A stretch of 64,000 nt of DNA. Origin: a virus. Lineage: Duplodnaviria; Caudoviricetes. This document shows, in pieces, positions 1-64,000 of this stretch. Numbering within the stretch: the first letter of the stretch is position 1; the number at the start of each line of letters is the position of its first letter. Made by a program: the position numbers and the translations under genes. The stretch covers positions 32,001-96,000 of the IMG/VR virus record IMGVR_UViG_3300030376_007544; one strand, written 5' to 3'. The notes below the pieces were generated by a model. That model saw only the letters and a list, made by a program, of their open reading frames with translations. It was not told the DNA's origin and did no database searches.

Positions 1-495
1 GAACCCACAAATCCCCACATAGCTGGGGCTTACACTATATGGGTGCCTGAGTATATGCATTCCTTGGTGCAAGCAATGGAAAAATCAACTAATCTTTACT
101 GGTTGACCACTTGGAGGGAGAAGGCAAACGAGTTTGTTTCTCCAATACTGGGAACATCTCAGGATATTCCAGTAATCACTGACGGTGGCCCCATGAGATC
201 TGTTGAGTGGAAGTTTCCGGCTTGCCTACCTTTAGCAAAAGCGTTAAAGGCTAATGGCGAAGAAATCTTTTGGATTGAAGATTTTCATGGAATGACTCAA
301 AAAGAGCATGAGGACTACCTAACATACATAGACACGGACACAAAGAGCGAAGGCGTACTATTGCCTCAGCACCTTCCAGAAGCCCTTCTAAGCCACTTAG
401 TGGACGAAGGTGGGTATGATGGTCCTATGCACGTAGAAGCCCCTACAACAGTCAGAACAAGTCGTATGGGCGCTAGAAACTTTTGGATTGAGTAA
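1..495 (+). CDS. HAD-superfamily (Swiss-army-knife type) protein, 5'-truncated at window edge
   Basis: Frame is open from base 1; WLTTW and WIED motifs resemble HAD_SAK proteins. Confidence 0.5.
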   Translation, partial: EPTNPHIAGAYTIWVPEYMHSLVQAMEKSTNLYWLTTWREKANEFVSPILGTSQDIPVITDGGPMRSVEWKFPACLPLAKALKANGEEIFWIEDFHGMTQKEHEDYLTYIDTDTKSEGVLLPQHLPEALLSHLVDEGGYDGPMHVEAPTTVRTSRMGARNFWIE

Positions 496-1178
496 TGTCT
501 CAAGTTCAGGTACTAGATGACGGCTTTGTTCGCCTAGACGCATGTGATGCAACAGACTTAAGTGTTGTTAATGCTGCAAGAGTTAGTTTCGGAATGAAAA
601 GTGAGGAACTTAGCGAAAAAGACAAAGGTTTAATTGGTTTTCTTATGCGAGAAAAGCATGGAACCCCATTTGAACACAACTTTTTTAGGTTTCACATTAA
701 AGCGCCAATTTTCGTAGCAAGGGAATGGTTTAGGCATCGCATTGGTTGGTCATACAACGAGTATTCAGGAAGATACTCTGAAATGCCAAAAGAAGCATAT
801 ATGCCTTTACCAGAACAAATCCGAACTCAAGTCGGAAAACCAGGCGCATACACGTTTGAACCGATGGAAGATTGGTCAGCACAGATGGCTTTAAAAGCTA
901 TTGAAGATGGATACTACGAAGCATTTGATAGATATGACTATCTTCTTTCTATCGGAGTAGCCAAAGAAGTTGCAAGACTTGTAATACCTGTAGGAGGGTA
1001 TACAGAGTTTTATGCCACAACAAATGCACGAGCGTTAATGAACTTCATAAATTTACGAGGCGACAGCAATGCGCAATGGGAAATACAGCAGTACGCTAAC
1101 GAATTAGAAAACGTATTTGAAAGGCAAATGCCAGTAACACACGGGCACTTCGCAGAGAATGGATACGTTGCACCATAG
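495..1178 (+). CDS. thyX: FAD-dependent thymidylate synthase
   Basis: ThyX signature RHRxxxSxNExSxRY; HGTPFEH; AQWEI. Confidence 0.96.
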   Translation: MSQVQVLDDGFVRLDACDATDLSVVNAARVSFGMKSEELSEKDKGLIGFLMREKHGTPFEHNFFRFHIKAPIFVAREWFRHRIGWSYNEYSGRYSEMPKEAYMPLPEQIRTQVGKPGAYTFEPMEDWSAQMALKAIEDGYYEAFDRYDYLLSIGVAKEVARLVIPVGGYTEFYATTNARALMNFINLRGDSNAQWEIQQYANELENVFERQMPVTHGHFAENGYVAP

Positions 1179-1250
1179 CCCTGTTCGTCTAGAGGCCTAG
1201 GACGCCACCCTCTCAAGGTGGTAGCACGGGTTCAAATCCCGTACAGGGTA
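1178..1250 (+). tRNA. tRNA-Glu(CTC), CCA not encoded
   Basis: Acceptor stem GCCCTGT/ACAGGGT; anticodon arm CCACC-CTCTCAA-GGTGG; T arm ACGGG-TTCAAAT-CCCGT. Confidence 0.95.
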
Positions 1251-1280
1251 CTAAAACATAAGATAAAGTTTTATAAAAAC

Positions 1281-1309
1281 TTGACAAACATAGAAAAGTA
1301 TGCTAATGT
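1281..1309 (+). promoter_or_regulatory. sigma70-type promoter
   Basis: TTGACA-17 bp-TAATGT with extended TG. Confidence 0.75.
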
Positions 1310-1321
1310 GGCATACAGGAG

Positions 1322-2269
1322 GTGAATTATATGAACAAATCACTAAATTACAAATTATATTACAACGAAAAATACACAGGGGCAAAACATGCCTTTGACA
1401 CAACACGCAAAAGCAAAAGCATTGCAGAAGCGTTAGGTGAGGACAACGTGGTAGACCATACTGCGTACATATCTACTTACGACTGGTTAGAGCTTGCTAA
1501 TCATTGGATTGCTCGCTCAATATCGCCCAGATACTATCGTGCCCTTCAAACAGGGGACAGCCCACTAAGTTCAAGCAATGGATTTTCTTGGGACAAAGGT
1601 ATTTGGGAGATGGCGTTAAACTCAACGGCTGGCGTTATGGCAGCGGTTGAATCTGCTTTAGCCTACAAAGTAGCAGGAAGCCTATCTTCAGGACTGCATC
1701 ACGCAGACACTGAAGGAGGAATGGGCTTCTGTACAGTCAATGGCCTTGCTGTGGCAGCAAACTGGATACTCAACGGGGTATTCCAAGTTGATAACGGCTT
1801 CGACAGCAAACTCAATGTCAATCATGTTACAATACTTGACTTTGACGCACACAATGGTGGTGGAACAGTACACTCGCTTAGAGCGTTAGAAATAGATGAC
1901 AGAGTAGATCAATACGATCTATCTACAAACACTTTTGACTCATACCGAGAAGACGACAACCACACAATTGCCATCGCAAACAATGACGATGAATACCTAA
2001 ACACAGTGGCCGTAATTTTGGAAACAATGAATCAAGATACTGACATCGTGTTGTACAATGCAGGCACAGATCCATACCCAGAAATATCACACGAGGCTCT
2101 AGCAGAAAGAGACAAACTCGTATTTGATTACTGTGTACAGAATGACATACCATGTGCATTCGTACTAGCAGGAGGGTACACTTGGGGACAAGAAATGGAT
2201 AGCCTTGTTCAAAGTCACGTAAACACTATCTATGCCGCAGAAGACGCATTAGTAGTAGAAAGGGTCTAA
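1322..2269 (+). CDS. Zn-dependent histone-deacetylase-family amidohydrolase
   Basis: GLHHA, GFC, DFDAHNGGG, NAGTD and GGY motifs. Confidence 0.88.
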   Translation: MNYMNKSLNYKLYYNEKYTGAKHAFDTTRKSKSIAEALGEDNVVDHTAYISTYDWLELANHWIARSISPRYYRALQTGDSPLSSSNGFSWDKGIWEMALNSTAGVMAAVESALAYKVAGSLSSGLHHADTEGGMGFCTVNGLAVAANWILNGVFQVDNGFDSKLNVNHVTILDFDAHNGGGTVHSLRALEIDDRVDQYDLSTNTFDSYREDDNHTIAIANNDDEYLNTVAVILETMNQDTDIVLYNAGTDPYPEISHEALAERDKLVFDYCVQNDIPCAFVLAGGYTWGQEMDSLVQSHVNTIYAAEDALVVERV

Positions 2270-2270
2270 T

Positions 2271-2597
2271 ATGGGAATGCTAGAAAAAGTCGTTCACGGC
2301 TTAGAAGAAAGCAACCCAGATGCACTACTGGCTGATAACATTGAAGATGCTTTAGTGGGAATAGCAATAATACATATCGATGGGGAACGACGACATTTGG
2401 CAGCTTACTCAATGCAAAAAGTAATTGAAGTATTTATGCGAGATAGAGGACTTTCTTACGAAGACGCCTATGAGTTGGCAACCGTTGACACCATGAGCGC
2501 CTATGTTGGGGATCATACCCCAATCTACATAGATGAACTAAGAGAAATAAACGTCCCCATCGAATTATTGCCACCGGAAGAAATGTATGAACTTTAA
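2271..2597 (+). CDS. hypothetical phage protein
   Basis: Tightly packed ORF in the operon; ALLADxxEDALVG motif. Confidence 0.7.
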   Translation: MGMLEKVVHGLEESNPDALLADNIEDALVGIAIIHIDGERRHLAAYSMQKVIEVFMRDRGLSYEDAYELATVDTMSAYVGDHTPIYIDELREINVPIELLPPEEMYEL

Positions 2598-2753
2598 ATT
2601 TTGGAAAGAGTGGGCCGTAGTTGATACTGATCTGAAAACCATTGTTTACAGAGGAAAGCGAGACGACTGTCTCTACATTATTGAATACACACCCTCAAGA
2701 CACAGGTTCTTAAAAACAATGCCACTACATGAAGCAGAGGAGTTGCTAGAAAC

Positions 2754-3875
2754 ATGGAACAATTAGAGTTAATAGAAACATCACAAAGTGTAATTGAACT
2801 AAAGTCTAAGGTTCCCCATGACGAGTATACTGAAAAGTTGGCTGAGTTTTTTGACTTTCGCTTTGAGGGAGAAGTGGTTAGTGAAATCAAAACACTACCA
2901 AAACTACCAGAAACTTTCGGAATTGGAGCAATTATTGGTCCAAGTGGTAGTGGTAAGTCCACACTTTTGAAATCCCTAAACGAAAACTCTAATCTGAACA
3001 AGCCTGAATGGGATAGTACAAAGTCAGTTATTGCTCACTTTGATACCCCAGAAGAAGGCATAGATAAGTTTGCAGCTGTAGGATTTAATTCAATACCACA
3101 AATGACTCTACCTTATGACAAACTCTCAAACGGAGAGCAGTTTCGTTGTGATCTAGCACGGCAACTAAAAGATAACGCACTAATAGACGAATACACGTCA
3201 GTAGTAAACCGAGATGTTGCTTATTCCACATCAAACGCATTTAAAAGATATGTCACTAAAAACGACTTACAAGGAATCGTGGTAGCATCATGCCATTACG
3301 ACATCTTAGAATGGTTACGACCAGACTGGGTATTTGATACTTTCACAGGTAACTTCTACTCAGGGAGGTATCTTCGGCGACCATCAATACAAATTGACAT
3401 ATACCGAACAACTCATCACTTCTGGGACACTTTTAAAAAGCATCACTATCTAAGCACAAGCCTAAACAAAGCATCACATTGTTATGTGGGCATATGGCAA
3501 GATAATCTTGTAGCCTTCGGATCAGTTTTACGTTACCCAAGTGGAACAGTTAAAAACGGCTGGAGAGCGCACAGGACAGTAGTACTGCCAGACTTTCAAG
3601 GACTAGGCATAGGAAACCGCTTCTCAGACGCAATAGGGCAACACTACGTAGACGAAGGCGGAAGATACTTCTCTAGGACAGCGCACCCAAGCATGGGTAA
3701 CTATAGAGAGCGATCAGAACTATGGAGAGCTACTAGTAAAAACAGAAAGTTACGAAAAGACATAAAACACGAAAACGTTTGGAAGAATCACTACGCAGAC
3801 AACACTCGAATATGTTGGTCACACGAATATACAGGATTGACAAAATTAGAAGAATCGAATAAACTAAAATCATGA
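2754..3875 (+). CDS. ABC-type ATPase fused to a GNAT (Mom-like) acyltransferase
   Basis: Walker A GPSGSGKST, LSNGE signature, IDE Walker B; C-terminal RTVVLPDFQGLGIG acetyl-CoA motif. Confidence 0.85.
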   Translation: MEQLELIETSQSVIELKSKVPHDEYTEKLAEFFDFRFEGEVVSEIKTLPKLPETFGIGAIIGPSGSGKSTLLKSLNENSNLNKPEWDSTKSVIAHFDTPEEGIDKFAAVGFNSIPQMTLPYDKLSNGEQFRCDLARQLKDNALIDEYTSVVNRDVAYSTSNAFKRYVTKNDLQGIVVASCHYDILEWLRPDWVFDTFTGNFYSGRYLRRPSIQIDIYRTTHHFWDTFKKHHYLSTSLNKASHCYVGIWQDNLVAFGSVLRYPSGTVKNGWRAHRTVVLPDFQGLGIGNRFSDAIGQHYVDEGGRYFSRTAHPSMGNYRERSELWRATSKNRKLRKDIKHENVWKNHYADNTRICWSHEYTGLTKLEESNKLKS

Positions 3876-4729
3876 AACAAACGCTTAAACTTGCAAGTAT
3901 ATGCTCAGGATATGGAGGTCTAGACTTATCAGTCGAACGCCACTTCAAAAACAAAGGCTTTGACGTAGAGACAGTTTGGTTTGTGGAAAAAGACAAAAAA
4001 TGCAGTCAAATTTTAAGCCATCATTGGCCAGATGTCCCCAACTATGGAGATGTCAAAACTGTGGATTGGGAAACAGTTTCTCAACCAGATATAATGGTAG
4101 CGGGCTACCCGTGCCAGCCGTTCTCAGTTGCCGGGAACAGATTAGGAGAAAAAGATGAAAGATCAATCTTTGAATACATCGCCGAAGGCATATCTACACT
4201 CAGACCAAAATGGGTCATCTTGGAGAATGTACAAGGACACCTCTCTTTGGGAGGAGCAAACGTCACTTCAGAAGTTGCCCGCCTGGGGTACAGTCTCCGG
4301 TACGGAATTGTACGAGCAAGTGATGCCGGAGCTCCTCACAGACGTGCGAGATGGTTCTGCATTGCTACCGACTCCAGTTGTGAACGATATGGGTCGGGGG
4401 AAGACGATACAGAAGTGGGACGAGTTGCTGGCGAAGTGGAAAGCGAAGCACAACAACAACGGACATGGCAAAAGCCTGTCCATAGAGTTCCAAAAGATTA
4501 TGGAGAATACGCAACAGCAATTGAGAGGTGGGAACGAATCACAAGACCTGCCCCAGACGAACTCTTCGACGACGACGGAGCACACTCCCTCTTTGTAGAA
4601 TGGATGATGGGACTGCCAGAAGGTTGGGTAACCGGACACGGACTAACCAGAAGTGCAGAACTAAAAATGCTCGGCAATGGAGTAGTCGTACAACAAGGCG
4701 AACTTGCGTTAAAACTACTAGACAATTAA
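3872..4729 (+). CDS. DNA (cytosine-5) methyltransferase
   Basis: Motifs I CSGYGG, IV GYPCQPFS, VI ENV, VIII HRRARWF, IX EWMMGLPEGW, X LGNGV. Confidence 0.92.
   Translation: MKQTLKLASICSGYGGLDLSVERHFKNKGFDVETVWFVEKDKKCSQILSHHWPDVPNYGDVKTVDWETVSQPDIMVAGYPCQPFSVAGNRLGEKDERSIFEYIAEGISTLRPKWVILENVQGHLSLGGANVTSEVARLGYSLRYGIVRASDAGAPHRRARWFCIATDSSCERYGSGEDDTEVGRVAGEVESEAQQQRTWQKPVHRVPKDYGEYATAIERWERITRPAPDELFDDDGAHSLFVEWMMGLPEGWVTGHGLTRSAELKMLGNGVVVQQGELALKLLDN
4155..4598 (+). CDS. out-of-frame ORF nested in the C5-methyltransferase, possible second polypeptide
   Basis: 147-aa ORF in the +1 frame, AGGAG upstream of the ATG, LLPTP motif. Confidence 0.5.
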   Translation: MKDQSLNTSPKAYLHSDQNGSSWRMYKDTSLWEEQTSLQKLPAWGTVSGTELYEQVMPELLTDVRDGSALLPTPVVNDMGRGKTIQKWDELLAKWKAKHNNNGHGKSLSIEFQKIMENTQQQLRGGNESQDLPQTNSSTTTEHTPSL

Positions 4730-4744
4730 AACAAAGGTAACGAC

Positions 4745-5335
4745 ATGAGAATACTAATAGCATGCGAATATTCAGCGACAGTAAGAGAAGCCTTCGCCAA
4801 AAAGGGTCACGACGTAATGAGTTGCGATATTGAACCCACAGATGTTCCAGGACCACACTACCAAGGTGACATTTTCGACGTCCTATACCAAGACTGGGAC
4901 ATGATGATCGCACACCCACCATGCACTTACCTCAGTAACGCTGGGGCACGCTTTCTTTACCCAGGTGGAAAAGAAAATGGCATGAATATGGAACGATACG
5001 AAAAAGGAATGGAAGCAAGAGAATTCTTCATGAAACTCTATGATGCTAATCACATACCCAAAATCTGTGTAGAGAACCCAATAAGTAGCAAGGTATTTGA
5101 ACTACCCACCCACACACAGACAATACAACCATACGAATATGGACACCCATTCAAAAAAGCGACACGCCTATGGCTAAAAGGGCTACCGCCACTAGAACCT
5201 ACAAATATAGTAGACACATCGCAAAGCACAAAAGTTCCTGGAAACTGGTTTAACAAGGGTGGAAAAGAACGACAGAAAAACAGAAGTAAGTTTTTTGACG
5301 GATTTGCAGATGCCATGGCAGAGCAATGGGGATAA
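4745..5335 (+). CDS. short phage cytosine-methyltransferase-like protein
   Basis: ACEYS SAM-binding start, HPPC catalytic motif, ENP, K-T-LW. Confidence 0.8.
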   Translation: MRILIACEYSATVREAFAKKGHDVMSCDIEPTDVPGPHYQGDIFDVLYQDWDMMIAHPPCTYLSNAGARFLYPGGKENGMNMERYEKGMEAREFFMKLYDANHIPKICVENPISSKVFELPTHTQTIQPYEYGHPFKKATRLWLKGLPPLEPTNIVDTSQSTKVPGNWFNKGGKERQKNRSKFFDGFADAMAEQWG

Positions 5336-5856
5336 CGCTCCCATCAAAGCAGTACGAAGTTGTTTATGCGGATCCCCCTTGGAAGTACAAGGAGAACTGG
5401 GGCAACGGAGCTGCTGAGTGGACATATCCTACAATGACTAACGAAGACATTATAAACATGCCAGTAAAAGAAATCCTCGCAGACCAAGCCCACCTATATT
5501 TATGGGTAACAAACCCATTTATTAAAACAGGTCTAGAAGTATGTGAAGAATGGGGATTTGAGTACAAAACACTCCTAACATGGATAAAGACATACAAAGA
5601 TGGAACACCAGAGATGGGAATGGGGTACTACTTTAGAGGTTGCACCGAACATATCATCTTTGGAGTTAAAGGCAAGAAGAAAATCTTAAACAAAACAACT
5701 AAAAACATGTTTCAAGAGATCAATCCTAGAAAGCATAGCCAAAAACCTGCAAGTACACGAGATATGATTGTAGAATGCTCAGGCGATGTACCACGAATAG
5801 AACTCTTTGCTAGACAAACAGTAGACGGCTGGGACAGTTGGGGTAACGAAGTATGA
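5326..5856 (+). CDS. MT-A70-family N6-adenine methyltransferase
   Basis: ADPPW, LYLWVT, HSQKP and IELFAR motifs. Confidence 0.92.
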   Translation: MGITLPSKQYEVVYADPPWKYKENWGNGAAEWTYPTMTNEDIINMPVKEILADQAHLYLWVTNPFIKTGLEVCEEWGFEYKTLLTWIKTYKDGTPEMGMGYYFRGCTEHIIFGVKGKKKILNKTTKNMFQEINPRKHSQKPASTRDMIVECSGDVPRIELFARQTVDGWDSWGNEV

Positions 5857-7739
5857 AAACTCTAACCCTAGACAATGATAAACTTGCACTAAAGACTCCC
5901 TACGACAAAGACGAAGTAGAAGCACTAAAACACAGTTTCCCACAAGCACGTTGGGATCGCTTAAATAAAGTGTGGACACTCCCAATTACCAACCTACCGA
6001 AAGCAATTGAATTTGCAGAAGCGTGGGGAATAACAGTAGCTGACGACCTGATGCGTTTACAACTTCCAGATCACCCCATCGGACGAACTTCCATAAGACT
6101 CAAAAACGGAAAACTCAAAATACGGCTTCCTTACGAGCCGGTACAAGTTACCGCCCTCAAGACAATTCCCGGAATACAGTGGGATCCAAACAAAAGTGAA
6201 TGGTCTGCACCCTACAAAACAGTCCACGACTTAATGCAATGGGCGGCCAACTTTGACATACCAGTCCCAGAGGGCATAAAAGAGCAGGCAGAAATAGAAC
6301 TACGGCAAGCACAACACTCCCAAGACCTAGCAAACGCCGAAACAGCCAATATAACCGTACCAAACCTACAATTAGAACTTTACCCCTACCAAAAAGCAGG
6401 AGTAGCGTACGCAACAGAAAAACAACGATGCTTTATCGCTGACGAAATGGGTTTAGGTAAATCACTACAAGCCTTAGCCGTAACAGAATACACAGATCAA
6501 TATCCAGCGTTAATCATCTGTCCATCAAGCCTCACCGAAGATTGGAACACAAAAATCAAAGAGGCATTGCCAAATCGCACAACTCAAACCATACAGGGAC
6601 GCAAAACCCCCAATATGACTGAAACCGATTACACCATAATTGGCTACCCAAACATACATGCACAAAAACCTCACTTAAATCAACAAAACTACAATACGTT
6701 GATACTCGACGAGTCACACTACTGCAAAAACAGAACCGCCCAAAGAACGAAGGCTGCAAAAAACTTAGCCAAGAATATACCACCAACAGGAAACGTATTA
6801 CTCCTAACAGGGACACCGATCACCAACAGGCCATCAGAATATGCGCCACAACTTGAAATAATTCAAAAAATAGACGAATTTGGCGGATTATGGAACTTTT
6901 ACAAACGCTACTGTGATGCCTACAAAGATCAGTGGGGGCATTGGCAGATCTACGGGTCAAGTAACTTAAAAGAACTCCATAACAAGCTCAAAACCCATTG
7001 TTACATACGAAGGGAAAAGCAAGACGTCCTACCAGACCTTCCACCAATCACCTACAGCACGATAACCACTCAAATGGCACCAAAGTACCGCAAAGAGTAC
7101 AATCACGCCCTACAGGACCTGCAAGATTGGTACATGCAACAACAAGAACAACTCGCAGAACAAAACGGCGGAAACCCAACAGCAGCAGGGATCAGAGCGC
7201 ACTATGCAGCCCAAAACTACGAAACCTTGATCCAACTTACCGCTCTTCGACAAATTACCGCCAAAGCGAAACTCACCCACGCCATTGAATGGGTACAAAA
7301 CGCAAATGATCAGGGACACAAGATAGTCATAGCAGCCCACCACCGAGACATAGTACAATCTCTCTCGGCAGAACTCAACTCCCCAATGATAATTGGAGGA
7401 CAAACCCCCCAAAAGACTGAAACCGCAAAACACGAATTTATGACTAATACAAACTGCATGAATATCGTTATAAGTATAACTGCAGCAGCACACGGACACA
7501 CCCTAACAGCAGCAAGCAACATGCTTATACTAGAAGCGCCTTGGACACCAGCTCAGTACCATCAAACAACGGCTAGAATCCACAGGATCGGACAAGATGA
7601 CAACGTTACAATCCATAACCTCATCATACCTAATACCATAGATCAACATATCTACAACACACTAGACAAGAAAACCCAGAACACCCAACCAGCCATAACG
7701 AATAGTACAATCCAAAAGATACTGGAAAGTACAATTTGA
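5853..7739 (+). CDS. SNF2-family helicase with two N-terminal HARP-like repeats
   Basis: DEMGLGKS, DESH, TGTP, RIHRIGQ; two PY...LK...W...W repeats at the N-terminus. Confidence 0.9.
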   Translation: MKTLTLDNDKLALKTPYDKDEVEALKHSFPQARWDRLNKVWTLPITNLPKAIEFAEAWGITVADDLMRLQLPDHPIGRTSIRLKNGKLKIRLPYEPVQVTALKTIPGIQWDPNKSEWSAPYKTVHDLMQWAANFDIPVPEGIKEQAEIELRQAQHSQDLANAETANITVPNLQLELYPYQKAGVAYATEKQRCFIADEMGLGKSLQALAVTEYTDQYPALIICPSSLTEDWNTKIKEALPNRTTQTIQGRKTPNMTETDYTIIGYPNIHAQKPHLNQQNYNTLILDESHYCKNRTAQRTKAAKNLAKNIPPTGNVLLLTGTPITNRPSEYAPQLEIIQKIDEFGGLWNFYKRYCDAYKDQWGHWQIYGSSNLKELHNKLKTHCYIRREKQDVLPDLPPITYSTITTQMAPKYRKEYNHALQDLQDWYMQQQEQLAEQNGGNPTAAGIRAHYAAQNYETLIQLTALRQITAKAKLTHAIEWVQNANDQGHKIVIAAHHRDIVQSLSAELNSPMIIGGQTPQKTETAKHEFMTNTNCMNIVISITAAAHGHTLTAASNMLILEAPWTPAQYHQTTARIHRIGQDDNVTIHNLIIPNTIDQHIYNTLDKKTQNTQPAITNSTIQKILESTI

Positions 7740-7847
7740 GTCAGTTCGCTGAAAAATGTGTCACGTTACCTCCCGGTACAGAAGTTCGTCGCCGAAAAGT
7801 TCCGAACAAGTCCCGACCTTGTGAAAAATTTCACTAAGTTTCGAGCT

Positions 7848-7999
7848 AAGTTACCCGGCAGTAACTTAAAAATGACAAGTTACCCGGGAGTAACTTATGA
7901 AAAATGACGAAAACTTAAGTTACCAGGAAGTAACTTACGAAAACTTAAGTTACCCGGCAGTAACTTATCAAAATTTACGAAGTTACCCGGCAGTAACTT
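7848..7999. repeat. five copies of the palindrome AAGTTAC-N6-GTAACTT
   Basis: Copies at 7848, 7877, 7917, 7947, 7980; a sixth at 14166. Confidence 0.9.
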
Positions 8000-8473
8000 A
8001 TCGAAGCTCGAACGCCCAGGGGTGATTCCTCCCCTTGCCAGTGGGGAGGAACTTTTGGTGTTACTTCTTCGGAGGGATTGCACCTCTTAAGATTATGAAC
8101 CAAACTGTGCAGAACCCTATTGGTCCTACTAGTGCGAATAATGTATCCACTTTGTTTCTCTTTCTATGTGATTGTGACTTTCACAACCTCACACCTTCCA
8201 GGATAACTGCTAAAAACAGAAATACCAACCTCTAAAAAAGAAATTTCTAATATTTAAATTTCTTCTATTTGAGGTTGCAAATTAGACATTTATCAGATAC
8301 TCGACCTGTTAGATTTTGAGCAGCTTTTGAGTAGCAGTAAAAAACAGAAATACCAACCTCAAAACCTAAAAAAAGAAATATCAAGATTTCTTTTTTTAGA
8401 GGTTGGTATTCGCCTGGTGAATCTGTATCCTGGTATATGTGAGGTTGAAAGTCAACTCCACAGAAAGGAATAA

Positions 8474-8698
8474 GTGAGACACTTATTAACGTTTACTAGA
8501 ATGATCGCACAAGAGATCAGACTAGTAATCACAAAGGTGCTAGATCTTCTAGCAACTCCATATTGGAGAGTTTACAACAAACTACACAATAGGAGGTACA
8601 GAAGAGAAAACCCCGAAAGGTTTGATCGACTAACTGGCGAGATGTTAGTTTTTGATCCTAGATCAGAAACATACAAAAGACTAGAGGAACTAGTCTAA
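8474..8698 (+). CDS. small hypothetical protein
   Basis: AAAGGA ribosome-binding site, GTG start, hairpin downstream. Confidence 0.6.
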   Translation: MRHLLTFTRMIAQEIRLVITKVLDLLATPYWRVYNKLHNRRYRRENPERFDRLTGEMLVFDPRSETYKRLEELV

Positions 8699-8847
8699 TC
8701 GCAGAGGAGGCGCCCCTCGCAAGAGGGGCAACTCTTCACTACATAGAACACCTAGACAACCCTAGAGCGTTCAGAGTCCCCTAGAGGGCTAGAATACCTC
8801 TCTGAAATATAGAGGGGGGAGGGGAACCTGGGCGCTTTTATCTAACT

Positions 8848-8890
8848 TTGTGAAAACTTTCACAAACTTACTTTGTGAAAACTTTCACAA
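8848..8890. promoter_or_regulatory. two tandem Rex-type operators TTGTGAA-N4-TTCACAA
   Basis: Perfect copies at 8848-8865 and 8873-8890; others at 7819, 12662, 18479. Confidence 0.75.
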
Positions 8891-8896
8891 ACTTTT

Positions 8897-9119
8897 GTTA
8901 AGTTTGCTTAACTTTGTTCGTGAAGTTCGCCTAACTCGATAAGTTAAGTTTGCTTAACTTTGTTAGTTAAGTTCGCCTAACTTTTTCTGTTAAGTTTGCC
9001 TAACATAAAATGTTAAGTTTGCTTAACATAAAATGTTAAGTCAGCCTAACAAAAAATGTTAGCTTAGCCTAACATCAAATGTTAGCTTAGCCTAACATCG
9101 AATGTGAGGCATGCCTAAC
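8897..9119. repeat. ten copies of GTTAR-N6-YTAAC at an exact 23-bp period (DtxR/MntR-box-like)
   Basis: Starts at 8897, 8920, 8943, 8966, 8989, 9012, 9035, 9058, 9081, 9104. Confidence 0.9.
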
Positions 9120-9626
9120 ACCCAAATTTCGCCAGTTTCGCCTAAGCGCTGGAATCCTACGGTCAAGCTTTTTAGGATTTTTTGAAAAAAAAATTGAAAA
9201 AAATTTGAAAAAAAAATTGAAAACATTTAACATTCAACACACAAAGGAACCTTATACCTAGTAAAGAACTAAAACAATTACCAAACCAAACCACATATAC
9301 CCAGTGCCACAGTAGACCAACATCACTAACATGACACGTTGGAACTACGCAACAGTACCTAAACTGATACTAAATGATCACTACTCCAACTCAACTAAGT
9401 TAAAAAAACATTGAGGAACTGCACCCGAAGTAAGCAACTCGCTAGCTTTCTCCCAGAAAACTAGGGGATTACACTCATCAACCATGTACATAACTGCAAT
9501 CAAACGTTCCATTATATCCATGAACATACTGTATCGCAACCCTTTCCCCAAAAATCCTCCAATTCCTGCTACAATAGTTCAACAAATACTTGACACTTCA
9601 AACGGGACTATATAAGATAGATAAAC

Positions 9627-9785
9627 ATGAACGAAAACAACGACGACCACGCTACAGAAGCTTCGCCAGTTACTGCGCCTAGACTGTCACGCTATACTTG
9701 TCATAAGTGTGATGTATCACTAGAGGCACTAACAGAGTCTGATGTTTGGTGTGGAAAAGGACATCGCATGGAGAGGATAGGCTAA
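9627..9785 (+). CDS. small Zn-ribbon protein (52 aa)
   Basis: CHKC...CGKGH; TTGACA-17-TAAGAT promoter at 9590-9618. Confidence 0.6.
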   Translation: MNENNDDHATEASPVTAPRLSRYTCHKCDVSLEALTESDVWCGKGHRMERIG

Positions 9786-9786
9786 A

Positions 9787-9930
9787 GTGGCTAGAAGAAA
9801 CGCATCGTTTGGAGCAGGAACTATCAGCAAAACCCAGCGTAAACGCAAAGGGATACACGCAAAGAGTAAGCACTCCAAACTCAAAGGTTCCAAGAACTAT
9901 AAGAAAAAGTACAGAGGACAGGGAAGATAG
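9787..9930 (+). CDS. small, highly basic protein ending KKYRGQGR (47 aa)
   Basis: GTG start two bases after the previous stop; K/R-rich. Confidence 0.6.
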   Translation: MARRNASFGAGTISKTQRKRKGIHAKSKHSKLKGSKNYKKKYRGQGR

Positions 9931-9937
9931 TTAGGCC

Positions 9938-10035
9938 CGAACAAACGTTCGCCAATGTTAAGCACGCCTAACATTTGATGTTAGCTTAACCTAACACATC
10001 GAACAAACGTTCGCCACATACCGAACAAATGTTCG
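9938..10035. promoter_or_regulatory. three LexA (SOS)-type boxes with a DtxR-like pair between them
   Basis: CGAAC-N4-GTTCG at 9938, 10000, 10022; GTTAR-N6-YTAAC at 9957 and 9980. Confidence 0.75.
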
Positions 10036-10174
10036 CCCATGTTCGTCACATTTTTGCTCGTTTTGCGAAGCCACCCGAATCCTACGGTCAACCTACGGTC
10101 AGCATAAAACAGAAAAACCCCACACCCGAAAGAAAAAGAAAAGGTGTGGGGTTAGACTGGAAAGAAAGGTACTT

Positions 10175-10438
10175 TTAAGGTAGCACCAACCTCTGTCCTA
10201 TTTGAAGATATGAACCTCCATTGAGTTCGCTTGCTTGATAGACTGCGTGTCCAGTATGACCTTCGCAGTGTTCATTTATTATGTCCCAGAGAGTGTCGCC
10301 ACTTTCAACTGTCACTTCACCGGATTGGCACTTGTAGTCAATTGCGTCATTTGCGCCCTTGACTATCCCTATTCCCAGTCCAGCAGTGATAGCAATTGCG
10401 CCTATCCCTCCAAGAGCTTTTTTAGTTAATGTGTTCAT
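10175..10438 (-). CDS. membrane-anchored LysM-domain protein, leaderless
   Basis: N-terminal TM helix; VESGDTLWDI...LQIGQRLVLP; ATG 7 nt after TAAGGT. Confidence 0.85.
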   Translation of the reverse strand: MNTLTKKALGGIGAIAITAGLGIGIVKGANDAIDYKCQSGEVTVESGDTLWDIINEHCEGHTGHAVYQASELNGGSYLQIGQRLVLP

Positions 10439-10554
10439 AGGTATAACCTTAACACACTCCATGTCACATTGCAACACTTCTCAACAAAAAATAAAAAAAT
10501 AATTTCTTAGGTAAAAGGTTGCGTTCATGTTGCAACTCTGCTAACATGGTATTC

Positions 10555-10701
10555 ATGAGTTACAGATACGACATAAAACACGACTGGTACACTGATAAGT
10601 GGAACGTCGTTGATACTCGTAACAGAGACTGCACAGTCTCCACACATAGTTCTAGGGAAGAAGCACTAGCCGAAGCGCTAAAAAAGGATAGTTCTTCTTA
10701 A
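10555..10701 (+). CDS. small hypothetical protein, leaderless
   Basis: TTGCGT-17-TAACAT, ATG 7 nt downstream. Confidence 0.65.
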   Translation: MSYRYDIKHDWYTDKWNVVDTRNRDCTVSTHSSREEALAEALKKDSSS

Positions 10702-11286
10702 CTAAGGGGGATGCTGAGGCTACCCCCCTAAATCTTAGCCCCACTTCTGGTTTCACTCATTTCCCAGAGGTGGGGCTTTCTTCGTGTACCCCCAACATTC
10801 ACCCAAAGCTCAACACGAACATATGTTCGCATCGAGGTCAGGTCAGGCCGAGCAGGTCGAGAGGCCGATGTGTCCCGATTACATCGGGGCTTTATCAGAC
10901 CTAAGCTTAGCTCGAAGCTTAGCTTGACCAGCTCGAAGCTTAGCTGGATGCAGGAAAAGTTTGCCAAAAGGTTGCATTTTGAATCGTTTTGCGCTAAACT
11001 TCAGCAAACCCTACGGTCAGCCTACGGTCAAACCTGGGAAAAATCAACAAAAGCCAACGAAAAGTTGCAATTTTGTCCAGCTTTGCAGCAGCTTAGCAGC
11101 AGCTTAACCAGCTTAGCAGCAGCTCGGATGCAGCGATTCGAGGTCAACCTCGTGAAGTCCCGACTATATCGGGACGATATGACCTCACTTATTGGCCATC
11201 TCGCACTTGCATCCATATAAGCTCGCATACCAGGAAGAAACCCCAGACTAGGGAAATGAGTAAAACCTAGTCTGGGGTTATGAACT

Positions 11287-11379
11287 TTAGTGTCCTAAAA
11301 CATTTAGGACTGCTAAAGTTAGAAATAGGATTCCGAACATCCAATACATCGGAACCATTTCTTTTGAATACCAACTCAT
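11287..11379 (-). CDS. 30-aa membrane peptide
   Basis: MSWYSKEMVPMYWMFGILFLTLAVLNVLGH; GGGAG RBS; own promoter and terminator. Confidence 0.65.
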   Translation of the reverse strand: MSWYSKEMVPMYWMFGILFLTLAVLNVLGH

Positions 11380-11459
11380 CTTTATCTCCCTTCGTTGATA
11401 CTTCATCTTATCAAACTCACAACTAATTGCAACCTTTAATTAAAATTATTTATTATTTA

Positions 11460-11732
11460 TTACCACTCACGCCAACTTCTGCCCCAACGTGGAGATGTTG
11501 ATCGTAAGTAGGTTGCGAGTTCAGGGTACTTCTCTTCTATAGCGCTAGGCAAGTAAACGTGCACTAGCAGATCAAGCGTCCTAACGAACCTACAGGGAGA
11601 ACCAAACCAAAACCTACTTCGTGGTTTCATTTCGTTCTTGATGTAGGCACGAACCCTATTGTGATCTATGTCCCAATAATCAACGCCAACTTTATCTGCG
11701 AAGATTCGTAGTCCTATGTAGTAGTTGTTCAT
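11460..11732 (-). CDS. hypothetical protein, paralogue of 27108-27389, leaderless
   Basis: Shared DYWDIDH, SRFWFGSPC, LRSTSPRWGR. Confidence 0.8.
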   Translation of the reverse strand: MNNYYIGLRIFADKVGVDYWDIDHNRVRAYIKNEMKPRSRFWFGSPCRFVRTLDLLVHVYLPSAIEEKYPELATYLRSTSPRWGRSWREW

Positions 11733-12374
11733 ATGTATGAGTATAGGTTGTCTACAACTATATTGCAAGTTTTATCTAAGAAATTGTTTGATATTATTAG
11801 CTCCACCTAACATGCCCGAATGTTAGGCTTGCTTAACATTGAGTGTAAGTTTAACATAACACAGGTCAGGTCAGGTCAGGTCGAGCAGCAACAGGCCAAA
11901 TCGAGGTCAAGATGTCCCGAATATATCGGGACTAATCGAGAGCTTAGCAGCTTAGCAGCAGCTCGAAGCTTAGCTCGATCCCAGCTCAGCCGAAGCTGGA
12001 AAACCCTACGGTCAGCCTTTTTTTGCTAAAATGTTGCAAAACGAAAGGCTTTGTGATATAATGGAATCAACTTTTGCCCATCCTAGCACAAACTTTGGCG
12101 AAGACCATCCCAAATCCAGCTCGACGCAGCAACTTTGATCGACTCGACTCAGTGAGTCCCGACTATAACGGGGGTCTACTAGGTCGATTTGACCAGCTTT
12201 GGCCCTTATCGCCACATCCCGTATACCAGGAAGAGATCCCAAATTAGATAAGGAAATAAAACTAATTTGGGATCAACTCCGTAAATTTATTGTGTCACTC
12301 ACTTCTTGAGTGTGAGGGATTTATGTTGCCACGATCCCTACTCGCCGAATCTGATTCAGATGGTTTAGTTACGC

Positions 12375-12565
12375 TTAAGCCTGAACTGTGTCGAGCCATG
12401 CCTGCGCTTCCTCGTGCGTCTTAAACCCCATTAGGATTTTTGACGCTTCTGGATAAAGCGCGTGGAAGGCTGATGGTTCATTGCTCTCAGGTCCCCATAG
12501 CCGAAGCCATCGAGCACTGTAGCGAACTACGCCTGTCTCTATATGATCACCCCATTTCCACTCAT
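12375..12565 (-). pseudogene. small gene with an apparent frameshift at its start
   Basis: The leaderless ATG at 12565 is out of frame with the ~62-codon ORF that ends at 12375. Confidence 0.35.
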
Positions 12566-12641
12566 GTATCCAGGTTATCACGAAATTTCGCAAAACCACC
12601 CGGTTTTTTAAAAAAATTTAAATTTGCCACATTATGGGAAA

Positions 12642-12787
12642 TGAGAATGATTCTCAAAAGTTTGTGAAATGTTTCACTAAGTGACCGAACATTTGTTCCC
12701 CCGAACACTTGTTCCCCCCGAACATATGTTCCCCGAACACTTGTTCGTGTTAAGCATGCCTAACATTGAGTGTTAGCTTAACATAAC
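12642..12787. promoter_or_regulatory. stacked operators: Fur-like, Rex-like, 4x LexA-like, 2x DtxR-like
   Basis: TGAGAATGATTCTCA 12642; TTGTGAAATGTTTCACTA 12662; CGAAC-N4-GTTC at 12686, 12702, 12719, 12734; GTTAR-N6-HTAAC at 12749, 12772. Confidence 0.75.
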
Positions 12788-13354
12788 AAAATAAAAAAAA
12801 TAAAAAAATTTCAAGAAAAGGTTGTTTTTTTTGAAAGGCTGCACAAAAAATCGACAGGTCAAAATCGACCTCAGCGTGTCCCGAATATATCGGGGGTCTA
12901 CCAGGTCGCTGGAAACGCTACGGTCAAGCTACGGCCAAGCTTTCGAGCTGAAAAGGTTGCGAAAGCAAAAAACTTCTGCTAAAATGAAAAGAAATCTTCA
13001 AAAGTTTAGCGAAAGCCTGGGGAAAAACAACCAAAAGCGGCAAAAAGTTGAAAAAAAGCAGCTTCGCAGCGCAGCTTCGGGTCATCCAGCAGCCACATCC
13101 CGCATAAGTCCCGACTATATCGGGGGCCTCTAAGGTCCACGTATCCTGGATCGGATCATCCTTTTCACGAGCTTCACTCAGTGTGTTCATGTGACTACTT
13201 TTTAGTCTGGATCCCGATTTCACTCAGCGTGTTCATATGACTACTTTTTATTCTGGATCCAGAATCGTATTCATGGGATTTCCCACAATGTGGTTAATTT
13301 TGAAACTTTGGTAAAAAAGTTTCGAATGTCACAGGCATTAGATAGATTGAATAC

Positions 13355-13657
13355 ATGGAAAAGAAACAAGGGAAGGAAGGTGAAAAAATGAGAACTCTTG
13401 AGAACGGAGCAACCGCTCTTGTGTGGAGTGTGCAACACAATGCTGAAGGCAGTGGGTATCGCAACTACACAGGCGTTGTTCTGGCTCATGCGCCCCATCT
13501 GATGGATCCATATGCAACATGGACTGTCGCTTCAGATGATGGGATCACGTTCTGGTGTAATGCAGGGCATTACTACTCCAGTCGTGAAGATGCACATCAA
13601 GACTTCGTAGTGCGTGCCACTAACGAAACAGACTTGATGTCTCACGCAGTAGCCTAA
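13355..13657 (+). CDS. hypothetical phage protein
   Basis: Own promoter; PYATW...GHY motif; alternative start at 13388. Confidence 0.7.
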   Translation: MEKKQGKEGEKMRTLENGATALVWSVQHNAEGSGYRNYTGVVLAHAPHLMDPYATWTVASDDGITFWCNAGHYYSSREDAHQDFVVRATNETDLMSHAVA

Positions 13658-13773
13658 AGCGAGTCAGACTCGGAGCCTGATGGGGGCTTGGCAACAGAAC
13701 CCCATCACCCCAACAACTTGATAAGGAAGGAAAAAGATCCCCCACTCCCTAAGGTGGGGGATTTTTATTTACC

Positions 13774-13875
13774 CCAGATCCAGATCCAGATCCAGATCCA
13801 GATCCGAGCCTGATCCTGATCCGAGTCAGATCCAGATCCAGATCCAGATTGGAGTCAGATCCAGATCCAGATCCA
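13774..13875. repeat. (CCAGAT)n microsatellite containing 13 GATC
   Basis: Read directly from sequence. Confidence 0.9.
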
Positions 13876-14165
13876 TCCCCGAAACTCTTTCAAACTGGGC
13901 AACTTTGGAAATCGCTACGGTCAAGCTCCGGTCAAACTTTTTGCATCCTTCTGATCCGCCCTCGATCCAACCCTGCAACCTGGAATACCCCCGATTATAT
14001 CGGGACTTTCTGAGAAGTCGAGGGTCTAAAGCTGCATCCGAGCTGCATCCGAGCTGGAGCTTAGCTACTGCGTGAGTCCCGTTATATTCGGGACTATACG
14101 ATAGGTTTTGACCTGACCTGACCTGCTGCTCGACCTGACCTGACCTGATGACCATCCCCCGAACT

Positions 14166-14324
14166 AAGTTACTCAGTGGTAACTTGTGTTAGGCACGCTT
14201 AACACTAAATGTTAGGTGAACTTAACATATGTTAGGTATGCTTAACATTCAATGTTAGGCACGCTTAACATACTCCCCGAATAATGTTAGCTTCACCTAA
14301 CACTCAATGTTAGGGCTACTTAAC
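14166..14324. repeat. one GTTAC-N6-GTAAC plus six GTTAG-N6-YTAAC boxes in three 23-bp pairs
   Basis: 14188/14211, 14231/14254, 14286/14309. Confidence 0.85.
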
Positions 14325-14392
14325 GAAATAAATAATCTAAAGAATTCATCAAAAACACCCGGAGTGTCACACATAGATGATAGATTGAACTT

Positions 14393-14704
14393 ATGAGTAG
14401 TTTGGAGGTGAAAGAAAATATGAGTCATGTACTTCTGATTGAAGGCGCTGATGGCGATTTAGTTGATGCACATACAGTGTGTAGCGACAGTTGTCACCGG
14501 AGCCTAGCAGTAGAGTTAGACGTGCCCTATGGAGGGTGGTTCGGTTGTATCGAACTGGAGTTTAACGACTACTGTCAGTCTTGTGGGACGCTGATTCATG
14601 GGGTTGAAGGACCCCATGAGTTCCATAACACTGTATGTGAAGATACCACTTGTGAACTTTGTTCTGATGAACGTAAGTTGCAACTGGAACTCGCTACAGT
14701 TTAA
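14393..14704 (+). CDS. Cys/His-rich putative metal-binding protein
   Basis: CSDSC, CQSC, CxxxxCxxC; alternative start at 14420 after GGAGG. Confidence 0.7.
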   Translation: MSSLEVKENMSHVLLIEGADGDLVDAHTVCSDSCHRSLAVELDVPYGGWFGCIELEFNDYCQSCGTLIHGVEGPHEFHNTVCEDTTCELCSDERKLQLELATV

Positions 14705-15514
14705 GGCTTCAATCCAATCCTGAATAAGATTCGGACTCACACCCCTAGAGTTGGCACCAGAATAGGGGCAACACAAACAACAACACATTCAACGAAACAT
14801 TGAAATACAACTAAACAACTCATGGATATTCCCCGATTTACTTAGGTGAGTCGGGGAACTTTCCTGGAATCCGAGAAAGCTCGGAATTGCTACGGTCAAG
14901 TTATTCTGGTCAAACTGCAGCCAATCATCCGAACTCAAGCAGCCAATCGATTCGAACTCAAAAAGCCCCGTATATATCGGGACTAAATAAGAAGCTGAAT
15001 GAAATCGTGAGCTTAGCTGCTGCTGCGAGCTGAGCTTAGCCGCTAAAAAGTGACGAAAAGTGACGAAAGTGACGAAAAGTTCGAAACTTTTTTACCATCC
15101 TATCAAAAGTTTTTGAAAATTGCAACTTTTTGCCGAAAAACCAGGGAGCTTAGCCGCTGAATCAGCCGCTACACGCTGCAAATCGAAGTCGATTCAGCAG
15201 GTAAGTCCCGTAATAATCGGGACATATTAAGGTTGGCCTGACCTGACCTGCCATCCCAGCAGCCATCCAAGTGTTAGGTATGCTTAACACGAAATGTTAG
15301 GTACGCTTAACATTAGAACCGAACAAGTGTTCGTTTATGTCATTTATGTTACAGAAAAAGAAATTTAAGAAAATCTTGCGTAAAACTTGCAATTGTCACA
15401 CCCACCACCTAAGATGGTGTTTACATAGATGAGGCACCTGCCAAGTAGGTGAAGAGTCTGGGTAAGAGTCCCAGAAGGTGCCACATTGTAAACACCTATA
15501 GGAAAGAAAAACAT

Positions 15515-15760
15515 ATGCTTACACGTATGCATTTCGACACTGTAGCGAATAGCTTAAGGCTTAGGCTTGAAGCACTTATTGACAACCTCAATAGAGCGCC
15601 TCAAATCCACATGGAAGCCGTTAAGGTATGGCACGCAATCGCTTGCGATATGCGCACCATGTTCGCTGGAAGTAACCCTAGATTTGATGAAGAAAAGTTT
15701 AACGACGCTTCTGGAATCACTTCAGTGGAATACTTTCTCCCCAGTGTCAAAACCGACTAA
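15515..15760 (+). CDS. hypothetical phage protein
   Basis: LTRxHF...NPRFDxxKF motif; promoter and structured leader upstream. Confidence 0.7.
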   Translation: MLTRMHFDTVANSLRLRLEALIDNLNRAPQIHMEAVKVWHAIACDMRTMFAGSNPRFDEEKFNDASGITSVEYFLPSVKTD

Positions 15761-16067
15761 GAGTCGGAGTCCGGCGGAACTCGGCAACAGAATCCGCCCA
15801 AATAAATAGCCAACCTAAACAAATACTCCGCTGAAAGGGCGGGGTATTTGCCTGGAATCGAGAAAGTTCGAAAACCCTACGGTCAAGCTACGGTCAAGCT
15901 TTTGAGCTGGTCGGCAGGTCAAAACTCAAGTCGATCCCAATCAGTCCCGAATATAACTGGACTATCTAACCGTTCTTTTGTTTAATTCGAGCTTAAGGAC
16001 CACCCAGGCAAAGGTTCCCGACTTGTCTGACGGGAACCTTTTTTAATCCGGTATTTAGTTTGGAACC

Positions 16068-16160
16068 TTATCGCTTTTTGGGCGGTATACAACTTTTCAG
16101 TATGTAAAACCACACCATAGCAAATCCTACTGGACCTACTAGAGCAAATACAATTTCCAT
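16068..16160 (-). CDS. 30-aa membrane peptide
   Basis: MEIVFALVGPVGFAMVWFYILKSCIPPKKR; own promoter and terminator. Confidence 0.6.
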   Translation of the reverse strand: MEIVFALVGPVGFAMVWFYILKSCIPPKKR

Positions 16161-16302
16161 GTATTTCTTTCTGAGTGATTAAGTACTTCTTAACCTCTCA
16201 CCTTCAATACTAGGTGCAAATATCATAAATTGCAACCTTAAAACAAAAAAAATAAAAAATAACCCCTGATCCGAAGATCAAGGGCTACTTTTGTTATTAG
16301 TT

Positions 16303-16566
16303 TTAGCCTATTCCTGCGAACTTATTAAATTCAGCCTCTTCAGCGATTGTTAGTTCTCTAGGTTGTTGGTTGTGGATTTCTAACCCCCACATTGTTCGGT
16401 GCATATGCTCAATCTCTTTAGCCTGTCTGTAGTCTTTACAAAACAGTTGTAGTATTTGACAATCAGTTTGATCGCCAGTTGGAGATTGAAACCATAAGTG
16501 TAGAGCATTATCTCTTACTTCGGTTCCGCATAAAGCTCCCTTTGTTGTTATTGTTGGTTCTATCAT
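16303..16566 (-). CDS. hypothetical protein
   Basis: Promoter, RBS and terminator bracket the ORF. Confidence 0.7.
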   Translation of the reverse strand: MIEPTITTKGALCGTEVRDNALHLWFQSPTGDQTDCQILQLFCKDYRQAKEIEHMHRTMWGLEIHNQQPRELTIAEEAEFNKFAGIG

Positions 16567-16706
16567 GTATTCCCATCTAATCCGTTAGTACTTCTAACTT
16601 CATAACTTAATCGTATCATGACCCGAAACAGATTGCAACCCCAATAGCAAAAAATTATCTAAAATAATTCTTGCTTTTGTCACACACCTATGTTAAGGTA
16701 ATAAAC

Positions 16707-16859
16707 ATGATAAACAAACTAAAAGACAACGGACATAAGTGGAAGGCACTTGATGGAGATGTTCGGTGTGTTGTGTGTGATGCACGGCCATCGGGAGCAT
16801 CTGCCAAAAAGTTGTGCATACGCTTTGATCTGGAGAGAATGCAAGGCTCTAAAATATGA
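16707..16859 (+). CDS. small Cys/His protein, leaderless
   Basis: TTGCTT-17-TAAGGT then ATG; H...CxxC...C. Confidence 0.6.
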   Translation: MINKLKDNGHKWKALDGDVRCVVCDARPSGASAKKLCIRFDLERMQGSKI

Positions 16860-16957
16860 TTACAATTCTAGTCACATTTGGAGTTGGAGTGATAGTTGGA
16901 ATACTTATCGCAACTTACTTAGAGCATGGGGCAATACTTTTGCCCGATGACGAGTAG
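16856..16957 (+). CDS. 33-aa membrane peptide
   Basis: ATGA overlap with the upstream stop; MITILVTFGVGVIVGILIATYL... Confidence 0.6.
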   Translation: MITILVTFGVGVIVGILIATYLEHGAILLPDDE

Positions 16958-16989
16958 CAAACTCTACGGTCAGACTATTTCGCAAAAAG

Positions 16990-17207
16990 ATTGAGTGTCC
17001 TGACGGGTACATAAGGACCAACGGCAGTTGGCGGTATTGTTGGGGTGTGGTAGGAATACTGCACTAAAGCGACACACTCTAGGGAATCGAGCCTACTTTC
17101 GGGGACAGATAGCAATATGTCCAGTCCGATAGGGCTAGCCGTACCAAGCGGTTGAGTACTCCTTAATCCCTAACCCCACCTTCGTGCTGAGGGTGGGGTA
17201 TTCTTTT
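16990..17207 (+). ncRNA. candidate structured RNA
   Basis: No ORF, GC-richer, several stems, ends in an intrinsic terminator. Confidence 0.35.
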
Positions 17208-17229
17208 ACCCCACCCCCTACGGTCAGCA

Positions 17230-17481
17230 CTACCGTCGGTTGTAGCGCCTTCGGTTAAACGCCCGACATGTACGGCAGTTAGTCGCCAACTTCTCTTCGC
17301 CCTGATAGACGTAAGTGAATTGCTCCACTTTCAACCATTGACGACAAGTGCGACATATGTACATCTCGCCCTTCGCAGCTCGTTTAATGGCTTCAAGATC
17401 AGTGTGGTCGTGGTTGTCTTCCATGACACTGGCACGATCCATTCTTGCCTTTAACTTAGTCGCTTGAAAACGATCTTTCAT
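17230..17481 (-). CDS. Zn-finger protein
   Basis: Two CRTC motifs; GGAGGTG RBS. Confidence 0.7.
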   Translation of the reverse strand: MKDRFQATKLKARMDRASVMEDNHDHTDLEAIKRAAKGEMYICRTCRQWLKVEQFTYVYQGEEKLATNCRTCRAFNRRRYNRR

Positions 17482-17678
17482 AATTCACCTCCTTAGGTAA
17501 TTTGTCTTACACTACATATAGGCACCAAAGTCGTAAAAAGCGGACATAAAAATAAAAATAATTTATTTTGCTTAAAGGGTTGCATTCGGGCCACAAAGAT
17601 GCTACGCTGGTAATTACCAAGTTGGAAGTACCAATTTGGCTCAAGTCGGAAGTACTGACTTGATTAAGGAGATATTCG

Positions 17679-17822
17679 ATGCAAAGAGAATTGAACTGCA
17701 AATGTGTTAGATGTGACAAATTGTACACAACTAGCAAACTAGCAGGAATAGATCGCAAAGGTTTCTGCATTAACTGTTGGCAACACCAACGAAATATATG
17801 GAGACTCGTAAGATCAACATAA
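17679..17822 (+). CDS. 47-aa Zn-finger protein
   Basis: CVRC...CINC; AAGGAG RBS. Confidence 0.65.
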   Translation: MQRELNCKCVRCDKLYTTSKLAGIDRKGFCINCWQHQRNIWRLVRST

Positions 17823-18084
17823 ACATAAACTAAAACATAAAGTTTCGTGAAGAAGTTTTCTCATTTTCCTTCTTCATGAAACATTCCCAAAAAGACCCAC
17901 ACTTTTTCATTTTCTTTCGAGTGTGGGTCTTTTTCTGTCCAGCTACATAATACAAAATCAAAAAAATACTAAGAGTTGTATTTATATCGGGACTTTCTTA
18001 CTTACCCTTCCTTCTATTACACCTCTATGGTGTCCCTATGGTGTCCCTACCCAGGCAGAAGGGGAGCCGAAGCCCCCCTCCAAA

Positions 18085-18279
18085 TTAAGACGCTTTTTTA
18101 GCGTTGAGTTTTTTGAAGTAAGGAGTGACATCATCAACCACTTTTTCACCGTAGTGAATTTCAGTGGCGATTACCATGTCTCCACAGTCCCTTATTTCTT
18201 GGGCTTTTTCTTCGAGCTCATATTCACATACGATTTCCGAAGTGCCTTCGTTATAAGCAATTAATAAGAATTCTCTCAT
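18085..18279 (-). CDS. hypothetical protein
   Basis: RBS, promoter and terminator bracket the ORF. Confidence 0.6.
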   Translation of the reverse strand: MREFLLIAYNEGTSEIVCEYELEEKAQEIRDCGDMVIATEIHYGEKVVDDVTPYFKKLNAKKAS

Positions 18280-18730
18280 TGTTTTCTTTCTATCTGATTG
18301 AGACTCTCTCAACCCGATAACTTAACTCTAACAGGGTTTGAGAAAAAACACAACCTTTTTTCAAAAAAAAATAAAATAATTTTTTCCTCTATTTTGTTAG
18401 GTATGCTTAACATCAAATGTTAGCTACGCCTAACACTTTTACTGGTCGAGTGGCCTGAAATTGAAAAATCAAGCTGACTTTGTGAAACTTTTCACAAACT
18501 ATCGAGGAGTTTGTCGATATTTGGCCTCAAAAAGTCCCGATTATATCGGGGGCCTCTGAGGTCGAAAACTCTACGGTCAGCTCACGGTCAGCTTGCCCGC
18601 CCACCCGTAAAGTCCCGTATATATCGGGGCTTAAAGACCTCGAAACTCGAACGGCCACTCAAAAGCTCGTATACCAGGCGAAATCCACCGCACTCATAAT
18701 GCGGTGGAAGCCTCCTTCGGTTAAGAAGTT

Positions 18731-19111
18731 TTACCGTCTTGGTTGTGTAACTTTGACGGAAGAAACTTCTTTGATGTTGATCGCTTTACCAACAAGATCG
18801 CTATCTAGCCACCCTGCTTCAACCGCACCGTCAATAAGTTTCATCTCACCGACTCGCTTGGTAACACGTTGGTGTTGCCCTTGCGGAAGAATCGCTTTCA
18901 GAACATCGTTGTCAATAGATCGTCTGTTTTGATTCACTATTGCAACTTTCGTTCCGTCTGCGAGGGTTACGCTTTCAACTTCTAACGCTCGGAAAGCAAG
19001 TTCTGCTTCCTCAACCGCTTCCCTTGCTTCTGCAAGAGCGCTCCGTGCTTCCACGACTCGCTGTGCGGTTAGTTCGCTGATCTTGCGATCATTCACTAAT
19101 AAAGTATCCAT
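18731..19111 (-). CDS. hypothetical protein, paralogue of 25023-25406
   Basis: Near-identical VESVTLADGTKVAIV...LPQGQHQRVTKRVG. Confidence 0.85.
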   Translation of the reverse strand: MDTLLVNDRKISELTAQRVVEARSALAEAREAVEEAELAFRALEVESVTLADGTKVAIVNQNRRSIDNDVLKAILPQGQHQRVTKRVGEMKLIDGAVEAGWLDSDLVGKAINIKEVSSVKVTQPRR

Positions 19112-19656
19112 GTCGGACCCTTTCTCTAATTCAGAAGCCTATCTGGGACTCTCACCCTGACTCTTCACCTAATGGCTAGACTCCTGTTTTCTTTGATATA
19201 TCCAGGTTACCATCGTTGTGAGACAAAACCACCCGGTTTTTCAAAAAAATTTCAAATAATTTTTTTCGTAACATAAATGACATATTTGTTAAGTTCGCCT
19301 AACAGGCCATGTTCACGCTTGCGAACAGATTATGTTAAGTGCACCTAACAAACGATGTTAAGCAGAGCTAACAAATAAAAAAATAAAAAAAATAAAAAAA
19401 ACTTGACAAAAGGTTGTTTTTGTGAAAGCAGCGTGCAGGTCAAAATCGAGGTCAGTATGTCCCGATTATTACGGGACTCTCTTCCTTCTATTAAGCCTCT
19501 ATGGTGTCCCTACCGCATGACCTGCAGCAGCGCTGACCAGTACCCGCCCAGGAAGAAGCCCTAGCAGGAAAATGAGTGAAACCTGCTAGGGCTTTCGGAC
19601 ATCGCATCAGTAGTTAGCAAAACTAGGTTACTAATCAGTAGTGCGATCCTCCGATT

Positions 19657-19794
19657 TTATGAGGAGAGATGTTTCGCTAGTTTGGGGTGCTCCCTTAGCG
19701 TCTTCTCTCTTACTTCACGCTCATGATGCCTGTGCATCGTTTTGGCGAGCGTAGCGTATAAGAGCGCTCCTATTATGTAAAGTGCTAATGTCAT
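19657..19794 (-). CDS. 45-aa membrane-anchored peptide
   Basis: MTLALYIIGALLYATLAK...; GAAAGG RBS; own promoter. Confidence 0.6.
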   Translation of the reverse strand: MTLALYIIGALLYATLAKTMHRHHEREVREKTLREHPKLAKHLSS

Positions 19795-20016
19795 TGTTTA
19801 CCTTTCGTTTTAACGACAAGTACCACCGTATCAAAGATTCAACTACATTGCAACACCGAAAAGCTAAAAAATTAAATAATTATTTTTACGCTAAATACTT
19901 GCAATTGTCTCACGGGCCCTGTAGCATGGAATGTATAAAGAAAAGCGAGTAGTCCGCCGTAAGGACTGGTTCGAGTGAAAGCCTCGAAGGACTGCTCCCA
20001 AGTAGAAAGGTAAAGC

Positions 20017-20352
20017 ATGAAACTAATCACTGCTGATCAACGTAAACGGCTTCTGGCAAACCACGAAGCCAATCTCGAAGGAGAAGGAGGGATCGACCAC
20101 AAACCTGTAGTGAAAATATTCACGGCAGGGGCAGGGGCGACATGGTTGCTTACAGAGATGGACGAAGATGGAATCTTCTTCGGCCTATGTGATCTTGGTC
20201 TGGGGTTTCCAGAACTAGGTTATGTCTCTCAAAGTGAATTTGATTCACTTCCTGCAAATATGTTCCTCGAACGTGATGCATGGTTTACGGCTACGAAAAC
20301 CCTTAGCGAGTACGCTTCGGAAGCCCGTGGCCTGCGACGAATCGCTGCTTAA
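20017..20352 (+). CDS. DUF2958-family protein
   Basis: PVVKIF...ATWLLTE...FGLCDLGLGFPELGYVS...ERD. Confidence 0.85.
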   Translation: MKLITADQRKRLLANHEANLEGEGGIDHKPVVKIFTAGAGATWLLTEMDEDGIFFGLCDLGLGFPELGYVSQSEFDSLPANMFLERDAWFTATKTLSEYASEARGLRRIAA

Positions 20353-20523
20353 TCGGATGCCTCCGGCCTTCTGGTCGGGGGTATTTCCCTGGGTGGCCAT
20401 AAATAAAAATCGACTACCCGTGAAGTCCCGATATAGTCGGGGCATCCTGACCTCGACCTGACCTGACCTGACCAACCAGGAAAAATCCCCCAACACTTTC
20501 GTGCTGAGGGATGAACCTACACG

Positions 20524-20658
20524 TTATCCGTGACAGAGATCATGCATGTGGCGGAGATCTTCGTCCCAATCCCACATCATCTCCATAAGGTCTTCCTTAC
20601 TCATGAGTGGTTCTGCTTCGACCCACTCTCCGTCTTCATTTCTGGTCCATTCAGTCAT
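20524..20658 (-). CDS. 44-aa acidic, Trp-rich peptide
   Basis: GGAG RBS; own promoter and terminator. Confidence 0.6.
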   Translation of the reverse strand: MTEWTRNEDGEWVEAEPLMSKEDLMEMMWDWDEDLRHMHDLCHG

Positions 20659-20992
20659 TTTATCTCCGATCTGAATCTACAAGCTTCCACTTTGAAGGCC
20701 TGATATATCCAGATTACCATGACCACTTCATAATTGCAACCCCAAATAAAAATTAATTAATATTTTTAGCAGCCGTTGAAAATAGCAGCCACTGAAAATG
20801 CAGCAGCAGGTCAGGTCGAGTGCAGGTCAGATCAAACACAGGTCAGGTCTGGTCAGGTCTGGTCACCCCGTAAAGCCCCGATTTATACGGGGCTAAATAA
20901 GTAAGACCACTCAGGATTTCTCCCCCTCACTCTAGGCCACCCGTAGGTGGCGAGGCCCGTTGGTCTACGGGGTGGTCTACTTACTTCGACAA

Positions 20993-21142
20993 TTAGACGA
21001 TTTCGATTTCGAATTCGCCGTTGTCGTACTTCTTGTCGCATCCGTTTCCTCGAAAGCTTCCACAGAAGACTAATCCTTCTTCGGTTGCTATCGCATCGAG
21101 TGACGAGCAGAAGATTCCACAATTATCACATTTTACTGGCAT
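20993..21142 (-). CDS. small Zn-finger protein
   Basis: CDNC...C...C; GAAAGGA RBS. Confidence 0.65.
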   Translation of the reverse strand: MPVKCDNCGIFCSSLDAIATEEGLVFCGSFRGNGCDKKYDNGEFEIEIV

Positions 21143-21392
21143 ACTGAATTCCTTTCGGTAGTTAATTATTTCAGTACTTCCAGGATACCACCGTTTGACC
21201 AGCATTGCAACATCAAATGCAAAAAAAAAGAATTTTAATTTCTTTGCAAAAACCGGGTGGTTTTGTCTCATAGTCGTGGTATCGTTCTATTTGTTGGTAA
21301 AGTACCGACATTACATACTAGCCGTAATTCTCGAATGAGTGGAAAGCCCCTGACAGTAGAAGCCTGTAGGTTCGAGTGGGAAAGGAATAGAA

Positions 21393-21761
21393 ATGTTTAC
21401 ACGAACAGATAGTGTTTGTATAGATATTAGTCAAGACGGACAAGTGCCTGTTCTAGGTTACGCTTATTCGTTCTCGAAAGCTCGTGACGAGTGGTTTGGC
21501 TACGTCGCTGTCAGAGAGGGTATGCTCTCTTCTGAAATGCGATACGTAGTTAAACAAATGCACCGTATCACGAAGTACGGAGAGGACGTATGGGAAGTAA
21601 TCGAAGGAACTACTGTCGAAGGTACCGATCCTGTAGAATCAGGAATACGGAACAACCGACAAAGTGCACTCGTTACACTGTCGAAATTGTCTTTAGATTT
21701 ATTTCGGGGTAACGACTATGTTGATTACGGAACCGTAATGAACATCCCACCACTTGGCTAA
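21393..21761 (+). CDS. hypothetical protein
   Basis: RBS, promoter and terminator. Confidence 0.7.
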   Translation: MFTRTDSVCIDISQDGQVPVLGYAYSFSKARDEWFGYVAVREGMLSSEMRYVVKQMHRITKYGEDVWEVIEGTTVEGTDPVESGIRNNRQSALVTLSKLSLDLFRGNDYVDYGTVMNIPPLG

Positions 21762-21977
21762 CCGAAGGGAATCCACCGAACTAAACACTCGGTGGATTTT
21801 GCCTGGTATGCGAGATTTTGTCAATTTCTGACCAGCAGGTCAGGTCATGCAGCAGGTCAGGTCAGGTCGAAGGTCGAGTAGTCCCGTATCTATCGGGACT
21901 CTTCTCCTTCTATTAGACTGCTATGGTGTCCCTATGGCGTACCTACGCTATGCAGCTCGCCCCAACCCCAACCAGGC

Positions 21978-22251
21978 GAAAAGCCCACCGAACTTCGGTG
22001 GATCGGTTCTTCACTCTCTACTTGCGAAGGGTATCTTGTTTGCCATTTAGGTTCGCCCTCCACCTTGCAAGGTTTTTGAGGAGTCCGCACCGTACCTTTC
22101 GGTTCTTTTGATGGTTTCCGTTTCCACTTCTGGTAGGTTTTTTGGTAAAAAGAACCTCTTTCCACGAAGTTCGGTGGGCCCTTAGTTGCAACCCAACCGA
22201 ATGGATATTCAGTTGTCAATTCGGGGTTTCCCCCTGCCACCCTTTCGGGCT
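21978..22251 (-). ncRNA. candidate structured ncRNA, about 275 nt
   Basis: TTGCTT-17-TAAGAT promoter; GNRA-capped stems; terminator; only an 11-codon ORF has an RBS. Confidence 0.55.
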
Positions 22252-22647
22252 ACGCCCATCTTAACATAAGGGTGAGACAAAAGCAACCTTTGTCCAACAA
22301 TTTCTTAAATAATTTTTTATTCCCAGTAGCGGCAAAATAGCGGCAAAATAGCAGCGAAAATCTGTCGTTTTTGAAAGTTTTTGACAAAAAACGGGAGACC
22401 AGCGGGCAGGCCAGTAGAAAATTTGGCAAAACTAATCAAAAATGACAGTTTTTGCTCAGCTCAGGCAGAGCTAAAAGGAGCAAAAGATGAAGGAGGTCAG
22501 GTCAAAGTTTACCTGAGGTCTAATAGCCCCGACTATATCGGGACCCGGTTAGGTATGCTTAACTCTTTTTGTTAGGTTGGCTTAACATCACTCTAAAAGG
22601 ACATGCAGAAACCCCGACCCTTTCGGGCCGGAGTTCGCTGCTGGGAT

Positions 22648-22866
22648 TTAGATGGGGAATTGTTCTCCGTATTGAAACTCTCGAACAACTATGACCATTT
22701 TTCCGCAACTATGGCAGTGATCATTTTCCCAATACTTAGAGCCACAAGAACATCGTGTACAACCTTCTTTGGCTATTCTGTTACCGAGTAGTTCATCTTG
22801 GGTAAACATTTGCAGTTGGCCCTCAAGTTCTACTCGTACTGTATCTTTTGTTAGTTCTTTTAACAT
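22648..22866 (-). CDS. small Zn-ribbon protein
   Basis: CSCGSKYWE...CHSC. Confidence 0.7.
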   Translation of the reverse strand: MLKELTKDTVRVELEGQLQMFTQDELLGNRIAKEGCTRCSCGSKYWENDHCHSCGKMVIVVREFQYGEQFPI

Positions 22867-22957
22867 CTTTTGTCTATTCCTAACTTCGCTCGGTACTTCC
22901 TTGCGATAACTCCATTATACACCGTCTACAGTAAATTGCAAGTCTTTAGGTAAGATT

Positions 22958-23488
22958 TTACAGAGTTAAGTTCTGTAGTTCTCCGTTATCCATCATCTCA
23001 AATAAGATCGTTAATGACTTACTTTGCCTCTCTTGAGTGTGTTTACCTTGATCTACTTTGAATGACCAGCGTGGGTCCTTCTTCGCTTCCTCTAAACCTT
23101 TGTTACTGAAAGGTTCACCAGTGTAGTGGTAGACGCTAGTAATTGTTGGTTTACGTTCTTTAGAACTCCAGAGCTCGTTTAGGCAGTCACATTCATGATC
23201 ACCAAACTCTCCTACTAATGCTCCGATATGCTCCAGATCACAAGTACTTAAAAGATCAGTCTGTACTACCAGATGATCTAATAGTTCACTTCCCTCAAAA
23301 ATGGTAAGAGAAGGAGACTCTGTAGACACAACTAAGTCTACTGCTGTAGCCATGTCTAGTTGGTCGTGGATAGGCATAACTTCTGCCCACTTGTATCCAT
23401 CTTCTTCGTGTATGTCAAGAACGAGAACAAGCGAGTCGCCATTGACGACCCGCAAGTCTCCTCTCGCTAAAGTTCTATTAGCACCCAT
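22958..23488 (-). CDS. hypothetical protein, possibly PemK-like fold
   Basis: RGDLR...LVLVL...VMPI pattern; GGAGG RBS. Confidence 0.55.
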   Translation of the reverse strand: MGANRTLARGDLRVVNGDSLVLVLDIHEEDGYKWAEVMPIHDQLDMATAVDLVVSTESPSLTIFEGSELLDHLVVQTDLLSTCDLEHIGALVGEFGDHECDCLNELWSSKERKPTITSVYHYTGEPFSNKGLEEAKKDPRWSFKVDQGKHTQERQSKSLTILFEMMDNGELQNLTL

Positions 23489-23586
23489 GTACGAGATTAC
23501 CTCCTATGAATGCAAACAGAAAGACTGCTACGGCAAGTATTATAGAGACACCTATGCGTCTCCTGAAGTAAATAGTATCCCAATCT

Positions 23587-23871
23587 TTATTCAAGGTCCT
23601 CACCTACTTCTATTGCTACTGCTTTAACCATCTGTCTGATTTCAGTTCTTCCATTAGTATGACTCCGCAGAACTGTCATAAAGGCTGTCTCTCTCATTTC
23701 CATGAGCGAGTCCTCTAGGAGTTCATTGTCATCATGTCCTTCATCAAGAGCCTCTTGATAAAGGATTTCTAAACCTTCTTCTACCATCTTGAGGGATTCC
23801 ATTACTAGGTAAAGACGATCACTAAATGGTAGTGCTTCGGTATCTGTTCGTTCTTGAAACTCAATACTCAT
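23587..23871 (-). CDS. acidic hypothetical protein
   Basis: Start overlaps the upstream stop. Confidence 0.7.
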   Translation of the reverse strand: MSIEFQERTDTEALPFSDRLYLVMESLKMVEEGLEILYQEALDEGHDDNELLEDSLMEMRETAFMTVLRSHTNGRTEIRQMVKAVAIEVGEDLE

Positions 23872-24056
23872 TACCAGTTCCCCTTTCTACAAGCCTTACG
23901 ACTTGCTTCTTTTTTACGATTAGTAAACTTGACTGCACGCTGTCTACGGCCTTCTTGCATGTGTGCCACTTTGGACTCATACGCTAATTTCCGTATTGAC
24001 TTGTGTATGTCATATGGTTCTAATTCTATTTTTAGCTTTTTCTTAGTTCTAGCCAT
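23871..24056 (-). CDS. small basic protein
   Basis: AAGGAG RBS; K/R-rich. Confidence 0.65.
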   Translation of the reverse strand: MARTKKKLKIELEPYDIHKSIRKLAYESKVAHMQEGRRQRAVKFTNRKKEASRKACRKGNW

Positions 24057-24140
24057 TTTGACTCCTTTTGTCTAGGCTGATTTGTTGTTAGTTTAAGGAT
24101 ACCAAAACCGGAGAGGCATTGCAACCTCTCCGGCATGATA

Positions 24141-24776
24141 TTATAGATTCGCTAATGCTCCTCTAGCGCTACTATGATGAGCAGACAATTCGCTAGTCTC
24201 ATCGTAGTGACACTCTCCGGCAAAGTACGCTTGCCCTCCCTCGAAGCACATACCTTCCTCTCGGAAAGATACGCTAATTTTTAGGGTAGGGAATTGTTTA
24301 GACACATGCTCCCAGAATGAATTACTTAATGGACTCCATGCCGTTTCAAAACGACCATCTATCTGTCCACGTTCATCATCGTAGTAAGAGTCCAGATGGG
24401 TTTCATAGTCTCCCCATTTGGTTCCCCAATTCTCGTCAGAGATTGCCCACGAGTACCAGTCACTGAAACCTGTTGTTTCTCTAGCCTCAATACCAGCAGC
24501 CCACTCTTCTGCATGAATCGCTTTTGCTTTATTGTACTTATCCATATTCCAATTTTCATTGGTTGGATTGTTCACCCATTCCATATACTTTCCATCTTCA
24601 TCAAATTGCTCTGATTTTGGACTTGGGGATTTAGTACCCTCAAGTATTTCTGGCATGGGCATGAGGTTTACGATACGAACGTCATCAGTTACCTGATCCC
24701 TGATCGCTTCCTCGAAACGTCTTACATCAGACGCTGGTCCTTCTACCTCTAGGTAGTTTTCGCAATGGTTCGGCAT
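24141..24776 (-). CDS. DUF1281/Api92-like ferredoxin-fold protein
   Basis: MPNHCEN, WYSW...NWGTKW, FETAWSP. Confidence 0.8.
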   Translation of the reverse strand: MPNHCENYLEVEGPASDVRRFEEAIRDQVTDDVRIVNLMPMPEILEGTKSPSPKSEQFDEDGKYMEWVNNPTNENWNMDKYNKAKAIHAEEWAAGIEARETTGFSDWYSWAISDENWGTKWGDYETHLDSYYDDERGQIDGRFETAWSPLSNSFWEHVSKQFPTLKISVSFREEGMCFEGGQAYFAGECHYDETSELSAHHSSARGALANL

Positions 24777-24777
24777 A

Positions 24778-24969
24778 TTAGCCTCTACTTTCTAGCAGAT
24801 CATCTGCCATGTCTCGGATACCTTGATAATCTGGTACCTCGTCACTGAAATGAATGTCATTAGGAACATTTAGCTCCGCTAACATACTTTCAATTTCTTC
24901 ATCTGGTAAAGTTTCCTCTACCTCTATTGTGTTTTTCATAAAGTCTCCTGACTTTGGTTTGTTTAACAT
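24778..24969 (-). CDS. small acidic protein
   Basis: Promoter upstream; packs against the next gene. Confidence 0.6.
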   Translation of the reverse strand: MLNKPKSGDFMKNTIEVEETLPDEEIESMLAELNVPNDIHFSDEVPDYQGIRDMADDLLESRG

Positions 24970-25022
24970 ATTACGAGTGTATCAGGCTAGGGAGTCTATT
25001 GCAACTCCCTAGCCCAAATAAC

Positions 25023-25406
25023 TTATCGCTTTGGTTGGGTAACTTTCAGCGATTGTACTTCTTTGACGGTGATTGCTTGGTTTACCAAGTCTCCATCTAA
25101 CCAACCTGCTTCGATTGCTCCGTCAATGAGTTTCATGTCACCGACTCGTTTGGTTACTCTTTGATGTTGTCCTTGTGGAAGAACATCTTTGAGAACCTCA
25201 TTGTCAATGCTTCGTCTATTTTGTGTGACGATTGCAACTTTGGTTCCGTCTGCAAGAGTTACAGATTCAACATCTAACGCTTTGAATTGCGCTTCTGCTT
25301 CTTCAACTGCATCTTTTGCATCTGCTAAAGCGGAACGAAGTTCAACAACTTTTTGGGCTGCTAACTCCTCTACTTTAGTTTGGTTAATAATTACTGTTGT
25401 ATTCAT
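25023..25406 (-). CDS. hypothetical protein, paralogue of 18731-19111
   Basis: Sequence near-identity; GGAGG RBS. Confidence 0.85.
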   Translation of the reverse strand: MNTTVIINQTKVEELAAQKVVELRSALADAKDAVEEAEAQFKALDVESVTLADGTKVAIVTQNRRSIDNEVLKDVLPQGQHQRVTKRVGDMKLIDGAIEAGWLDGDLVNQAITVKEVQSLKVTQPKR

Positions 25407-25660
25407 TTTAAGTCCTCCATGACTTATTAGTGTGTTTTCAACTTAACAGATCGTTTTCTTTCTGTCAAGTCTTTACCTAAGATTTTTCAAATAAATTTTA
25501 TTTGCTTCCTCATCGGTATATTCAATTTACCAGATGGGTGTGACAATGACAACCTCGAACACAATAAAATTAAATAATTATTTTTGGAATAATGACTTGA
25601 CAAGGTAAATCAGGCCTGCTACCATTACTGACGTAAACAACTATAACTCATGGAGGTACT

Positions 25661-25912
25661 ATGAGCGACACAATGCAAGACATTGAAACAAAATGGATAG
25701 AGCGAATCAGCAAGGAGCTTGTCGGTAAGACAATCACGAGTGTTGAGTATCTCTCTCCAAAAGAAGCAGAAGATAATTATTGGTACAAGCGACCAATCGC
25801 AATTACTTTTGATGATGGAACATGGATAATACCCATGTCAGATGACGAAGGAAATGACGGAGGTTCTCTTGCCACAAGCATAGAGGAACTTCAGATAATC
25901 CCAGTCCTCTAA
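25661..25912 (+). CDS. hypothetical phage protein
   Basis: LVGKTI...SDDEGNDGG motif; GGAGG RBS. Confidence 0.75.
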   Translation: MSDTMQDIETKWIERISKELVGKTITSVEYLSPKEAEDNYWYKRPIAITFDDGTWIIPMSDDEGNDGGSLATSIEELQIIPVL

Positions 25913-26191
25913 TTCCACCACAGTCCTGAACATGACTCAAAACTGTTCACCCAAAACCAGACATATATTTTCGGAGACAAAACCGAAACAAAAAAAAGAT
26001 AGGACTTCCCCTGCGCTTTGTTGAACTCCAGCAAACAGCAGCGAAAGCAGCAGCAGGTCAGGTCAGGCCAAATCTGGTCAAAATCAAAAGAAGGGTGAGA
26101 TAGTCCAGTTTCTTTCGGGACTTCCTTAGTGCTATATGAGCTCAATGGTGTCCCTATGGTATCCCTACGGTTGGCAAGACCAGCAACCAGG

Positions 26192-26633
26192 AAGAAACCC
26201 CACCCTAGTGTTTATAACTTTAGGTGAGGCTTTGCCTGACTTGAAGCGGTCTGATGAACCCACGAAAGCGCTTTCGTACTCACGAGCAGCCTTCAAGCCA
26301 AACGACGAAGTAGATCAACAGCACGCTTTCACGCCGTCACTCTCATCTTACAAAATAGTATCTTTACCGACTCGGAGTCTATATTTAGCATCCCATACTC
26401 TAAGTAACTATGGTGCTAATAGAAACCTTTTGGTTCTACTTCAATACTGGTAGTGACTCCAGTATCCGTTTTTTATTCTATTGTGTGTAACATACCGGAT
26501 ACAAATCGTTTGAGGTTGAATCAGGTCGCTAGGCTCCCATATAATCCAGACCAGCAAGGTCGAATATAGTTCCGATATGTTACCTGTAACTTTGGTGGGG
26601 TAGCCGCAGCGCCCCACCTCCTGTTACCGGATA
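26192..26633 (-). ncRNA. candidate ncRNA, about 440 nt
   Basis: TTGACA-17-TAATGT promoter; terminator plus CCTGG; no sense ORF of 60 aa or more. Confidence 0.45.
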
Positions 26634-26675
26634 TAAATACATTAGCAGACTCTTAAAGGTTTGTCAAGTCTTTTT

Positions 26676-27014
26676 TTAAGAAATTTTAACTTGCCTATTA
26701 AGTAAGGTAACTTTACGAGCTTTTTTAACTGGCTCTCCGTTATCCTTGCGAAAGAAATGACCAGCCTTGTACGGATTGTAAGAGACATCTATTGTCGTGT
26801 CTAATTCCTCATCTGTGAGTGTTCCGATTACAAAGGCGTGGACATTCTTCCTGCCTTCCTTTAGCACCCTTCTACGGCCAGCCTCACTCACTCTAAACTC
26901 AACGTCTGTCAGGTTTAGTGAGTCAGCATAGTCAGTAACCCTCCACCCCTTCGGGGTTTTGGTTTGAATACTAAATGTATGTTTATGTAAGTTGTAATAA
27001 ACTTTTACTTTCAT
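26676..27014 (-). CDS. hypothetical phage protein, leaderless
   Basis: VYYNLHK...RKNVHAFV...YNPYK. Confidence 0.8.
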   Translation of the reverse strand: MKVKVYYNLHKHTFSIQTKTPKGWRVTDYADSLNLTDVEFRVSEAGRRRVLKEGRKNVHAFVIGTLTDEELDTTIDVSYNPYKAGHFFRKDNGEPVKKARKVTLLNRQVKIS

Positions 27015-27107
27015 GTGTTCCACTGTAGCAGGTCTTGAATACCATTGCAAGTAAATCTTAAATAAAAATTACTTGACAACTGAAACAAAGTATGTCATAC
27101 TGTTCTT

Positions 27108-27389
27108 ATGAATAAATTAAACAACTACCAAATAGGCATCATGATGCTGGCAAACAAGATAGGAATTGACTACTGGGACATAGATCATGGAAGGATTCGC
27201 AAGTTCATTAAGAGCGAAACGAAACCTTGCAGTAGGTTCTGGTTCGGCTCCCCTTGTAAGTTTATTAGAAGACTGGACCTGCTGGTCCACGTTTACCTAC
27301 CAAGTTCTATTGAGGAAAAGTATCCTGAATTAGCTTTTTACTTACGTTCTACTTCTCCAAGATGGGGAAGAAATTGGCGTAATTGGTAA
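27108..27389 (+). CDS. hypothetical protein, paralogue of 11460-11732
   Basis: Shared motifs; leaderless start. Confidence 0.8.
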   Translation: MNKLNNYQIGIMMLANKIGIDYWDIDHGRIRKFIKSETKPCSRFWFGSPCKFIRRLDLLVHVYLPSSIEEKYPELAFYLRSTSPRWGRNWRNW

Positions 27390-27470
27390 AAATCTTAAAT
27401 AAGACTTGACAAGCCAGAAAACTTGTGCTAATAATTGTATTAACAACGAACAGGATCAAGGAGGTCCAAA

Positions 27471-27638
27471 ATGAATACCGATAAATGCCCACGATGTGGG
27501 ATAAATGAATTAACAGAATATCCGGCTCTTAGTCGGACAGACAATGAAACTGACATATGCAGTGAGTGTGGAGTCTTTGAAGCAGTCGAGCAATGGGCAG
27601 GTTCACTAACACCTAAAGGAGCGTGGCAACATGCCTAA
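27471..27638 (+). CDS. 55-aa Zn-finger protein
   Basis: CPRC...ALSRTDN..ICSEC; GGAGG RBS. Confidence 0.7.
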   Translation: MNTDKCPRCGINELTEYPALSRTDNETDICSECGVFEAVEQWAGSLTPKGAWQHA

Positions 27639-27948
27639 TCTAAACGTAGAATTAACAGAACAAGAGTGGGAGCAAGTTAGCGCTGCTATTGACTCGCACT
27701 TAAATCAGATGGAAGAACATAATGATCTTATGAATCCTGATGATGCTTATCCAGAAGCAACTGATGACATGATGGCATTAACTTGCGCACGAGAGAGAAT
27801 CCATAGAAACCTTAGCCCAACTTTTGCGGAAGCATGGGTAAAGGAAGGAATCGAGCGAGGCTTTCTTGACATAGATGGTGGCATACAGTTCTTAACTGGA
27901 GAGGCTGGTCCTAACCACGAAGATTGGGATCAGGACAGAAAATCTTAA
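27631..27948 (+). CDS. acidic hypothetical protein
   Basis: AAGGAG RBS; overlaps the upstream stop. Confidence 0.7.
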   Translation: MPNLNVELTEQEWEQVSAAIDSHLNQMEEHNDLMNPDDAYPEATDDMMALTCARERIHRNLSPTFAEAWVKEGIERGFLDIDGGIQFLTGEAGPNHEDWDQDRKS

Positions 27949-28040
27949 TTAAAACTTGACACATATAAAAAACTATGCTAAAGTTTACTTATCAAGTAAA
28001 TCGCTTGATAATAACACCGACCTAATGGAGGTCCAAAAAT

Positions 28041-28943
28041 ATGGCACATATGCTAACTAGAAATAAAACATGGGATCAGGGCTTATCGGCCACTGATGCT
28101 GCGTTAGATGCTGATGCTCTCTTTGAGCCACAACTAACAGGTACTATTCTTCCTAACGGAACTGTAGATGATTCGTCATTTACTATTTACCGTGATATGG
28201 CAGACGGTACTCAAGTTGTTCTCAATGCTGGCGTTAAAGAAGGCTACTATGCTGGATCATACCAATCACTTCTGAACACGGCTGAGGCCATGTTCCCTGA
28301 AAGTGTTACTGGTATGCAGACATGGGATAATGGTGCAGTTCTAGTGTTCACTCAAGATATAGAAGATACATTCTCTTTCGGTGACGGTGACTCTTTAACT
28401 AAACACATTATGTACACTGCTAGTCTTAACAGCACCTACAAAACAAAAGCAATCGGTTTTACGTTCCGACCTTTCTGTACTAACCAAGAGGGACAAGGTA
28501 CTCTCCAAATTGCACAGAAGCGAACTCGTAACCACGATGGCTTACTGTTCCAAAAAGCTCAGATAATGTCAAGTTATGCTGATGCTTTTGATAGGTTCAT
28601 CACCAATGCAACTATGCTCAAAGGTTTACCGATGACCAGTGGTCTACGGAACACAATCCTTGACGAAGTTGCTCCACTGTTGGACTTTGATCCAGACGCT
28701 AACACGAAAGCAATAAATGCTGCGCAGAAGCGTCGTGATGGAATCATGTACTACTACGAGGAAGAAGCAAATACCTTCGGGCATAACGCTTACTCTCTCT
28801 ATCAAGCAGTACAGTCTTACGAGTACCACATCGGTACTAAAGGTAAGAGCAAACAACTGAAACAAGTTAATGTTGTATCCGATCCGGCAAAGGCTCAAAG
28901 CCTTACCATTCGGACTGGCGACATGCTACTTGCGTCAGTCTAA
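28041..28943 (+). CDS. DUF932-like phage/plasmid protein
   Basis: R-x-x-CTN motif; C-terminal AYSLYQAVQSYExH; typical size. Confidence 0.65.
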   Translation: MAHMLTRNKTWDQGLSATDAALDADALFEPQLTGTILPNGTVDDSSFTIYRDMADGTQVVLNAGVKEGYYAGSYQSLLNTAEAMFPESVTGMQTWDNGAVLVFTQDIEDTFSFGDGDSLTKHIMYTASLNSTYKTKAIGFTFRPFCTNQEGQGTLQIAQKRTRNHDGLLFQKAQIMSSYADAFDRFITNATMLKGLPMTSGLRNTILDEVAPLLDFDPDANTKAINAAQKRRDGIMYYYEEEANTFGHNAYSLYQAVQSYEYHIGTKGKSKQLKQVNVVSDPAKAQSLTIRTGDMLLASV

Positions 28944-29022
28944 AGTTTGGGGGAGGGGCTTGACAGAGCCTCTCCCCTATGCTAAAGTCAAAATATTAAC
29001 TAACAATTTTACAGGAGGTAAA

Positions 29023-29475
29023 ATGAAAAAACCAAACAATGAAAATCAAATAAACCAAGAACAAGAAGCAGATCAAGAACTGGATAACTTCTACGGCTGG
29101 AAAGCCGTGCGAAAAGCTACAGACAAACTTATTGATCTTCGGAAGGAATATAAGCAATATAAAGATCGGGGAAAGAAACAACAGTTTCACGAAGTCCTAG
29201 ATTACATTATTGAAAACTTAGATAATCTTTTTGAATTAGGGCTTGATGATAAAGGCCTTGACATTCATACGCTCGTAGAGGAAGAACTCGTAGAGTTAGA
29301 TGCTTATGAGAAGATATCTTCTGATCCGAGTCCAATAAGTCCAATAGTAGAAACAGATGACCAGTACAACAATCGTGTATTGGACAACATCATAAGCTTT
29401 TTGCAGGAAAACGAACAGTACGGAGATGACTGGGATTCAGAAATCAATGTACTAAATAATTTGAAAAAATCTTAA
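29023..29475 (+). CDS. acidic hypothetical protein
   Basis: AGGAGG RBS before ATG 29023. Confidence 0.7.
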   Translation: MKKPNNENQINQEQEADQELDNFYGWKAVRKATDKLIDLRKEYKQYKDRGKKQQFHEVLDYIIENLDNLFELGLDDKGLDIHTLVEEELVELDAYEKISSDPSPISPIVETDDQYNNRVLDNIISFLQENEQYGDDWDSEINVLNNLKKS

Positions 29476-29556
29476 ACAAGACTTGACAGGGTATAAAAAC
29501 TCTGCTAATGTTTTGTTTGTGGAGGAAAGCCCTCTACAGATGTACTGGAGGTACAT

Positions 29557-29964
29557 ATGAAAACAAAATTGCCAATCGGATCAGGAACTAAAGAAGATGA
29601 ACTCTTTTTTGATGTTCGGATAGATAATCATAGTAATGATATTATCGGAACACTCATTATGAGTTTCACCTACGGTACCAGTGTCCGAAGGTTAAAAGCC
29701 GACATTCGCAGGAATAGTTACGACTTCCAATCATGGGGTTCCGTATCACTATTCTCTGAAAGTGTTGGACAGTGGAATGAACTCCACAAAACTCAAATTG
29801 AGGACTTGCCCATCATGGGATACCGTGACAACGGTGCAGGAACTCAAATACAATCATACTTGGGACAATACAATTACACAGACTACGAGTGGGCTGAACT
29901 CTGCTCTGACATGTGGAATAGTTTAGACTCACTACTAGAAATAGGAAGGAAGGTGTTGCGATAA
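29557..29964 (+). CDS. hypothetical protein
   Basis: GGAGG RBS and promoter. Confidence 0.7.
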   Translation: MKTKLPIGSGTKEDELFFDVRIDNHSNDIIGTLIMSFTYGTSVRRLKADIRRNSYDFQSWGSVSLFSESVGQWNELHKTQIEDLPIMGYRDNGAGTQIQSYLGQYNYTDYEWAELCSDMWNSLDSLLEIGRKVLR

Positions 29965-30452
29965 TGGGAGAGCGAGCAGTAATCTCAATTAATCAAGGCT
30001 ACCTAGATAGCGAAGGACAACCAAAGTCAAGAGGTGTTGTACACTTCTACACACATTGGACAGGAGATAGCGTTTGCGAAATACTTGCAGATGGACTTCA
30101 AAAATGTGTAGACGCTGGTCGTATAGATGACGAGGCGTATGCAAGTCGGATAATTTTTGACACATTAACCAATCCTCGCAGAGTTGTAGAACCTGAACTA
30201 CAGGATCACTATGACACTACTGGATATGGAATTATGATCACGCATGCACCAGCGGACATCGGCTACCCAGCACCATGTGTTTGGTATAACAAAGGCTCGG
30301 AAGAACCAGTTGTACTTTACAACAAGGACTACTGGGGAGATGATCATGCTAACGAGCTCGGTGTTGAAAGCGCCTATACCGTTATGCAGTTCATAAATAA
30401 ATTTAGATTATCTAAAGAAATTTTAGATAAAGACTTGACAGCGATACAATAA
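29964..30452 (+). CDS. hypothetical phage protein
   Basis: YTHWxG...DxxYxxRIIF motif. Confidence 0.75.
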   Translation: MGERAVISINQGYLDSEGQPKSRGVVHFYTHWTGDSVCEILADGLQKCVDAGRIDDEAYASRIIFDTLTNPRRVVEPELQDHYDTTGYGIMITHAPADIGYPAPCVWYNKGSEEPVVLYNKDYWGDDHANELGVESAYTVMQFINKFRLSKEILDKDLTAIQ

Positions 30453-30531
30453 TCTGCTAACGTTGTTGTTGGTGGGGGGAAGTTCCTCCCACCAACCAAA
30501 ACCATAAAGAAATGTACTGGAGGTACACACA

Positions 30532-31251
30532 ATGGAAAATCAAGAGAGAGAGAATTGTTGGGAAACTTACAAACAGATTCTTAACGCAGGAGTGGACAGA
30601 GTAATTCTGTACGGTCCTCCGGGAACTGGTAAGACCTTCTCCGCACTTCATACTCAAAAGAGAGAAGGGCAAGAGTCTCACAGACTTACTTGTACTGACG
30701 ACATGACGAACATGGATGTCACTGGAGGGTTCCTACCATCAGCAGATGGTGGCTTCCAATGGATTGAAGGTGTTGCGATCAAGGCTCGTCGTACTGGAGC
30801 TCGACTCGTAGTAGACGAAATAGATAAGGCAGGTGGTGACGTATTCGCTACGCTCCTAAACATGACTGATTCTGACGGATCGTCTGAATGGGAACACCCA
30901 GTAACTGGAGAAAAAACAACTCCGGCTCCGGGTTATACCGTAGTGATGACAACTAATGTTGAAGTCATTGAAGAACTGCCACAGGCACTGATAGATAGGT
31001 TCCCAGTTCGCTTGCGAATAGATCGCCCTCACCCAGATGCTCTGGCTACATTGCCAATGCACTGGAGAGGCTATGCTGATCGTATGGCTGACGCTGGCGC
31101 AGAGCGTATGTCGCTCCGCTTATTCCAATCCATGAGCAAACTTGCTCAACAGATGGGTGAGGAAAAAGCAGCCAAACTTATCTTAGGAGAACGAGCCACT
31201 GCATTTATTGAAGCAATCAACATTGATAAGTTTCAATCTGTAGAAGGCTAA
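30532..31251 (+). CDS. MoxR/CbbQ-type AAA+ ATPase
   Basis: GPPGTGKT, VDEID, TTN, ALIDRF. Confidence 0.9.
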   Translation: MENQERENCWETYKQILNAGVDRVILYGPPGTGKTFSALHTQKREGQESHRLTCTDDMTNMDVTGGFLPSADGGFQWIEGVAIKARRTGARLVVDEIDKAGGDVFATLLNMTDSDGSSEWEHPVTGEKTTPAPGYTVVMTTNVEVIEELPQALIDRFPVRLRIDRPHPDALATLPMHWRGYADRMADAGAERMSLRLFQSMSKLAQQMGEEKAAKLILGERATAFIEAINIDKFQSVEG

Positions 31252-31460
31252 GATCGTGCCTCCAAGTGGTTAGGTTTTATTTCTTTCGCCTAGCCATCGC
31301 ACAGAGGGAGAGGGGTTTGGTTGGTTACCCTCTCCCTCACAGTCTATAAAAACCAACCACAAAAAATTAGATAAAAGACTTGACAAAAAGCTCAAAGTCT
31401 GCTAAATTTGTTATATCAAGCAAGTCGCTTGATACTAAATAATCCGTAGAGAGGATTACA

Positions 31461-33095
31461 ATGACAAACCATATAATTGAAAAAATTGAAAACAGAAACC
31501 GACCAATGCCAGAGGTGTTCACACGGAGAGATATCCGTAACACTGGTGGCTGGGACGTTGGACGTGCCAGAGCAGTTAGAGGAGAACCCTTTATTACTGT
31601 TTCAGGTCGTATCATGCGAGTACCTTTAGATGACTCTAATCTTGCTAGAAGCATCAGAGGGCATGAGCAAATTCATGTGAAGGTTTCTCCCCAAGACTTA
31701 ACTCCGTACATAAACGAAGTTACTCCAGAGGGAGCAATCCGAGCAGCAGAAGAAGCAAGAGTAAACTTTATTGCGGAATCTTTAGGGTTCCCCATGAAGG
31801 ATATGATTACAGGATCAGAAAAGCATGACGGTGAAGTATTGGTAGCCACCAACTCATGGGCAGAATCAGTCTATGCAGTTGCGGCCTCCATTCACACTGG
31901 TGGGCTTCGTCCTCTACTAACTGGTATGAGGCGTGAGGCTCCAGCATGGGCAGATCAACTAAGAGTCATATCTAAAGAGTTTGTAAAGTTCCAGAAAAAC
32001 CAGATTAGGGAAATCAAAAAGCATTACGCAGGCGTTCAGAGAACGGACGACTCAACTGCTTTCGGTATCTATGGTTCTACTGAATCAGCAGATCAAAACC
32101 CTGAATGGATATCTGGAATGTCTTACACGGTAGAGTTCGCAATGCTCATTGAAGGTATTGCATCTTTACCAGCACCACCAATGGAAATGCCAGAACAAGT
32201 CCAAAGCTCGTCAGATGAATCCGAAGAAGATGAATCAGATGAAGGACAAGAGGAACTGGAAGCCGACGGTGGGCAAGAAGGTGATGGAGAAATATCCGTA
32301 GATCATGAAGCAGGTCTTGACAAAGACACAAAGAAAGATGAACTTTCAGAAGATGCTAAAATGATAGATCGGAAAGATATCCAAAAGCGAGCAAAAGAAG
32401 CATTAAACAGCAGAATTGCTCGCAAAGGTGGACTCGGAAACTGGATACCAGTCAAAGTGGACACTGGATTACCTTTAACCTTAAACGTACAAGGAGCAAT
32501 CGGTAAAAAGCGAGTTGCATCAAACGTAGGTAGAAACCCACGAAGGATACAAAGACTGCTGACTGATCCTGAAAGACGAATCTTTGATAAGAAGGTAAAG
32601 GCTCAAGGAGGCGTAGTGCTGATTGACGTATCAGGCTCCATGTCTTTATCAAAAGATCAGGTAAAAGATATGATGATGGCAGCCCCCGGTTGTACCGTCA
32701 TCGCTTACTCTTGTGGCTGGGATACAGATGACTTTAACACTTTTATCCTCGCTGACAAAGGTAAAGTGTTTGGTGGTTCGCTACCACGATTCTTCAATGG
32801 CAACGGAAACGACTTGCCAGCGATAGAGTACGCTGTTAGCAAACGCCAAACTATAGGAGCGCCAGTTGTATGGATAACTGACGGAATGGTTTACCGACCT
32901 TCCGGTGCAAGTTCCTACGACGAGCGTGAGTGTGCATTGTACGCAAAGAAGTTCAATGTACACATGGAGTATGAACCTGAAGGAGCCATTGAATATCTCA
33001 AAGGCTTGCAGAGGGGACAAAAGCCTAGCCCTAGAATCTTGGAACGCTGGGAAGAAAAACTATCCGGCGTAGTTAAACCAAGTCAAAGGAGTTAA
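31461..33095 (+). CDS. VWA-domain partner of the AAA+ ATPase
   Basis: N-terminal HExxH, acidic linker, MIDAS DVSGS, ITDG. Confidence 0.85.
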   Translation: MTNHIIEKIENRNRPMPEVFTRRDIRNTGGWDVGRARAVRGEPFITVSGRIMRVPLDDSNLARSIRGHEQIHVKVSPQDLTPYINEVTPEGAIRAAEEARVNFIAESLGFPMKDMITGSEKHDGEVLVATNSWAESVYAVAASIHTGGLRPLLTGMRREAPAWADQLRVISKEFVKFQKNQIREIKKHYAGVQRTDDSTAFGIYGSTESADQNPEWISGMSYTVEFAMLIEGIASLPAPPMEMPEQVQSSSDESEEDESDEGQEELEADGGQEGDGEISVDHEAGLDKDTKKDELSEDAKMIDRKDIQKRAKEALNSRIARKGGLGNWIPVKVDTGLPLTLNVQGAIGKKRVASNVGRNPRRIQRLLTDPERRIFDKKVKAQGGVVLIDVSGSMSLSKDQVKDMMMAAPGCTVIAYSCGWDTDDFNTFILADKGKVFGGSLPRFFNGNGNDLPAIEYAVSKRQTIGAPVVWITDGMVYRPSGASSYDERECALYAKKFNVHMEYEPEGAIEYLKGLQRGQKPSPRILERWEEKLSGVVKPSQRS

Positions 33096-33212
33096 GCAAA
33101 AGGGCTGGAGGTGTATCTCTACTACCCTCCAGCCCTAACTCTGAATGGCTAACCCATTAACCGTTCAAATCATTACACTAACAAAAAATTAACTAAACCA
33201 TAGGAGGTTTAA

Positions 33213-33419
33213 ATGGAATACACAATAGAAATAGAAATTAAAAGAGTAGTATCGCTCAATCTAGACGAGGAAGATATCACTTGCCCACAAGAAGCTTTGG
33301 ATAGAGGCGAAGGTATGGTAGATGATATTGACAGTGACTTGTTCTGGGAAGAGACTACTATCAAGGTATTAGACAAAGACGGCCAGCAGGTCGGTATAAA
33401 TCAGGTGGTGACACAATAA
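33213..33419 (+). CDS. small acidic protein
   Basis: AGGAGG RBS. Confidence 0.65.
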   Translation: MEYTIEIEIKRVVSLNLDEEDITCPQEALDRGEGMVDDIDSDLFWEETTIKVLDKDGQQVGINQVVTQ

Positions 33420-33559
33420 TGGCAACATACAACGTAAGTTTTATCCACGAACACGGTATACAAGTGTTCAGAGTTGAAGCAGATGATCCAGAAATGGCGG
33501 AAGCCACAGTAGATATGACACTGGGTACCCTTATTGATATCGAAACGGAGGAGATATAA
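33419..33559 (+). CDS. 46-aa acidic protein
   Basis: TAATG overlaps on both sides. Confidence 0.6.
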   Translation: MATYNVSFIHEHGIQVFRVEADDPEMAEATVDMTLGTLIDIETEEI

Positions 33560-33756
33560 TGCATATGAAATACAACATAGTAGATAATACTGTCAAGTTA
33601 TTCCTTACACAGGAAGATGCTAGGCTGATACATACTGCTTTGAATATCGTGGAGGTTCAAGCGTTAGACAATGATGATGAGATGCATCATTTGACTGCGG
33701 AACTAGAACGAGTTAATCTAAAGATAGTAAATGCAATTCACACAAGCGAGGCCTAA
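33559..33756 (+). CDS. hypothetical protein
   Basis: Translationally coupled ORF. Confidence 0.6.
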   Translation: MHMKYNIVDNTVKLFLTQEDARLIHTALNIVEVQALDNDDEMHHLTAELERVNLKIVNAIHTSEA

Positions 33757-34091
33757 TGGATAATGAAACACTCTTTGATATAGAGAGTCCGCTAGAGGAA
33801 CTGTTTGAATACTGGAAAGATACCTTTAACAAAAGATCATCTACAGTTTTTGACGAGGCTCGGCGCAAAAAGCTCGGTGTTGCATTACGACACTACTCTA
33901 TGGAGGAGTGCAAGCAGGCTATCAAAGGGTGTTCGCTATCTGCATGGCACAACGGACAGAACCCAACCAATAAGAAGTACCACGATCTAAGTCTCATCTT
34001 CCGCAACGCAGAGAAGGTAGAATATTTCTTAGACATCTACGCTACTCACACGAAGGGTGAGGAGGAGATGGAAGAGTGGTTAAATAGTTAG
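33756..34091 (+). CDS. protein resembling the C-terminal domain of phage replication initiators
   Basis: FEYW...RRKKL...YSxEECKQAI...W.GQN...LIFR..KVEYF. Confidence 0.5.
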   Translation: MDNETLFDIESPLEELFEYWKDTFNKRSSTVFDEARRKKLGVALRHYSMEECKQAIKGCSLSAWHNGQNPTNKKYHDLSLIFRNAEKVEYFLDIYATHTKGEEEMEEWLNS

Positions 34092-34108
34092 ATCCTTGTG
34101 TGGGTTCT

Positions 34109-34450
34109 TCAGTGAACACAGATGTCACAAGCATGACAAAACTCGTAGTCTCCAAGTACTTTAACTTGATCAGGATCGTAGTCGCACGGAAAAGGTTCGC
34201 CACAAGGACCTATGAGCTTGCTGGTCCCTTCGACATAACTTCTTAACACATCACTCACCGTAGGTATCGAAGCAACGGGGGGCTTTCTAATGATGCCAAT
34301 GGTGTCCCTAGCGCTCTCCTCTAACTTGTGAGCACAGTACTGGGAAGTACTCATCTCTTCTTTTTGAGCAGCATCAACTAAAAGCTCTTTTAACCAAAAA
34401 GGAACCGAAATGTGCAACTTTGTCAGTTTATTCTTCTGATCCAAAATCAT
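34109..34450 (-). CDS. ribbon-helix-helix-like protein with C-terminal Cys cluster
   Basis: LHISVP..LKELL..AA....MSTSQY; Cys pairs. Confidence 0.55.
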   Translation of the reverse strand: MILDQKNKLTKLHISVPFWLKELLVDAAQKEEMSTSQYCAHKLEESARDTIGIIRKPPVASIPTVSDVLRSYVEGTSKLIGPCGEPFPCDYDPDQVKVLGDYEFCHACDICVH

Positions 34451-34649
34451 CCAAACTTTCCAACCCTGCCTCTTTTAAGGCCATGGTCAAAAGAAGTTCG
34501 GTTATCGTAATATCGTAGCCCTCAGAAATCTCAAGTAAAAGATTCTTTAATTTAGGATCAACCTTAAACGACATTCCAATTTTATGCTCAGAAAGGTCTG
34601 CCTTTTTAGGCGGTCTTCCCGTTCTCATAACGTGAAAAGAATCTCTCAT
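34428..34649 (-). CDS. ribbon-helix-helix-like DNA-binding protein
   Basis: GRPPK, then MSFKVDPKLK..L...ITITELL. Confidence 0.6.
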   Translation of the reverse strand: MRDSFHVMRTGRPPKKADLSEHKIGMSFKVDPKLKNLLLEISEGYDITITELLLTMALKEAGLESLDDFGSEE

Positions 34650-35766
34650 TGTTACACCTCTTTATATATAGTAGCCCGCATACAGCTCGTTTGCAAGCAG
34701 CTCGTTTGTAAGCGGGACTAACCTACCTTTATATTCTATCGGGGCTTCCTAACCTTCTATTCCACCTCAATGGTGTTCCTACGGCAGGCCACAATGTTTC
34801 AGCCATGTTAAAACTACCAAACGTGTCAAAGGACACAGGCTATTTACTAGACAAGAATCTCTAGATGTTATACATTAGATACTGGAGTTAAACGGAAGAG
34901 GTGAAACTAAATGAAAAACTTACGAAAAGCAATCGACAAACAACGGGAAAACTCAAGAAAGCGTCGATTCAATCGACAATTCGATGACATCAACGTCCCC
35001 GAACGTAGAATGTGGACCGATTCTCTCGAAAGAGAACTACTTCGATCCCGCTTCTAAAAGTAAAAGTCGATAAAACTTTCAAAAACGTCAGATTTTTGCC
35101 GCATTTACGGGAAGCCGCGGGCCACTCAGCACGGGGCCCATCCCAAATGTTTGCAAAAGCTGGCGTTTTTTGCATTTTCTAAGAATGCTGATCCACTTCC
35201 TCAGCGGCAATAGCAGCGCAAAACTTTAAAAAACCACAACTTTTCACCATTTTACGGGGCCAACCAGGAGACGGGAGCTCCGGCCCCCAGGAAAGCTCTC
35301 GAAAACTGCACCTTTCTGCAACTTTCTTCAGATTCTTCGAAGAGTAGAAAGTTACCTAAGGTTTTTGACAGGCCAGCTGCAGCTGAGCTGAAAACTTTCA
35401 AAAACTACAACTTTTGGCCGTTTACAAGAAGACCGATCCAGGGTTTCAAGAAAATCCCGCGAAAAGGTTGCAAATGTCTCACCCCCGTGATAGAGTGGAA
35501 CTACGTTAAAAATCACGAAGAAAAACGGGAACGGGTGAAATCCAAAATCCGAAAAAATAAACTTGGCCCTCCCCTGGGCGAAATTAAGTAGAAAACTTAC
35601 CCAGTCTAGAAAGACAATCCATCCCCGCCTCAGAACCCACACCGATAAATTCCGAAGCTCACACCAGCCCGCCAACCACTAACGGGACTAATCCACCAAG
35701 TTTCCTAAGTTCAAAACTAGCTCAATGGCATCCCTATGGTATCCCTACCGCAGGGCAACCGCACCG

Positions 35767-36093
35767 CTAGCGCATTCGAGTACCGCACTTCAGACAAAAC
35801 TCTGACCAAGGATAAACTTGACGATCATCCAACGGATGTGTACAAGAAAAGATTTCACGCCATCTTGTATCAGCCATCTGACGAAGCCACTCAGAAACAG
35901 AACAACTATCTGCTTCAGCAGCTGCCGCCCACTGGTCACGCTGAGTTTCAGAAACCCTAATTAAAACTTGTTTATCACGGGATTCTTCAATTAACTCCTC
36001 AGGTTCGCTAAGCTCTTCAAGCAAAGCTGCCTCAATATTAGATTTCTTCACTTCATCTGAGCGAAGAACTTCCTTCATATACTCAGTAGTCAT
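35767..36093 (-). CDS. ribbon-helix-helix-like protein with Zn finger
   Basis: VLIRVSETQRDQW..AA....SVSEWLR; CTH...CLKC. Confidence 0.6.
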   Translation of the reverse strand: MTTEYMKEVLRSDEVKKSNIEAALLEELSEPEELIEESRDKQVLIRVSETQRDQWAAAAEADSCSVSEWLRQMADTRWREIFSCTHPLDDRQVYPWSEFCLKCGTRMR

Positions 36094-36095
36094 AA

Positions 36096-36785
36096 CTACC
36101 CTTCCTCTTCATCAATGGTTACATCGATAGTAACATCAACGATCTCAACATCTTTGACGGGACTATCTGTCCCATCGTCTTCCTCTATAACACCCAATGG
36201 CGTCCCTACGGCTTCCTCCGAAACTTCATCTAAGATATTCGAAACAACTTCTTGATCCAAGACACCAGAAGAGGCCATTAACTCTAATAAAGCCAAAGAC
36301 TCATCCTTAGCTGCATCCTTATTGCCAACTTCTTTCACTTGACCAACCAACGAAGATTGTACCTCAATAACCTCCTGAGAATCAAGCCCAGAGATAGCAA
36401 CCTCAGTACGCTCCACGTTCATGCCCAGTAACTTCGACCTGCGATCCATGATACCTAATACAGTACGCACTGCATTCTGATCAGGTTCCACCATTATCTC
36501 AGTACCGTCGTCCAACGTCTCCCGTCGAAACTGGGTCAAAGGCCATAAAGACTTCTGCATTTCATCAAGACGTTCTAATTCTAACCTAAGAACTTCTGGG
36601 TAAGAAAGGAACGCCTCAGAGTTAAGCCTACCTAACACTCTACGAGAAGCAGCTGCTACTGCTGCAGCCGACATGTTAAACCGTTTACCGATATCAACAT
36701 TCGACAAGCCAGACTTCTTTAGCGAGAAAATCCGCAAATCCCTCTCAGCGAGGAACTCTCTTGAAAGCTTGTTAGACTCAACCAT
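36096..36785 (-). CDS. HTH protein, possibly terminase small subunit-like
   Basis: N-terminal HTH; ELERLD...IMDRRSKLLG. Confidence 0.55.
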   Translation of the reverse strand: MVESNKLSREFLAERDLRIFSLKKSGLSNVDIGKRFNMSAAAVAAASRRVLGRLNSEAFLSYPEVLRLELERLDEMQKSLWPLTQFRRETLDDGTEIMVEPDQNAVRTVLGIMDRRSKLLGMNVERTEVAISGLDSQEVIEVQSSLVGQVKEVGNKDAAKDESLALLELMASSGVLDQEVVSNILDEVSEEAVGTPLGVIEEDDGTDSPVKDVEIVDVTIDVTIDEEEG

Positions 36786-36821
36786 AATACTTATTGTATA
36801 GTGCCGTGCTATACATCGTCA

Positions 36822-37208
36822 TCAACTCCGATTTAAATACGACCAAATCTGCGCTAATGTGAAACGCTCTGCCTTAACACCACGACGTTGAGCTTCAGCA
36901 GCCAACTGACGGGGAGTCAAACCAGCCCAAACTCCGTGAAGGTCTGATGGGGGAAAACTGAGGGCATAATCGAGACATTCTTTACGTACATCACACTGTC
37001 TACACATACGTCTAGCCTCTGATATATAGGACAGGTCTTTGTGTTCTTTGGGGAACATCTTGTCCGATTTACCTTTGCAAAGTGCTTCTTGTGACCAGTG
37101 TTGAGTGGGTTCTGGTGGGTTATTGTGGGGTGAAGTGGGATCGTTTTCGGAGGGGTGTGGTTGTATAGTAGTCTTTGTGGTTTTGGTTATTTTGTGTAGT
37201 TTATTCAT
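36822..37208 (-). CDS. whiB: WhiB-family Fe-S transcription factor
   Basis: W...ALC, CxxC-x5-C, GVWAG turn. Confidence 0.92.
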   Translation of the reverse strand: MNKLHKITKTTKTTIQPHPSENDPTSPHNNPPEPTQHWSQEALCKGKSDKMFPKEHKDLSYISEARRMCRQCDVRKECLDYALSFPPSDLHGVWAGLTPRQLAAEAQRRGVKAERFTLAQIWSYLNRS

Positions 37209-37571
37209 GAGTCTTATCCGTTTCAGGGTTATGTTGTGGATAGTAGACTCTTTATGTTGTTATATTTCTATGTTACATTAGTGTGACAAAGAAGTCAAGG
37301 AGTGTGATTTAAAGATTGTGAAGGATGTAATCTAGTAACGCTATCAGCAATAATATGGTAAACCAGATGATTAGGTTGGTTATCATTTTCGTATAATCAG
37401 GTCTGTTATAAGCATAAAGCATACTAAAGAAAGGGTTAAAGCTATCGGTGTTATCATTATAGGTGTATCCTTATATAGGTGTATTAGTGTATCTGTGTCT
37501 ATGGGATTTAGTACATATTGGTGATCGTGGGGGTGTTTTGCGCCGCTTTTAATCAGAGGTGGTTACTATTT

Positions 37572-37895
37572 TTAGCAGAAACTTTGACCACATCCACAGG
37601 TTTTCTTGGCCCTATTATTGGATATTTTGAACCCTGATTCACCTAATCCGTCATGGTAATCTAGGCTTGCTCCTTCTAATAGGTCTGCACTTACTGGGTC
37701 TGTTACTACCTTTACTTCTCCGAATAGTTGTTCTATATCTTCTTCTGTGATGTCTGATTCAAAGTGCATTTCGTAATTCATGCCTGCACACCCGCCGGGT
37801 CGAACTCCTACCCTTAAGGCTTTAAGGGTTTTATCTTCTTCAGCAGCTAGTAATTCAGCTACTTTAGTTGATGCTTTTTCTGTTAAAGTTATCAT
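37572..37895 (-). CDS. iscA: A-type Fe-S cluster carrier (HesB/IscA family)
   Basis: GGCAG and CGCGQSF motifs. Confidence 0.92.
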   Translation of the reverse strand: MITLTEKASTKVAELLAAEEDKTLKALRVGVRPGGCAGMNYEMHFESDITEEDIEQLFGEVKVVTDPVSADLLEGASLDYHDGLGESGFKISNNRAKKTCGCGQSFC

Positions 37896-38025
37896 GTTTT
37901 GCTCCTTTTTCGCCAGAGGGCCGGTTTCGTCAAACGGAAAGTTTGCCGTTTCTTACGTTTTTCAGCCTTTTTCTCCCAGCGTGATTCGAGTTCATTACGG
38001 TAGATTATCTTCCAAAATAGATCAG

Positions 38026-38235
38026 TCATCGTATTCTTTTCCTGTTTAGGAATCGTGGAAGTGTGTCGTGAGTGGTGGAAGTACCTACAAATTTACTCTT
38101 TATCCTTCTATCCCACTCTACGCCTACTGCTATTGGTACGAGTATCCCAAAAGCCCACCACTGCTTATACATAACTGCATGCACGGTGGATACTATAAAT
38201 ACTACTACAAATAGAACTTTACCTAGTATTTTCAT
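38026..38235 (-). CDS. small two-TM membrane protein
   Basis: Two hydrophobic segments. Confidence 0.55.
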   Translation of the reverse strand: MKILGKVLFVVVFIVSTVHAVMYKQWWAFGILVPIAVGVEWDRRIKSKFVGTSTTHDTLPRFLNRKRIR

Positions 38236-38325
38236 TAATATTTACTTGTCCCGAATGCACGAGATGCAATAATATATCCAGCAATAACCACCGCAGTTGT
38301 GGTAGCTAATGCCCATAGTGTGCGT

Positions 38326-38652
38326 TTAACCGGCTTTGTCATTAGAATTCCCCTCTAAATGTAAGCCCCAAATGATGTTTACTCCATGTCTGTCATGTCT
38401 CATTGGGGGTAATTTTTCTGATTTCTCTGTATCAACAGGAGGGGAAACGGCAATCATTGCATACGTTCCTTCATATGCTGCTATTCTAAAATCTTCCAAT
38501 TGAGAAAGTTGCCCTAAATCATAGGATTCTTTAACGTAACGCTTATCCGTGTCACTGGTTATTTTTACATAATTATGCAGGATATTCACTTTCCAGTGCT
38601 GTTCTCCTGCATAAAAGTCATAATCAAAATCTTTTATTTCCGTTTTATGCAT
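38326..38652 (-). CDS. hypothetical protein
   Basis: Coupled ORF in a - strand operon. Confidence 0.6.
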   Translation of the reverse strand: MHKTEIKDFDYDFYAGEQHWKVNILHNYVKITSDTDKRYVKESYDLGQLSQLEDFRIAAYEGTYAMIAVSPPVDTEKSEKLPPMRHDRHGVNIIWGLHLEGNSNDKAG

Positions 38653-38978
38653 TATTTATCCACTTCTTCGTTTGGTATATACGCTTTTTCGTATGATTCT
38701 GACGTAAGTGTCTTATTTAGAGTTTTGTTTATTTCATACCCTCTGTAGTGTATATACTCAGCAATAGCGTCATCTGGCCTCTTGTTCCACTCAATTGAAT
38801 GGACTAAAGCGTCAGCATGTGTTATTAAAGTAAGTATTGTATCCCTCGCCATTAATAAATCTTTGGAGAGAGTGGAATAGTTTAAATCACGGAAGAATTC
38901 CTCTGCATGCTCTAGGTTGTCAACAACCCTTGCAGGTGTTTCTAGTCCCTTAGAAATACGCAGAGTAAATTCCTCCAT
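38652..38978 (-). CDS. hypothetical protein
   Basis: Coupled ORF in a - strand operon. Confidence 0.65.
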   Translation of the reverse strand: MEEFTLRISKGLETPARVVDNLEHAEEFFRDLNYSTLSKDLLMARDTILTLITHADALVHSIEWNKRPDDAIAEYIHYRGYEINKTLNKTLTSESYEKAYIPNEEVDK

Positions 38979-39141
38979 GACTCTACTCTTGAAGCTGTGA
39001 AGCTAAACTATGTAGATCTAAAAGGTCATTCTGTAGTTCATCAGCAGAAAACAGCGATCTTTTAGGATCAGCCGTTAATTTTAACATATCCTCAAGTTGG
39101 GATATCATCTGCTCTACAACTTCTTTGTCCATATATCTCTC

Positions 39142-39561
39142 CTACGATATCTCTATTGTACGAAGTTTCTCGTACTCTGGAATGATTCTTTCCAAATTTA
39201 TACTCAATAAACCGTCAGAAAGATCTGCGGACTTTACTTCTACGTTGTCTGCAAGCCTAAACTGCTTTCTGAAATGCCTGTGAGATATCCCACGATGCAA
39301 AACAGTTCGGTTATCTTCTGCTTGTTTCGTAGAAATAATCAGGATACCGTTTTCTACTGTCATGTTTAAGTCTTCTTTGTTGAATCCAGCGACAGCAAGC
39401 TCGATAACAAAGTTTTCCTCGTCCACTTGGACAAGGTTATACGGTGGGTAAGCATGATATGACTCATTGTACTCCAACAGTGACTCAAAATGGTCAAAGA
39501 GGGAGTCAAACCCAATACTAAAAGGCCGTAGCCTGTTTAAGACACTAATATCTGTGCCCAT
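39142..39561 (-). CDS. small heat-shock protein (Hsp20/IbpA-like)
   Basis: YPPYN, ELAVAGF, HRGI, DGLL. Confidence 0.93.
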   Translation of the reverse strand: MGTDISVLNRLRPFSIGFDSLFDHFESLLEYNESYHAYPPYNLVQVDEENFVIELAVAGFNKEDLNMTVENGILIISTKQAEDNRTVLHRGISHRHFRKQFRLADNVEVKSADLSDGLLSINLERIIPEYEKLRTIEIS

Positions 39562-39659
39562 AATAACCTCCTAAATAGCAAAGTTAAATTAATTTTTTAC
39601 AAAGACCCAATTGGCATCTTCTGTAAATATTATAGCGCTTTATAGATACAAGTCAAATA

Positions 39660-40592
39660 TTAAAAGTCAGGGTTTTCTTCACTAAATACCCATGCGATAC
39701 CAGAAGAGGGGTGCCGAAGCCTAGCAATTGCTTTTGCTTCTAACTGGCGTATACGCTCACGAGTTAAACCCATTACTTCACCTATCTCCTGTAGAGTCAT
39801 AGGGTTGCCTATATTGCTTAATCCGTGGTGCATTGTGAGTACTTGGAACTCACGCTCTGGTAGAATGGATAGTGCTTTTAGAATATCTTGGGCAAAACTT
39901 TGTCTAATACCAAGCTCATCAACCTCAATCTGGTTTGGATCTGCTAACGTATCCGCATGAGAAACATAACTATCATCAGAAAGGGGTATGTCTAACGACT
40001 CTAAACGAGTGTTTTCCATATGTGACCAGATATCATCAAACTTATCGGTATCCCAATCTAAATACTCTGCTAATTCGTGTCGAGAATACTCCCCTGCGCC
40101 GTATGTAGACTCAAACTCCTCAAGGGTTGCCGCCAACTTGCGCACATCTGCTTCTACATGCATAGGAAGGCGTATGGCACGACCAGCATTAGCGATTGCT
40201 CTTTGGCAGGCTTGGCGACACCACCACGTGGCGTATGTTGAGAACTTGAAACCTTTATCGGGATCAAACTTATCTACAGCACGCATCAAGCCAATTGTTG
40301 CTTCTTGAATTAGATCTTCGTACTCCATACGAGACTGCGAACGAGCGTACTTTGCTGCCGTGTCCATTGCTAGTCGTAAATTATGCTCAACAAAGTTATC
40401 TTTGGCACGTTGTCCTTCACGAACTGCCGCATTTAATGCTCTTCTTTCGGGAAACTCTAAAGTTATTCCCTCAATAAAACAAGTATTTAACTTTTTTGAG
40501 GCCTTTTGCCCTTCTATTACAGCCCTGCCCAGAACAATTTCTTCTTCTCTGGTAAGTATTCTATGTTTAGAACTATTAACGTAACCAGCCAT
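39660..40592 (-). CDS. RpoD/SigA-like sigma70 factor lacking region 1.1
   Basis: LTREEE, NLRL, DLIQE, GFKFSTYATWW, TRERIRQLE..LRHP. Confidence 0.93.
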   Translation of the reverse strand: MAGYVNSSKHRILTREEEIVLGRAVIEGQKASKKLNTCFIEGITLEFPERRALNAAVREGQRAKDNFVEHNLRLAMDTAAKYARSQSRMEYEDLIQEATIGLMRAVDKFDPDKGFKFSTYATWWCRQACQRAIANAGRAIRLPMHVEADVRKLAATLEEFESTYGAGEYSRHELAEYLDWDTDKFDDIWSHMENTRLESLDIPLSDDSYVSHADTLADPNQIEVDELGIRQSFAQDILKALSILPEREFQVLTMHHGLSNIGNPMTLQEIGEVMGLTRERIRQLEAKAIARLRHPSSGIAWVFSEENPDF

Positions 40593-40866
40593 TATTTGTC
40601 CTCCTCGGTGTTTGTTTGGCTAGATGGGTGGCGAAGTTTAGCCTCTTCCCTATCGAGCTCTTCAAGTTTATCATTCATTGCCTGTTGAAGCAATGCATCT
40701 AAGTAAATTTTCATATATACGCTCCTCGCTGTTCGATGTGTAATTTTTGAGTTACTGTGGTATCACTTTAGCACATAAAAGTACCAAAGTCAAGGCTAAA
40801 ACGGAACTTTTGTCAGTAAGATGTAAGTTTTGTATCTATGTTGATACTTTTGTATTTAATTATGGC

Positions 40867-42798
40867 CTAAAATTCTGTACTAACTCGGTTAAAAAGGTGG
40901 TCTTTGAGAGATTTATCGCCATACTTGTTTCGATCTTCATCACTAAGGTCAACAACACAGTGTTCGTCCTCTGTATATAACGTTCCCCATGAGTCACCAC
41001 CTAGATCAGGTTCAGATGTAATGTGTACATCTTTAAGTATCATTTCCATTGTAACGCCTGCATGACGGCATAATTCTTCTGCATCTTCCTTAGGGAAACT
41101 AAATAAGATCTCATCATGTATAGGTAGTAATGCATACTCCCACAACCCAGCCTCTTGGACCTTTATCATGGCTCTACCTAGAACATCTCTTGCCGTGGAC
41201 TGTATGCAATAGTTTAGGGCAGCATATGGGCGCTCTTTATCTACAGGAAGTTTCCTGCCTGTATGGGTTATCACGTAATTTCTTTGCCCACGTTTAACTG
41301 GGGCTGCCAATTGGTGAGAATACTTTGTCACTCCCTGATATGTGGAATCAAACAAGTCGCATACTTTTTGCGCTTCCTCAACAGATAATCCAGATTGTCT
41401 CGCTAGAGTTTTAGGTCCAGCTCCATAAACTTTACCAAAATTAACAGTTTTTGCAATTTTTCTTGTAACTCCTGTGTTGTCAGCAGTTGCTTGATGTAAA
41501 TCATCATTTTTACTAAAAATATCTAACATTACAGGATCTTGGGATAGTGCTGCAAGGACTCTCAACTCTACACCAGAAAAGTCAATTGACGCCATAGAAC
41601 AGCCTTCTTCCGCTAAAAACATACGGCGTATAGCATCTTGACCAGCAGGTAATTGCTGTAAAGGAGGATTACTTATTGACATTCTACCTGTTCTAGCCTG
41701 AAGACTGTTTATGCTAGGGTGAACTCTACCGTGCGCATCCATACTGTCTATGCATGCAATAACATAAGCATCTCTCCATTTAGCATTGTTTTTCGCTGCC
41801 ATTACCGACTTTGCCAGCATGGCCGCATTTCCCAATGAGTCATCATTTGCTATGTTAGTTAGTATTGTTTTATCAACTTTTAACGCACCAGAATTCGTAG
41901 TTTCTATAAGTTTAGCCCCTAATGATTGAAGAGCCTCCGCTACTTGCTTAGTGGCGTTATGGTTTTCAACCCCAAAAGAACTAATTATACCAAGGTGGCG
42001 TTCTTCCTCCTTAGTCATCTCTTCAGCAAGGTTTCTAGCGTAGTCAACATCAAGACGAATACCACGTCTTTGCATGTCCACGACAAGCCTAGATATAGTA
42101 TGCTCGTATTTAACTAGATGTTCCATTGTCTTACGCTTAACTTCGTCCCTTAACTTAGGAAAAAGTCTAGCAGTTAAGATAACATCTGTACCTGCGTAAT
42201 GAACAAGAGTGGGGTGTGACGCAGGAATGTTCTTCCAGCCTTCTTGAATACTCCAGCCCTGTTTCTTAAATATGTCTTTAAGTGCCGAGTCAGAGTCAGG
42301 TGCTGACGGATCAACGTGGAATGTTGAGAGCATCTTTAGCCCGTGTCCTACACCACCTTCAGATCTACTCCTAGGATCTGCTAAATGAGCAAGTATCTTT
42401 GTGTCATACGTTCGCTCTAGCATCTCTATAGCATCAACGTGCCCATGCCTATCAAGTCCTAACGTATCATAAGCTGCGTTATGCGCTAGAAGCCTGTAGT
42501 CTGTGTCATTCATGACTATATCGATTGACTTCTGGAACCAAGGCTCTGTCCACAAAAATACGTAGGCAGTGTCCTTGTCGCCCCATTGAATGCTTTTAAT
42601 CTCCCACTCTGGTGAGAAAATGTCTAAACCAGTTGCTTCGATGTCATATGCCAACGGACGCTTTCTCTCAAAAAGCCAGTCTCTAAAGTCAGCAAATTGA
42701 TCGTCTGACCTTACGAGAATAACCTCGCCTAATGAATTGTCTGCTGTATATGTATCGTGTAACCAGTCGTCTAATAGTGTTATCGGTGCATCTGTCAT
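40867..42798 (-). CDS. polA: family A DNA polymerase with 3'-5' exonuclease
   Basis: DIEATG, TGRMS..NPPLQQ, DFSGVELR, KTVNFGKVYG, IHDE. Confidence 0.95.
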   Translation of the reverse strand: MTDAPITLLDDWLHDTYTADNSLGEVILVRSDDQFADFRDWLFERKRPLAYDIEATGLDIFSPEWEIKSIQWGDKDTAYVFLWTEPWFQKSIDIVMNDTDYRLLAHNAAYDTLGLDRHGHVDAIEMLERTYDTKILAHLADPRSRSEGGVGHGLKMLSTFHVDPSAPDSDSALKDIFKKQGWSIQEGWKNIPASHPTLVHYAGTDVILTARLFPKLRDEVKRKTMEHLVKYEHTISRLVVDMQRRGIRLDVDYARNLAEEMTKEEERHLGIISSFGVENHNATKQVAEALQSLGAKLIETTNSGALKVDKTILTNIANDDSLGNAAMLAKSVMAAKNNAKWRDAYVIACIDSMDAHGRVHPSINSLQARTGRMSISNPPLQQLPAGQDAIRRMFLAEEGCSMASIDFSGVELRVLAALSQDPVMLDIFSKNDDLHQATADNTGVTRKIAKTVNFGKVYGAGPKTLARQSGLSVEEAQKVCDLFDSTYQGVTKYSHQLAAPVKRGQRNYVITHTGRKLPVDKERPYAALNYCIQSTARDVLGRAMIKVQEAGLWEYALLPIHDEILFSFPKEDAEELCRHAGVTMEMILKDVHITSEPDLGGDSWGTLYTEDEHCVVDLSDEDRNKYGDKSLKDHLFNRVSTEF

Positions 42799-42808
42799 AA
42801 ATTGTGGT

Positions 42809-43588
42809 CTACGGAACTATTTCCGGCCTTTCTATCTTCTCAGCCAATCTTGTTCTACTGTATGACTTACAGTCATTACATTGGTGTGTTTGGTACGTCG
42901 CCGACTGCGTTGTGCGCTTGCCACGTTTCTGTAGATTGTCTGAACCACATGTCGGGCAAGATGCCCCACCAGTGTATACGTTTAAGTTCGGGTGATTAGT
43001 CATCCATGGGCGTAGTTTCATGTATACGTCTCTTAAAAGCGCTACGTCCTGTCGTGCGTACTTTATCATTGTTCTCCATGCCTTTTTGTCGCCACGCATA
43101 CAACCAGCCCAAGTCTCAAACCCACCAGTAGAGACTTTACGTCCTACTCCAAGATAGTTACCTAGATGGTCTAATTTATTGCTGTTAAACATAAAATATT
43201 TACGAGCAACTTTAAGTGTGTCAACTTGGCGAACTGGGGACACTGGACCTAATCCGTGTGCCACAAATCTAGCGTTAGCCTTTCTCATGTCAAACCGATC
43301 TCCATTATGAGCAATAACTATGTCCGCTTTGTTAAAAAGTTCATGGAGCTTTTTAACTACGTGTAGATCGTTTTCGGGATCTTGCTTGTATGAGTCAGGG
43401 AAATCTACAAGTGAACACACATGTGTCTTTTTTTCATTTTCCCATCGGTAAGAAACGCATAACATGTACCACTCTCTGTCATGATCAATAACGTTCTGCT
43501 CGTATTGACCCCACACATAACTCAAGTTAGGTGCAGTCTCAATATCGTAGTACAATATGTTTGCTTTTGTCTTTGTCTGTTTACTCAT
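42809..43588 (-). CDS. DnaQ/RNase H-like exonuclease with C-terminal Zn ribbon
   Basis: DIET, HNGDRFD, Y..QDV, CPTC...CNDC. Confidence 0.85.
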   Translation of the reverse strand: MSKQTKTKANILYYDIETAPNLSYVWGQYEQNVIDHDREWYMLCVSYRWENEKKTHVCSLVDFPDSYKQDPENDLHVVKKLHELFNKADIVIAHNGDRFDMRKANARFVAHGLGPVSPVRQVDTLKVARKYFMFNSNKLDHLGNYLGVGRKVSTGGFETWAGCMRGDKKAWRTMIKYARQDVALLRDVYMKLRPWMTNHPNLNVYTGGASCPTCGSDNLQKRGKRTTQSATYQTHQCNDCKSYSRTRLAEKIERPEIVP

Positions 43589-43872
43589 AATGTTGTGCTT
43601 TCTCTATTGTCTAAGTGTAGCATACTCTCGCCGTCAATGCAAGCATATAGCCGTTTAATGTCTTCTAATTGGTAAAAACCAGTGTCTGCCTTAAAAAATG
43701 TTCTTCGATCTCTTCGTTCTTTTTTTAGAATACCTTCCTTAACTAGGCGATCTAAAGACCTCCAAACATGCTGGTAATGCATTCCCAAAAGCCTACTTAT
43801 TTGTCTTTGATTCATAGTAGGGTTCTCTAAAACCGCAAGAAGAACCTTTGTATTATTTGTCAGAATCCTCAT
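43585..43872 (-). CDS. winged-HTH (MarR-like) protein
   Basis: NQRQISRLLG...LDRLVKEG. Confidence 0.7.
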   Translation of the reverse strand: MRILTNNTKVLLAVLENPTMNQRQISRLLGMHYQHVWRSLDRLVKEGILKKERRDRRTFFKADTGFYQLEDIKRLYACIDGESMLHLDNRESTTL

Positions 43873-44362
43873 CGAATGTTATTGACTCCATTACAGACAA
43901 AGATAAATCCATCTCTGCTAGTTTCGCTTCTAAGGCATGTGTTTTTTCAAGAGCAATTCCTAATTTTCCAAAAGTGTCAGAAACGACAGATGTAAGGTAT
44001 ATTAGTTTTTCATCTGTAGAAGTAATAGAATTTAAGTGTTGCATTACTTCTGATTCAGCAACATCATATTCATTGAGTTTCTTTTGAATAAGTGATCTGT
44101 AGCTTACGAGCGTTGGTGTAAAGTTAGTGTTTTCTGAAATAACATGCAACAAAAACTCTTCAAAGTTTTCTCCAATTGATAAACAAGTACCATCTTGGTT
44201 AACATACCCCTCTTTGATTAAGAGTCGTAAAGAATCATGCACCCATTTCTCGCTTGTGCGAAAAACTCCATCTTTTGCGATAAGTAAATCTAAGGCTCTG
44301 ATTGTGTCTTTAGTGGAGTCTAGACGTATTGTTTCGGTAATTGCGTGTGTAACTTTTTTCAT
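43853..44362 (-). CDS. hypothetical protein
   Basis: ORF in operon with coiled-coil C-terminus. Confidence 0.65.
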   Translation of the reverse strand: MKKVTHAITETIRLDSTKDTIRALDLLIAKDGVFRTSEKWVHDSLRLLIKEGYVNQDGTCLSIGENFEEFLLHVISENTNFTPTLVSYRSLIQKKLNEYDVAESEVMQHLNSITSTDEKLIYLTSVVSDTFGKLGIALEKTHALEAKLAEMDLSLSVMESITFDEDSDK

Positions 44363-44399
44363 AAAACTATGATACTAGCAAAATGGGAACCTGTCAAGG

Positions 44400-44759
44400 T
44401 TATCTTTTTCCACCAAAGTATTCAGTTGCGTGGCCATTTTCAAGTAAATCGTCATTTAAGCACTTATTCCGTTCTTCATCAAGGAAAATGTTGCCTAATA
44501 TTCTTCCATATTTACCTCCAGCATCTTTAAATGTTTGAATGTAAAAATGGTCACTTTGACTCAACCAGTTTTGGACAAAAGACTTAGCTTTTAAGCCCAA
44601 CTCCTTTTCCTCTAAATCACGTGTTCTTGTTTCTGGTGTATTCACACCATATAAGCGTACTCTAGCCTTATGTAAGACATCAAAACCCAAGTCAATTACA
44701 ACATCAACTGTGTCGCCGTCTACAACTCGATCTAAAGTAACCTTATAAAAGTATCTCAT
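44400..44759 (-). CDS. thermonuclease (SNase) family protein
   Basis: VVDGDT, RLYGVNTPE, KYGRILG. Confidence 0.9.
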   Translation of the reverse strand: MRYFYKVTLDRVVDGDTVDVVIDLGFDVLHKARVRLYGVNTPETRTRDLEEKELGLKAKSFVQNWLSQSDHFYIQTFKDAGGKYGRILGNIFLDEERNKCLNDDLLENGHATEYFGGKR

Positions 44760-44787
44760 ACCTCTATTCTACCGAAATATGTAGAAA

Positions 44788-45582
44788 TTAGCACCAACTG
44801 CCACTCATGTACCACGGTTGCCATCTGCACCCATAGTGCCGATCAGCAAAATCTGAGATAATTTTTGCTTGTGTTAGGTTTATTGCAGGATCTAAAAGGT
44901 CTTCTCTAGATATACCTTGACTAGATAACCTATCTCCATGTGCTGCCCAATTAACTTGGGTAAGCCCATAGTCCTCTGTGGCGCTGATGGCATCAGATTG
45001 GCAACGTGTTTCTGCCCACATGATTGATCCAAGTTGTAGGAGGTCTGATTCTTGCCACCCTACAGAGCGTGCTGTGTCCCACCACTCTGTACATCGTGGT
45101 GTAATGGCGTAGGACGGTACGCTTGGGACATTAGTGCTGTCTAGCCCTACTGCTTCGAGTTCCTTAATATGTGCCTCTCTCGTCATGTGCCCATACACCC
45201 CATCATCTTCTACGCCTATGATTCCTTGTAAAATTTTAACCCTCGCACTAGTTTCATTCCATTGATAGTCTGTTGTGAGGGCAAACATGGCTACACCTTG
45301 CTCTAATTCCGCAATTGAAGGTTCTTGTAGTATTGTGACCTCTGGTTCCGCTTGCACTGCTAACGGAGTTGAGACTGGAATTTCACTAACAAGTGTAACT
45401 TCGTCTGCTATTGACTCACTCAAGGGTGCGTAGGGTGTTTTTTCTTCATAGCTGCTTAATTCGATTATTGATACAATCCCATCTTCTTTTGGAACGGTAC
45501 CTTCAGGAGAGGTTGTATTCGCTACAACAGCCGCACCCATAAAGCCAAGAAAAATTAAGCCAAGAAGTTTATCTGTATTCAT
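44788..45582 (-). CDS. exported lytic-transglycosylase-like protein with peptidoglycan-binding motif
   Basis: Signal/TM segment; DGVYGxxT; ETRC...DYGLTQVN...WQPW. Confidence 0.75.
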   Translation of the reverse strand: MNTDKLLGLIFLGFMGAAVVANTTSPEGTVPKEDGIVSIIELSSYEEKTPYAPLSESIADEVTLVSEIPVSTPLAVQAEPEVTILQEPSIAELEQGVAMFALTTDYQWNETSARVKILQGIIGVEDDGVYGHMTREAHIKELEAVGLDSTNVPSVPSYAITPRCTEWWDTARSVGWQESDLLQLGSIMWAETRCQSDAISATEDYGLTQVNWAAHGDRLSSQGISREDLLDPAINLTQAKIISDFADRHYGCRWQPWYMSGSWC

Positions 45583-45675
45583 AGTAATTAACGTCCTTTC
45601 ATAAAGATAGTAGATACTTTAACACAAGGTCATAAATTTGTCAAATTAATAGCAAAAACCTGTAAAAGACTTTCT

Positions 45676-46866
45676 CTAAGCAGATTCTAACGCTTCTACT
45701 TTGTCTGCCAGTTTTTGAATTGCTTGAAGCATCATAGGCACAAGAACGCTGTATCTAATGTTTTTAATACCGTCTTGATCTGTTTTTACTAAACCGGGAA
45801 TATGTTTTTCAGTTTCCTGAGCGATCAAACCCAGTAACTTTGGACCCGGAGTAGTTGCATCAATAATAGAAAATTCTCGTGTACTTTCAATAGGTTCTCC
45901 CGTATCGTTATAGTCGTAGGTTATCCTTACAGACTTGTCAAAATTGAAGTTTTTAACCTCAAGTTTACGAAGATCAGCATAATAATCTCTAGGATTTTCA
46001 ATATTTGTTTTCAAACGCTCATCTGAAAGACCAGTATACGAGTTGTTTGTGTTCTGTACATCTCCGTCTGCTTCAACCTGAAAATGCTTTGTGCCCGTTG
46101 AGGTGACATCAGACAATAAATATATGCAGTCATGCGTAGAAGTAGAAGTTGTTCTATAAAACGCCGCAGCAATAGTATTTGCTTTAACAGAAAAGAATCC
46201 ATCAGTGCCCGGAAAATCAGCGCCACCTGTTGACCCAACATAAACATAGCCAGCAGATCCAGTAATATACAATCTAGATGTTTCGTTCGTAGCAAGAGTC
46301 AATCCTCGTGCGGCAGAGTTGTGTCCAACCCACATCATAGAACCATCTCCTGCAATACCACCTGTATATCCACTAAACGCAATACTAAGTTGTCCGTCCC
46401 AGTTGGCATCAGGGGTAACATTTGTGCTAGCATTTACATAAAATTCATCACACTTTACCTGAAATAAATCTAATTTAGCGTTGTTACCCATATACACTTT
46501 TCCACCCTCAGTCTGCAAATGCAAATCACCCGCAGTCGTAGCGTCACTCTTAGACATTATCTCATTAGCATCAATCGCTAAATGCTGACCTGTGCCATCT
46601 CCGCCAGTAATTAAACAACCAGACACAGCATCTAAATCGGCGTCATCAGTATTCTTTAAAAGTAAACGTGTGCCATCAAAACAGAAATCAGCGTCACCAG
46701 CAAAAGCACTAGAACTATTTTTGAACTGTACCTGCGTATCTGAACCCGCAGGAGCTAAGGCTGTGGCGACAGTAAGTTTCCAAACTGTACCGTCCCAAAT
46801 CCATGTTAAATCGCCTTGTGTGACAGTATCGTTCGTAGAAGGGCTGTCAGGAAAATTTATAGCCAT
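45676..46866 (-). CDS. tail fibre with C-terminal S74 chaperone domain
   Basis: AINFPDSP start; SDERLKTNI, GLIAQE, coiled-coil end. Confidence 0.85.
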   Translation of the reverse strand: MAINFPDSPSTNDTVTQGDLTWIWDGTVWKLTVATALAPAGSDTQVQFKNSSSAFAGDADFCFDGTRLLLKNTDDADLDAVSGCLITGGDGTGQHLAIDANEIMSKSDATTAGDLHLQTEGGKVYMGNNAKLDLFQVKCDEFYVNASTNVTPDANWDGQLSIAFSGYTGGIAGDGSMMWVGHNSAARGLTLATNETSRLYITGSAGYVYVGSTGGADFPGTDGFFSVKANTIAAAFYRTTSTSTHDCIYLLSDVTSTGTKHFQVEADGDVQNTNNSYTGLSDERLKTNIENPRDYYADLRKLEVKNFNFDKSVRITYDYNDTGEPIESTREFSIIDATTPGPKLLGLIAQETEKHIPGLVKTDQDGIKNIRYSVLVPMMLQAIQKLADKVEALESA

Positions 46867-49769
46867 TATGCACTCTCCAATGCTTCTAAGCGAGTAGTTA
46901 GTTCTTGTACCGCTTTAACTAGCGGAGCAATAATTTCTGTGTATCGTAAAGATTGACGTGGTTCGTTATCAACCTCAGTTTTTTGAGGTATATCGTTCTC
47001 ATCTGTAATAGGGCGCATAACTTTCGTTCCCTCTTTAACAGTGTTTAACCCCCACATAGACTGTTCTGCGGAATCGGCTTGAGCGTCTAAAACTGTTTTA
47101 ACTTCTTGAGCGATAAAGCCTTGATGCTTCCTAGAGCCGTCTTTCCATTTGTATTCAACAGGTCGTAAAGCCTTAATGAAGTTAAGTCCTAACGTGGCAT
47201 CAGAAATGTCTTTTTTGAGGTTTACGTCTGATGTTTGGATAGTTCCGTTGGTTGCATAAACATCGTCCCAGCGAGTACTGCTAGACCCTAAATCAAAAGT
47301 GTTATCTGAATAAGGGAGAAAGCCGGTAGTGGAATTATTTGTTGTATAAAATTTCCAAGTTCCACCAGCAGCCATATAAAGATATCCATTAGAAGCACTG
47401 CCTCTTAGATGCAAGTCATCGTTACCCGGCGAACCCACATAACTCATCGTATTGGAATCACTGTCGTAGAATATTATGTACATACCTTCATTAGTAGCAG
47501 CGCCGTAATATGCTGCGTAAGAACCAGCACTTATATAATATTTGTTTGTTCCTGAATTTTTCCAAGTATGTGAATACGCATTGTAAAGCATGTGGGCGTA
47601 ACTAGTTTTATCGCCAGTGGCATGCGCTCTTAACTCAGGATAGTTATTTAACCCACTATCCCCGATACTTATTTCTCTGTTTTGAGCCTTAACAGTTAAG
47701 TTTTGCTCAGGAGCCGAAGTACCAATACCAACCTTACCGTCACTTAAAATAGTCATTCTCTCAGTGTCGTTAGATATAAACCTAACCCTATGCGCTGAAC
47801 TAGTTCCAAACAGTGCAGTATTAGAACTATCAGAACCTATATAAGTAGTAGCCGTACCATTCAACGATCTAAAGTACGCAGCACCAGACGTTGCAACTAC
47901 ATCTAACCTACCTTCTGACTCATCCCATAAAAGATGATCGCCAGCACCGGCACCATAAAACTTAACATCATGGCCAGTGTCATCAACCCCAACCGTCAAA
48001 GTGCCGGTCATTGTAGAGTTGCCTGAAATTTTTAAATCAACTATATAGGCTTCTGACCACTCTTTTGACGAAGATCCAAGTTTATAGCCCTCATCGGCAT
48101 AAGGCTCAAGTCCAGTTGAAGAAAAGTTTACTTCATACTCACCCTCTGCCCTAATAGCAATAGAACCTTCAGATTCAATGAACATATTACCTGAAGTAAG
48201 GTTTTTCATATACCAGTTAGTATTAGCACTAAAACCAAAATATCCCAACTGGGTTCCATCATCATCTACAAAATCAACCCTACTACCTTTGTTTGCTTGA
48301 TTATGCCAAATCTCAAGTGCTGCTGCATCAGTATTTGCAGTGCCTCCCCGAACAACTACCTTTCTGACTGGGGAAGTTTGGTCAGAAGGGGTAACCCAAA
48401 ACTCTATATCAGACGGAGTATAGTTATCAGAATAAAAGTACTCTCCTACTAAAGTCTTAATTGCAGCAGCATGATGGTATCCATTGCTGGCTGTCTGCCC
48501 ATAAAAATCTATTTGCCCATAAACGGCATCTTTGTCAAGCCTTCCAGCGCCAGCAGCCTCAGACTTATAAAAAGCGATATTACCAGAATGTGCTTCAGTA
48601 TCGCTGGCTACATCTAGTTTAATTCCTGTGTTGGCACCGCTTTTTGTCATGGTAATTAAGGAAGATCCATCGTAAACAAAGTTGGCGTTTCCTGCTAAAG
48701 AACCAGAACTATTGTACTGAACTTGAGTATTGGCTCCACCAGTAGCGGCAGACGCTCCACCAACCTCAACCCACTGATTGCTAGAACCATCACCATAATA
48801 AATAAAAGTTTTACCAGTATCAGACTCGAACCAAAGGTTACCAGCCGAAGGGCTACCCGGAGCGCTGTCAGCAATCGTGACACTAGCGCCACCACCCCCA
48901 GAAGCATCTTCCCAAGCAACACCACTTCCTGTTGAAGTTAAAACCTGTCCATCAGAACCCTGACCACCATTAACTTTGAAATTGACAGCATCTACAGTGT
49001 CTTTAACAATCAAAGCGTCTGCTGATTCATCCCACAGCATGTATTTACTAGCAGTAGCTCCAAAGAACTTCACATCATAACCTGTGTCATCAACACCAAC
49101 ATTTAATGTGGCATCTAATTGTAATGTTTTGTGAATTGTTGTTTGTACAGATCCACCATCTACAGTAATATATGCTGTTTCTCCACCACTTCCATCGTCT
49201 GAACTCAATACGATATCACCATCTGTATTGTAATTAGTTATCTGGATATTACCAGTAGTTTCACTTATTTGTAAATTACTTCCGGTATGTTTTATGTTCC
49301 CGTCTCCACCTGCCTTACTACCGAGACATATTTTTACATTATCTACTAATACTAGAGAGTCTTCACTTTCATCCCATTCCATGTACCTTCCAGATGTTGC
49401 ACCAAAAAACTTAACGTCTACGCCAGTGTCATTAACACCAAAGGTGGTAGCGCCATCTATTTGAACGGTTCCGTCAATATCAACATCGTCAAGGTTGGTT
49501 GTGCCGTCAATGTCAGCATTCCCAGAAATATCCAAACTCGCAGCAACAAAACCATCATCAGTTTTAAGAACATTTGCAGCGTTTCGATACAGCGTAGTAT
49601 CACCAGCGCTAGACCCGCCAGCACCCCAAGTGATTTTACCGCCAGCATCAATAAGAACCCTATTTTGTGAATCGCCGTCAACTTTGATAGAAAGTGCTTG
49701 TGAGGATGCAGAAGCAAGTCCGTCAAAAGAAATAGCGGTTCTAAAGCTTTGTGCCATGGCCTCAACCAA
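46866..49769 (-). CDS. long tail fibre with S74 chaperone domain
   Basis: Three GVxDTGxDVKFxGA repeats; SDVNLKKDI, GFIAQEV. Confidence 0.85.
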   Translation of the reverse strand: MVEAMAQSFRTAISFDGLASASSQALSIKVDGDSQNRVLIDAGGKITWGAGGSSAGDTTLYRNAANVLKTDDGFVAASLDISGNADIDGTTNLDDVDIDGTVQIDGATTFGVNDTGVDVKFFGATSGRYMEWDESEDSLVLVDNVKICLGSKAGGDGNIKHTGSNLQISETTGNIQITNYNTDGDIVLSSDDGSGGETAYITVDGGSVQTTIHKTLQLDATLNVGVDDTGYDVKFFGATASKYMLWDESADALIVKDTVDAVNFKVNGGQGSDGQVLTSTGSGVAWEDASGGGGASVTIADSAPGSPSAGNLWFESDTGKTFIYYGDGSSNQWVEVGGASAATGGANTQVQYNSSGSLAGNANFVYDGSSLITMTKSGANTGIKLDVASDTEAHSGNIAFYKSEAAGAGRLDKDAVYGQIDFYGQTASNGYHHAAAIKTLVGEYFYSDNYTPSDIEFWVTPSDQTSPVRKVVVRGGTANTDAAALEIWHNQANKGSRVDFVDDDGTQLGYFGFSANTNWYMKNLTSGNMFIESEGSIAIRAEGEYEVNFSSTGLEPYADEGYKLGSSSKEWSEAYIVDLKISGNSTMTGTLTVGVDDTGHDVKFYGAGAGDHLLWDESEGRLDVVATSGAAYFRSLNGTATTYIGSDSSNTALFGTSSAHRVRFISNDTERMTILSDGKVGIGTSAPEQNLTVKAQNREISIGDSGLNNYPELRAHATGDKTSYAHMLYNAYSHTWKNSGTNKYYISAGSYAAYYGAATNEGMYIIFYDSDSNTMSYVGSPGNDDLHLRGSASNGYLYMAAGGTWKFYTTNNSTTGFLPYSDNTFDLGSSSTRWDDVYATNGTIQTSDVNLKKDISDATLGLNFIKALRPVEYKWKDGSRKHQGFIAQEVKTVLDAQADSAEQSMWGLNTVKEGTKVMRPITDENDIPQKTEVDNEPRQSLRYTEIIAPLVKAVQELTTRLEALESA

Positions 49770-49839
49770 TCATGTATAGGGGCGTCCTCAAACGCATTTA
49801 CACATATTATAGCACATTAAGTATTGTGTACTCCAGAGG

Positions 49840-51837
49840 TTATCCGGTTACAACAATGCGATAATCTCCAGCCGATATAGTTCCAAGTAGTGTAACTGTG
49901 ACTGTGTTTGTGTCTGTTCTTACAATATCGCCTTGTACTTCAGCGTATGAAGAAGCGTCATAAACCTGAACAAGTACGTCACGAGTTCCGAAGTTGTGTG
50001 TAACAGTAGTAGTGCTTGTACCTGAAGAATCAGCGGAACAATCTTTACCAGCAACTCTTGCTAGAGTTGTGCCTGACAAACCGCTACCTGTTGCAGCAAG
50101 ATTGTCACGAGCATCGCCAGCAGATGAAGCACCAGTACCACCATAGGCTACACCAATATCGGTTGCCTGCCATGTACCAGTAGCAATCGTACCAATTGCT
50201 GTAATATTAGTTTGAGACGCAGTGAGAATCGTACCAGTCAGGTTACCAGTCACATTACCTGTCAAGTTACCTGTGACAGAAGTAGTTGTTAGAACTCCCG
50301 TACTTGGGTTGTAATTAAGACCTGTGTCTGTTTCGATGCCTTGATCTCCAGTGGCTCCATCAACAAAGGTTAAGTACACTGTTTCATCAGTTGAGTTATT
50401 TGCAGTGGCTGTAACGTTCGTCGCAAGAGATGCTGTACCAGTTAGATCACCTGTTACGTTACCAGTTACTGCACCTTCAAGTGTTCCAACAACAAGTGTA
50501 GCAGCAGCATACCCAGTTCCGCCAGTGTTTACTGTCGTAGTAGGCTCGACCTGTAGATCTTTGAAGAGTTTGAACTTACCGCTGTCGTTAGCATCACGGA
50601 AAAGACCAGCGTAAAGATCTTGCGAACCGCTTGTGTCATACAAACCGTAGAAACCAATGTCTACAGAGTCGGCAGCATTGTTTCCATTTGCCAAAATGAT
50701 AAGCGGATCTTCAACTGATAGCGTAGCAGTGTTAACAGTAGTTGTGTCACCATTAACTGTAAGGTTACCAGAAATCGTTACGTTGTTAGGAAGCCCAACA
50801 GTTACTGCACCAGTTGAAGCATCAACCTCAACCTCATTGGCTGTGCCAGTAAGAGAGTTGACCGTTGTTGCCGCAATTCTATCATTGATAGAAGCAGAAG
50901 TCATTAAAGACGTATCGTTATCAGCAAAGGCTTCGCCACTTGATTGAACTGTGGTTAGCGCCACGCTGTCAAATGTAAATGTGTCAGTGGCTTGAATGGT
51001 TATGCCACCATTAGCAGTGATCAAGCCTGCTACAGTCAAGTCGGCAAGTGTGCCAACACTCGTAAGAGATGATGCTGTAACGCCAGAAGCAAGGGTATTC
51101 GTTGTTAGTGTGTTAGCAGCAGCAGTAACTGTAATATTGCCAGTGCCATCAAATGACTCACCGTTAATTTCTCTCGCAGTTGCCAATGCAGTCGCTGTTG
51201 CGGCATTACCAGTAATATCACTGTCTAAGTGAGCAACTGTACCAGTAGCGTTCTGGAACGTAATTGTTCTATCGGCGGTAGGATCGGTGATTGCAAACGT
51301 GGTTTCGTGAGCGTCCGCAGTAGCACCTTCGAATACAAGAGGGCTAGCAGAACTAAAAGTAGCAGTTGCTATGGAGATATTAGTATCTAAGTTAAGAGTA
51401 ACGTCACCTGAGGCTCCACCACCATTTAAGTTGGTACCAGCAGTAACGCTTGTAACGTCACCCTGTGGTGCTAAGTTAGCAATAGCCTGTGCTGTAACAG
51501 TTTTTGGGTTGTCGCTGTCATTTGTATCAGCGATGATTACTTTATCGTCTGCAGCAACGGTAACAGCAGAAAGACCAGAGGGGGCAAAGTTTACTGTAAC
51601 TGCACCAGATGTCCCACCACCAGAAAGACCTGTACCAGCCGTAACACCTGTTATATCGCCTTGTTCTTGTAGGCTTATCCAACCAGATCCGTTGTAAATA
51701 TAGAGTTCATTGTCGCTGGTGTTAAAGTAAATTTGACCAGTCGCTGGCGAACCCGGAGCGGTTCCTAAGTTCTGAACTTTAGCGTTCTGCAACTCATTTT
51801 TATTTAGATCTATATTAGTTAAAAACTTTTGAGCCAT
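49840..51837 (-). CDS. tail fibre / virion structural protein
   Basis: G/T/A/S-rich, GNLTG repeats, GNLTVNG. Confidence 0.75.
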   Translation of the reverse strand: MAQKFLTNIDLNKNELQNAKVQNLGTAPGSPATGQIYFNTSDNELYIYNGSGWISLQEQGDITGVTAGTGLSGGGTSGAVTVNFAPSGLSAVTVAADDKVIIADTNDSDNPKTVTAQAIANLAPQGDVTSVTAGTNLNGGGASGDVTLNLDTNISIATATFSSASPLVFEGATADAHETTFAITDPTADRTITFQNATGTVAHLDSDITGNAATATALATAREINGESFDGTGNITVTAAANTLTTNTLASGVTASSLTSVGTLADLTVAGLITANGGITIQATDTFTFDSVALTTVQSSGEAFADNDTSLMTSASINDRIAATTVNSLTGTANEVEVDASTGAVTVGLPNNVTISGNLTVNGDTTTVNTATLSVEDPLIILANGNNAADSVDIGFYGLYDTSGSQDLYAGLFRDANDSGKFKLFKDLQVEPTTTVNTGGTGYAAATLVVGTLEGAVTGNVTGDLTGTASLATNVTATANNSTDETVYLTFVDGATGDQGIETDTGLNYNPSTGVLTTTSVTGNLTGNVTGNLTGTILTASQTNITAIGTIATGTWQATDIGVAYGGTGASSAGDARDNLAATGSGLSGTTLARVAGKDCSADSSGTSTTTVTHNFGTRDVLVQVYDASSYAEVQGDIVRTDTNTVTVTLLGTISAGDYRIVVTG

Positions 51838-51850
51838 GTTTTCTCCACAC

Positions 51851-52327
51851 TTAAGTTAAATACGCTTTACCGGAAAACGCAGATTCAAATGAAACTGTAA
51901 CACTACTTGTACTATTATATGATACCTCACCAACTACTACTGTCCCAGCAGAATCAACAACAGTTACAGAAGGAAAACCATCTAGAGTATGACTAATTGT
52001 CCATGAAGAAGAAGTTGTAGACTGGGTGTGTGTAAAACGCTTTGGTATCAAAGGTAACGGATCAGAACCCCAAGAAGTGTTGCCTTTGGGTCCCCAAAGT
52101 TTACCTCCAGATGTATCGATGTAAAAGTCACCAGCAGAACCCAAACTATCTAATGGAGAACCTGTAGAATACAACAAATTTGAAGAAGCTCCAGCATCAT
52201 TCACGAACGTTGCCGCTACCACTGAAACAGTATTCGAAGTAGTTTCTGAAACGCTAACTGAATTAATTATGTCTTGAGCTGTTACGGCATTAGTCGTTTC
52301 TGTTACATTAACTGTGTAATCTGACAT
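51851..52327 (-). CDS. virion structural protein
   Basis: GDFYID...GPK; W.I.H.L..P.VTV. Confidence 0.7.
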   Translation of the reverse strand: MSDYTVNVTETTNAVTAQDIINSVSVSETTSNTVSVVAATFVNDAGASSNLLYSTGSPLDSLGSAGDFYIDTSGGKLWGPKGNTSWGSDPLPLIPKRFTHTQSTTSSSWTISHTLDGFPSVTVVDSAGTVVVGEVSYNSTSSVTVSFESAFSGKAYLT

Positions 52328-52328
52328 A

Positions 52329-52670
52329 TTAACCTACCGTAAAATTCCCTTGAACCAATCGAACCACACCTGGTCGCCCACCATTGCTCACTAACTCTAA
52401 ATCGTATACATGTGTACCTGTCGGCAGATTTGTCGTTTCTGACGAAGATAAACTTAATACTATTTTACCACTAGAAGCGTCATGTGTAATCCTACCATTG
52501 CTGTTCGTTAGTTCAATTAAGTAAGATGACGAAGATTTTAGTTCACGCACTTGCATGCGGGAGTCCCAATAAGTTAAAGAAGCAACTGAATCGTTAGGAT
52601 TTGTTATAAAAATATTGTAGGTAAAAGTTTGTCCTTTTGTACATGAAAGATCTAACGGTCCAGCAGTCAT
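52329..52670 (-). CDS. tail/baseplate adaptor-like protein, paralogue of 61486-61830
   Basis: RMQVR...LIELT..NGRI...VYDLE. Confidence 0.7.
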   Translation of the reverse strand: MTAGPLDLSCTKGQTFTYNIFITNPNDSVASLTYWDSRMQVRELKSSSSYLIELTNSNGRITHDASSGKIVLSLSSSETTNLPTGTHVYDLELVSNGGRPGVVRLVQGNFTVG

Positions 52671-53020
52671 TATTCCATCTCCTCATCAAAATGCATGGGA
52701 GGGAGTTGTGGACCGTGGGCAATGTACTCGTCGGCAAGTTTTATCATTCCACGTGCAATCCACTCAGGTAAGTTGTCTGACGTTACCACCATTAAATTGG
52801 CTTGACCTTCTTCGTCTATTATCTCACCAATAAGAACAAAGTTTCCAATAATACCTACGTCTTCGCCTCTAGATTCAAAAACATCATCAAGTATCTTACC
52901 AACCACGTCCTGCCCGCTTGTTTCTGACTCTCCTTGAACAGCATCAGACAGCATCGCAATCAAATCGTCAACGCTGTCGTCATCTGCACGCTCACTCCAC
53001 GGCACAAAGTCATCAGCCAT
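52670..53020 (-). CDS. acidic hypothetical protein
   Basis: Coupled ORF. Confidence 0.65.
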   Translation of the reverse strand: MADDFVPWSERADDDSVDDLIAMLSDAVQGESETSGQDVVGKILDDVFESRGEDVGIIGNFVLIGEIIDEEGQANLMVVTSDNLPEWIARGMIKLADEYIAHGPQLPPMHFDEEME

Positions 53021-53021
53021 T

Positions 53022-53339
53022 TTAATTGTCCTGTGACTTATATGATTGAAGCTCTTCCATCAGCTCATCATTTTTCTTTTCAAGTTGATCAATTTCTTCT
53101 TGCAAGTGGTGCGTGATATAGCGAAGTCTATTATTCTCTTTCCTTTGTAATGCGTATTCTATTCTACTCTGTCTCACGAGATCTAACCAAACTTCATCCT
53201 GTGCCGCCCCAACATCAAAATCTAATTTTTGTTTCTTAATTCTATTTGATAATAGGATTCCGGCAAATGTAACAACTGAACCAACGAGGGCAGGCACCGT
53301 CATGTTTATAAATTCACTCCACATGTGTCTGTCCTCCAA
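53022..53339 (-). CDS. TM plus coiled-coil protein, possibly lysis-related
   Basis: One TM helix followed by a heptad region. Confidence 0.55.
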   Translation of the reverse strand: MEDRHMWSEFINMTVPALVGSVVTFAGILLSNRIKKQKLDFDVGAAQDEVWLDLVRQSRIEYALQRKENNRLRYITHHLQEEIDQLEKKNDELMEELQSYKSQDN

Positions 53340-53378
53340 CTATATTGTATGTATACCCCCTAAGGGAAAATAGTAATT

Positions 53379-54197
53379 TTATGAATAATCTAACTCAACT
53401 GTAATCGTAGGTCCCAGTGGTGCGGTGGAATAAAACGCATTATATGGATAATATAAAAAATAGTCCGTATCAAAAGATGATCCATAATTGTTAAGCCCAC
53501 CGCTACCAGTGCCTGTATCTGTTTTGTTTGCTATAACTAAAGGCTTTTCAGTTGCAGCATGATCTAACAAGGCTTTGGCTGTTGCGTTACTTTGAGACTC
53601 TAAATTAATAATTGCTTGCTGATTTAAATCTAGCGCATTATTTGGTCTACCCGCATAGTTCTTAGTTGCATAATTTGAAAAACTAATTTTAGTAGGTGTT
53701 GGTGATGTATCCGTTATTGTGCCAGAGTATGTTCCAATGTTTATATTTCCCCAGCCTCCACCACTGCCCCAAAATCCATATTGGTAACTATGTCTGAACA
53801 AACTTAACGTGGCTGATACCACAACGGGTCTTTCATCAAGAGCGTCTTCTAAGGTTACAGCCCCACTTGTGTCATACTTGAATGTTGCTAGTCCAAACCA
53901 TCTATAGTAACTATCTGTGCCAGTGGGGTAACTTCCAGCCCATCTTCCTTGCCTAAGCCCATTTATACCTCCGCCATCAGCACCTGACCATAGCCACTGT
54001 GTACCACGTGCAGATTTTGAGTTGTTAGCAACAAACGTGTATGTTTGTGGATCAGAACCAGTGTAAATTGGGTCCCACCCAGACCCCGTGCTGCGGTAGG
54101 CTTTCTTCACCGTCTTCCACTCGGAGCCATCAGACGCTTTTAAGTCTCCGCTGGCTACTGGTTGCCAACCGCTGCCGTTACTTCCATAGATAGCCAT
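53379..54197 (-). CDS. minor tail protein
   Basis: G/S/W-rich, next to fibre genes. Confidence 0.6.
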   Translation of the reverse strand: MAIYGSNGSGWQPVASGDLKASDGSEWKTVKKAYRSTGSGWDPIYTGSDPQTYTFVANNSKSARGTQWLWSGADGGGINGLRQGRWAGSYPTGTDSYYRWFGLATFKYDTSGAVTLEDALDERPVVVSATLSLFRHSYQYGFWGSGGGWGNINIGTYSGTITDTSPTPTKISFSNYATKNYAGRPNNALDLNQQAIINLESQSNATAKALLDHAATEKPLVIANKTDTGTGSGGLNNYGSSFDTDYFLYYPYNAFYSTAPLGPTITVELDYS

Positions 54198-54206
54198 AGC
54201 GTTCCC

Positions 54207-55631
54207 TTAAATCTGGAACCATAGGTTGCCCGAAGCACCGTAAGAAGGAGTGCCTGACTGAACGAAAATTCTACGCCCATCAGTAGCGCTAGAATCACCG
54301 TAGGTATCATCCTTATGCAAGAACCGGCCATCAAGGTCACGGGTACCTATAGCAGTAACATGGCCACGGGAGTCAACAGTAAAATCTTCGATAACAACAC
54401 CGTTATTACTGCCGCCGTAGATTCCGCTTAACGTAGAGGTATCGGCGTGAGTTACAGTCACTGAAGAAGTCTCGGTATCGTTAGATGACACGTCGATACT
54501 CGTCCCAGCAATAATTCGCCGAACATACGCACCCGAAGTTTGCGTTCCTAGAGTTACAGCGTTGCCATCAATCTTGTCATTAGTGATAGCGTCGCTGGCA
54601 ATCTGATCAGTATCAATCGTACCAGTAATTTTAGTGGCAGCAAGAGAAATAATTTTAGCGTCTTCAATGCTACCAGCCAACTGAGCGTTTGTCACCTTAT
54701 CAAAAGTAAGATTGCCAGTAGTTCTACCAAGAACAGTATTTTCAGTATTGGCTACTATTTGAGTAAGGTTAGCAGGAGTACTACCAACACGACCCAAAAT
54801 AGCGTGCCCAGAAACCTGTTGCATCTGCTCAACATCAACTGCATTAGCAGTAATATTATCTGTATCAATTTTAGCAAATTCAAGAGAAGTGCCGTTTCTA
54901 AGAAGCACCTCATTATCATTGCCAGCAGTAATGTCTGCTACAACACCGCCAGAACTTGCAGAACGACCAATCACAGACAAGCCAGCAGAATCCTCAATCT
55001 TTTCATGAGTTACTGCACTAGTAGCAATCCTAGCGATAGGTAAAGTTCCGGCTGTGATCTTACCAGCATCAATATCTGAGCCAAGTTTAGCGTTTAAAAT
55101 AGTACCAGCACCAATCCTGCCCACGTCAAGAGTACCAGTTGTCATCTTTGAAATATCAAGACCAGAGGCAGCGAGTTTATCATTTGTCACATGAGCGTTA
55201 GTTATCTTTATCGTAGTTACAGCATTATCAGCCAACTCATCAGTGTTAATAGCATTATCAGCCATCATTGCATTCGTAATAGTGTTATTTGAAATACTAT
55301 GCTTGTGATCTGCACGTGCAACGAGCGTGGAAGAGCCGTCTGCTAAAGTTCCATCAATCGCTACAGCACTACCAGGTTTTCCTATCTCGAACCAAGCCGC
55401 CCCATTGCAATAAGACAGCGTTCCAGTATCAGTGTTTGAAGTGGAATAGTGAAAAAATCCTTTATACTTAGCAATAGCTTTAGCCGTTGGAACCGTTGAT
55501 CCAGCTTGATCAAATCCAGCGCCCAACGCCTCTAACTTGTCGTGAGACGTGTTCATTTGAGTACGGGTAAACGTATCAGCACCCGAACTCCAAGTGAAAA
55601 TTTCTAAACGATCTGTTTGTGAAGCAGCCAT
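54207..55631 (-). CDS. tail fibre protein
   Basis: ARADHKH and repeated xVTxxKI motifs. Confidence 0.75.
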   Translation of the reverse strand: MAASQTDRLEIFTWSSGADTFTRTQMNTSHDKLEALGAGFDQAGSTVPTAKAIAKYKGFFHYSTSNTDTGTLSYCNGAAWFEIGKPGSAVAIDGTLADGSSTLVARADHKHSISNNTITNAMMADNAINTDELADNAVTTIKITNAHVTNDKLAASGLDISKMTTGTLDVGRIGAGTILNAKLGSDIDAGKITAGTLPIARIATSAVTHEKIEDSAGLSVIGRSASSGGVVADITAGNDNEVLLRNGTSLEFAKIDTDNITANAVDVEQMQQVSGHAILGRVGSTPANLTQIVANTENTVLGRTTGNLTFDKVTNAQLAGSIEDAKIISLAATKITGTIDTDQIASDAITNDKIDGNAVTLGTQTSGAYVRRIIAGTSIDVSSNDTETSSVTVTHADTSTLSGIYGGSNNGVVIEDFTVDSRGHVTAIGTRDLDGRFLHKDDTYGDSSATDGRRIFVQSGTPSYGASGNLWFQI

Positions 55632-55658
55632 GATAATCCTTTCCTATGGCTTATTGTA

Positions 55659-58600
55659 CTAGGTTATTTGTGAATTCATTAGTGTAATTTCTGCATCAGA
55701 CAGCCTTCTGTTGAAGTAAGCAAACTGTGCTAAACCAAACCGTGCATTCCATGCTCCCGCTGCACCTTCCCCAAAAGAAGCCAAAGATGTAGCAGAAGAA
55801 AAAGTTTTCGTTATAGCTGCTGCAACAGTAGACTGTTCAGTTCCATTAATAACTAAACTAAAACCAATAGTTGGATCTCTGCGCACAACAACCTCATGCC
55901 ATGATCCGTATGTTGGGGATTCAGTCCAAGTCACAGTCTCAGTGTCTGTGCCATCTGTAAATGTGGCTTTTATTGCAGGACCATCATAATAGATATGTAA
56001 TCCCTGATTTGCGGCATTTAATAATTTAAATATTGTGTAGTCTGTGCCAGCAGAAGCCGTCCAAAAACGCCTAACTTGCATCGCTACAGAAAACGGGTGA
56101 TACGCCTCAAGTTCAGGAGGGTTATACATAGTGAGCGTTCCCTCATACGCATGAATCGACTCTTTGTTTATCAACTGACTAGGAGCATATGCAACTGACG
56201 ATGCAGGAAAGTTTCTTGTTAGCGTCCACGTGTGACTTGCATCAACGGAGTCTGCCCCTGTTGTTGCACCAGTCCCAATTGTTGTGGGTAAAAACTTAGC
56301 AAGGTTTGTTCCAGAAGGTCCTGTTCCGTTTGCTTGAATAGTTATTTGATTTAAAGTTAATCCACTAAAGGTGTTAGAAGTTGACGCCTCATAAACGGTA
56401 GCAGGGGTTAATGTTAAAACACCCGAACCATTTGTGGTTACGGAGTTTACTTTGTTTGTTGCCCCACCTGTTGTTGTGTTTACAACTCGTGTTACAACAT
56501 CGTATGCTGTTGAGTTGCTTAAACCATTTATTGTTAGCGTGTCTCCACCTGAAGCAGCGTGCCCAAAGTACCATGTGTCTGTGGTCCCACCAATTCTCCG
56601 CATAGCAAGAACATCAAAATCTTTATCTCCAGCAGCTGCGCCATCAACATCAACTGTCACCGTAGATGTTGCGCTGTCTGGAAGGCTAGCATTAAAACTT
56701 GTACTGTATACCGATACACCGCTTAAGTCAACATCAACACTTGGGGAATACGTAAACTTTCCGTAAGTTTTTGTTGCGTCCCCGTCAATGTAAGCATGAT
56801 TATTCGTCGAAGTGTCACTATCGCCAGTAAATGTTAGCGGAGTTTTAAAGATCATAAACCTTTTTACCCCACAAGAAAGTGGGTTAGCATCTGCCCAATT
56901 GTCTGAAGCATCTAGTTTTCCTAAAACTTGTAAGCGTGCATGGGCGTTGCCCGCAGAAGATGAGGCAGGAGTAATTGTTGCTGTGCCGATCTTGTTTCCC
57001 TCCCAGTCATCATATAAAGATGATTGGGCATAAAACGTAACTGAAGCAGTTCCGCTAACGGCACCACGCTTTACTCTTAAAACTATATCTCCCTTGTTTC
57101 CTACTGTAGAAAAATCAATAGGATCAGAAGCGGCATAGTTAGTCGCCCCAACAGCGTTATACCCTTCAACAAGTAGCATTCTTGTATCATTATCAATTGC
57201 TGCTGTAGCACCAGACACTAAATATAGTGCCCAGTCATTATCGCCTTGACTATCACTATCCACACCACAAGCAATTAAGCGCTTTTCTCTATAGAGCCAG
57301 TCCGATGGAGTGTTTCCTCCGCTTCCTGCACTATCCACACTTGCTGTAGGAGCAGTAACATCAGTCAAAATCGCAACCAAATCGAACCCAGCAGTATTTC
57401 CGCCTATGTCCGCATAAGTTGTAGAAGCCGTTGTTAAACTTCCAAAAGTTGTAGCCGTCTTTTTGCCAAAATAATACTCTGAACCAGTTGAATGATGAGC
57501 GTATCCAACCCCACCACCAACTTCAGTTAATGGTACTGACACAGAAGAGTTTAATAAAATATTTCTAGCAAACCCATCTTTATCAGCAATCAAACTAGGT
57601 CCATACGTAACGACACCTCCACCGCCACTGTTCGAAACAGTAGCTGGATAAAAAACATCTGTAAAACTATATGTGCCATTACCGCTATCTATAACTTGCC
57701 CCACCTTTGTAGCAAACGCTCCAGCAGAAAGACCATGGTTCACAGCGTCAACAACAAGAGAACCTGAAGCATCAGGGTCCGAATCGGGGTCAACAAGAAC
57801 TTCAACTAAAAACGGATTCTCTTTATCATTATTGTTTACATTAACTGCATCTGTTGAGGGCGTAGCGCTTGCAAGCATTGTTCTAACAAAAGCCTCAACG
57901 GTGTCTGGTCTTCCAGCGTGTATTCCTGTAAACCCAGTACGAATCTGATCCCTGAAAGACTGAACCGTATCGAAAAAGTCTGGATCAGCGGCCTGAAGTG
58001 CAAGCCAATCAGAAAAAGACTCAATGTCGGTCCACTCGCCTGGATCGCTTCCTGCGTCACCACCGTCATAGGACTCTATAGCACTCCATGGGGTAAAGCC
58101 TGAACTCGAAACTAGCAGAGTTGTTGCTGTCACTGAAGCCAACCATGCCAAATAAGAAGCAGCAGCGGTGTCAGGATCTGTAAGTTTTGATTTGATTTCA
58201 GTCCCTTCTTCGGGTCTAGTGTAATCAAACTGGGCTGCTTCGTCAGCGATTTTGTCAGCGTATGATGCAAGTGACTCTAAATACCTTCGTAGTGGTAAAT
58301 TGAGTTGATCTTGTCCAAGTATGTTATGTATTTTTTCGTCATCTAATCGCATGAAAGCCGGAAGGCCCGTGTATGCTCGATGAGAAATTCTACCTATCTT
58401 ATTTAAAGAGTCTTCGCAGATAACGGGATCATAGAAAAATCCACCGTCTTCACTTGCTAAGTTTCCCCCAGATCCACCGGATATTTTAAAAACCATTCTA
58501 ACATACTTATCAGACGCTCTAGCAGTAAAATCTTTAAAAAGCCTAGAAACAGTTGTTTCTGTTGCAAAAGTAATTGTTGTAGGTGCAGACAAAGAAGAAT

Positions 58601-58961
58601 CTGTAGCGTATGTATCACCAGTCCCACTGTTTGTGCTATTGAACTCCATGTCTAGCGTAACATCAGCATCTCCCTTTCCTTGAAAGTAGAAAAGGGAAGC
58701 CATGTAACGTTGAGAACTTTCAATGGGTATCCAATCAGATTTAATAGTAATATCGTTAGTTCCGTTAGAAATCCAAGCCATTATACGACCTGGAAAGTCG
58801 TTAGTATTTGGATTGTATTTATTATAAAACCAAGTATCGTCTACTCGAACTATAGCACCAGTTGGAGAAGAAACTAATTCCCAACCAGAAAGATTCGTTC
58901 CGCCCTCAGCACCAAAATTAGCTTGATTTGCAGAAAAAAGATTAACATCTCGAACTGACAC
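55659..58961 (-). CDS. baseplate wedge/tail protein with C-terminal LamG-like domain
   Basis: LP.F...D, DPDTA..YLAWLA (P2 gpI-like); WH.V...L.ING...LSDAEI. Confidence 0.7.
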   Translation of the reverse strand: MSVRDVNLFSANQANFGAEGGTNLSGWELVSSPTGAIVRVDDTWFYNKYNPNTNDFPGRIMAWISNGTNDITIKSDWIPIESSQRYMASLFYFQGKGDADVTLDMEFNSTNSGTGDTYATDSSLSAPTTITFATETTVSRLFKDFTARASDKYVRMVFKISGGSGGNLASEDGGFFYDPVICEDSLNKIGRISHRAYTGLPAFMRLDDEKIHNILGQDQLNLPLRRYLESLASYADKIADEAAQFDYTRPEEGTEIKSKLTDPDTAAASYLAWLASVTATTLLVSSSGFTPWSAIESYDGGDAGSDPGEWTDIESFSDWLALQAADPDFFDTVQSFRDQIRTGFTGIHAGRPDTVEAFVRTMLASATPSTDAVNVNNNDKENPFLVEVLVDPDSDPDASGSLVVDAVNHGLSAGAFATKVGQVIDSGNGTYSFTDVFYPATVSNSGGGGVVTYGPSLIADKDGFARNILLNSSVSVPLTEVGGGVGYAHHSTGSEYYFGKKTATTFGSLTTASTTYADIGGNTAGFDLVAILTDVTAPTASVDSAGSGGNTPSDWLYREKRLIACGVDSDSQGDNDWALYLVSGATAAIDNDTRMLLVEGYNAVGATNYAASDPIDFSTVGNKGDIVLRVKRGAVSGTASVTFYAQSSLYDDWEGNKIGTATITPASSSAGNAHARLQVLGKLDASDNWADANPLSCGVKRFMIFKTPLTFTGDSDTSTNNHAYIDGDATKTYGKFTYSPSVDVDLSGVSVYSTSFNASLPDSATSTVTVDVDGAAAGDKDFDVLAMRRIGGTTDTWYFGHAASGGDTLTINGLSNSTAYDVVTRVVNTTTGGATNKVNSVTTNGSGVLTLTPATVYEASTSNTFSGLTLNQITIQANGTGPSGTNLAKFLPTTIGTGATTGADSVDASHTWTLTRNFPASSVAYAPSQLINKESIHAYEGTLTMYNPPELEAYHPFSVAMQVRRFWTASAGTDYTIFKLLNAANQGLHIYYDGPAIKATFTDGTDTETVTWTESPTYGSWHEVVVRRDPTIGFSLVINGTEQSTVAAAITKTFSSATSLASFGEGAAGAWNARFGLAQFAYFNRRLSDAEITLMNSQIT

Positions 58962-58976
58962 GTTACGCTCCTAATC

Positions 58977-60581
58977 CTACGACACTGTGATAGTTAGAGT
59001 TCCAGCAGTAACTAAAGTTCCTAAATTGGGTAAAACAATATCTGTGCTCACAGCCCCAGAACCACTTAAGGCAACAAACTGATTGGCGCTAGAACTTCCT
59101 CCAGTTATCGCACTTGTTGAAGCAAACGTGACGTTTGCGTGGGTGGAACCAGCCCAATCTCCGGCAACAGGCGTCCATGCTGTTGTACTTGCTGGAATGT
59201 TTCCACCGTTGTTGGCGTCATTGTAAGCTATTCCATTATCAACAGCCGTGTATGTTACGCCAGTTTTAGCCCCACCACTCAGTGTAAATGCCTCATTAGA
59301 GAATTGATACACAGTTGGGACTGCGGTTGAACTTGAAGAGTCAACATAGTAAATTGAAGCTTCCCCAGCAGCATAACTGCCAGAACTTGCAGCATTAGCA
59401 ACATTTACAGTAAAACTTGAGTTTGATCCAGTTGTTGATAAGTATCCAACATTGCTTGTTCCTACTAGTGGGGTTCCGTCCATTGTTAACGTGTCTACAT
59501 AGTCAACCCCAGAAACAGAGTCAATAACAGATATTATTTCATTTCTTCTAACATACTGCTGTGACCAATCCCAAGTATTAGCATTTAAGTATGCTTTCAA
59601 TGCTGTTTCAATGTTTGTTTTAACTGTTGACGCAGTTTCACCTGATTTCATAACAACAGAAGATGTTATATTAATTGACGCCAGTTCTGCTGACATAACA
59701 TCAACCGACAAGCCACTAGGAACCCTAGCGGATAGCGAAGTGTAAAGATCAGATAGATTTGAATTTGCAACAGGTAGTTCGAGCGCTGCAGATGCAGGCG
59801 TGTTTATAGTGCCAGCCACGGCAACTAAAACGCTACCATCGTGGGTGGAGTAGGAGGTTGCTAAAGTGTTTCGATCTCGATATCTCCTGCGATTGAAAAC
59901 TTCAACCCTATTTGCATACGATTTGTTAGCAGAAATATAATACTTTATCTGAGATGTGCTTGTTGAAGCAGATGTGTAACTTGCTAAAAGGTTAATGGCT
60001 CTAGCAAAATACCTTTCATCTGATTCAGCGTCTGTACCACCAGAAGGACTTATGCTGAAGGTAGCAGAAGAGAAAAAAGACGAAGGAGTAAGAAGCGACA
60101 AACTTGCTGTGTCGGCTGAAATATTATAAGTCGATCCCACCGCTTGTGCGCTAACAGTTGCTGTTCCAGACAATGAGCCGTCAAGACTAAAGGCTGAATC
60201 TAAAACAAATACATACGAAGTGCTAGTCGCCGTGTCTGTGTACAAAAATCTTGTACCAGCAGGAAGTGACCTAGCCACCGTATCGGAGTCAGCAAATGTA
60301 ATTGTTAAGGTTGCAGTCGCTTTAGTACCACTGCTCCTTGTAAGGCCAAAAAGTTGTAAAAGCACTTCAGCAGTTGCTGAAGGAAGCCTGTTTATTCCAC
60401 CAGCCAACTCTGATGATCTTGTAGCAAAGGATTCTGCCAGTGCAACCTCAATCTGACCAACTTCTGGCATCCAATTTGGTAACAAACCTCTAGCAGAAGT
60501 AAGAATGCTGTTTAGTACGGTAACTGGATTATCATCAAAAACTGTTAAGTCTACATATTTTGAAACATCAGGAGAAGACAT
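58977..60581 (-). CDS. baseplate J-like protein
   Basis: GTxF, AxxVGxxYN, GGTDAESDE, VSGVDYV. Confidence 0.85.
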   Translation of the reverse strand: MSSPDVSKYVDLTVFDDNPVTVLNSILTSARGLLPNWMPEVGQIEVALAESFATRSSELAGGINRLPSATAEVLLQLFGLTRSSGTKATATLTITFADSDTVARSLPAGTRFLYTDTATSTSYVFVLDSAFSLDGSLSGTATVSAQAVGSTYNISADTASLSLLTPSSFFSSATFSISPSGGTDAESDERYFARAINLLASYTSASTSTSQIKYYISANKSYANRVEVFNRRRYRDRNTLATSYSTHDGSVLVAVAGTINTPASAALELPVANSNLSDLYTSLSARVPSGLSVDVMSAELASINITSSVVMKSGETASTVKTNIETALKAYLNANTWDWSQQYVRRNEIISVIDSVSGVDYVDTLTMDGTPLVGTSNVGYLSTTGSNSSFTVNVANAASSGSYAAGEASIYYVDSSSSTAVPTVYQFSNEAFTLSGGAKTGVTYTAVDNGIAYNDANNGGNIPASTTAWTPVAGDWAGSTHANVTFASTSAITGGSSSANQFVALSGSGAVSTDIVLPNLGTLVTAGTLTITVS

Positions 60582-60588
60582 TATACCC

Positions 60589-60906
60589 TCACTTAAAATT
60601 AATCTCTACATTGGTTAATGCGCCTTCTGACTGCACAAGCCCAATTTCCACAATATCGATATTATCCGTAGTGTAAAAGTCACTAAATGAATCGTAAAAC
60701 TGACCAGAGTCAAAAGTATTAAAAGTTGGCTCTTCAATGCCAAAATTTGGAAATATACTACGTTCGGTAGTTTCTGTTCGAACAAAAGCTTTAACTTGTT
60801 GTGCTTTGTACGTGTCTGTACCAGTCAGCACCACATCTGCTCTTCTATTGTTGTTGCTCATCCTAAATGGATATGAAAGAACATACTCAGCCATTAGATT
60901 CTCCAA
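60589..60906 (-). CDS. baseplate wedge subunit (gp25/W-like)
   Basis: LSYPFR...T..TER...PNFG, directly upstream of baseplate J. Confidence 0.7.
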   Translation of the reverse strand: MENLMAEYVLSYPFRMSNNNRRADVVLTGTDTYKAQQVKAFVRTETTERSIFPNFGIEEPTFNTFDSGQFYDSFSDFYTTDNIDIVEIGLVQSEGALTNVEINFK

Positions 60907-60956
60907 AAAATACCTACATATACATTCTACCTAAATTTCAGGGGGTACTACCACTA

Positions 60957-61295
60957 CTAGGAAGTTTCATCTGTTATAGATTTATACCATTCATTAAAAT
61001 TTGGGTCATCTACAGGTATTACCTTAAGATCAACTAAGTCAACTTCCCATTTACTTCCAGACATTGCCCATGCAATTTCCAGTGAGGGTTGGGCAGGTGC
61101 AACTCCTGTGTTTACCTCTAATCCATAGGTGTTTACAAAATAATTAACTACACAGGACTGTATGCCTTCATGGTAACATGGGGCATCTTCTGATGCTCCA
61201 TATGGGCAAATGTTTGGAGTTACGTCTATTTCTGTGTTATTAACGTTGATAAGTATCCGATGCCCATCAACATTCCAAGAAAGTTCTTTAATCAT
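60957..61295 (-). CDS. hypothetical protein
   Basis: Operon ORF. Confidence 0.65.
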   Translation of the reverse strand: MIKELSWNVDGHRILINVNNTEIDVTPNICPYGASEDAPCYHEGIQSCVVNYFVNTYGLEVNTGVAPAQPSLEIAWAMSGSKWEVDLVDLKVIPVDDPNFNEWYKSITDETS

Positions 61296-61486
61296 TTTTT
61301 CTTAGTGGGCGTGGTTTCTTCCTCATCGGCTGGAGGGTTAGAAAGTTCTTCAATCTGGGCAGAAAGCGTTGCGACAACTTGCTCGGCAACAAAAAGTTTT
61401 GCTTTTAGGTATATTATTTCTTTTTGTAACTCAACTGCATGTGTCCAAGTCGTATCTGCAATTAGCCCATCGTCTGCTTCAAACAT
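61292..61486 (-). CDS. small coiled-coil protein
   Basis: Coupled ORF. Confidence 0.6.
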   Translation of the reverse strand: MFEADDGLIADTTWTHAVELQKEIIYLKAKLFVAEQVVATLSAQIEELSNPPADEEETTPTKKK

Positions 61487-61830
61487 TATCGTGTAACCTC
61501 TAAATCTAGGTAAAAGTTTCCTTCAACTACTCTTTCAACTGTTCCATCAGAAGCAATTATTTCCAAATCGTACACGCCACTCTCTGCTAGCGATGCAGTA
61601 TCTGAGGCGGAAATCGACAAAGCAATCTCCCCACTACTGTTCAAGGAAATACGCCCATTAGTAGTAGTAAGCTCAATAAGTGTGCTTGAAGACGAAACTA
61701 AGCGTCTTACCTGCATGCGTGCAGTATAACCGCTTAAGTTCCTAGCATTGCCACTACTGTCTTTAACTGTTAAAGTTCTGCTAAATGTAGCGCCTTGTTC
61801 ACAAGTAATATCGTATGCTCCGGCAGACAT
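61486..61830 (-). CDS. tail/baseplate adaptor-like protein
   Basis: EQGATF...LSGYTARMQVR...GVYDLE. Confidence 0.75.
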   Translation of the reverse strand: MSAGAYDITCEQGATFSRTLTVKDSSGNARNLSGYTARMQVRRLVSSSSTLIELTTTNGRISLNSSGEIALSISASDTASLAESGVYDLEIIASDGTVERVVEGNFYLDLEVTR

Positions 61831-61864
61831 AACTAAACCTCCTTGGTAGTTATATTATACCTAA

Positions 61865-62068
61865 TTACTTACTACTTTTGGACTCTTTCGCAGGGGCTTC
61901 TTCAACTGGCTCTGGAGCATTTGCTAGGGCTTGCGCCTCAGTAATAGCTTGATTTAGAGCCGCCCGAAGAGTGGCGTTTTCCGCTGTAAGTGTTTTAATT
62001 TGCTCAAGCAAATTCTCCATCACGGCATTAGGGTCAATATTAATTGAGTTATTTGATGTATCAGTCAT
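61865..62068 (-). CDS. small coiled-coil protein
   Basis: Heptad pattern. Confidence 0.6.
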   Translation of the reverse strand: MTDTSNNSINIDPNAVMENLLEQIKTLTAENATLRAALNQAITEAQALANAPEPVEEAPAKESKSSK

Positions 62069-62174
62069 AATACCTATACTACTAAATATTTATATGGTTG
62101 TCAACTATAACATTGCTCCAGCACCGATGCACCAGAGAATTCCCCCTATTAGTAGGAGCCACCCAAGTCCCATA

Positions 62175-62408
62175 CTACCTACGTCTCATTTCAGTATTCA
62201 AGTAACGAAGGTTGTCGCTTGTGTCAGTTTTAAACAAAAATGGAAATATGGCATGAATAATACCTAAACATGCTGTCCAGATCAACAAAACTGCGGTGCT
62301 AATAGCAAAAGCAAAATGTTGCAAATAGGTCATATTATTTGACTTCGGGTGATTTATGAATGCCCCCTGAAGTTTCTTCAGCATTCTTTCCCCTTTCAAC
62401 TTCTTCAA
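62175..62408 (-). CDS. DUF6356-like small membrane protein
   Basis: HP....TY.QH..FA...IHAIFPFLF...S; true start probably MLKK. Confidence 0.65.
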   Translation of the reverse strand: MKKLKGERMLKKLQGAFINHPKSNNMTYLQHFAFAISTAVLLIWTACLGIIHAIFPFLFKTDTSDNLRYLNTEMRRR

Positions 62409-62506
62409 CTTTCTTTGGTTTTTTCAGAGCTTTTCTAATTATCTCAGCATATGGTGGTTTTTCACCATACGACTCAATTGGTACAGAATCCCACATATCT
62501 GGCATT

Positions 62507-62893
62507 TTATGCTTCCTTTGTTTTAACCTCTGTAAAAGATGCAAGATCTTTTTCTAGGTTGTCCAAAGATCTAGCACCAACTAAGCGTTCTTGTTCTTTA
62601 CCATCAACAAAAACTAACATTGTTGGTATGTTTACGATATCAAAGCGCTCTTGTAGGAGTGGTGCTTTATCAACTTCAACTTTAATAACCTGAACTTCAT
62701 CAGCATATTTAGCGGCAAAGTCATCAAGAATGGGGGCCTGCATGTCACATGGACCACACCACGATGCCCAAAAGTCCACTACAACTGGTTTCGATGCTGT
62801 TGTGATTAGTTGATCGAAATGCTTTTCCTCAACTGGCAACGCAAAGCCTTCGGCAAGGACTACTCTTTTTACTGTGTTTTGTTTACGAGTCAT
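62507..62893 (-). CDS. trxA: thioredoxin
   Basis: DFWASWCGPC and IPT motifs. Confidence 0.92.
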   Translation of the reverse strand: MTRKQNTVKRVVLAEGFALPVEEKHFDQLITTASKPVVVDFWASWCGPCDMQAPILDDFAAKYADEVQVIKVEVDKAPLLQERFDIVNIPTMLVFVDGKEQERLVGARSLDNLEKDLASFTEVKTKEA

Positions 62894-63013
62894 GTATCTA
62901 TGATACCATCATAAATACACTAAATCAATTACTCTTCCCAGCAACAACATCCACAGTTGCAGTCTTGGGTACACACACAAGCTTCACACTCACATTCTTT
63001 CATTAAGCCCCCT

Positions 63014-63691
63014 CTATGTTTCTTGTTCTATAAAAGTTGTAATAATTGTTTTATGACCACTCAAAGGAATTTCTCCTCTATGCGGATACAGCCAATGGAC
63101 AGGGAAAATTAAAACTCTTCCAGCCTTCGGTTCAACACTTAACCCATGCTTAGTGAACGTTGTTTCGCCACCAACTTCTACATCATTCAAATACAAAAGA
63201 ACCGCTAAAAAACGATCCTTTGTTGAATTAAAAGGCCCGCCATCTACATGCTCTGCATAAAAACCGTGACCTTCTTCATAGCGTTGAACTTGGAATCCTG
63301 TATCACGCAGAGGCCATGCCAACTGAGCCAAACCGTCATATTTACTGACATAGTAGTTAAGCGCTTTGCTAATACTTTTGTGAAGTTCATCCTCGAACCA
63401 TCCCAAACTGTATAAACCTTCGCCCATTTCTGAAGATAATGCCATATCTGAAGAATTTTTTATTCTGGTATCAACTCCTAGCATGGATTTACCTTCTGAC
63501 AAAACATTGGAATCCCACAAGACATCCCAATGCTCAGTCAATGTAGCATCAACTTTGCCGCAAATATCAGGATCAACGAACCCATCGCAAACACCTACGC
63601 CTGCCCACTTGCCTAGCGGGAAATCTATATTCATGAGCCTGTAGGCATGAAGCCTATTAATGATGTTTTTTGTATTAAAGGAAGAAGCCAT
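63014..63691 (-). CDS. 2OG-Fe(II) oxygenase (prolyl-4-hydroxylase-like)
   Basis: HVD...YLNDV..GGET.F...H...K. Confidence 0.9.
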   Translation of the reverse strand: MASSFNTKNIINRLHAYRLMNIDFPLGKWAGVGVCDGFVDPDICGKVDATLTEHWDVLWDSNVLSEGKSMLGVDTRIKNSSDMALSSEMGEGLYSLGWFEDELHKSISKALNYYVSKYDGLAQLAWPLRDTGFQVQRYEEGHGFYAEHVDGGPFNSTKDRFLAVLLYLNDVEVGGETTFTKHGLSVEPKAGRVLIFPVHWLYPHRGEIPLSGHKTIITTFIEQET

Positions 63692-63909
63692 TCTTCAACT
63701 ATAGTCCCAGAAATATCAGGAGGATCATCTGCTACCTGAGCGTCAGTTTTACCTTCCAAATACTTCTGAACTTTATTAGCAGGAACGTTTGTCCAAATCC
63801 ATTCTCTAACATCGTCTGGCATTTCTAAACGTGTAAGCATGTTTTTACAAACATCAACCATAGGTTCAGTGGAATCAAAGTCAGAACCTGCAACTTCCCA
63901 TTCCATCAT
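63631..63909 (-). CDS. hypothetical protein
   Basis: Operon ORF. Confidence 0.5.
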   Translation of the reverse strand: MMEWEVAGSDFDSTEPMVDVCKNMLTRLEMPDDVREWIWTNVPANKVQKYLEGKTDAQVADDPPDISGTIVEEWLLPLIQKTSLIGFMPTGS

Positions 63910-64000
63910 TAAGCGTAAGAGTTCCTGTATCGTTCTTGTTCCAGCAGAATGACGACCAGCAACTACTCTATTTTCTGCTTCGGTATCAGACGACTCAATA

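Follow-up and report, generated by a model that had tools for sequence, protein, structure and literature searches.

We analyzed a 64,000-nucleotide window of a phage contig of 128,360 bases, in which four small ORFs of a gene array are each followed by one copy of a conserved motif and then by a strong hairpin with a U-run. A regular-expression search (AGANTCGG...GGCANCANAA) placed the motif at four positions in the window and no others: 12321-12352 (-), 13666-13699 (+), 14727-14762 (+) and 15760-15792 (+). These were the places named in the original prediction, and they were also the sole matches in the whole contig, where a reversed control pattern gave none. A covariance model built without copies 1 to 3 gave the four copies the scores listed below, and the runner-up site in the 64 kb reached only 12.5 bits. 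No fifth copy with both parts of the element, hairpin and pseudoknot, came up in a structure-aware scan. The genes, copies and terminators are as follows:

12235..12274, - strand: terminator-like hairpin after copy 1, GAUCCCAAAUUAG...CUAAUUUGGGAUC then UCUU, read from the sequence outside the folded region (which ended at 12270)
12311..12362, - strand: copy 1 of the element, 41.6 bits, E 1.9e-9, with a computed fold
12375..12599, - strand: small ORF 5' of copy 1, 74 aa as listed, no family assigned
13355..13657, + strand: small ORF 5' of copy 2, likely start ATG 13389 after the ribosome-binding site GGAAGGUGA, no family assigned
13656..13709, + strand: copy 2 of the element, 55.5 bits
13733..13770, + strand: intrinsic terminator after copy 2, GAUCCCCCAC...GUGGGGGAUC then UUUUUAUUU, from the fold (region z = -3.2)
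14393..14704, + strand: small ORF 5' of copy 3, likely start ATG 14432 after GGAGGUGA, cysteine-rich, no family assigned
14717..14772, + strand: copy 3 of the element, 22.9 bits, E 2e-4, the weakest copy
14829..14864, + strand: terminator-like hairpin after copy 3, UUCCCCGAUUUAC...GUGAGUCGGGGAA then CUUUCC (fold z = -4.5)
15449..15760, + strand: small ORF 5' of copy 4, likely start ATG 15516, no family assigned
15750..15802, + strand: copy 4 of the element, 67.7 bits
15820..15852, + strand: intrinsic terminator after copy 4, AAAUACUCCGC...GCGGGGUAUUU (fold z = -4.5)

The upstream ORFs end in TAA at 12377-12375 (-), 13655-13657, 14702-14704 and 15758-15760, the last of these within the loop of the copy's first hairpin, and the terminators follow 25 to 60 nt downstream of the copies. 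The predicted position between stop codon and terminator was thus found at all four copies. The genes were also unrelated, as claimed: the four upstream proteins share 9 to 16% identity and no family. The idea of a 3'-UTR motif of the gene array holds for its placement at these four genes. It does not extend to a general signal of the array, since only 4 of about 25 cassettes carry the element and other phage records mostly have a single copy.

A hairpin and an H-type pseudoknot in each copy

Each site encodes a structured RNA of about 55 nt, which is read in the sense direction of the upstream gene and consists of a hairpin and an H-type pseudoknot. The near-invariant hairpin reads (A)CUGANU-[A/C]AG-ANUCGG. 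Its 3' half is the conserved AGANTCGG, and the hairpin as a whole (CYGANU-[A/C]AG-ANUCGG) was overlooked in the original prediction. The pseudoknot abuts the hairpin. Its first helix, S1, has 3 to 5 bp, the second of which is a conserved G-C pair; in the second helix, S2 (5 to 8 bp, of free sequence), the S1 loop pairs with the 3' tail. Loop 3 comprises 11 nt of the near-fixed sequence U-G[G/U]CAAC[A/G]NAA. In the four copies, these parts are located as follows:

12359-12345, - strand: copy 1 hairpin 1, CUGAAU-CAG-AUUCGG
12344-12342 and 12334-12332, - strand: copy 1 S1, CGA / UCG
12339-12334 and 12320-12315, - strand: copy 1 S2, AGGGA(U) / AUCCCU
12330-12321, - strand: copy 1 loop 3, GGCAACAUAA
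13659-13673, + strand: copy 2 hairpin 1, (G)CGAGU-CAG-ACUCG(G)
13674-76 and 13686-88, + strand: copy 2 S1, AGC / GCU
13678-85 and 13700-07, + strand: copy 2 S2, UGAUGGGG / CCCCAUCA
13689-99, + strand: copy 2 loop 3, U-GGCAACAGAA
14720-14734, + strand: copy 3 hairpin 1, CUGAAU-AAG-AUUCGG
14735-38 and 14748-51, + strand: copy 3 S1, ACUC / GAGU
14742-47 and 14763-68, + strand: copy 3 S2, CCCCUA / UAGGGG
14752-62, + strand: copy 3 loop 3, U-GGCACCAGAA
15753-15767, + strand: copy 4 hairpin 1, CCGACU-AAG-AGUCGG, with the UAA stop of the ORF in its loop
15768-70 and 15779-81, + strand: copy 4 S1, AGU / ACU
15773-78 and 15793-98, + strand: copy 4 S2, GGCGGA / UCCGCC
15782-92, + strand: copy 4 loop 3, C-GGCAACAGAA

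A population variant of copy 2 (CA>AG at 13665-6) falls in the hairpin loop. At another locus of the family (L086), the pseudoknot is nearly identical to that of copy 4.

Covariation had been proposed as a check on the predicted RNA structure, and it was strong. In an alignment of 39 sequences, whose members were picked by anchor spacing alone, 84.0% of cells paired, compared to 63.5% after shuffling, and 0 of 500 shuffles reached the observed value. The covariation score was 0.512 (0.166 shuffled), and slid registers gave 32 to 46% pairing. Changes on both sides were seen for 3 of 3 pairs in S1, in which 94.9% of cells were paired, and for 7 of 7 pairs in S2. Permutation tests agreed. Among the matches listed in viral and bacterial contigs there were 113 non-redundant sites; the first S1 pair was canonical in 106 of them (permuted mean 58.9, maximum 75), as A-U in 53, G-C in 32 and C-G in 19. 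The third S1 pair was canonical in 98 (permuted mean 62), and the best S2 helix averaged 5.38 bp, compared to 3.14 bp with permuted partners. Two crossing helices, each with compensatory changes, place the element in the H-type pseudoknot class, and the variable helices compensate as expected of the structured RNA that had been claimed. The data also support strand specificity for the sense strand of the upstream gene: on the opposite strand, the U.G pair conserved in hairpin 1 would turn into a C.A mismatch.

The original prediction described instead a single stem-loop with a protein-bound loop capped by GCAA. Its four quoted stems (AGGGAT/ATCCCT, TGATGGGG/CCCCATCA, CCCCTA/TAGGGG and GGCGGA/TCCGCC) do pair; S2 forms in four of four copies and could enclose a mini-hairpin of 2 bp, UG-GCAA-CA. 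The GCAA tetraloop was not upheld. The prediction had missed S1, which crosses S2 and so turns the stem-loop into a pseudoknot; because this crossing helix covaries strongly, GGCAACAGAA is loop 3 and not a simple stem cap. Moreover, the GNRA reading fails in natural variants (GCAC in copy 3, GUCAAC in other phages), and a third inner pair is unconserved. We therefore give the simple stem-loop very little credence. The roles suggested in the original prediction, in protein binding, processing or stability, may still apply to the element.

Distribution and genomic context of the family

An exact-pattern scan returned at least 118 loci in viral contigs, and a scan of contigs of bacterial genomes gave 35 matches across phyla. 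The carriers are phages, integrative elements and MAG contigs of many phyla, in which the element lies behind unrelated small genes and usually occurs once per genome. Chromosomal contigs of Dehalococcoidia, Verrucomicrobiia and Thermodesulfobacteriota also carry it. We searched 41 phage records in full, many of which are complete genomes, and most had one copy; the present phage has four. The ORFs upstream fell into at least 60 unrelated clusters. They are ordinary frames of about 40 to 490 codons with ribosome-binding sites and ATG starts. At 103 of 104 sites, the best upstream ORF ended between 45 nt upstream of the hairpin and 3 nt inside it, and in 45 of those sites the stop codon was the hairpin's own UAA or UGA.

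The downstream side was less uniform, with no consistent gene or expression platform across the family. A U-tract or terminator lay within 90 nt downstream at about a quarter of the sites elsewhere (9% and 15%, respectively, compared to 7% and 6% at random positions), and a U-tract came directly after S2 in 9% of the family, compared to 7% at random positions. The next gene was on the same strand at 55 of 98 sites by crude gene calls, which suggests that many copies are internal to operons. At 29 loci, the operon bearing the element runs divergent from the terminase genes; from this layout, our guess is that such operons are early.

Comparison with known RNA families and tmRNA

A scan of Rfam had been named as a further check. 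With Rfam 15 at the gathering threshold, the sole match in the window was a tRNA, and no characterized family was recovered for the element, whose family is absent from Rfam. When matches up to E = 10 were admitted for the region, nothing relevant appeared except alpha_tmRNA (RF01849), at copies 2 and 4, with 13.1 to 15.2 bits, below its gathering cut-off of 50 bits. A tRNA-like domain (acceptor, T arm and CCA end) was absent; ARAGORN reported a single tRNA-Glu in the window, and 60 motif-bearing loci gave no tmRNA. No tmRNA-type tag frame, with a resume codon and without a start codon, was found.

Three other classes were considered and rejected. The element is not an intrinsic terminator: in the window, the sequence after S2 is rich in CA or CC, and the terminators are separate hairpins 25 to 60 nt downstream. 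Type III antitoxin RNAs (ToxI-like), which are tandem direct repeats beside a toxin endoribonuclease gene, did not fit copies about 1 kb apart behind unrelated ORFs, with no such Rfam match. The preQ1, SAM-II and other pseudoknot riboswitch classes gave no Rfam match, and the element is placed after the preceding stop, not before a gene.

Some copies do suggest a riboswitch-like pseudoknot that would sense a ligand and, by its folding, control the next terminator or ribosome-binding site. At four loci (L020, L022, L036 and L067), the 3' strand of S2 (GGGG...) enters the ribosome-binding site of the next gene, and S2 strands in the window resemble the downstream terminator stems (GGGAUC in copy 1, GGCGG in copy 4). 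In its compact pseudoknot of the H type, whose A-rich loop 3 lies along S1, the element presumably recalls preQ1-I and SAM-II, as compared via the Rfam scans only; it differs from both in sitting after genes and in having an extra conserved hairpin. On inspection, the likeness of S2 to a terminator was missing at five loci (L016, L023, L031, L044 and L069). No riboswitch family matched even at E = 10, there is no constant downstream gene or expression platform, and the position of the element follows the stop of the preceding ORF rather than the next start. We consider this reading very unlikely.

The tmRNA match proved informative. The coding piece of the alphaproteobacterial permuted (two-piece) tmRNA has this same module, the pseudoknot with its hairpin-CGG lead-in, as its 3'-terminal domain. 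The Rfam alpha_tmRNA alignment has ...ACCuGGCAACAGAAacCucC at the 3' end of the model, and 20 of 20 real alphaproteobacterial ssrA loci have GGCAACAGAA between a GGGU/ACCU helix and a covarying 6-bp helix. A model built from phage copies only (R1) matched the tmRNA 3' end in 16 of 16 loci tested, with 30 to 42 bits, and this was its sole match in each of five whole alphaproteobacterial genomes of 3.7 to 8 Mb. The pseudoknot with loop 3 GGCAACAGAA that marks this 3'-terminal domain is thus present in the phage element. Alphaproteobacterial ssrA has no hairpin terminator 3' of the pseudoknot, so the knot is the last structure of that RNA. In the two-piece tmRNA, the 3' end of the coding piece is free, and the pseudoknot that ends it, at the end of RF01849, is named PK2 (PMC3985003).

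PK2 and the phage element are both H-type, with an S1 of 3 to 4 bp (RGGU/ACCU in tmRNA; AGGU/ACCU, AGC/GCU and others in phages), a short L1, a covarying S2 of 6 to 7 bp and an identical loop 3, GGCAACAGAA. In both, a hairpin and then CGG precede the knot, which lies downstream of a short frame with its stop in a hairpin. Unlike tmRNA, the phage element lacks a tRNA-like domain, resume codon and tag frame, has a hairpin of its own fixed sequence that abuts the knot, follows ordinary genes (about 40 to 490 codons, with ribosome-binding sites), and ranges well outside the alphaproteobacteria. E. coli tmRNA pseudoknot 4 occupies the equivalent last position (the helix assignment is our reading) and has UGGCAAGCGAA in loop 3, which agrees at 9 of 11 positions with UGGCAACAGAA; its loop is about 20 nt, however, and no phage-type hairpin precedes it.

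One explanation of this kinship is mimicry: with a copy of the helix-5 and pseudoknot end of the message-like part of tmRNA, the phage RNA would engage or titrate a ribosome-rescue factor, for example RNase R, the rescued ribosome or ribosomal protein S1. It could do so within its own message or act as a decoy. The specificity of the phage-only model for the tmRNA 3' domain and the common layout, a UAA-bearing hairpin followed by a pseudoknot, are consistent with this. Recruitment of RNase R is affected by helix 5 and by the distal reading frame of tmRNA (PMC4176180), a dependence that would also suit a mimic. However, the matching form of tmRNA was found only in alphaproteobacteria, and the element is also present in the Dehalococcoidia, Verrucomicrobiia and Thermodesulfobacteriota contigs. 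In five non-alphaproteobacterial genomes searched whole, in which the tmRNA genes were not located, R1 matched only motif copies already located, with none in Binatia. R1 did not match the E. coli tmRNA gene, and no tRNA-like domain lies near the element. Mimicry is therefore unlikely.

The gene ssrA is a known integration hot spot (PMC11915505), and likeness to its 3' end raises the question of a DNA-level element: an attP core that copies the host ssrA 3' end, or a recombination site of cassettes. Single copies per genome and location in hypervariable cassette regions would fit. We regard this as exceedingly improbable, given that S1 and S2 of the inspected copies match none of the alphaproteobacterial tmRNAs examined, that integrase families are not enriched nearby, that this phage has four copies, and that compensatory changes and the strand-specific G.U pair point to a folded single strand.

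A small self-cleaving ribozyme or RNA-processing site appeared highly improbable. Self-cleaving ribozymes likewise combine conserved unpaired nucleotides with free helix sequences, here spread through phages across phyla, and we take the hairpin-plus-pseudoknot layout to be loosely like that of the pistol ribozyme. Still, no Rfam ribozyme family matched, the topology is, by reasoning, unlike the hammerhead, HDV-like, twister and pistol cores, and the homologous tmRNA domain belongs to a stable mature RNA.

Possible roles of the element

By analogy with tmRNA, we tentatively propose, at somewhat less than an even chance, that the compact fold of the element protects a short translated RNA at its 3' end or sets where that end lies. 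A very stable, self-contained fold right behind the stop codon would shield the 3' end of a short message against 3'-to-5' exonucleases, and the message would retain its stop codon and thus would not become a non-stop substrate. The A-rich loop 3 might dock in the S1 groove at the conserved G-C pair and lock the knot. The tmRNA counterpart would apparently have the same role, because the coding piece ends in it, with no terminator beyond. REP-type 3' stabilizers and xrRNAs stall exonucleases with a stable fold behind a cistron, and the proposed mechanism is drawn by analogy with them. REPs are simple palindromes, and xrRNAs block the 5'-to-3' exonuclease Xrn1 with a ring-like fold; neither has a sequence relationship to the element.

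Several observations speak against 3'-end protection. The window copies are each followed by a canonical terminator hairpin, which would already be protective; elsewhere terminators are scarce, and many copies are operon-internal (a same-strand gene is next at 55 of 98 sites). A single copy per genome is odd in a generic stabilizer. The near invariance of the hairpin and loop 3 across very different hosts looks more like recognition by a conserved partner.

A broader reading, which we consider rather unlikely, treats the element and the permuted-tmRNA 3' domain as a single mobile RNA module, whose conserved partner in the cell sits on or close to either the ribosome or the RNA-decay machinery. 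By placing the module after selected early genes, phages and other mobile elements would govern the fate of message and ribosome at the stop codon. The alphaproteobacterial tmRNA would either have donated it or have acquired it at the permutation of its gene.

Alternatively, the element could be the place where conserved host machinery docks on the nascent transcript, either for read-through of the next terminator, as with HK022 put and lambda nut, or for engaging the terminating ribosome at its mRNA entry channel. This has a modest chance of being correct. The put and nut sites are short, structured RNAs that act in cis in early phage transcripts, where one or two copies lie upstream of terminators; put consists of two stem-loops, and nut of boxA and the boxB hairpin. 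The element is comparable by position only (before terminators, in operons taken as early); we saw no sequence or topological match, and we know of no resemblance in sequence to boxA, boxB or put. Terminators follow at only a minority of sites elsewhere, the distance to the stop varies from 45 nt upstream of the hairpin to 3 nt inside it, and antitermination makes little sense for the homologous tmRNA domain, which ends its gene. In favor of docking, each window copy lies 25 to 60 nt upstream of an intrinsic terminator, genomes carry one to four copies, as with put and nut, and 29 loci are in the divergent operons that we guess to be early. Invariant unpaired nucleotides in phages of many phyla would suit a universal partner. 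Where the ORF stops at the loop UAA, the pseudoknot begins 7 nt beyond that codon, a spacing that recoding pseudoknots use.

The fold at the four sites

The IMG/VR phage contig comprises 128,360 bases (estimated completeness, 87%), of which the window takes in bases 32001-96000, with genes for a family A DNA polymerase, a baseplate J protein, a tail spike, and an SNF2 helicase. The motif is present at the four sites listed below and nowhere else in the contig, and a reversed control pattern gave no matches. In line with the original prediction, the four stems that it quoted all pair, each site lies 3′ of the stop codon of a small ORF and 5′ of a strong hairpin with a U-run, and the four upstream proteins are unrelated to one another.

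Copy 1: window 12311-12362, minus strand, RNA element
Copy 2: window 13656-13709, plus strand, RNA element
Copy 3: window 14717-14772, plus strand, RNA element
Copy 4: window 15750-15802, plus strand, RNA element

The complement of AGANUCGG always lies upstream of it, and we therefore assigned AGANUCGG to the 3′ half of a hairpin, CYGANU-[A/C]AG-ANUCGG (hairpin 1), whose N/N′ pair is A-U, G-C, A-U, and C-G in copies 1 to 4, respectively. A further helix, S1, emerged from related sequences and joins the 3 to 5 nt right after UCGG to the 3 to 5 nt right before U-GGCAACAGAA. It reads CGA/UCG, AGC/GCU, ACUC/GAGU, and AGU/ACU in the window copies, and CGC/GCG, GGC/GCC, AGGU/ACCU, and others elsewhere. 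The 5′ strand of the stem proposed earlier, here called S2, lies within S1; the helices therefore cross and make up an H-type pseudoknot. The stem itself stands as S2, but not as the simple GCAA-capped stem-loop first described, since S1 crosses it, and we give that simpler hairpin very little credence. The parts of the pseudoknot are as follows.

L1: 0-2 nt
S2: 5-8 bp
L2: almost none
Loop 3: U followed by GGCAACAGAA

No conserved flanking sequence was found more than 3 nt from the element, either 5′ of the hairpin or 3′ of S2. Two loci, L188 and L199, carry a variant in which an additional GC-rich hairpin (GGGGGAUUCGUUCCCCC) separates loop 3 from the 3′ strand of S2.

Covariation among homologues, proposed originally as a check, is strong for S1 and S2 and exceeds both permuted and shuffled controls. 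We compared 113 non-redundant sites with permuted partners.

Table. Pairing in S1 and S2 at 113 non-redundant sites (feature; observed; permuted partners)
S1 pair 1; canonical in 106/113 (A-U 53, G-C 32, C-G 19); mean 58.9, maximum 75
S1 pair 2; G-C in 102/113; no permuted figure
S1 pair 3; canonical in 98/113; mean 62, maximum 74
Best S2 helix, mean length; 5.38 bp; 3.14 bp

A second set consisted of an ungapped alignment of 39 sequences picked by anchor spacing alone. Here, 84.0% of the cells were paired, compared to 63.5% after shuffling, and the covariation score was 0.512, compared to 0.166; neither value was reached in any of 500 shuffles. Slid registers gave 32 to 46%, and both-side changes were seen in each of the three pairs of S1 and the seven of S2. 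Hairpin 1 is mostly invariant and is only moderately supported, because its single variable pair is canonical in 84 of the 113 sites and a C.C mismatch is common. R1, a covariance model of the element trained on 22 foreign copies and copy 4, scored the window copies at 67.7, 55.5, 41.6, and 22.9 bits, and the next-best site at 12.5 bits. The element is a hairpin-plus-pseudoknot family that covaries, is specific to the RNA strand, and stands behind stop codons; a site acting at the DNA level is the least probable of the readings that we considered. Comprising more than 110 distinct sequences, with covariation behind its pseudoknot, it is a well-supported structured RNA family.

Distribution and gene neighborhoods

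The family resides mainly in phages and other mobile elements. At least 118 loci on viral contigs match the exact pattern, in which the hairpin and GGCAACAGAA are both required; about 2 matches would be expected by chance, a rough figure that assumes ~7 × 10^10 bases in the collection. Among genomes of 185,579 bacterial and archaeal species (one per species), the same pattern matched 35 contigs, from Patescibacteria, Verrucomicrobiota, Bacteroidota, Chloroflexota, Myxococcota, Planctomycetota, Actinomycetota, and others. Some of the matches in long chromosomal contigs adjoin mobile-element genes, one of them encoding a TraG-type coupling protein and another a STIV B116-like protein. The family would extend the short list of RNA motifs common to phages and mobile elements across phyla. 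A match inside the fmt gene (locus L129) was discarded as a chance match, as the covariance model did not recover it. A scan anchored on one hairpin variant alone gave ~30 true sites, in which loop 3 varied as G[G/U]CAAC[A/G]NAA. When 41 whole phage records were searched with R1, most had exactly one copy, many of them being complete genomes of 40 to 200 kb; a few had two or three, and the phage studied here had the most, four.

At 103 of 104 sites, the best ORF upstream terminates no more than 45 nt before the hairpin and no more than 3 nt into it. The stop codon is the loop UAA in 25 sites and the UGA of cUGAnu in 20, and this spread of positions rules out the stop codon as a general part of the signal. 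The upstream ORFs form at least 60 unrelated clusters, one of which is a 462-aa Ro-like/DUF2828 "RNA-binding protein" family (PHROG 850). In one phage clade (L008, L037, L063, L107-L109, and other loci), the element begins at the stop codon of this 462-aa gene. Homologues of the protein occur widely among large cultured phages (KVP40 and Cronobacter S13, for example); a tblastn search with it for cultured relatives returned only sequences of ≤45% identity, and it is absent from the contig studied here.

Downstream of the element, the enrichment of terminators is modest. A permissive detector flagged 32% of random positions and was replaced by a strict one, which detected terminators at 15 of 137 sites and at 21 of 1,500 random positions. 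Based on folding, a U-tract or hairpin terminator was present within 90 nt downstream at 24% of sites, compared to 13% of random positions. By crude gene calls, the gene that follows shares the strand of the element in 55 cases and is convergent with it in 43. The element lies 0.85 to 3 kb from the genes for the large terminase subunit and a 255-aa protein, in a divergent operon, at 29 loci. At another locus (L069), a promoter, an RBS, a 72-aa ORF, the element, and a terminator form a unit within a tRNA cluster, in the cassette style of the window. A small ORF with a LysM domain (window 10175-10477, minus strand; Pfam E value, 6.8e-6) has homologues within ~5 kb of the element at 13 further loci, in most cases on the strand of the element and 0.35 to 1.25 kb upstream.

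Relation to tmRNA and possible roles

Against Rfam, a scan of the window at the gathering threshold and two scans of the region at E ≤ 10 returned no family except alpha_tmRNA (RF01849), which two copies match below threshold at 13 to 15 bits. In the alignment, the last 25 positions of this model read ACCuGGCAACAGAAacCucC. All 20 alphaproteobacterial ssrA genes compared end in hairpin-CGG-GGGU-UC-GGAGGC-ACCU-GGCAACAGAA-GCCUCC-ACUU, with covariation in the 6-bp helix (GCAGGC/GCCUGC, GAAGGC/GCCUUC, GGCAGC/GCUGCC). The ssrA 3′ end and the phage element share one pseudoknot, together with its loop 3 and hairpin-CGG lead-in. Phage-only R1 recovered the ssrA 3′ end in 16 of 16 loci tested (30 to 42 bits), and in each of five whole alphaproteobacterial genomes this was its sole match at E ≤ 0.1. 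E. coli ssrA gave no R1 match. In five element-bearing genomes from outside the Alphaproteobacteria, R1 matched only the known motif copies, and the Binatia genome gave no match. The loop of PK4, a pseudoknot of E. coli K-12 tmRNA (L202), contains UGGCAAGCGAA, identical to the phage and alphaproteobacterial loop 3 at 9 of 11 positions.

ARAGORN detected tmRNA genes neither in the window nor in any of 60 loci with the motif; the phage elements therefore do not represent tmRNA genes but have one module, that of the tmRNA 3′ end, in common with them. The closest known relative of the element is a subdomain of a known RNA, and judging from this likeness we rate the element as a probable tmRNA-type terminal pseudoknot redeployed in mobile-element transcripts. 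The coding piece of two-piece tmRNA has two pseudoknots flanking the tag frame (PMC3985003), and permuted clades each have specific protruding 3′ terminal regions (PMC11915505). The element may bear on the origin of permuted tmRNA genes. It is not described in the literature searched on phage structured RNAs, two-piece tmRNA, and tmRNA mimics, and a search with the loop sequence gave no paper on the motif as judged by titles and abstracts, the titles resembling primer or unrelated matches. The family is tied to a part of tmRNA whose role had no account in the literature searched and can now be tested. That the element mimics a tmRNA domain and acts on the rescue or decay machinery seems quite unlikely.

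None of the 20 ssrA loci has a hairpin terminator 3′ of the pseudoknot, so that there the knot is the terminal structure of a stable RNA. At several alphaproteobacterial ssrA loci (L158, L160, L165, and L173-L175), a seemingly conserved reading frame with ...DLIRYDL... follows within ~40 to 90 nt.

Because the tmRNA counterpart is evidently terminal and the element hugs the stop codon, we tentatively favor, at somewhat less than even chances, a role in which the element would shield or define the 3′ end of a short translated RNA. Against such a shield, the window copies already have downstream terminators, many copies lie inside operons, and a single copy per genome is odd for a generic stabilizer. 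Moreover, single-stranded nucleotides that are invariant across very different hosts suggest a conserved partner. We hence considered rival readings. A put/nut-like or ribosome-docking site is unlikely, though it ranks next. A riboswitch is very unlikely: alternative pairing between S2 and the terminator is visible in the window but, by inspection, absent from five other loci, and was rejected as a general feature. Catalysis by a ribozyme is highly improbable. Should the fold prove to block exonucleases or to recruit a conserved factor, it would provide a compact, portable 55-nt part for controlling the fate of bacterial mRNA. The element is a well-defined target for experiment.

The cassette array and its relatives in marine samples

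The four sites belong to a repeat-rich array of ~1-kb cassettes (window ~9000-19000), of which only 4 of ~25 carry the RNA element. The array spacers reuse TGTTAGG-N4-CTTAACA palindromes phased at 23 bp, GTCCCG-N7-CGGGAC palindromes, CTACGGTCA words, and GAACA-N-TGTTC boxes. Hexamer microsatellites, (CAGATC)n and (GACCTG)n, occupy spacers at window 13775-13880 and 14105-14147; the second differs in length among marine metagenomes, and many contigs pile up there.

A megablast search of GenBank phages with the cassette array gave no match. The stretch is present in DNA contigs from marine metagenomes of several studies, and no RNA data set was listed among the sequencing runs searched. In two other marine metagenomes, the hairpin loop of copy 2 (13665-13666) reads AGG instead of CAG (CA>AG), and the loop triplet therefore tolerates AAG, CAG, and AGG. 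Copy 3 (14726-14768) has a 43-nt match with five differences and unrelated flanks on a 31.5-kb contig of other marine samples; a close copy therefore exists in a second genome from the same waters.

Follow-up and report, generated by a model that had tools for sequence, protein, structure and literature searches.

Binding sites for host regulators, one regulator at a time, are already known from phages: CtrA, Spo0A, LexA or, at tox, DtxR. What is new in the phage described here is that four stress and metal repressors are lined up. The tox gene of corynephage beta, an actinophage gene, is controlled by the host iron repressor DtxR through one operator over its promoter. Mycobacteriophage L5 has stoperators, many dispersed, asymmetric sites in short intergenic gaps, and these serve a repressor that the phage itself encodes. 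In E. coli, the locus datA titrates DnaA.

Two phage systems and one host gene come close. The Spo0A boxes of the lytic Bacillus phages phi29 and Nf couple early transcription and replication to host physiology (PMC2731898), and phages of Alphaproteobacteria have intergenic regions dense in CtrA boxes, associated with ‘lytic deferment’ (Mascolo et al. 2022, PMC9437464). IdeR-activated host genes possess several boxes, and at bfrB it is four upstream boxes that relieve silencing by Lsr2 (Kurthkoti et al. 2015, reviewed in PMC10317159). IdeR also recognizes a 14-bp half-site, TTAGG-N4-CCTAA, that binds one dimer with an apparent KD of ~78 nM, and whose function its authors leave open (Marcos-Torres et al. 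2021, PMC8464063).

The phage and its host

The DNA comes from an IMG/VR record of an uncultured marine virus, 128,360 bp long and rated 87% complete; ‘the window’, below, is the whole stretch of 64,000 nucleotides analysed, bases 32001–96000 of that record. The record is densely coding except at ~7.7–28 kb of the window. Stop-codon recoding was considered as the cause of this gap and rejected: it opens no long frames, and the stretch is therefore truly ORF-poor. No DNA match to the phage turned up among 50,697 phage records. Cultured phages reach at most 43% protein identity in the family-A DNA polymerase (PolA), which is closest to the enzymes of Streptomyces and Thermobifida phages, and ~31% in SNF2. 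The phage encodes a sigma-70-type factor, no tyrosine or serine integrase was found in it, and it is a virulent-looking actinophage.

The host is taken to be an actinobacterium because the phage has two WhiB-family genes (window 36822–37208, minus strand, and genome 15660–15833), a family that appears in the control set only in Corynebacterium. The WhiB protein that was translated begins with a long, proline-rich N-terminal extension and lacks an AT-hook, and the idea that the AT tracts described below are WhiB7-type sites was dropped. Other routes to the host and to relatives led less far. A search with the phage sigma factor returned only unrelated bacteria; five small, low-GC actinobacterial genomes are unlikely hosts, having no Rex box; the relatives obtained through SNF2 stop within the SNF2 gene; and a search through the DUF932 gene found none.

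A row of operators

At 12642–12788 of the window lies what we call a docking row: one Zur box, one Rex operator, four LexA (SOS) boxes and two IdeR/DtxR half-site boxes, on 146 gene-free bases between two AT-only tracts. An earlier note on this DNA had described four operator families end to end between AT tracts. All the boxes are where it placed them, with gaps of 0–6 bp, and its four assignments hold, ‘Fur-like’ being refined here to Zur and ‘DtxR-like’ to the IdeR half-site type. Read from the left, the row opens with the Zur box (12642–12656), a perfect 7-1-7 palindrome, TGAGAATGATTCTCA, centred at about -84 from the leftward transcription start discussed below. The Rex operator, TTGTGAAATGTTTCACTA (12662–12679), matches TTGTGAA-N4-TTCACAA at 17 of 18 positions. 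Next come the LexA boxes, CGAAC-N4-GTTC(G), at 12686–12698, 12702–12714, 12719–12731 and 12734–12747, joined by C-run linkers of 2–4 nt and spaced 16, 17 and 15 bp from centre to centre. The first iron box, TGTTAAGCATGCCTAACA (12748–12765), agrees with TTAGG-N4-CCTAA at 13 of 14 positions; the second, TGTTAGCTTAACATAACA (12771–12788), in a 23-bp register with the first, is degenerate, with one mismatch in each arm (12 of 14). The left AT-only tract (12604–12625) is the upstream, UP-like element of a leftward promoter. The right one (12788–12811) has a sibling at 19375–19401, and adjoins a promoter-like module on the plus strand, AAAAGGTTGTTTTT of family D11 (12812–12835), with TTGTTT at 12822–12827 and no clear -10.

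Such boxes are not scattered by chance. Strand matches to CGAAC-N4-GTTC number 15 in the window, where 100 dinucleotide shuffles of it lead one to expect 0.39; GTTAR-N6-YTAAC gives 28 (0.49 expected), and the Rex motif, at no more than one mismatch, gives 5 (0.07 expected). The row's motif families are confined to the ORF-poor early region, ~7.8–26 kb, of this 128-kb phage, which packs ~50 such boxes into 15 kb and groups them in 11 operator clusters. In an unbiased census of palindromes with 5-nt arms the same families rank top in 7.7–28.1 kb, and in the other 108 kb of the phage no family exceeds five copies. Perfect 7-1-7 palindromes are not rare (there are 12 in the window), and the significance of the Zur box lies therefore in its sequence, not its symmetry. 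A motif scan of the window found no CIRCE, HAIR, DnaA, NrdR, CtsR, DasR, KstR, McbR, AmtR or CsoR sites.

The arms of the motifs carry 2 bits per position, and their cores and linkers 0.1–0.5 bits. With arms conserved and the rest drifting, it is selection on a binding surface, and not recent duplication, that has maintained the copies. The same row is present on two independent metagenome contigs (L093 and L094) that differ only in poly-A/T lengths, and is thus no artefact of assembly; the two copies being near-identical, their comparison yields no evolutionary depth.

The operators and their host counterparts

The Zur box is of the 7-1-7 type TGAnAATnATTnTCA, and is perfect as a palindrome. 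The exact palindrome occurs in 5 of 201 evenly sampled Actinomycetota genomes (reversed control, 0), and it is because all five copies adjoin Zur-regulon genes—for a ZIP transporter, ZnuA, two FUR-family proteins and CobW—that we call the box Zur. It is the only one in the phage.

Perfect Rex 18-mers number three, all elsewhere in the early region. The exact consensus was found in 35 of 151 Actinomycetota genomes, at 1–5 copies per genome (control, 0), a tally that includes five genomes flagged as unpublished (G126, G007, G054, G024 and G094) and becomes 30 of 146 without them; nothing else stated here depends on those five. Among the phage 18-mers, those with cores AACT and ACTT have exact counterparts at sites recurring across many of the published genomes, and every Rex copy in the phage retains the inner A/T that distinguishes Rex boxes from the CRP-type TGTGA-N6-TCACA. 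Of ten neighbouring genes in host genomes, three encode geranylgeranyl-reductase-type FAD oxidoreductases and the remainder are mixed.

Among the LexA boxes, the one at 12734 matches the palindromic core CGAAC-N4-GTTCG at 14 of 14 positions, and the other three at 13 of 14, ending in GTTCC without the last G. This core is shared with the mycobacterial consensus, TCGAAC-N4-GTTCGA (PMC3381160). Measured against that 16-bp consensus, which may not be the host's, only the box at 12733 comes within two mismatches, the others having neither the outer T/A nor the last G.

The iron 18-mer, TGTTARG-N4-CYTAACA, occurs 18 times in 16 of 401 Actinomycetota genomes, once or twice in each (control, 3), and 16 times in the phage, where the looser 14-mer is found 22 times. 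Ten neighbour genes were scanned in the host phylum; those that it directly precedes include genes for Fe3+-type solute-binding proteins (at three loci), for a siderophore-interacting protein and for a repressor of the DtxR family, and the site at the last of these is of the phage's own GG/CT type; locus L046, outside the ten scanned, resembles one of the three binding-protein loci. None of the 28 iron-type boxes at window 8.9–22.6 kb is the perfect half-site TTAGG-N4-CCTAA. In 23 of them one arm is perfect and the other is one base off: TTAGG/CTTAA in 11, TTAAG/CCTAA in seven and TTAGC/CCTAA in five. Perfect palindromes seem to be avoided, then, and the pattern suggests an affinity that is tuned rather than maximal. 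The orientation of the iron boxes is independent of the direction of the adjoining promoter. The best matches in the region to the full 19-bp IdeR/DtxR box, TTAGGTTAGSCTAACCTAA, have 3–4 mismatches, and neither iron box of the row passes as one.

Host readers or phage readers?

No LexA, Rex, DtxR or Fur DNA-binding domain is encoded in the 87%-complete record, and host proteins are therefore the likely binders of the row. It might be, instead, that the readers are the phage's own—a replication initiator acting on iterons, proteins of partition sites, a phage repressor—and that the boxes do no more than resemble host operators, an explanation that we think improbable. At window 8897–9119, ten iron-type boxes stand in tandem with an exact 23-bp period. 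The whole layout associated with 8897–9230, which reads two perfect Rex boxes (8848 and 8873), the ten iron-type boxes, then CTACGGTCA and four AT repeats of the TTGAAAAAAA type, resembles iterons with an unwinding element, and may be an origin of replication. Groups of two to four GTTAR-N6-YTAAC boxes recur in 16 other viral contigs, moreover; most small proteins of the early region belong to no known family; and two palindrome families of the region, AAGTTAC-N6-GTAACTT and GTCCCG-N7-CGGGAC, have no known host reader. All this would suit a phage-encoded reader. The row itself, however, has neither the phasing of 8897–9230 nor its AT repeats, and no initiator was identified. Its four unrelated motifs each fit a different host operator, and two of these have been verified at the right regulon genes. 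LexA boxes, besides, are common to phages that share no core genes.

CTACGGTCA appears at 9157–18579 on the plus strand only, with a period of ~1 kb, and is often doubled, 11 bp apart, like the direct repeats of response regulators; elsewhere in IMG/VR the doublet was found on one other contig (L001). Some 19 GTCCCG-N7-CGGGAC palindromes with AT-rich centres, flanked by (CAGGT)n or (ACCTG)n, are spread over 10873–22543. There are six AAGTTAC-N6-GTAACTT palindromes, at 7849–7998 and 14167, five of them consecutive and directly past the SNF2 stop codon, and an unrelated 130-kb phage (L039) has six boxes of the form AAGTTA-N8-TAACTT. A 300-nt direct repeat with 75% identity (18731–19030 and 25023–25322) represents two paralogous small genes within the array region. 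PHROGs and Pfam assign none of the region's small proteins to a DNA-binding family.

Related contigs

Paired CGAAC-N4-GTTC boxes 4 nt apart were found on 27 IMG/VR contigs of 35–68% GC, several of them with 6–12 boxes, and a Rex box abuts a LexA box on three other phage contigs, of low GC. Two distant kin of 129 and 145 kb (G005 and G006), whose SNF2 is 42% identical, have 6–8 LexA boxes ~100 bp before the SNF2 gene, touching the promoter-like hexamers TTGATA and TTGACA. The LexA arrays of distant kin on L013 (3892–4057) and L018 (6609–6744) have the same C-rich linkers and lie on both sides of a TTGATA hexamer. Three further contigs (G002, G003 and G004) have neither this phage's SNF2 nor its 1100-aa protein, yet use the same grammar. 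In one 35%-GC viral fragment (L040), a perfect CIRCE, TTAGCACTC-N9-GAGTGCTAA, lies directly beside LexA-like boxes at ~9955–9990; the same fragment has 20 copies of TTGTTAA-N4-TTAACAA, 10 perfect LexA boxes and four Rex boxes.

Promoters next to the row

To the left of the row, on the minus strand, lies the core of an early promoter (12572–12603), with the conserved block CCGGGTGGTTTTG at 12591–12603 and a -10, TAACCT, at 12577–12572. Its probable start is the A at 12565 of a leaderless 8-codon ATG ORF. Most small genes of the region are leaderless, with promoters built as AT tract, TTGCnn, 17 nt, TAnnnT, 6–8 nt, ATG, and the spacing of the leftward promoter agrees with theirs. Five paralogous copies of it (family A1) align as AT tract, GAAAAACCGGGTGGTTTTGTCTCA, 9 nt, TAnnnT. 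Early promoters at 9590–27050 have GTC(A/T)CA within the spacer, 9 nt upstream of the -10, an element common to the TTGCnn and CCGGGTGG classes. The leftward unit (12236–12565, minus strand) is ~300 nt long and probably ends at a hairpin (12236–12275, minus strand); it has a weak coding signal and no convincing gene, and may be a non-coding RNA.

Relative to the leftward start, the row spans about -75 to -225, with the last iron box at about -215. Operator arrays lie just beyond the AT tract at three of the five copies of this promoter, and two have none. The association with AT-rich DNA is more general. For 6 of the 11 operator clusters, a tract that is at least 83% AT lies no more than 60 nt away, where chance would put one at ~5% of flanks. 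The other clusters come after the SNF2 stop codon (7819–7999), in the 3′ UTR between convergent genes (9938–10035), and behind terminators (10816 and 22547). Nowhere in the region does an operator box overlap a confident -35 or -10.

Promoter-like hexamers, though weak ones, do run across the Zur box on either strand: TTGCCA-16-AATGAT reads rightward and TTGAGA-17-TAATGT leftward. The rightward pair (12624–12651) could make the row a repressive gate, with Zur blocking the -10 while Rex, LexA and IdeR act as roadblocks further downstream, in an arrangement that would release a transcript only once the repressors were off or titrated. Of the explanations considered we find this the least probable. 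The site has 9 of 12 matches and an AT tract in the UP position, operators of these kinds lie 5–45 nt from start codons in host genomes, and the LexA boxes of G005 and G006 lie on both sides of promoter-like hexamers. Yet such promoter-like sites are not enriched in the region (15, against 12.9 in shuffles), no plus-strand ORF follows, and an AND gate that combines four unrelated stresses is hard to make sense of physiologically.

A proposed input of host state

A row of plain DNA such as this either reads the physiological state of the host—zinc, redox, DNA damage and iron—or disturbs it. We rank the former first, tentatively and at somewhat less than even chances: the row would be a cis-acting input of host state. 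We do so because clusters of host-factor sites on phage DNA act in cis where this has been tested (CtrA, PMC9437464; Spo0A, PMC2731898); because multi-box IdeR arrays upstream of bfrB displace Lsr2 from AT-rich DNA (PMC10317159); because a conserved AT tract and promoter lie right beside the row; and because the iron boxes, 0 of 28 perfect and 23 exactly one base off, look tuned in affinity. That clusters tend to lie near AT tracts, and that kin have LexA boxes touching promoter-like hexamers before SNF2, agrees with this. The earlier note had held that four packed SOS boxes away from a core promoter were hard to explain as cis-regulation. This was overstated, given that the row begins ~75 bp upstream of the leftward start, and that multi-box IdeR arrays are a published cis mechanism (PMC10317159).

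The row, ~150 bp of non-coding DNA, would dock one Zur, one Rex, four LexA and two IdeR dimers, and all four repressors would be on that DNA together only in a cell that is replete in zinc and iron, oxidised and undamaged. When occupied, it would form a block of protein directly upstream of the AT tract of the leftward promoter and beside the second AT tract on the right, and might alter the access of RNA polymerase, or of the AT-binding silencer Lsr2, to these tracts, much as four IdeR boxes do at mycobacterial bfrB. Early transcription would thereby be coupled to the condition of the host, and some soaking-up of repressors would follow in any case. The analysis establishes the boxes, a placement that is not random, their agreement with host operators and the absence of binders of the phage's own; we infer the binding of host proteins, their action on the flanking promoters and the sign of that action.

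Several observations sit awkwardly with a cis-acting input. At about -75 to -225 the row is too distant for simple occlusion, and it overlaps no confident -35 or -10. Ten tandem iron boxes, and 16 of the 18-mers where host genomes have 0–2, exceed any known cis need. The clusters in the 3′ UTR (9938–10035) and behind terminators (10816 and 22547) have no obvious place in the scheme; nor do the two promoter copies that have no array, and the leftward unit offers no convincing gene to regulate. The Lsr2 step presupposes, besides, that the host has Lsr2.

A possible sponge for repressors

To the earlier note the row was the clearest single example of a decoy design: DNA that acts by drawing host repressors to itself. 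This strikes us as the next most likely explanation, although a doubtful one. The row and the ten other clusters would bind away LexA, Rex, Zur and IdeR as copies of the phage genome accumulate, and would switch on, if this rather unlikely account is right, the SOS, respiratory, zinc-uptake and iron-uptake genes of the host with no phage protein involved. The numbers of boxes, far above those of host genomes, speak for it. The phage genome has six perfect LexA 14-mers and three near-perfect ones, compared with 14 perfect ones in a 3.9-Mb actinobacterial genome and 25 LexA sites in vivo in M. tuberculosis (PMC3381160). It has three perfect Rex 18-mers to the 0–5 of a host genome, and 16 iron 18-mers to the 18 of 401 genomes. 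The boxes are of unrelated families packed 0–6 bp apart, and the composition of the clusters is freely shuffled among spacers. Some clusters are distant from any promoter, in a 3′ UTR or behind terminators, and no clear -35 or -10 is overlapped; arms held at 2 bits while cores and linkers drift point to selection on protein binding. Arrays of LexA boxes recur on 27 viral contigs, and Rex–LexA abutments on three other phage contigs. In a synthetic yeast system (PMC3322331), repeated decoy sites do sequester a factor.

Other observations count against a decoy. The iron boxes are imperfect, and avoidance of the perfect palindrome is odd in a sponge of maximal affinity. About half of the clusters, 6 of the 11 abutting AT tracts, are tied to AT tracts and promoters for which a sponge has no need. 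IdeR would mostly be off the DNA already in iron-poor sea water, and the phage has only one Zur box. Among the papers found, none describes a phage whose DNA naturally serves as a decoy for a host factor.

Significance

A row acting in cis might let the phage compute the overall fitness of its host—zinc, iron, redox and DNA integrity—before committing to its early programme. If it is a decoy, four host regulons would be rewired by DNA alone, in a protein-free counterpart of auxiliary metabolic genes: multiplied along with the genome, the operator rows would take LexA, Rex, Zur and IdeR off the host chromosome, and genes for DNA repair, respiration, zinc import and iron import would be opened to the advantage of the phage, a prospect that we regard as not very likely. 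The iron boxes would give the IdeR half-site a natural use, and the marine origin of the phage ties the row to iron limitation in the sea.

Comparison with known systems

We found no paper that describes multi-repressor rows on phage DNA, and each of the known systems resembles this one in part. The L5 stoperators, many though they are, serve a phage repressor, whereas this phage has no such repressor domain. At datA and in the yeast decoy repeats (PMC3322331), clusters of high-affinity sites sequester a protein, but these are chromosomal or synthetic and concern one protein. With the IdeR half-site (PMC8464063) the iron boxes share both the sequence of the arms and the 4-bp spacer; they deviate from it typically in a single base of one of the two arms (TTAAG, TTAGC or CTTAA).

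At bfrB (PMC10317159), tandem IdeR sites upstream of a promoter, in AT-rich actinobacterial DNA, act in cis without occlusion; the gene is a host gene, however, and its boxes are of the full 19-bp kind, with one reaching over the -35. In the phage the boxes are imperfect 14-bp half-sites, mixed with LexA, Rex and Zur boxes.

Among phages, phi29 and Nf respond to a single regulator, Spo0A, with sites at early promoters and origins, in a Firmicute host. The CtrA-box phages likewise have an early or intergenic region dense in sites for a host global regulator, through which the phage reads the state of the host. Theirs is one regulator, of the activator type, with sites in promoters, and both binding and regulation have been demonstrated. 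In the phage described here the candidate sites belong instead to four repressor families, with further unassigned motifs besides; they are packed one against the next, some upstream of promoters and others apart from any, and in tandems of up to ten.

Follow-up and report, generated by a model that had tools for sequence, protein, structure and literature searches.

A folded leader RNA of approximately 50 nucleotides, new to Rfam, precedes several messages for unrelated small genes in a single lineage of uncultured, WhiB-encoding marine phages, and it is restricted to that lineage. The window analyzed here, a stretch of 64,000 nucleotides, is part of the 128-kb genome of a marine phage that is uncultured; since this phage carries WhiB, its host is probably an actinobacterium. 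The RNA is best explained as a lineage-specific structured module in the 5′ untranslated leaders of single-gene "cassette" transcripts.

Copies of the element and their relatives

On the sense strand of the gene, the RNA consists of a P1 helix of 7–12 bp, a short P2 hairpin, and a 6-bp P3 that is directly continuous with the 3′ strand of P1. The GCC...GGU of P2, the purine junction GARGAG, and the 7-nt P3 loop U-R-R-R-A-G-U are invariant, except in the diverged c3. The family definition used for searching (R2) specifies P1, GCC-loop-GGU or GGA, a purine junction, a 6-bp P3 with the G-C-closed loop U-N-R-R-A-G-Y, and P1′; it also places the element after a promoter of the form TTGnnn-N16-19-TAnnnT. 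The copies and their surroundings are listed in the table.

Table. Copies of the leader RNA, predicted promoter elements, and downstream genes in the window
Feature	Position	Strand	Description
c1 leader RNA	15433–15482	+	flavor 1: P2 loop AAGUA, P3 loop UAAGAGU
c2 leader RNA	19133–19185	−	flavor 2: P2 loop AUUA, P3 loop UGAGAGU
c3 leader RNA, diverged member	19947–19997	+	P2 GCC-GUAA-GG, junction ACUGG, P3 loop UGAAAGC
c4, "looser copy"	21329–21376	+	P1 CUCGAA/UUCGAG, hairpin loop UAGAAGC
c1 predicted promoter	15387–15415	+	−35 TTGCAA 15387–15392; −10 TAAGAT 15410–15415
c2 predicted −10	19209–19204	−	TAACCT
c3 predicted promoter	19899–19927	+	−35 TTGCAA 19899–19904; −10 TAGCAT 19922–19927
Gene after c1	15515–15760	+	81 aa; no match in Pfam or PHROG
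Gene after c2	18731–19111	−	126 aa; ~90 marine-metagenome homologs
Gene after c3	20017–20352	+	111 aa; DUF2958 (Pfam PF11171, E 6.9e-31)
Gene after c4	21393–21761	+	122 aa; no family match

The first copy reads GGCACCU-GCC-AAGUA-GGU-GAAGAG-UCUGGG-UAAGAGU-CCCAGA-AGGUGCC, and its P1 can be extended by GAUG/CAUU past a 1x1 mismatch to span 15428–15487. Its minimum-energy structure in RNAfold is the three-way junction (−21.4 kcal/mol, z −3.5), and R2 scores it at 74.9 bits (E 3.7e-19). The second, AGGAGUCUA-GCC-AUUA-GGU-GAAGAG-UCAGGG-UGAGAGU-CCCAGA-UAGGCUUCU on the minus strand, has one A.A mismatch in P3 and, with inclusion of the flanking C-G pair, a P1 of 10 bp. The junction is again the minimum-energy fold (z −0.5); R2 gives 57 bits, a covariance model built from c1 alone (R1) recovers the copy at E 6.5e-9, and the ortholog in the relative L022 carries compensatory changes in both P1 and P3. 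The third copy, GAGUAGUCC-GCC-GUAA-GG-ACUGG-UUCGAG-UGAAAGC-CUCGAA-GGACUGCUC, likewise folds as the three-way junction at minimum energy (z −3.1). With filters off, R2 places it at 21.2 bits (E 9e-4), the next match reaching 12.1 bits, and in the distant relatives L023, L025, L027, and L032 the corresponding position, 5′ of DUF2958, is taken by strong members, of which c3 is therefore the positional ortholog.

An earlier reading made from the sequence only had joined these three stretches and a looser fourth into one structured family; all four read as it gave them, and R2 scores the three. A strict descriptor finds c1 and c3 only in the 128-kb genome, where shuffles predict 0.125 matches, but it was composed after the copies had been seen and is a weak test; it is the relatives that settle membership. 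The looser fourth copy that the same reading had counted in cannot be recognized as a member: R2 does not recover it at E≤10, and it contains neither GCC...GG or GCC...GGU nor the GARGAG junction. Its RNAfold z is −0.2, and it is kept in the close relative L020, there with GCC changed to ACC; possibly it is a distant or rearranged form that conserves a separate fold.

Rfam 15 (4227 models) yields no match to any copy and no overlap at E≤10 in a 7-kb search. With the search space reduced to 80 nt, c1 again matches no family, and a copy from a relative gives two noise matches only (E 7 and 8.1), both on the opposite strand. The suggestion that the family is undescribed is thus upheld. The sole match in the window at gathering threshold is a tRNA at 1178–1250, where ARAGORN reports a tRNA-Glu (1178–1251) and no other. 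The family does recur in relatives: covariance-model searches detect 2–4 copies per locus or contig in the related marine-metagenome sequences that were fetched. Pattern scans returned no true members from 185,579 prokaryote genomes, and none from elsewhere in IMG/VR.

Covarying helices and co-varying loops

The RNA fold is real, and its helices co-evolve. Across 20 distinct sequences, pairing is found in 96.2% of cells, compared with 32–52% in slid controls; both sides change at 12 of the 16 pairs, and the observed score is reached by 0 of 500 shuffles. All seven P1 pairs and five of the six P3 pairs covary; the earlier reading of a compact, covarying three-way junction is upheld. De novo prediction on a MAFFT alignment made blind to structure likewise yields P3. 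The inner pairs of P1 are semi-conserved, with Y-Y-Y facing R-R-R. P2 is invariant, and covariation therefore provides no proof of it as a helix. The elements are also conserved as sequences: 144 of 146 positions are identical between the window and L020, a relative at 94% identity, while adjacent coding sequence and promoter flank are at ~90%. For c1 the figure is 49/50 (flanks ~80–94%), and for c3 it is 47/47.

These patterns bear on the possibility that the copies have no RNA function, being DNA remnants of duplicated cassettes or a DNA palindrome bound by protein. The region is extremely rich in repeats and contains many DNA palindromes, which would suit such an origin. This explanation is nevertheless strongly disfavored: compensatory changes keep two helices across at least 20 distinct sequences, the arms differ among copies such that no common DNA site is kept, and the element is better conserved than its flanks. 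Further, G.U pairs, including the invariant one of P2, are seen on the strand of the gene only (on the other strand they would read A.C), and all copies are co-oriented with their downstream gene; for these two reasons an RNA is favored over a DNA palindrome.

In each of the 28 distinct members, the P3 loop has U1 and A5 and is closed by G-C; it thus matches the sequence signature of a T-loop module, as had been proposed, and its geometry is a prediction. The likeness to FMN and cobalamin riboswitches that had been drawn from it extends to this single loop motif and not to membership in those classes. The P2-loop type and position 2 of the P3 loop change together in 27 of 28 distinct members: a 5-nt P2 loop AAGNA accompanies A at this position (17/17), and a 4-nt loop AUNA or GUAA accompanies G (10/11). 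The switch between flavors occurs even at orthologous sites that share P1 and P3 (e.g., L027:19687 and L023:19964). Because the two loops switch together, the pattern suggests that they dock much as the D-loop and T-loop do at the elbow of tRNA, and the co-variation of the P2 loop fits a docked T-loop.

The likeness to the tRNA elbow comprises the 7-nt G-C-closed loop with U1 and A5, a hairpin whose 3′ strand passes straight into the closing helix, and a second small hairpin loop that co-varies with loop position 2. Unlike tRNA, the element has no anticodon arm, UUC, CCA, or 12-bp ruler, and it keeps GU (GC in the diverged c3) invariant at loop positions 6–7, which are variable in tRNA. One rival is a tRNA-like processing signal: enzymes of tRNA maturation such as RNase P or RNase Z would recognize the stacked P1/P3 helix and the elbow resembling a T-loop, and their cleavage would shorten the leader or set free a small RNA. 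The 3′ strand of P3 adjoins that of P1 without a spacer, as the T stem adjoins the acceptor stem; the loop conforms to G-[U...A..]-C; and P2, whose loop co-varies with the T-like loop, is placed as a reduced D arm would be. We consider the idea very unlikely, given that neither ARAGORN nor the Rfam tRNA and tmRNA models find a match or cloverleaf at the copies, that P1 and P3 would stack to a variable 13–18 bp (7–12 plus 6) rather than a fixed 12 bp, and that the 3′ flanks (ACA, ACC, CCU, CUG, UCC) hold no conserved discriminator or CCA-like tail.

Position in the predicted leader and downstream genes

Of 39 distinct family contexts, 31 show a TTGnnn-N16-19-TAnnnT promoter motif that ends 16–21 nt 5′ of the element; at random positions the figure is 2%. 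The promoter of c1 has a 17-nt spacer containing the conserved TGTCACAC, with a predicted transcription start near A15423; that of c3 has a spacer of the same length with TGTCTCAC and a predicted start near A19935. A generic sigma-70 scan does not call the c1 promoter. The element is found with more than one promoter variant: by promoter type, c1 goes with c3 and c2 with c4, but element sequence groups c1 with c2. From this arrangement, a host RNA polymerase of sigma-A type would make the transcript, the element probably beginning ~10–15 nt into it, and most copies would end ~8–10 nt ahead of the ribosome-binding site. The distance from element to ATG is 20–32 nt, and the Shine–Dalgarno (SD) sequence is unpaired in folds of the full leader. 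An intrinsic terminator or attenuator was considered and rejected: the 3′ flanks of the window copies (ACAUUG, CUGAAU, UCCCAA) have no U tract, and neither leader folds nor a terminator scan of the sense strand reveal a U-tract terminator 3′ of the element.

The same element heads at least seven unrelated small genes: besides DUF2958, these represent six or more families of small proteins. The earlier reading of a leader common to unrelated genes is upheld, the 5′ leader itself being predicted. A paralog of the gene after c2, at 25023–25406 on the minus strand, has a leader without the element. The cassettes are flanked by hairpin terminators.

Another rival takes HK022 put or lambda nut sites as its model: while still nascent, the element would alter the elongation complex of RNA polymerase, which would then ignore terminators further downstream. 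The element is always promoter-proximal in early-type phage units, and such terminators bound the cassettes. Such a role appears highly improbable, however: the gene follows the element directly, with no terminator between them; neighboring cassettes have promoters of their own (e.g., the promoter-like repeat at 18339–18385); no boxA-like linear motif is seen in the flanks; and the architecture is unlike that of put RNA, which has two hairpins. A put or nut site was for these reasons rejected as a candidate. More broadly, the element resembles lambda nut boxB, HK022 put, T4 RegA operators, and the gene 32 pseudoknot as a multi-copy, promoter-proximal structured site in early transcripts, and it differs from them in fold, in the absence of boxA, and in the gene that immediately follows.

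Possible modes of action

Our preferred explanation, held tentatively at somewhat less than an even chance, is that the element is a cis-acting 5′-UTR module through which a trans factor governs how long an mRNA lasts or how it is translated. Docking of the loops would make the fold compact and rigid. The fold would act in cis and post-transcriptionally in two ways, as a 5′-proximal roadblock and as a platform on which a shared factor docks. That factor could be a nuclease, or a protein of phage or host origin; it would set the half-life, the translation, or both for selected early cassette mRNAs, with no small-molecule ligand required. Loops and junction are invariant across members while helices vary, as is commonly the case where one partner binds them all. 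No RNA-binding domain or candidate protein was found among the few proteins scanned. The cis-regulatory or nuclease-blocking role put forward in the earlier reading is likewise a hypothesis.

Close parallels are the 5′ mRNA stabilizers of Gram-positive bacteria and their phages, such as the cry3A STAB-SD, the SP82 polypurine stabilizer, and 5′ stem-loops (reviewed in PMC4113751 and PMC3997798). Like these, the element is promoter-proximal, purine-rich, non-coding, and 5′ of the true ribosome-binding site; it contains AGGUGA or AAGGA and could block 5′-3′ decay. Where those are linear SD-like tracts or simple hairpins, the element is predicted to adopt a conserved tertiary fold, and its complementarity to the anti-SD is not above chance: its best duplexes with 16S rRNA, of −6 to −11 kcal/mol, are matched by 10–73% of mononucleotide shuffles of the element. 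A 30S roadblock of STAB-SD type therefore lacks statistical support. The predicted single-stranded 5′ tail of 5–10 nt is also longer than in classical 5′-terminal hairpin stabilizers (ompA, aprE).

A more specific possibility is an operator for a phage translational repressor or endonuclease comparable to T4 RegA or RegB, whereby a middle-stage protein would silence a subset of early messages. Constant loops on variable stems fit recognition by a protein, several copies per genome precede a subset of early-type cassettes, and most copies end ~8–10 nt before the SD, inside the 30S footprint. This remains doubtful, as the few proteins scanned contain no RNA-binding domain; it also overlaps the trans-factor explanation, differing only in the named factor and the direction of its effect.

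The main rival to a trans-factor module is a riboswitch, in which a small molecule would sit in a pocket made by the conserved junction and docked loops. The ligand might be a host metabolite or a signal of infection or defense; once bound, it would hold P1 closed at the expense of a competing extended-P2 hairpin, with consequences for the fate of the mRNA. The element is a compact three-way junction with constant junction and loops, covarying helices, and semi-conserved inner P1 pairs, and its loop–loop co-variation recalls purine riboswitches. With that class it shares P1/P2/P3, a conserved junction, covarying stems, co-varying loops, and a 5′ leader position; it differs in size (~50 nt versus ~70), in a P2 of only 3 bp, and in the lack of J1/2, J3/1, an expression platform, or Rfam similarity. 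The closed junction is the nearest-neighbor minimum-energy fold in only 11 of 28 members, and the others favor the extended P2 hairpin; in about half of the members, the minimum-energy structure is a competing one in which the 3′ arm of P1 is released. This modeled preference hints at a switch, and would suit a mechanism controlled by ligand or factor over a static roadblock. We nonetheless regard a riboswitch as unlikely. The alternative helix shows no covariation, and the search for an expression platform was negative: a terminator is lacking, and neither conformer occludes the SD, which is purine-rich like the 3′ arm of P1 and so unable to pair with it. At least seven unrelated tiny genes lie downstream, which do not constitute a metabolic regulon, and the element occurs in one phage lineage only, absent from the prokaryote genomes scanned.

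Exonuclease-resistant RNAs (xrRNAs) of flaviviruses and plant viruses offer a further comparison. They, too, are compact three-way junctions that a 5′-3′ exonuclease would meet before a coding region, but the ring-closing pseudoknot, or complementarity between 5′ flank and loop, is not seen in the element on inspection by eye. To our knowledge, xrRNAs are known from eukaryotic viruses only.

It is conceivable, if rather unlikely, that phages carry in this family an RNA of a new class, serving either as a sensor (a signal riboswitch) or as a shield (an xrRNA-like element). As a sensor, the riboswitch would read a host metabolite or a signal of infection or defense and gate a set of early, possibly anti-defense, cassette genes. 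As a shield, the RNA would be the first counterpart of exonuclease-resistant RNAs in prokaryotic viruses, a docked junction resembling the tRNA elbow that would halt decay dependent on RNase J or RNase E.

Leader RNA family membership and distribution

Three of the four leader copies reported from the window are members of a real, hitherto uncatalogued family of structured leader RNAs. The sequence-only reading had described four stretches as copies of an undescribed RNA; their sequences were read as noted, and copies c1, c2 and c3 proved to be family members. The novelty also stood, in that no family of Rfam 15 matched the copies in a search, even when only about 80 nt were searched. These three copies share one layout, in which the closing helix (P1) is followed by a GCC-loop-GG(U) mini-hairpin (P2), a purine linker and a 6-bp hairpin with a 7-nt loop (P3) that abuts the P1 3′ arm. 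RNAfold returned the three-way junction for c1, c2 and c3 (z -3.5, -0.5 and -3.1, respectively), and folds of the full leaders kept it with the Shine–Dalgarno sequence (SD) unpaired. A covariance model built from c1 alone recovered c2 at E 6.5e-9, and c3 scored 21.2 bits (E 9e-4) with the family model, filters off, where noise reached at most 12.1 bits. The latter copy lies upstream of a DUF2958 gene, a position held by strong members in distant relatives among the fetched marine metagenome loci (L023, L025, L027 and L032), and intermediate forms in L032 (GCC-AUGA-GGACAGGG) connect it with the main type. Across the 128-kb genome, a strict descriptor matched c1 and c3 alone, with 0.125 matches expected from shuffles; this is weak evidence, because the descriptor was written after the copies had been seen.

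The fourth stretch (c4), previously described as a looser copy, went undetected by the family model at E ≤ 10, filters off. The leader of the 122-aa gene at this site has a separate fold, conserved in the 94% relative (L020): a 5′ hairpin (UGUUGGUAAAGUACCGACA) is followed by a P1 (CUCGAA/UUCGAG) enclosing two hairpins, one a GG-NAAG-CC mini-hairpin and the other bearing a U-A-R-A-A-G-C loop. The stretch is possibly a relative of the leader RNA family in rearranged form.

Coordinates of leader elements, genes and other features in the window
Feature	Position	Strand	Remark
Cassette array	~7700-28000		Repeat-rich; small single-gene cassettes, each ~1 kb
7-codon frame	15428-15451	+
Leader copy c1	15433-15482	+
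Paralogous 126/127-aa genes	18731-19111; 25023-25406	-
Leader copy c2	19133-19185	-
Leader copy c3	19947-19997	+
DUF2958 gene	20017-20352	+
Leader of 122-aa gene	21291-21392	+
Stretch c4	21329-21376	+
Multi-branched fold	~22170-22262	-
DUF932 gene	28041-28943	+
NikA-like gene	35767-36093	-
WhiB-like gene	36822-37208	-	Pfam PF02467, E 1.4e-14

About 90 homologs of the 126-aa protein encoded after c2 are present in marine metagenomes (Tara, ENA, JGI), and the surrounding DNA fetched for several of them supplied the relatives. Every fetched relative contained two to four strong matches to the c1 model; the family model, built from 23 matches, gave 35 matches, 20 of them distinct. A further 23 loci came from scanning JGI metagenome contigs with the family pattern; 21 of 23 model matches there came from the same phage lineage, and few new variants were gained. 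A search for relatives by the SNF2 helicase yielded two contigs, each ending at the helicase, with the array not covered. The exact core pattern GGTGAAGAGTCNGGGTRAGAGTCCC had no match in IMG/VR. Fifteen IMG/VR matches to a looser core pattern were dismissed as chance, all lying in coding sequence and lacking P3 complementarity, as were the matches to the family pattern (one in IMG/VR, seven in 185,579 prokaryote genomes), none of which had P3. Neither those prokaryote genomes nor IMG/VR outside this record yielded a true member in pattern scans. As far as searched, the family is restricted to one marine phage lineage. The paralogous 126/127-aa genes of the window share 75% DNA identity over 300 nt; the element is found only on the single-gene cassette paralog, and the copy within a minus-strand operon is without it.

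Covariation and loop–loop co-switching

In the model-fitted alignment (A7), which supplied the P1 statistics and is biased towards the model structure, standard pairs make up 96.2% of cells, with both-side changes at 7/7 P1 pairs and 5/6 P3 pairs. The observed covariation score was reached by none of 500 shuffles, and pairing fell to 32–52% when 3′ partners were slid by 1–3 columns. From a structure-blind MAFFT alignment, RNAalifold recovered P3 with covariation and not P1, because MAFFT misregisters P1 where P2-loop lengths differ. P2 (GCC:GGU) is invariant across members, and as it never varies, its status as a helix is unproven. G·U pairs on the gene strand, together with the co-orientation of all copies with the downstream gene, indicate that the element works as RNA rather than as a DNA palindrome; that it has no RNA function is barely credible beside this covariation. 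In the comparison of the window with its 94% relative, identity is 144/146 across the three elements and about 90% across adjacent coding sequence and promoter flank.

The closed junction is the nearest-neighbour minimum in 11 of 28 members, the remainder preferring a hairpin that pairs the P1 5′ arm with the junction. This alternative, an extended-P2 helix, showed no covariation and was set aside as a candidate switch on that ground; it may be an intermediate of co-transcriptional folding, a genuine switch, or an artefact that arises when tertiary contacts are left out.

The two small loops change together. With a 5-nt P2 loop (AAGNA), position 2 of the P3 loop is A in 17/17 distinct sequences, and with a 4-nt loop (AUNA or GUAA) it is G in 10/11 and U in 1/11, raw counts that common descent inflates. 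The switch occurs at orthologous sites with identical P1 and P3 (e.g., L027:19687 vs. L023:19964), and it is also seen among leaders of DUF2958 and among those of the 131-aa gene. Despite common descent, a tally of at least three concordant switches and none that is discordant suggests that the P2 and P3 loops make a tertiary contact. All members carry U and A at loop positions 1 and 5, respectively, and close the loop with a G-C pair, features that would fit docking of a T-loop with another loop of the kind found in the tRNA elbow. Alongside this likeness, and with no tRNA-like gene called by ARAGORN at the copies, a tRNA-like processing signal is an improbable role for the element. This loop–loop co-switching is a newly found feature of the family.

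Leader position and possible functions

A TTGnnn-N16-19-TAnnnT motif ends 16–21 nt upstream of the element in 31/39 distinct contexts (control, 2%), and the first ATG lies 20–32 nt downstream in 38/39. Given a start ~7 nt past the -10, the element is predicted to begin at about +10 to +15. A generic sigma-70 scan did not call the promoters of the copies, because TTGCAA and TAAGAT each fit the consensus at 4/6 positions; the promoter assignment therefore depends on conservation. Three flank classes (ACAUAGAUGA, CAAGCAAGU and CAAAGAAAA(C)) often lengthen P1 to 9–12 bp, and a GAAAGG-type SD starts ~8–10 nt past P1 in most copies. The downstream genes are unrelated (DUF2958, 126-aa, 81/77-aa, 131-aa and 64-aa families, and others). 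Promoter type is shared by c1 and c3 and by c2 and c4, and the element core by c1 and c2; with promoter and element variants shuffled in this way, the element behaves as an independent module.

Tentatively, we favour a cis-acting post-transcriptional module, because the distances to the predicted 5′ end and to the ribosome-binding site are fixed, the loops stay invariant while the stems vary, and no expression platform was found. The compact fold would block or recruit a shared factor and would thereby determine how stable the mRNAs of a subset of early cassettes are, how well they are translated, or both. A terminator scan of the leaders of the copies found none after the element, and a riboswitch is unlikely. 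That the element is an operator bound by a phage repressor or nuclease, a reading that overlaps the favoured module, is quite unlikely, and a put/nut-like antiterminator in this promoter-proximal position is very improbable.

Other candidate features of the leaders were set aside. AAGAAGGUGA resembles an SD; complementarity of the elements to the 16S 3′ end was no better than that of shuffled copies, so a STAB-SD-like mechanism (PMC4113751) is without statistical support. A 7-codon frame (AUG AGG CAC CUG CCA AGU AGG UGA), which opens ~7 nt into the predicted transcript and overlaps both P2 and the P1 5′ arm, also occurs in relatives with the ACAUAGAUGA flank; as a general feature it was rejected, being restricted to that flank class and absent from the others. 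Contigs from four metatranscriptomes of the same samples gave spurious low-complexity matches only, with no bearing on expression. Elsewhere in the window, a multi-branched fold of ~84 nt (UGGGC...GCCCA, with two GAAA-tetraloop hairpins) sits downstream of a same-type promoter (TGTCTCAC...TTAAGAT) and, among the fetched loci, has counterparts with 99% identity in L020/L021 alone; it may represent a further structured leader or a small RNA.

Phage host, cassette array and significance

Taken from a 128,360-bp IMG/VR virus record with a completeness estimate of 87%, the window covers its bases 32001-96000. Genes in the window include those for a baseplate J protein, an SNF2 helicase and a family A DNA polymerase. 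No cultured phage is close: a Megablast search of GenBank phages with the region gave no match, and PolA identity to actinophage PolA is ≤44%. The WhiB-like gene is also present in relatives L025 and L027–L030. WhiB is regarded as actinobacteria-specific and serves as a marker of their phages (PMC7771536); its carriage suggests that this lineage of 128-kb marine phages probably infects a marine actinobacterium.

Palindromic operators and hairpin terminators recur in the cassette array, as do promoters with the layout TTGCnn-TGTC[T/A]CAC-N10-TAnnnT. GTTARG-N4-CYTAAC palindromes with a phasing of 23 bp, GTCCCG-N7-CGGGAC hairpins and polar CTACGGTCA repeats are found there, a repeat TCCTTCTATTA...CTATGGTGTCCCTA comes after some hairpins, and many cassettes are without a convincing ORF. 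DUF932, NikA-like and DUF2958 families are typical of conjugative-plasmid leading regions, and their co-occurrence here hints that the array contains host-takeover or anti-defence genes.

For phages of uncultured marine bacteria, structured cis-acting RNAs are still nearly uncharted territory. With its very small size (~50 nt), strong covariation and apparent loop–loop contact, this leader RNA is attractive for structure determination and might serve as a portable gene-expression part. If it turned out to be a ligand sensor or nuclease-resistant fold, it would represent a new class. The element is tied to a defined subset of the hypervariable early cassette genes, those for DUF2958 and several orphan small proteins, and may thereby show how host-takeover or anti-defence transcripts are coordinated or protected in these phages.
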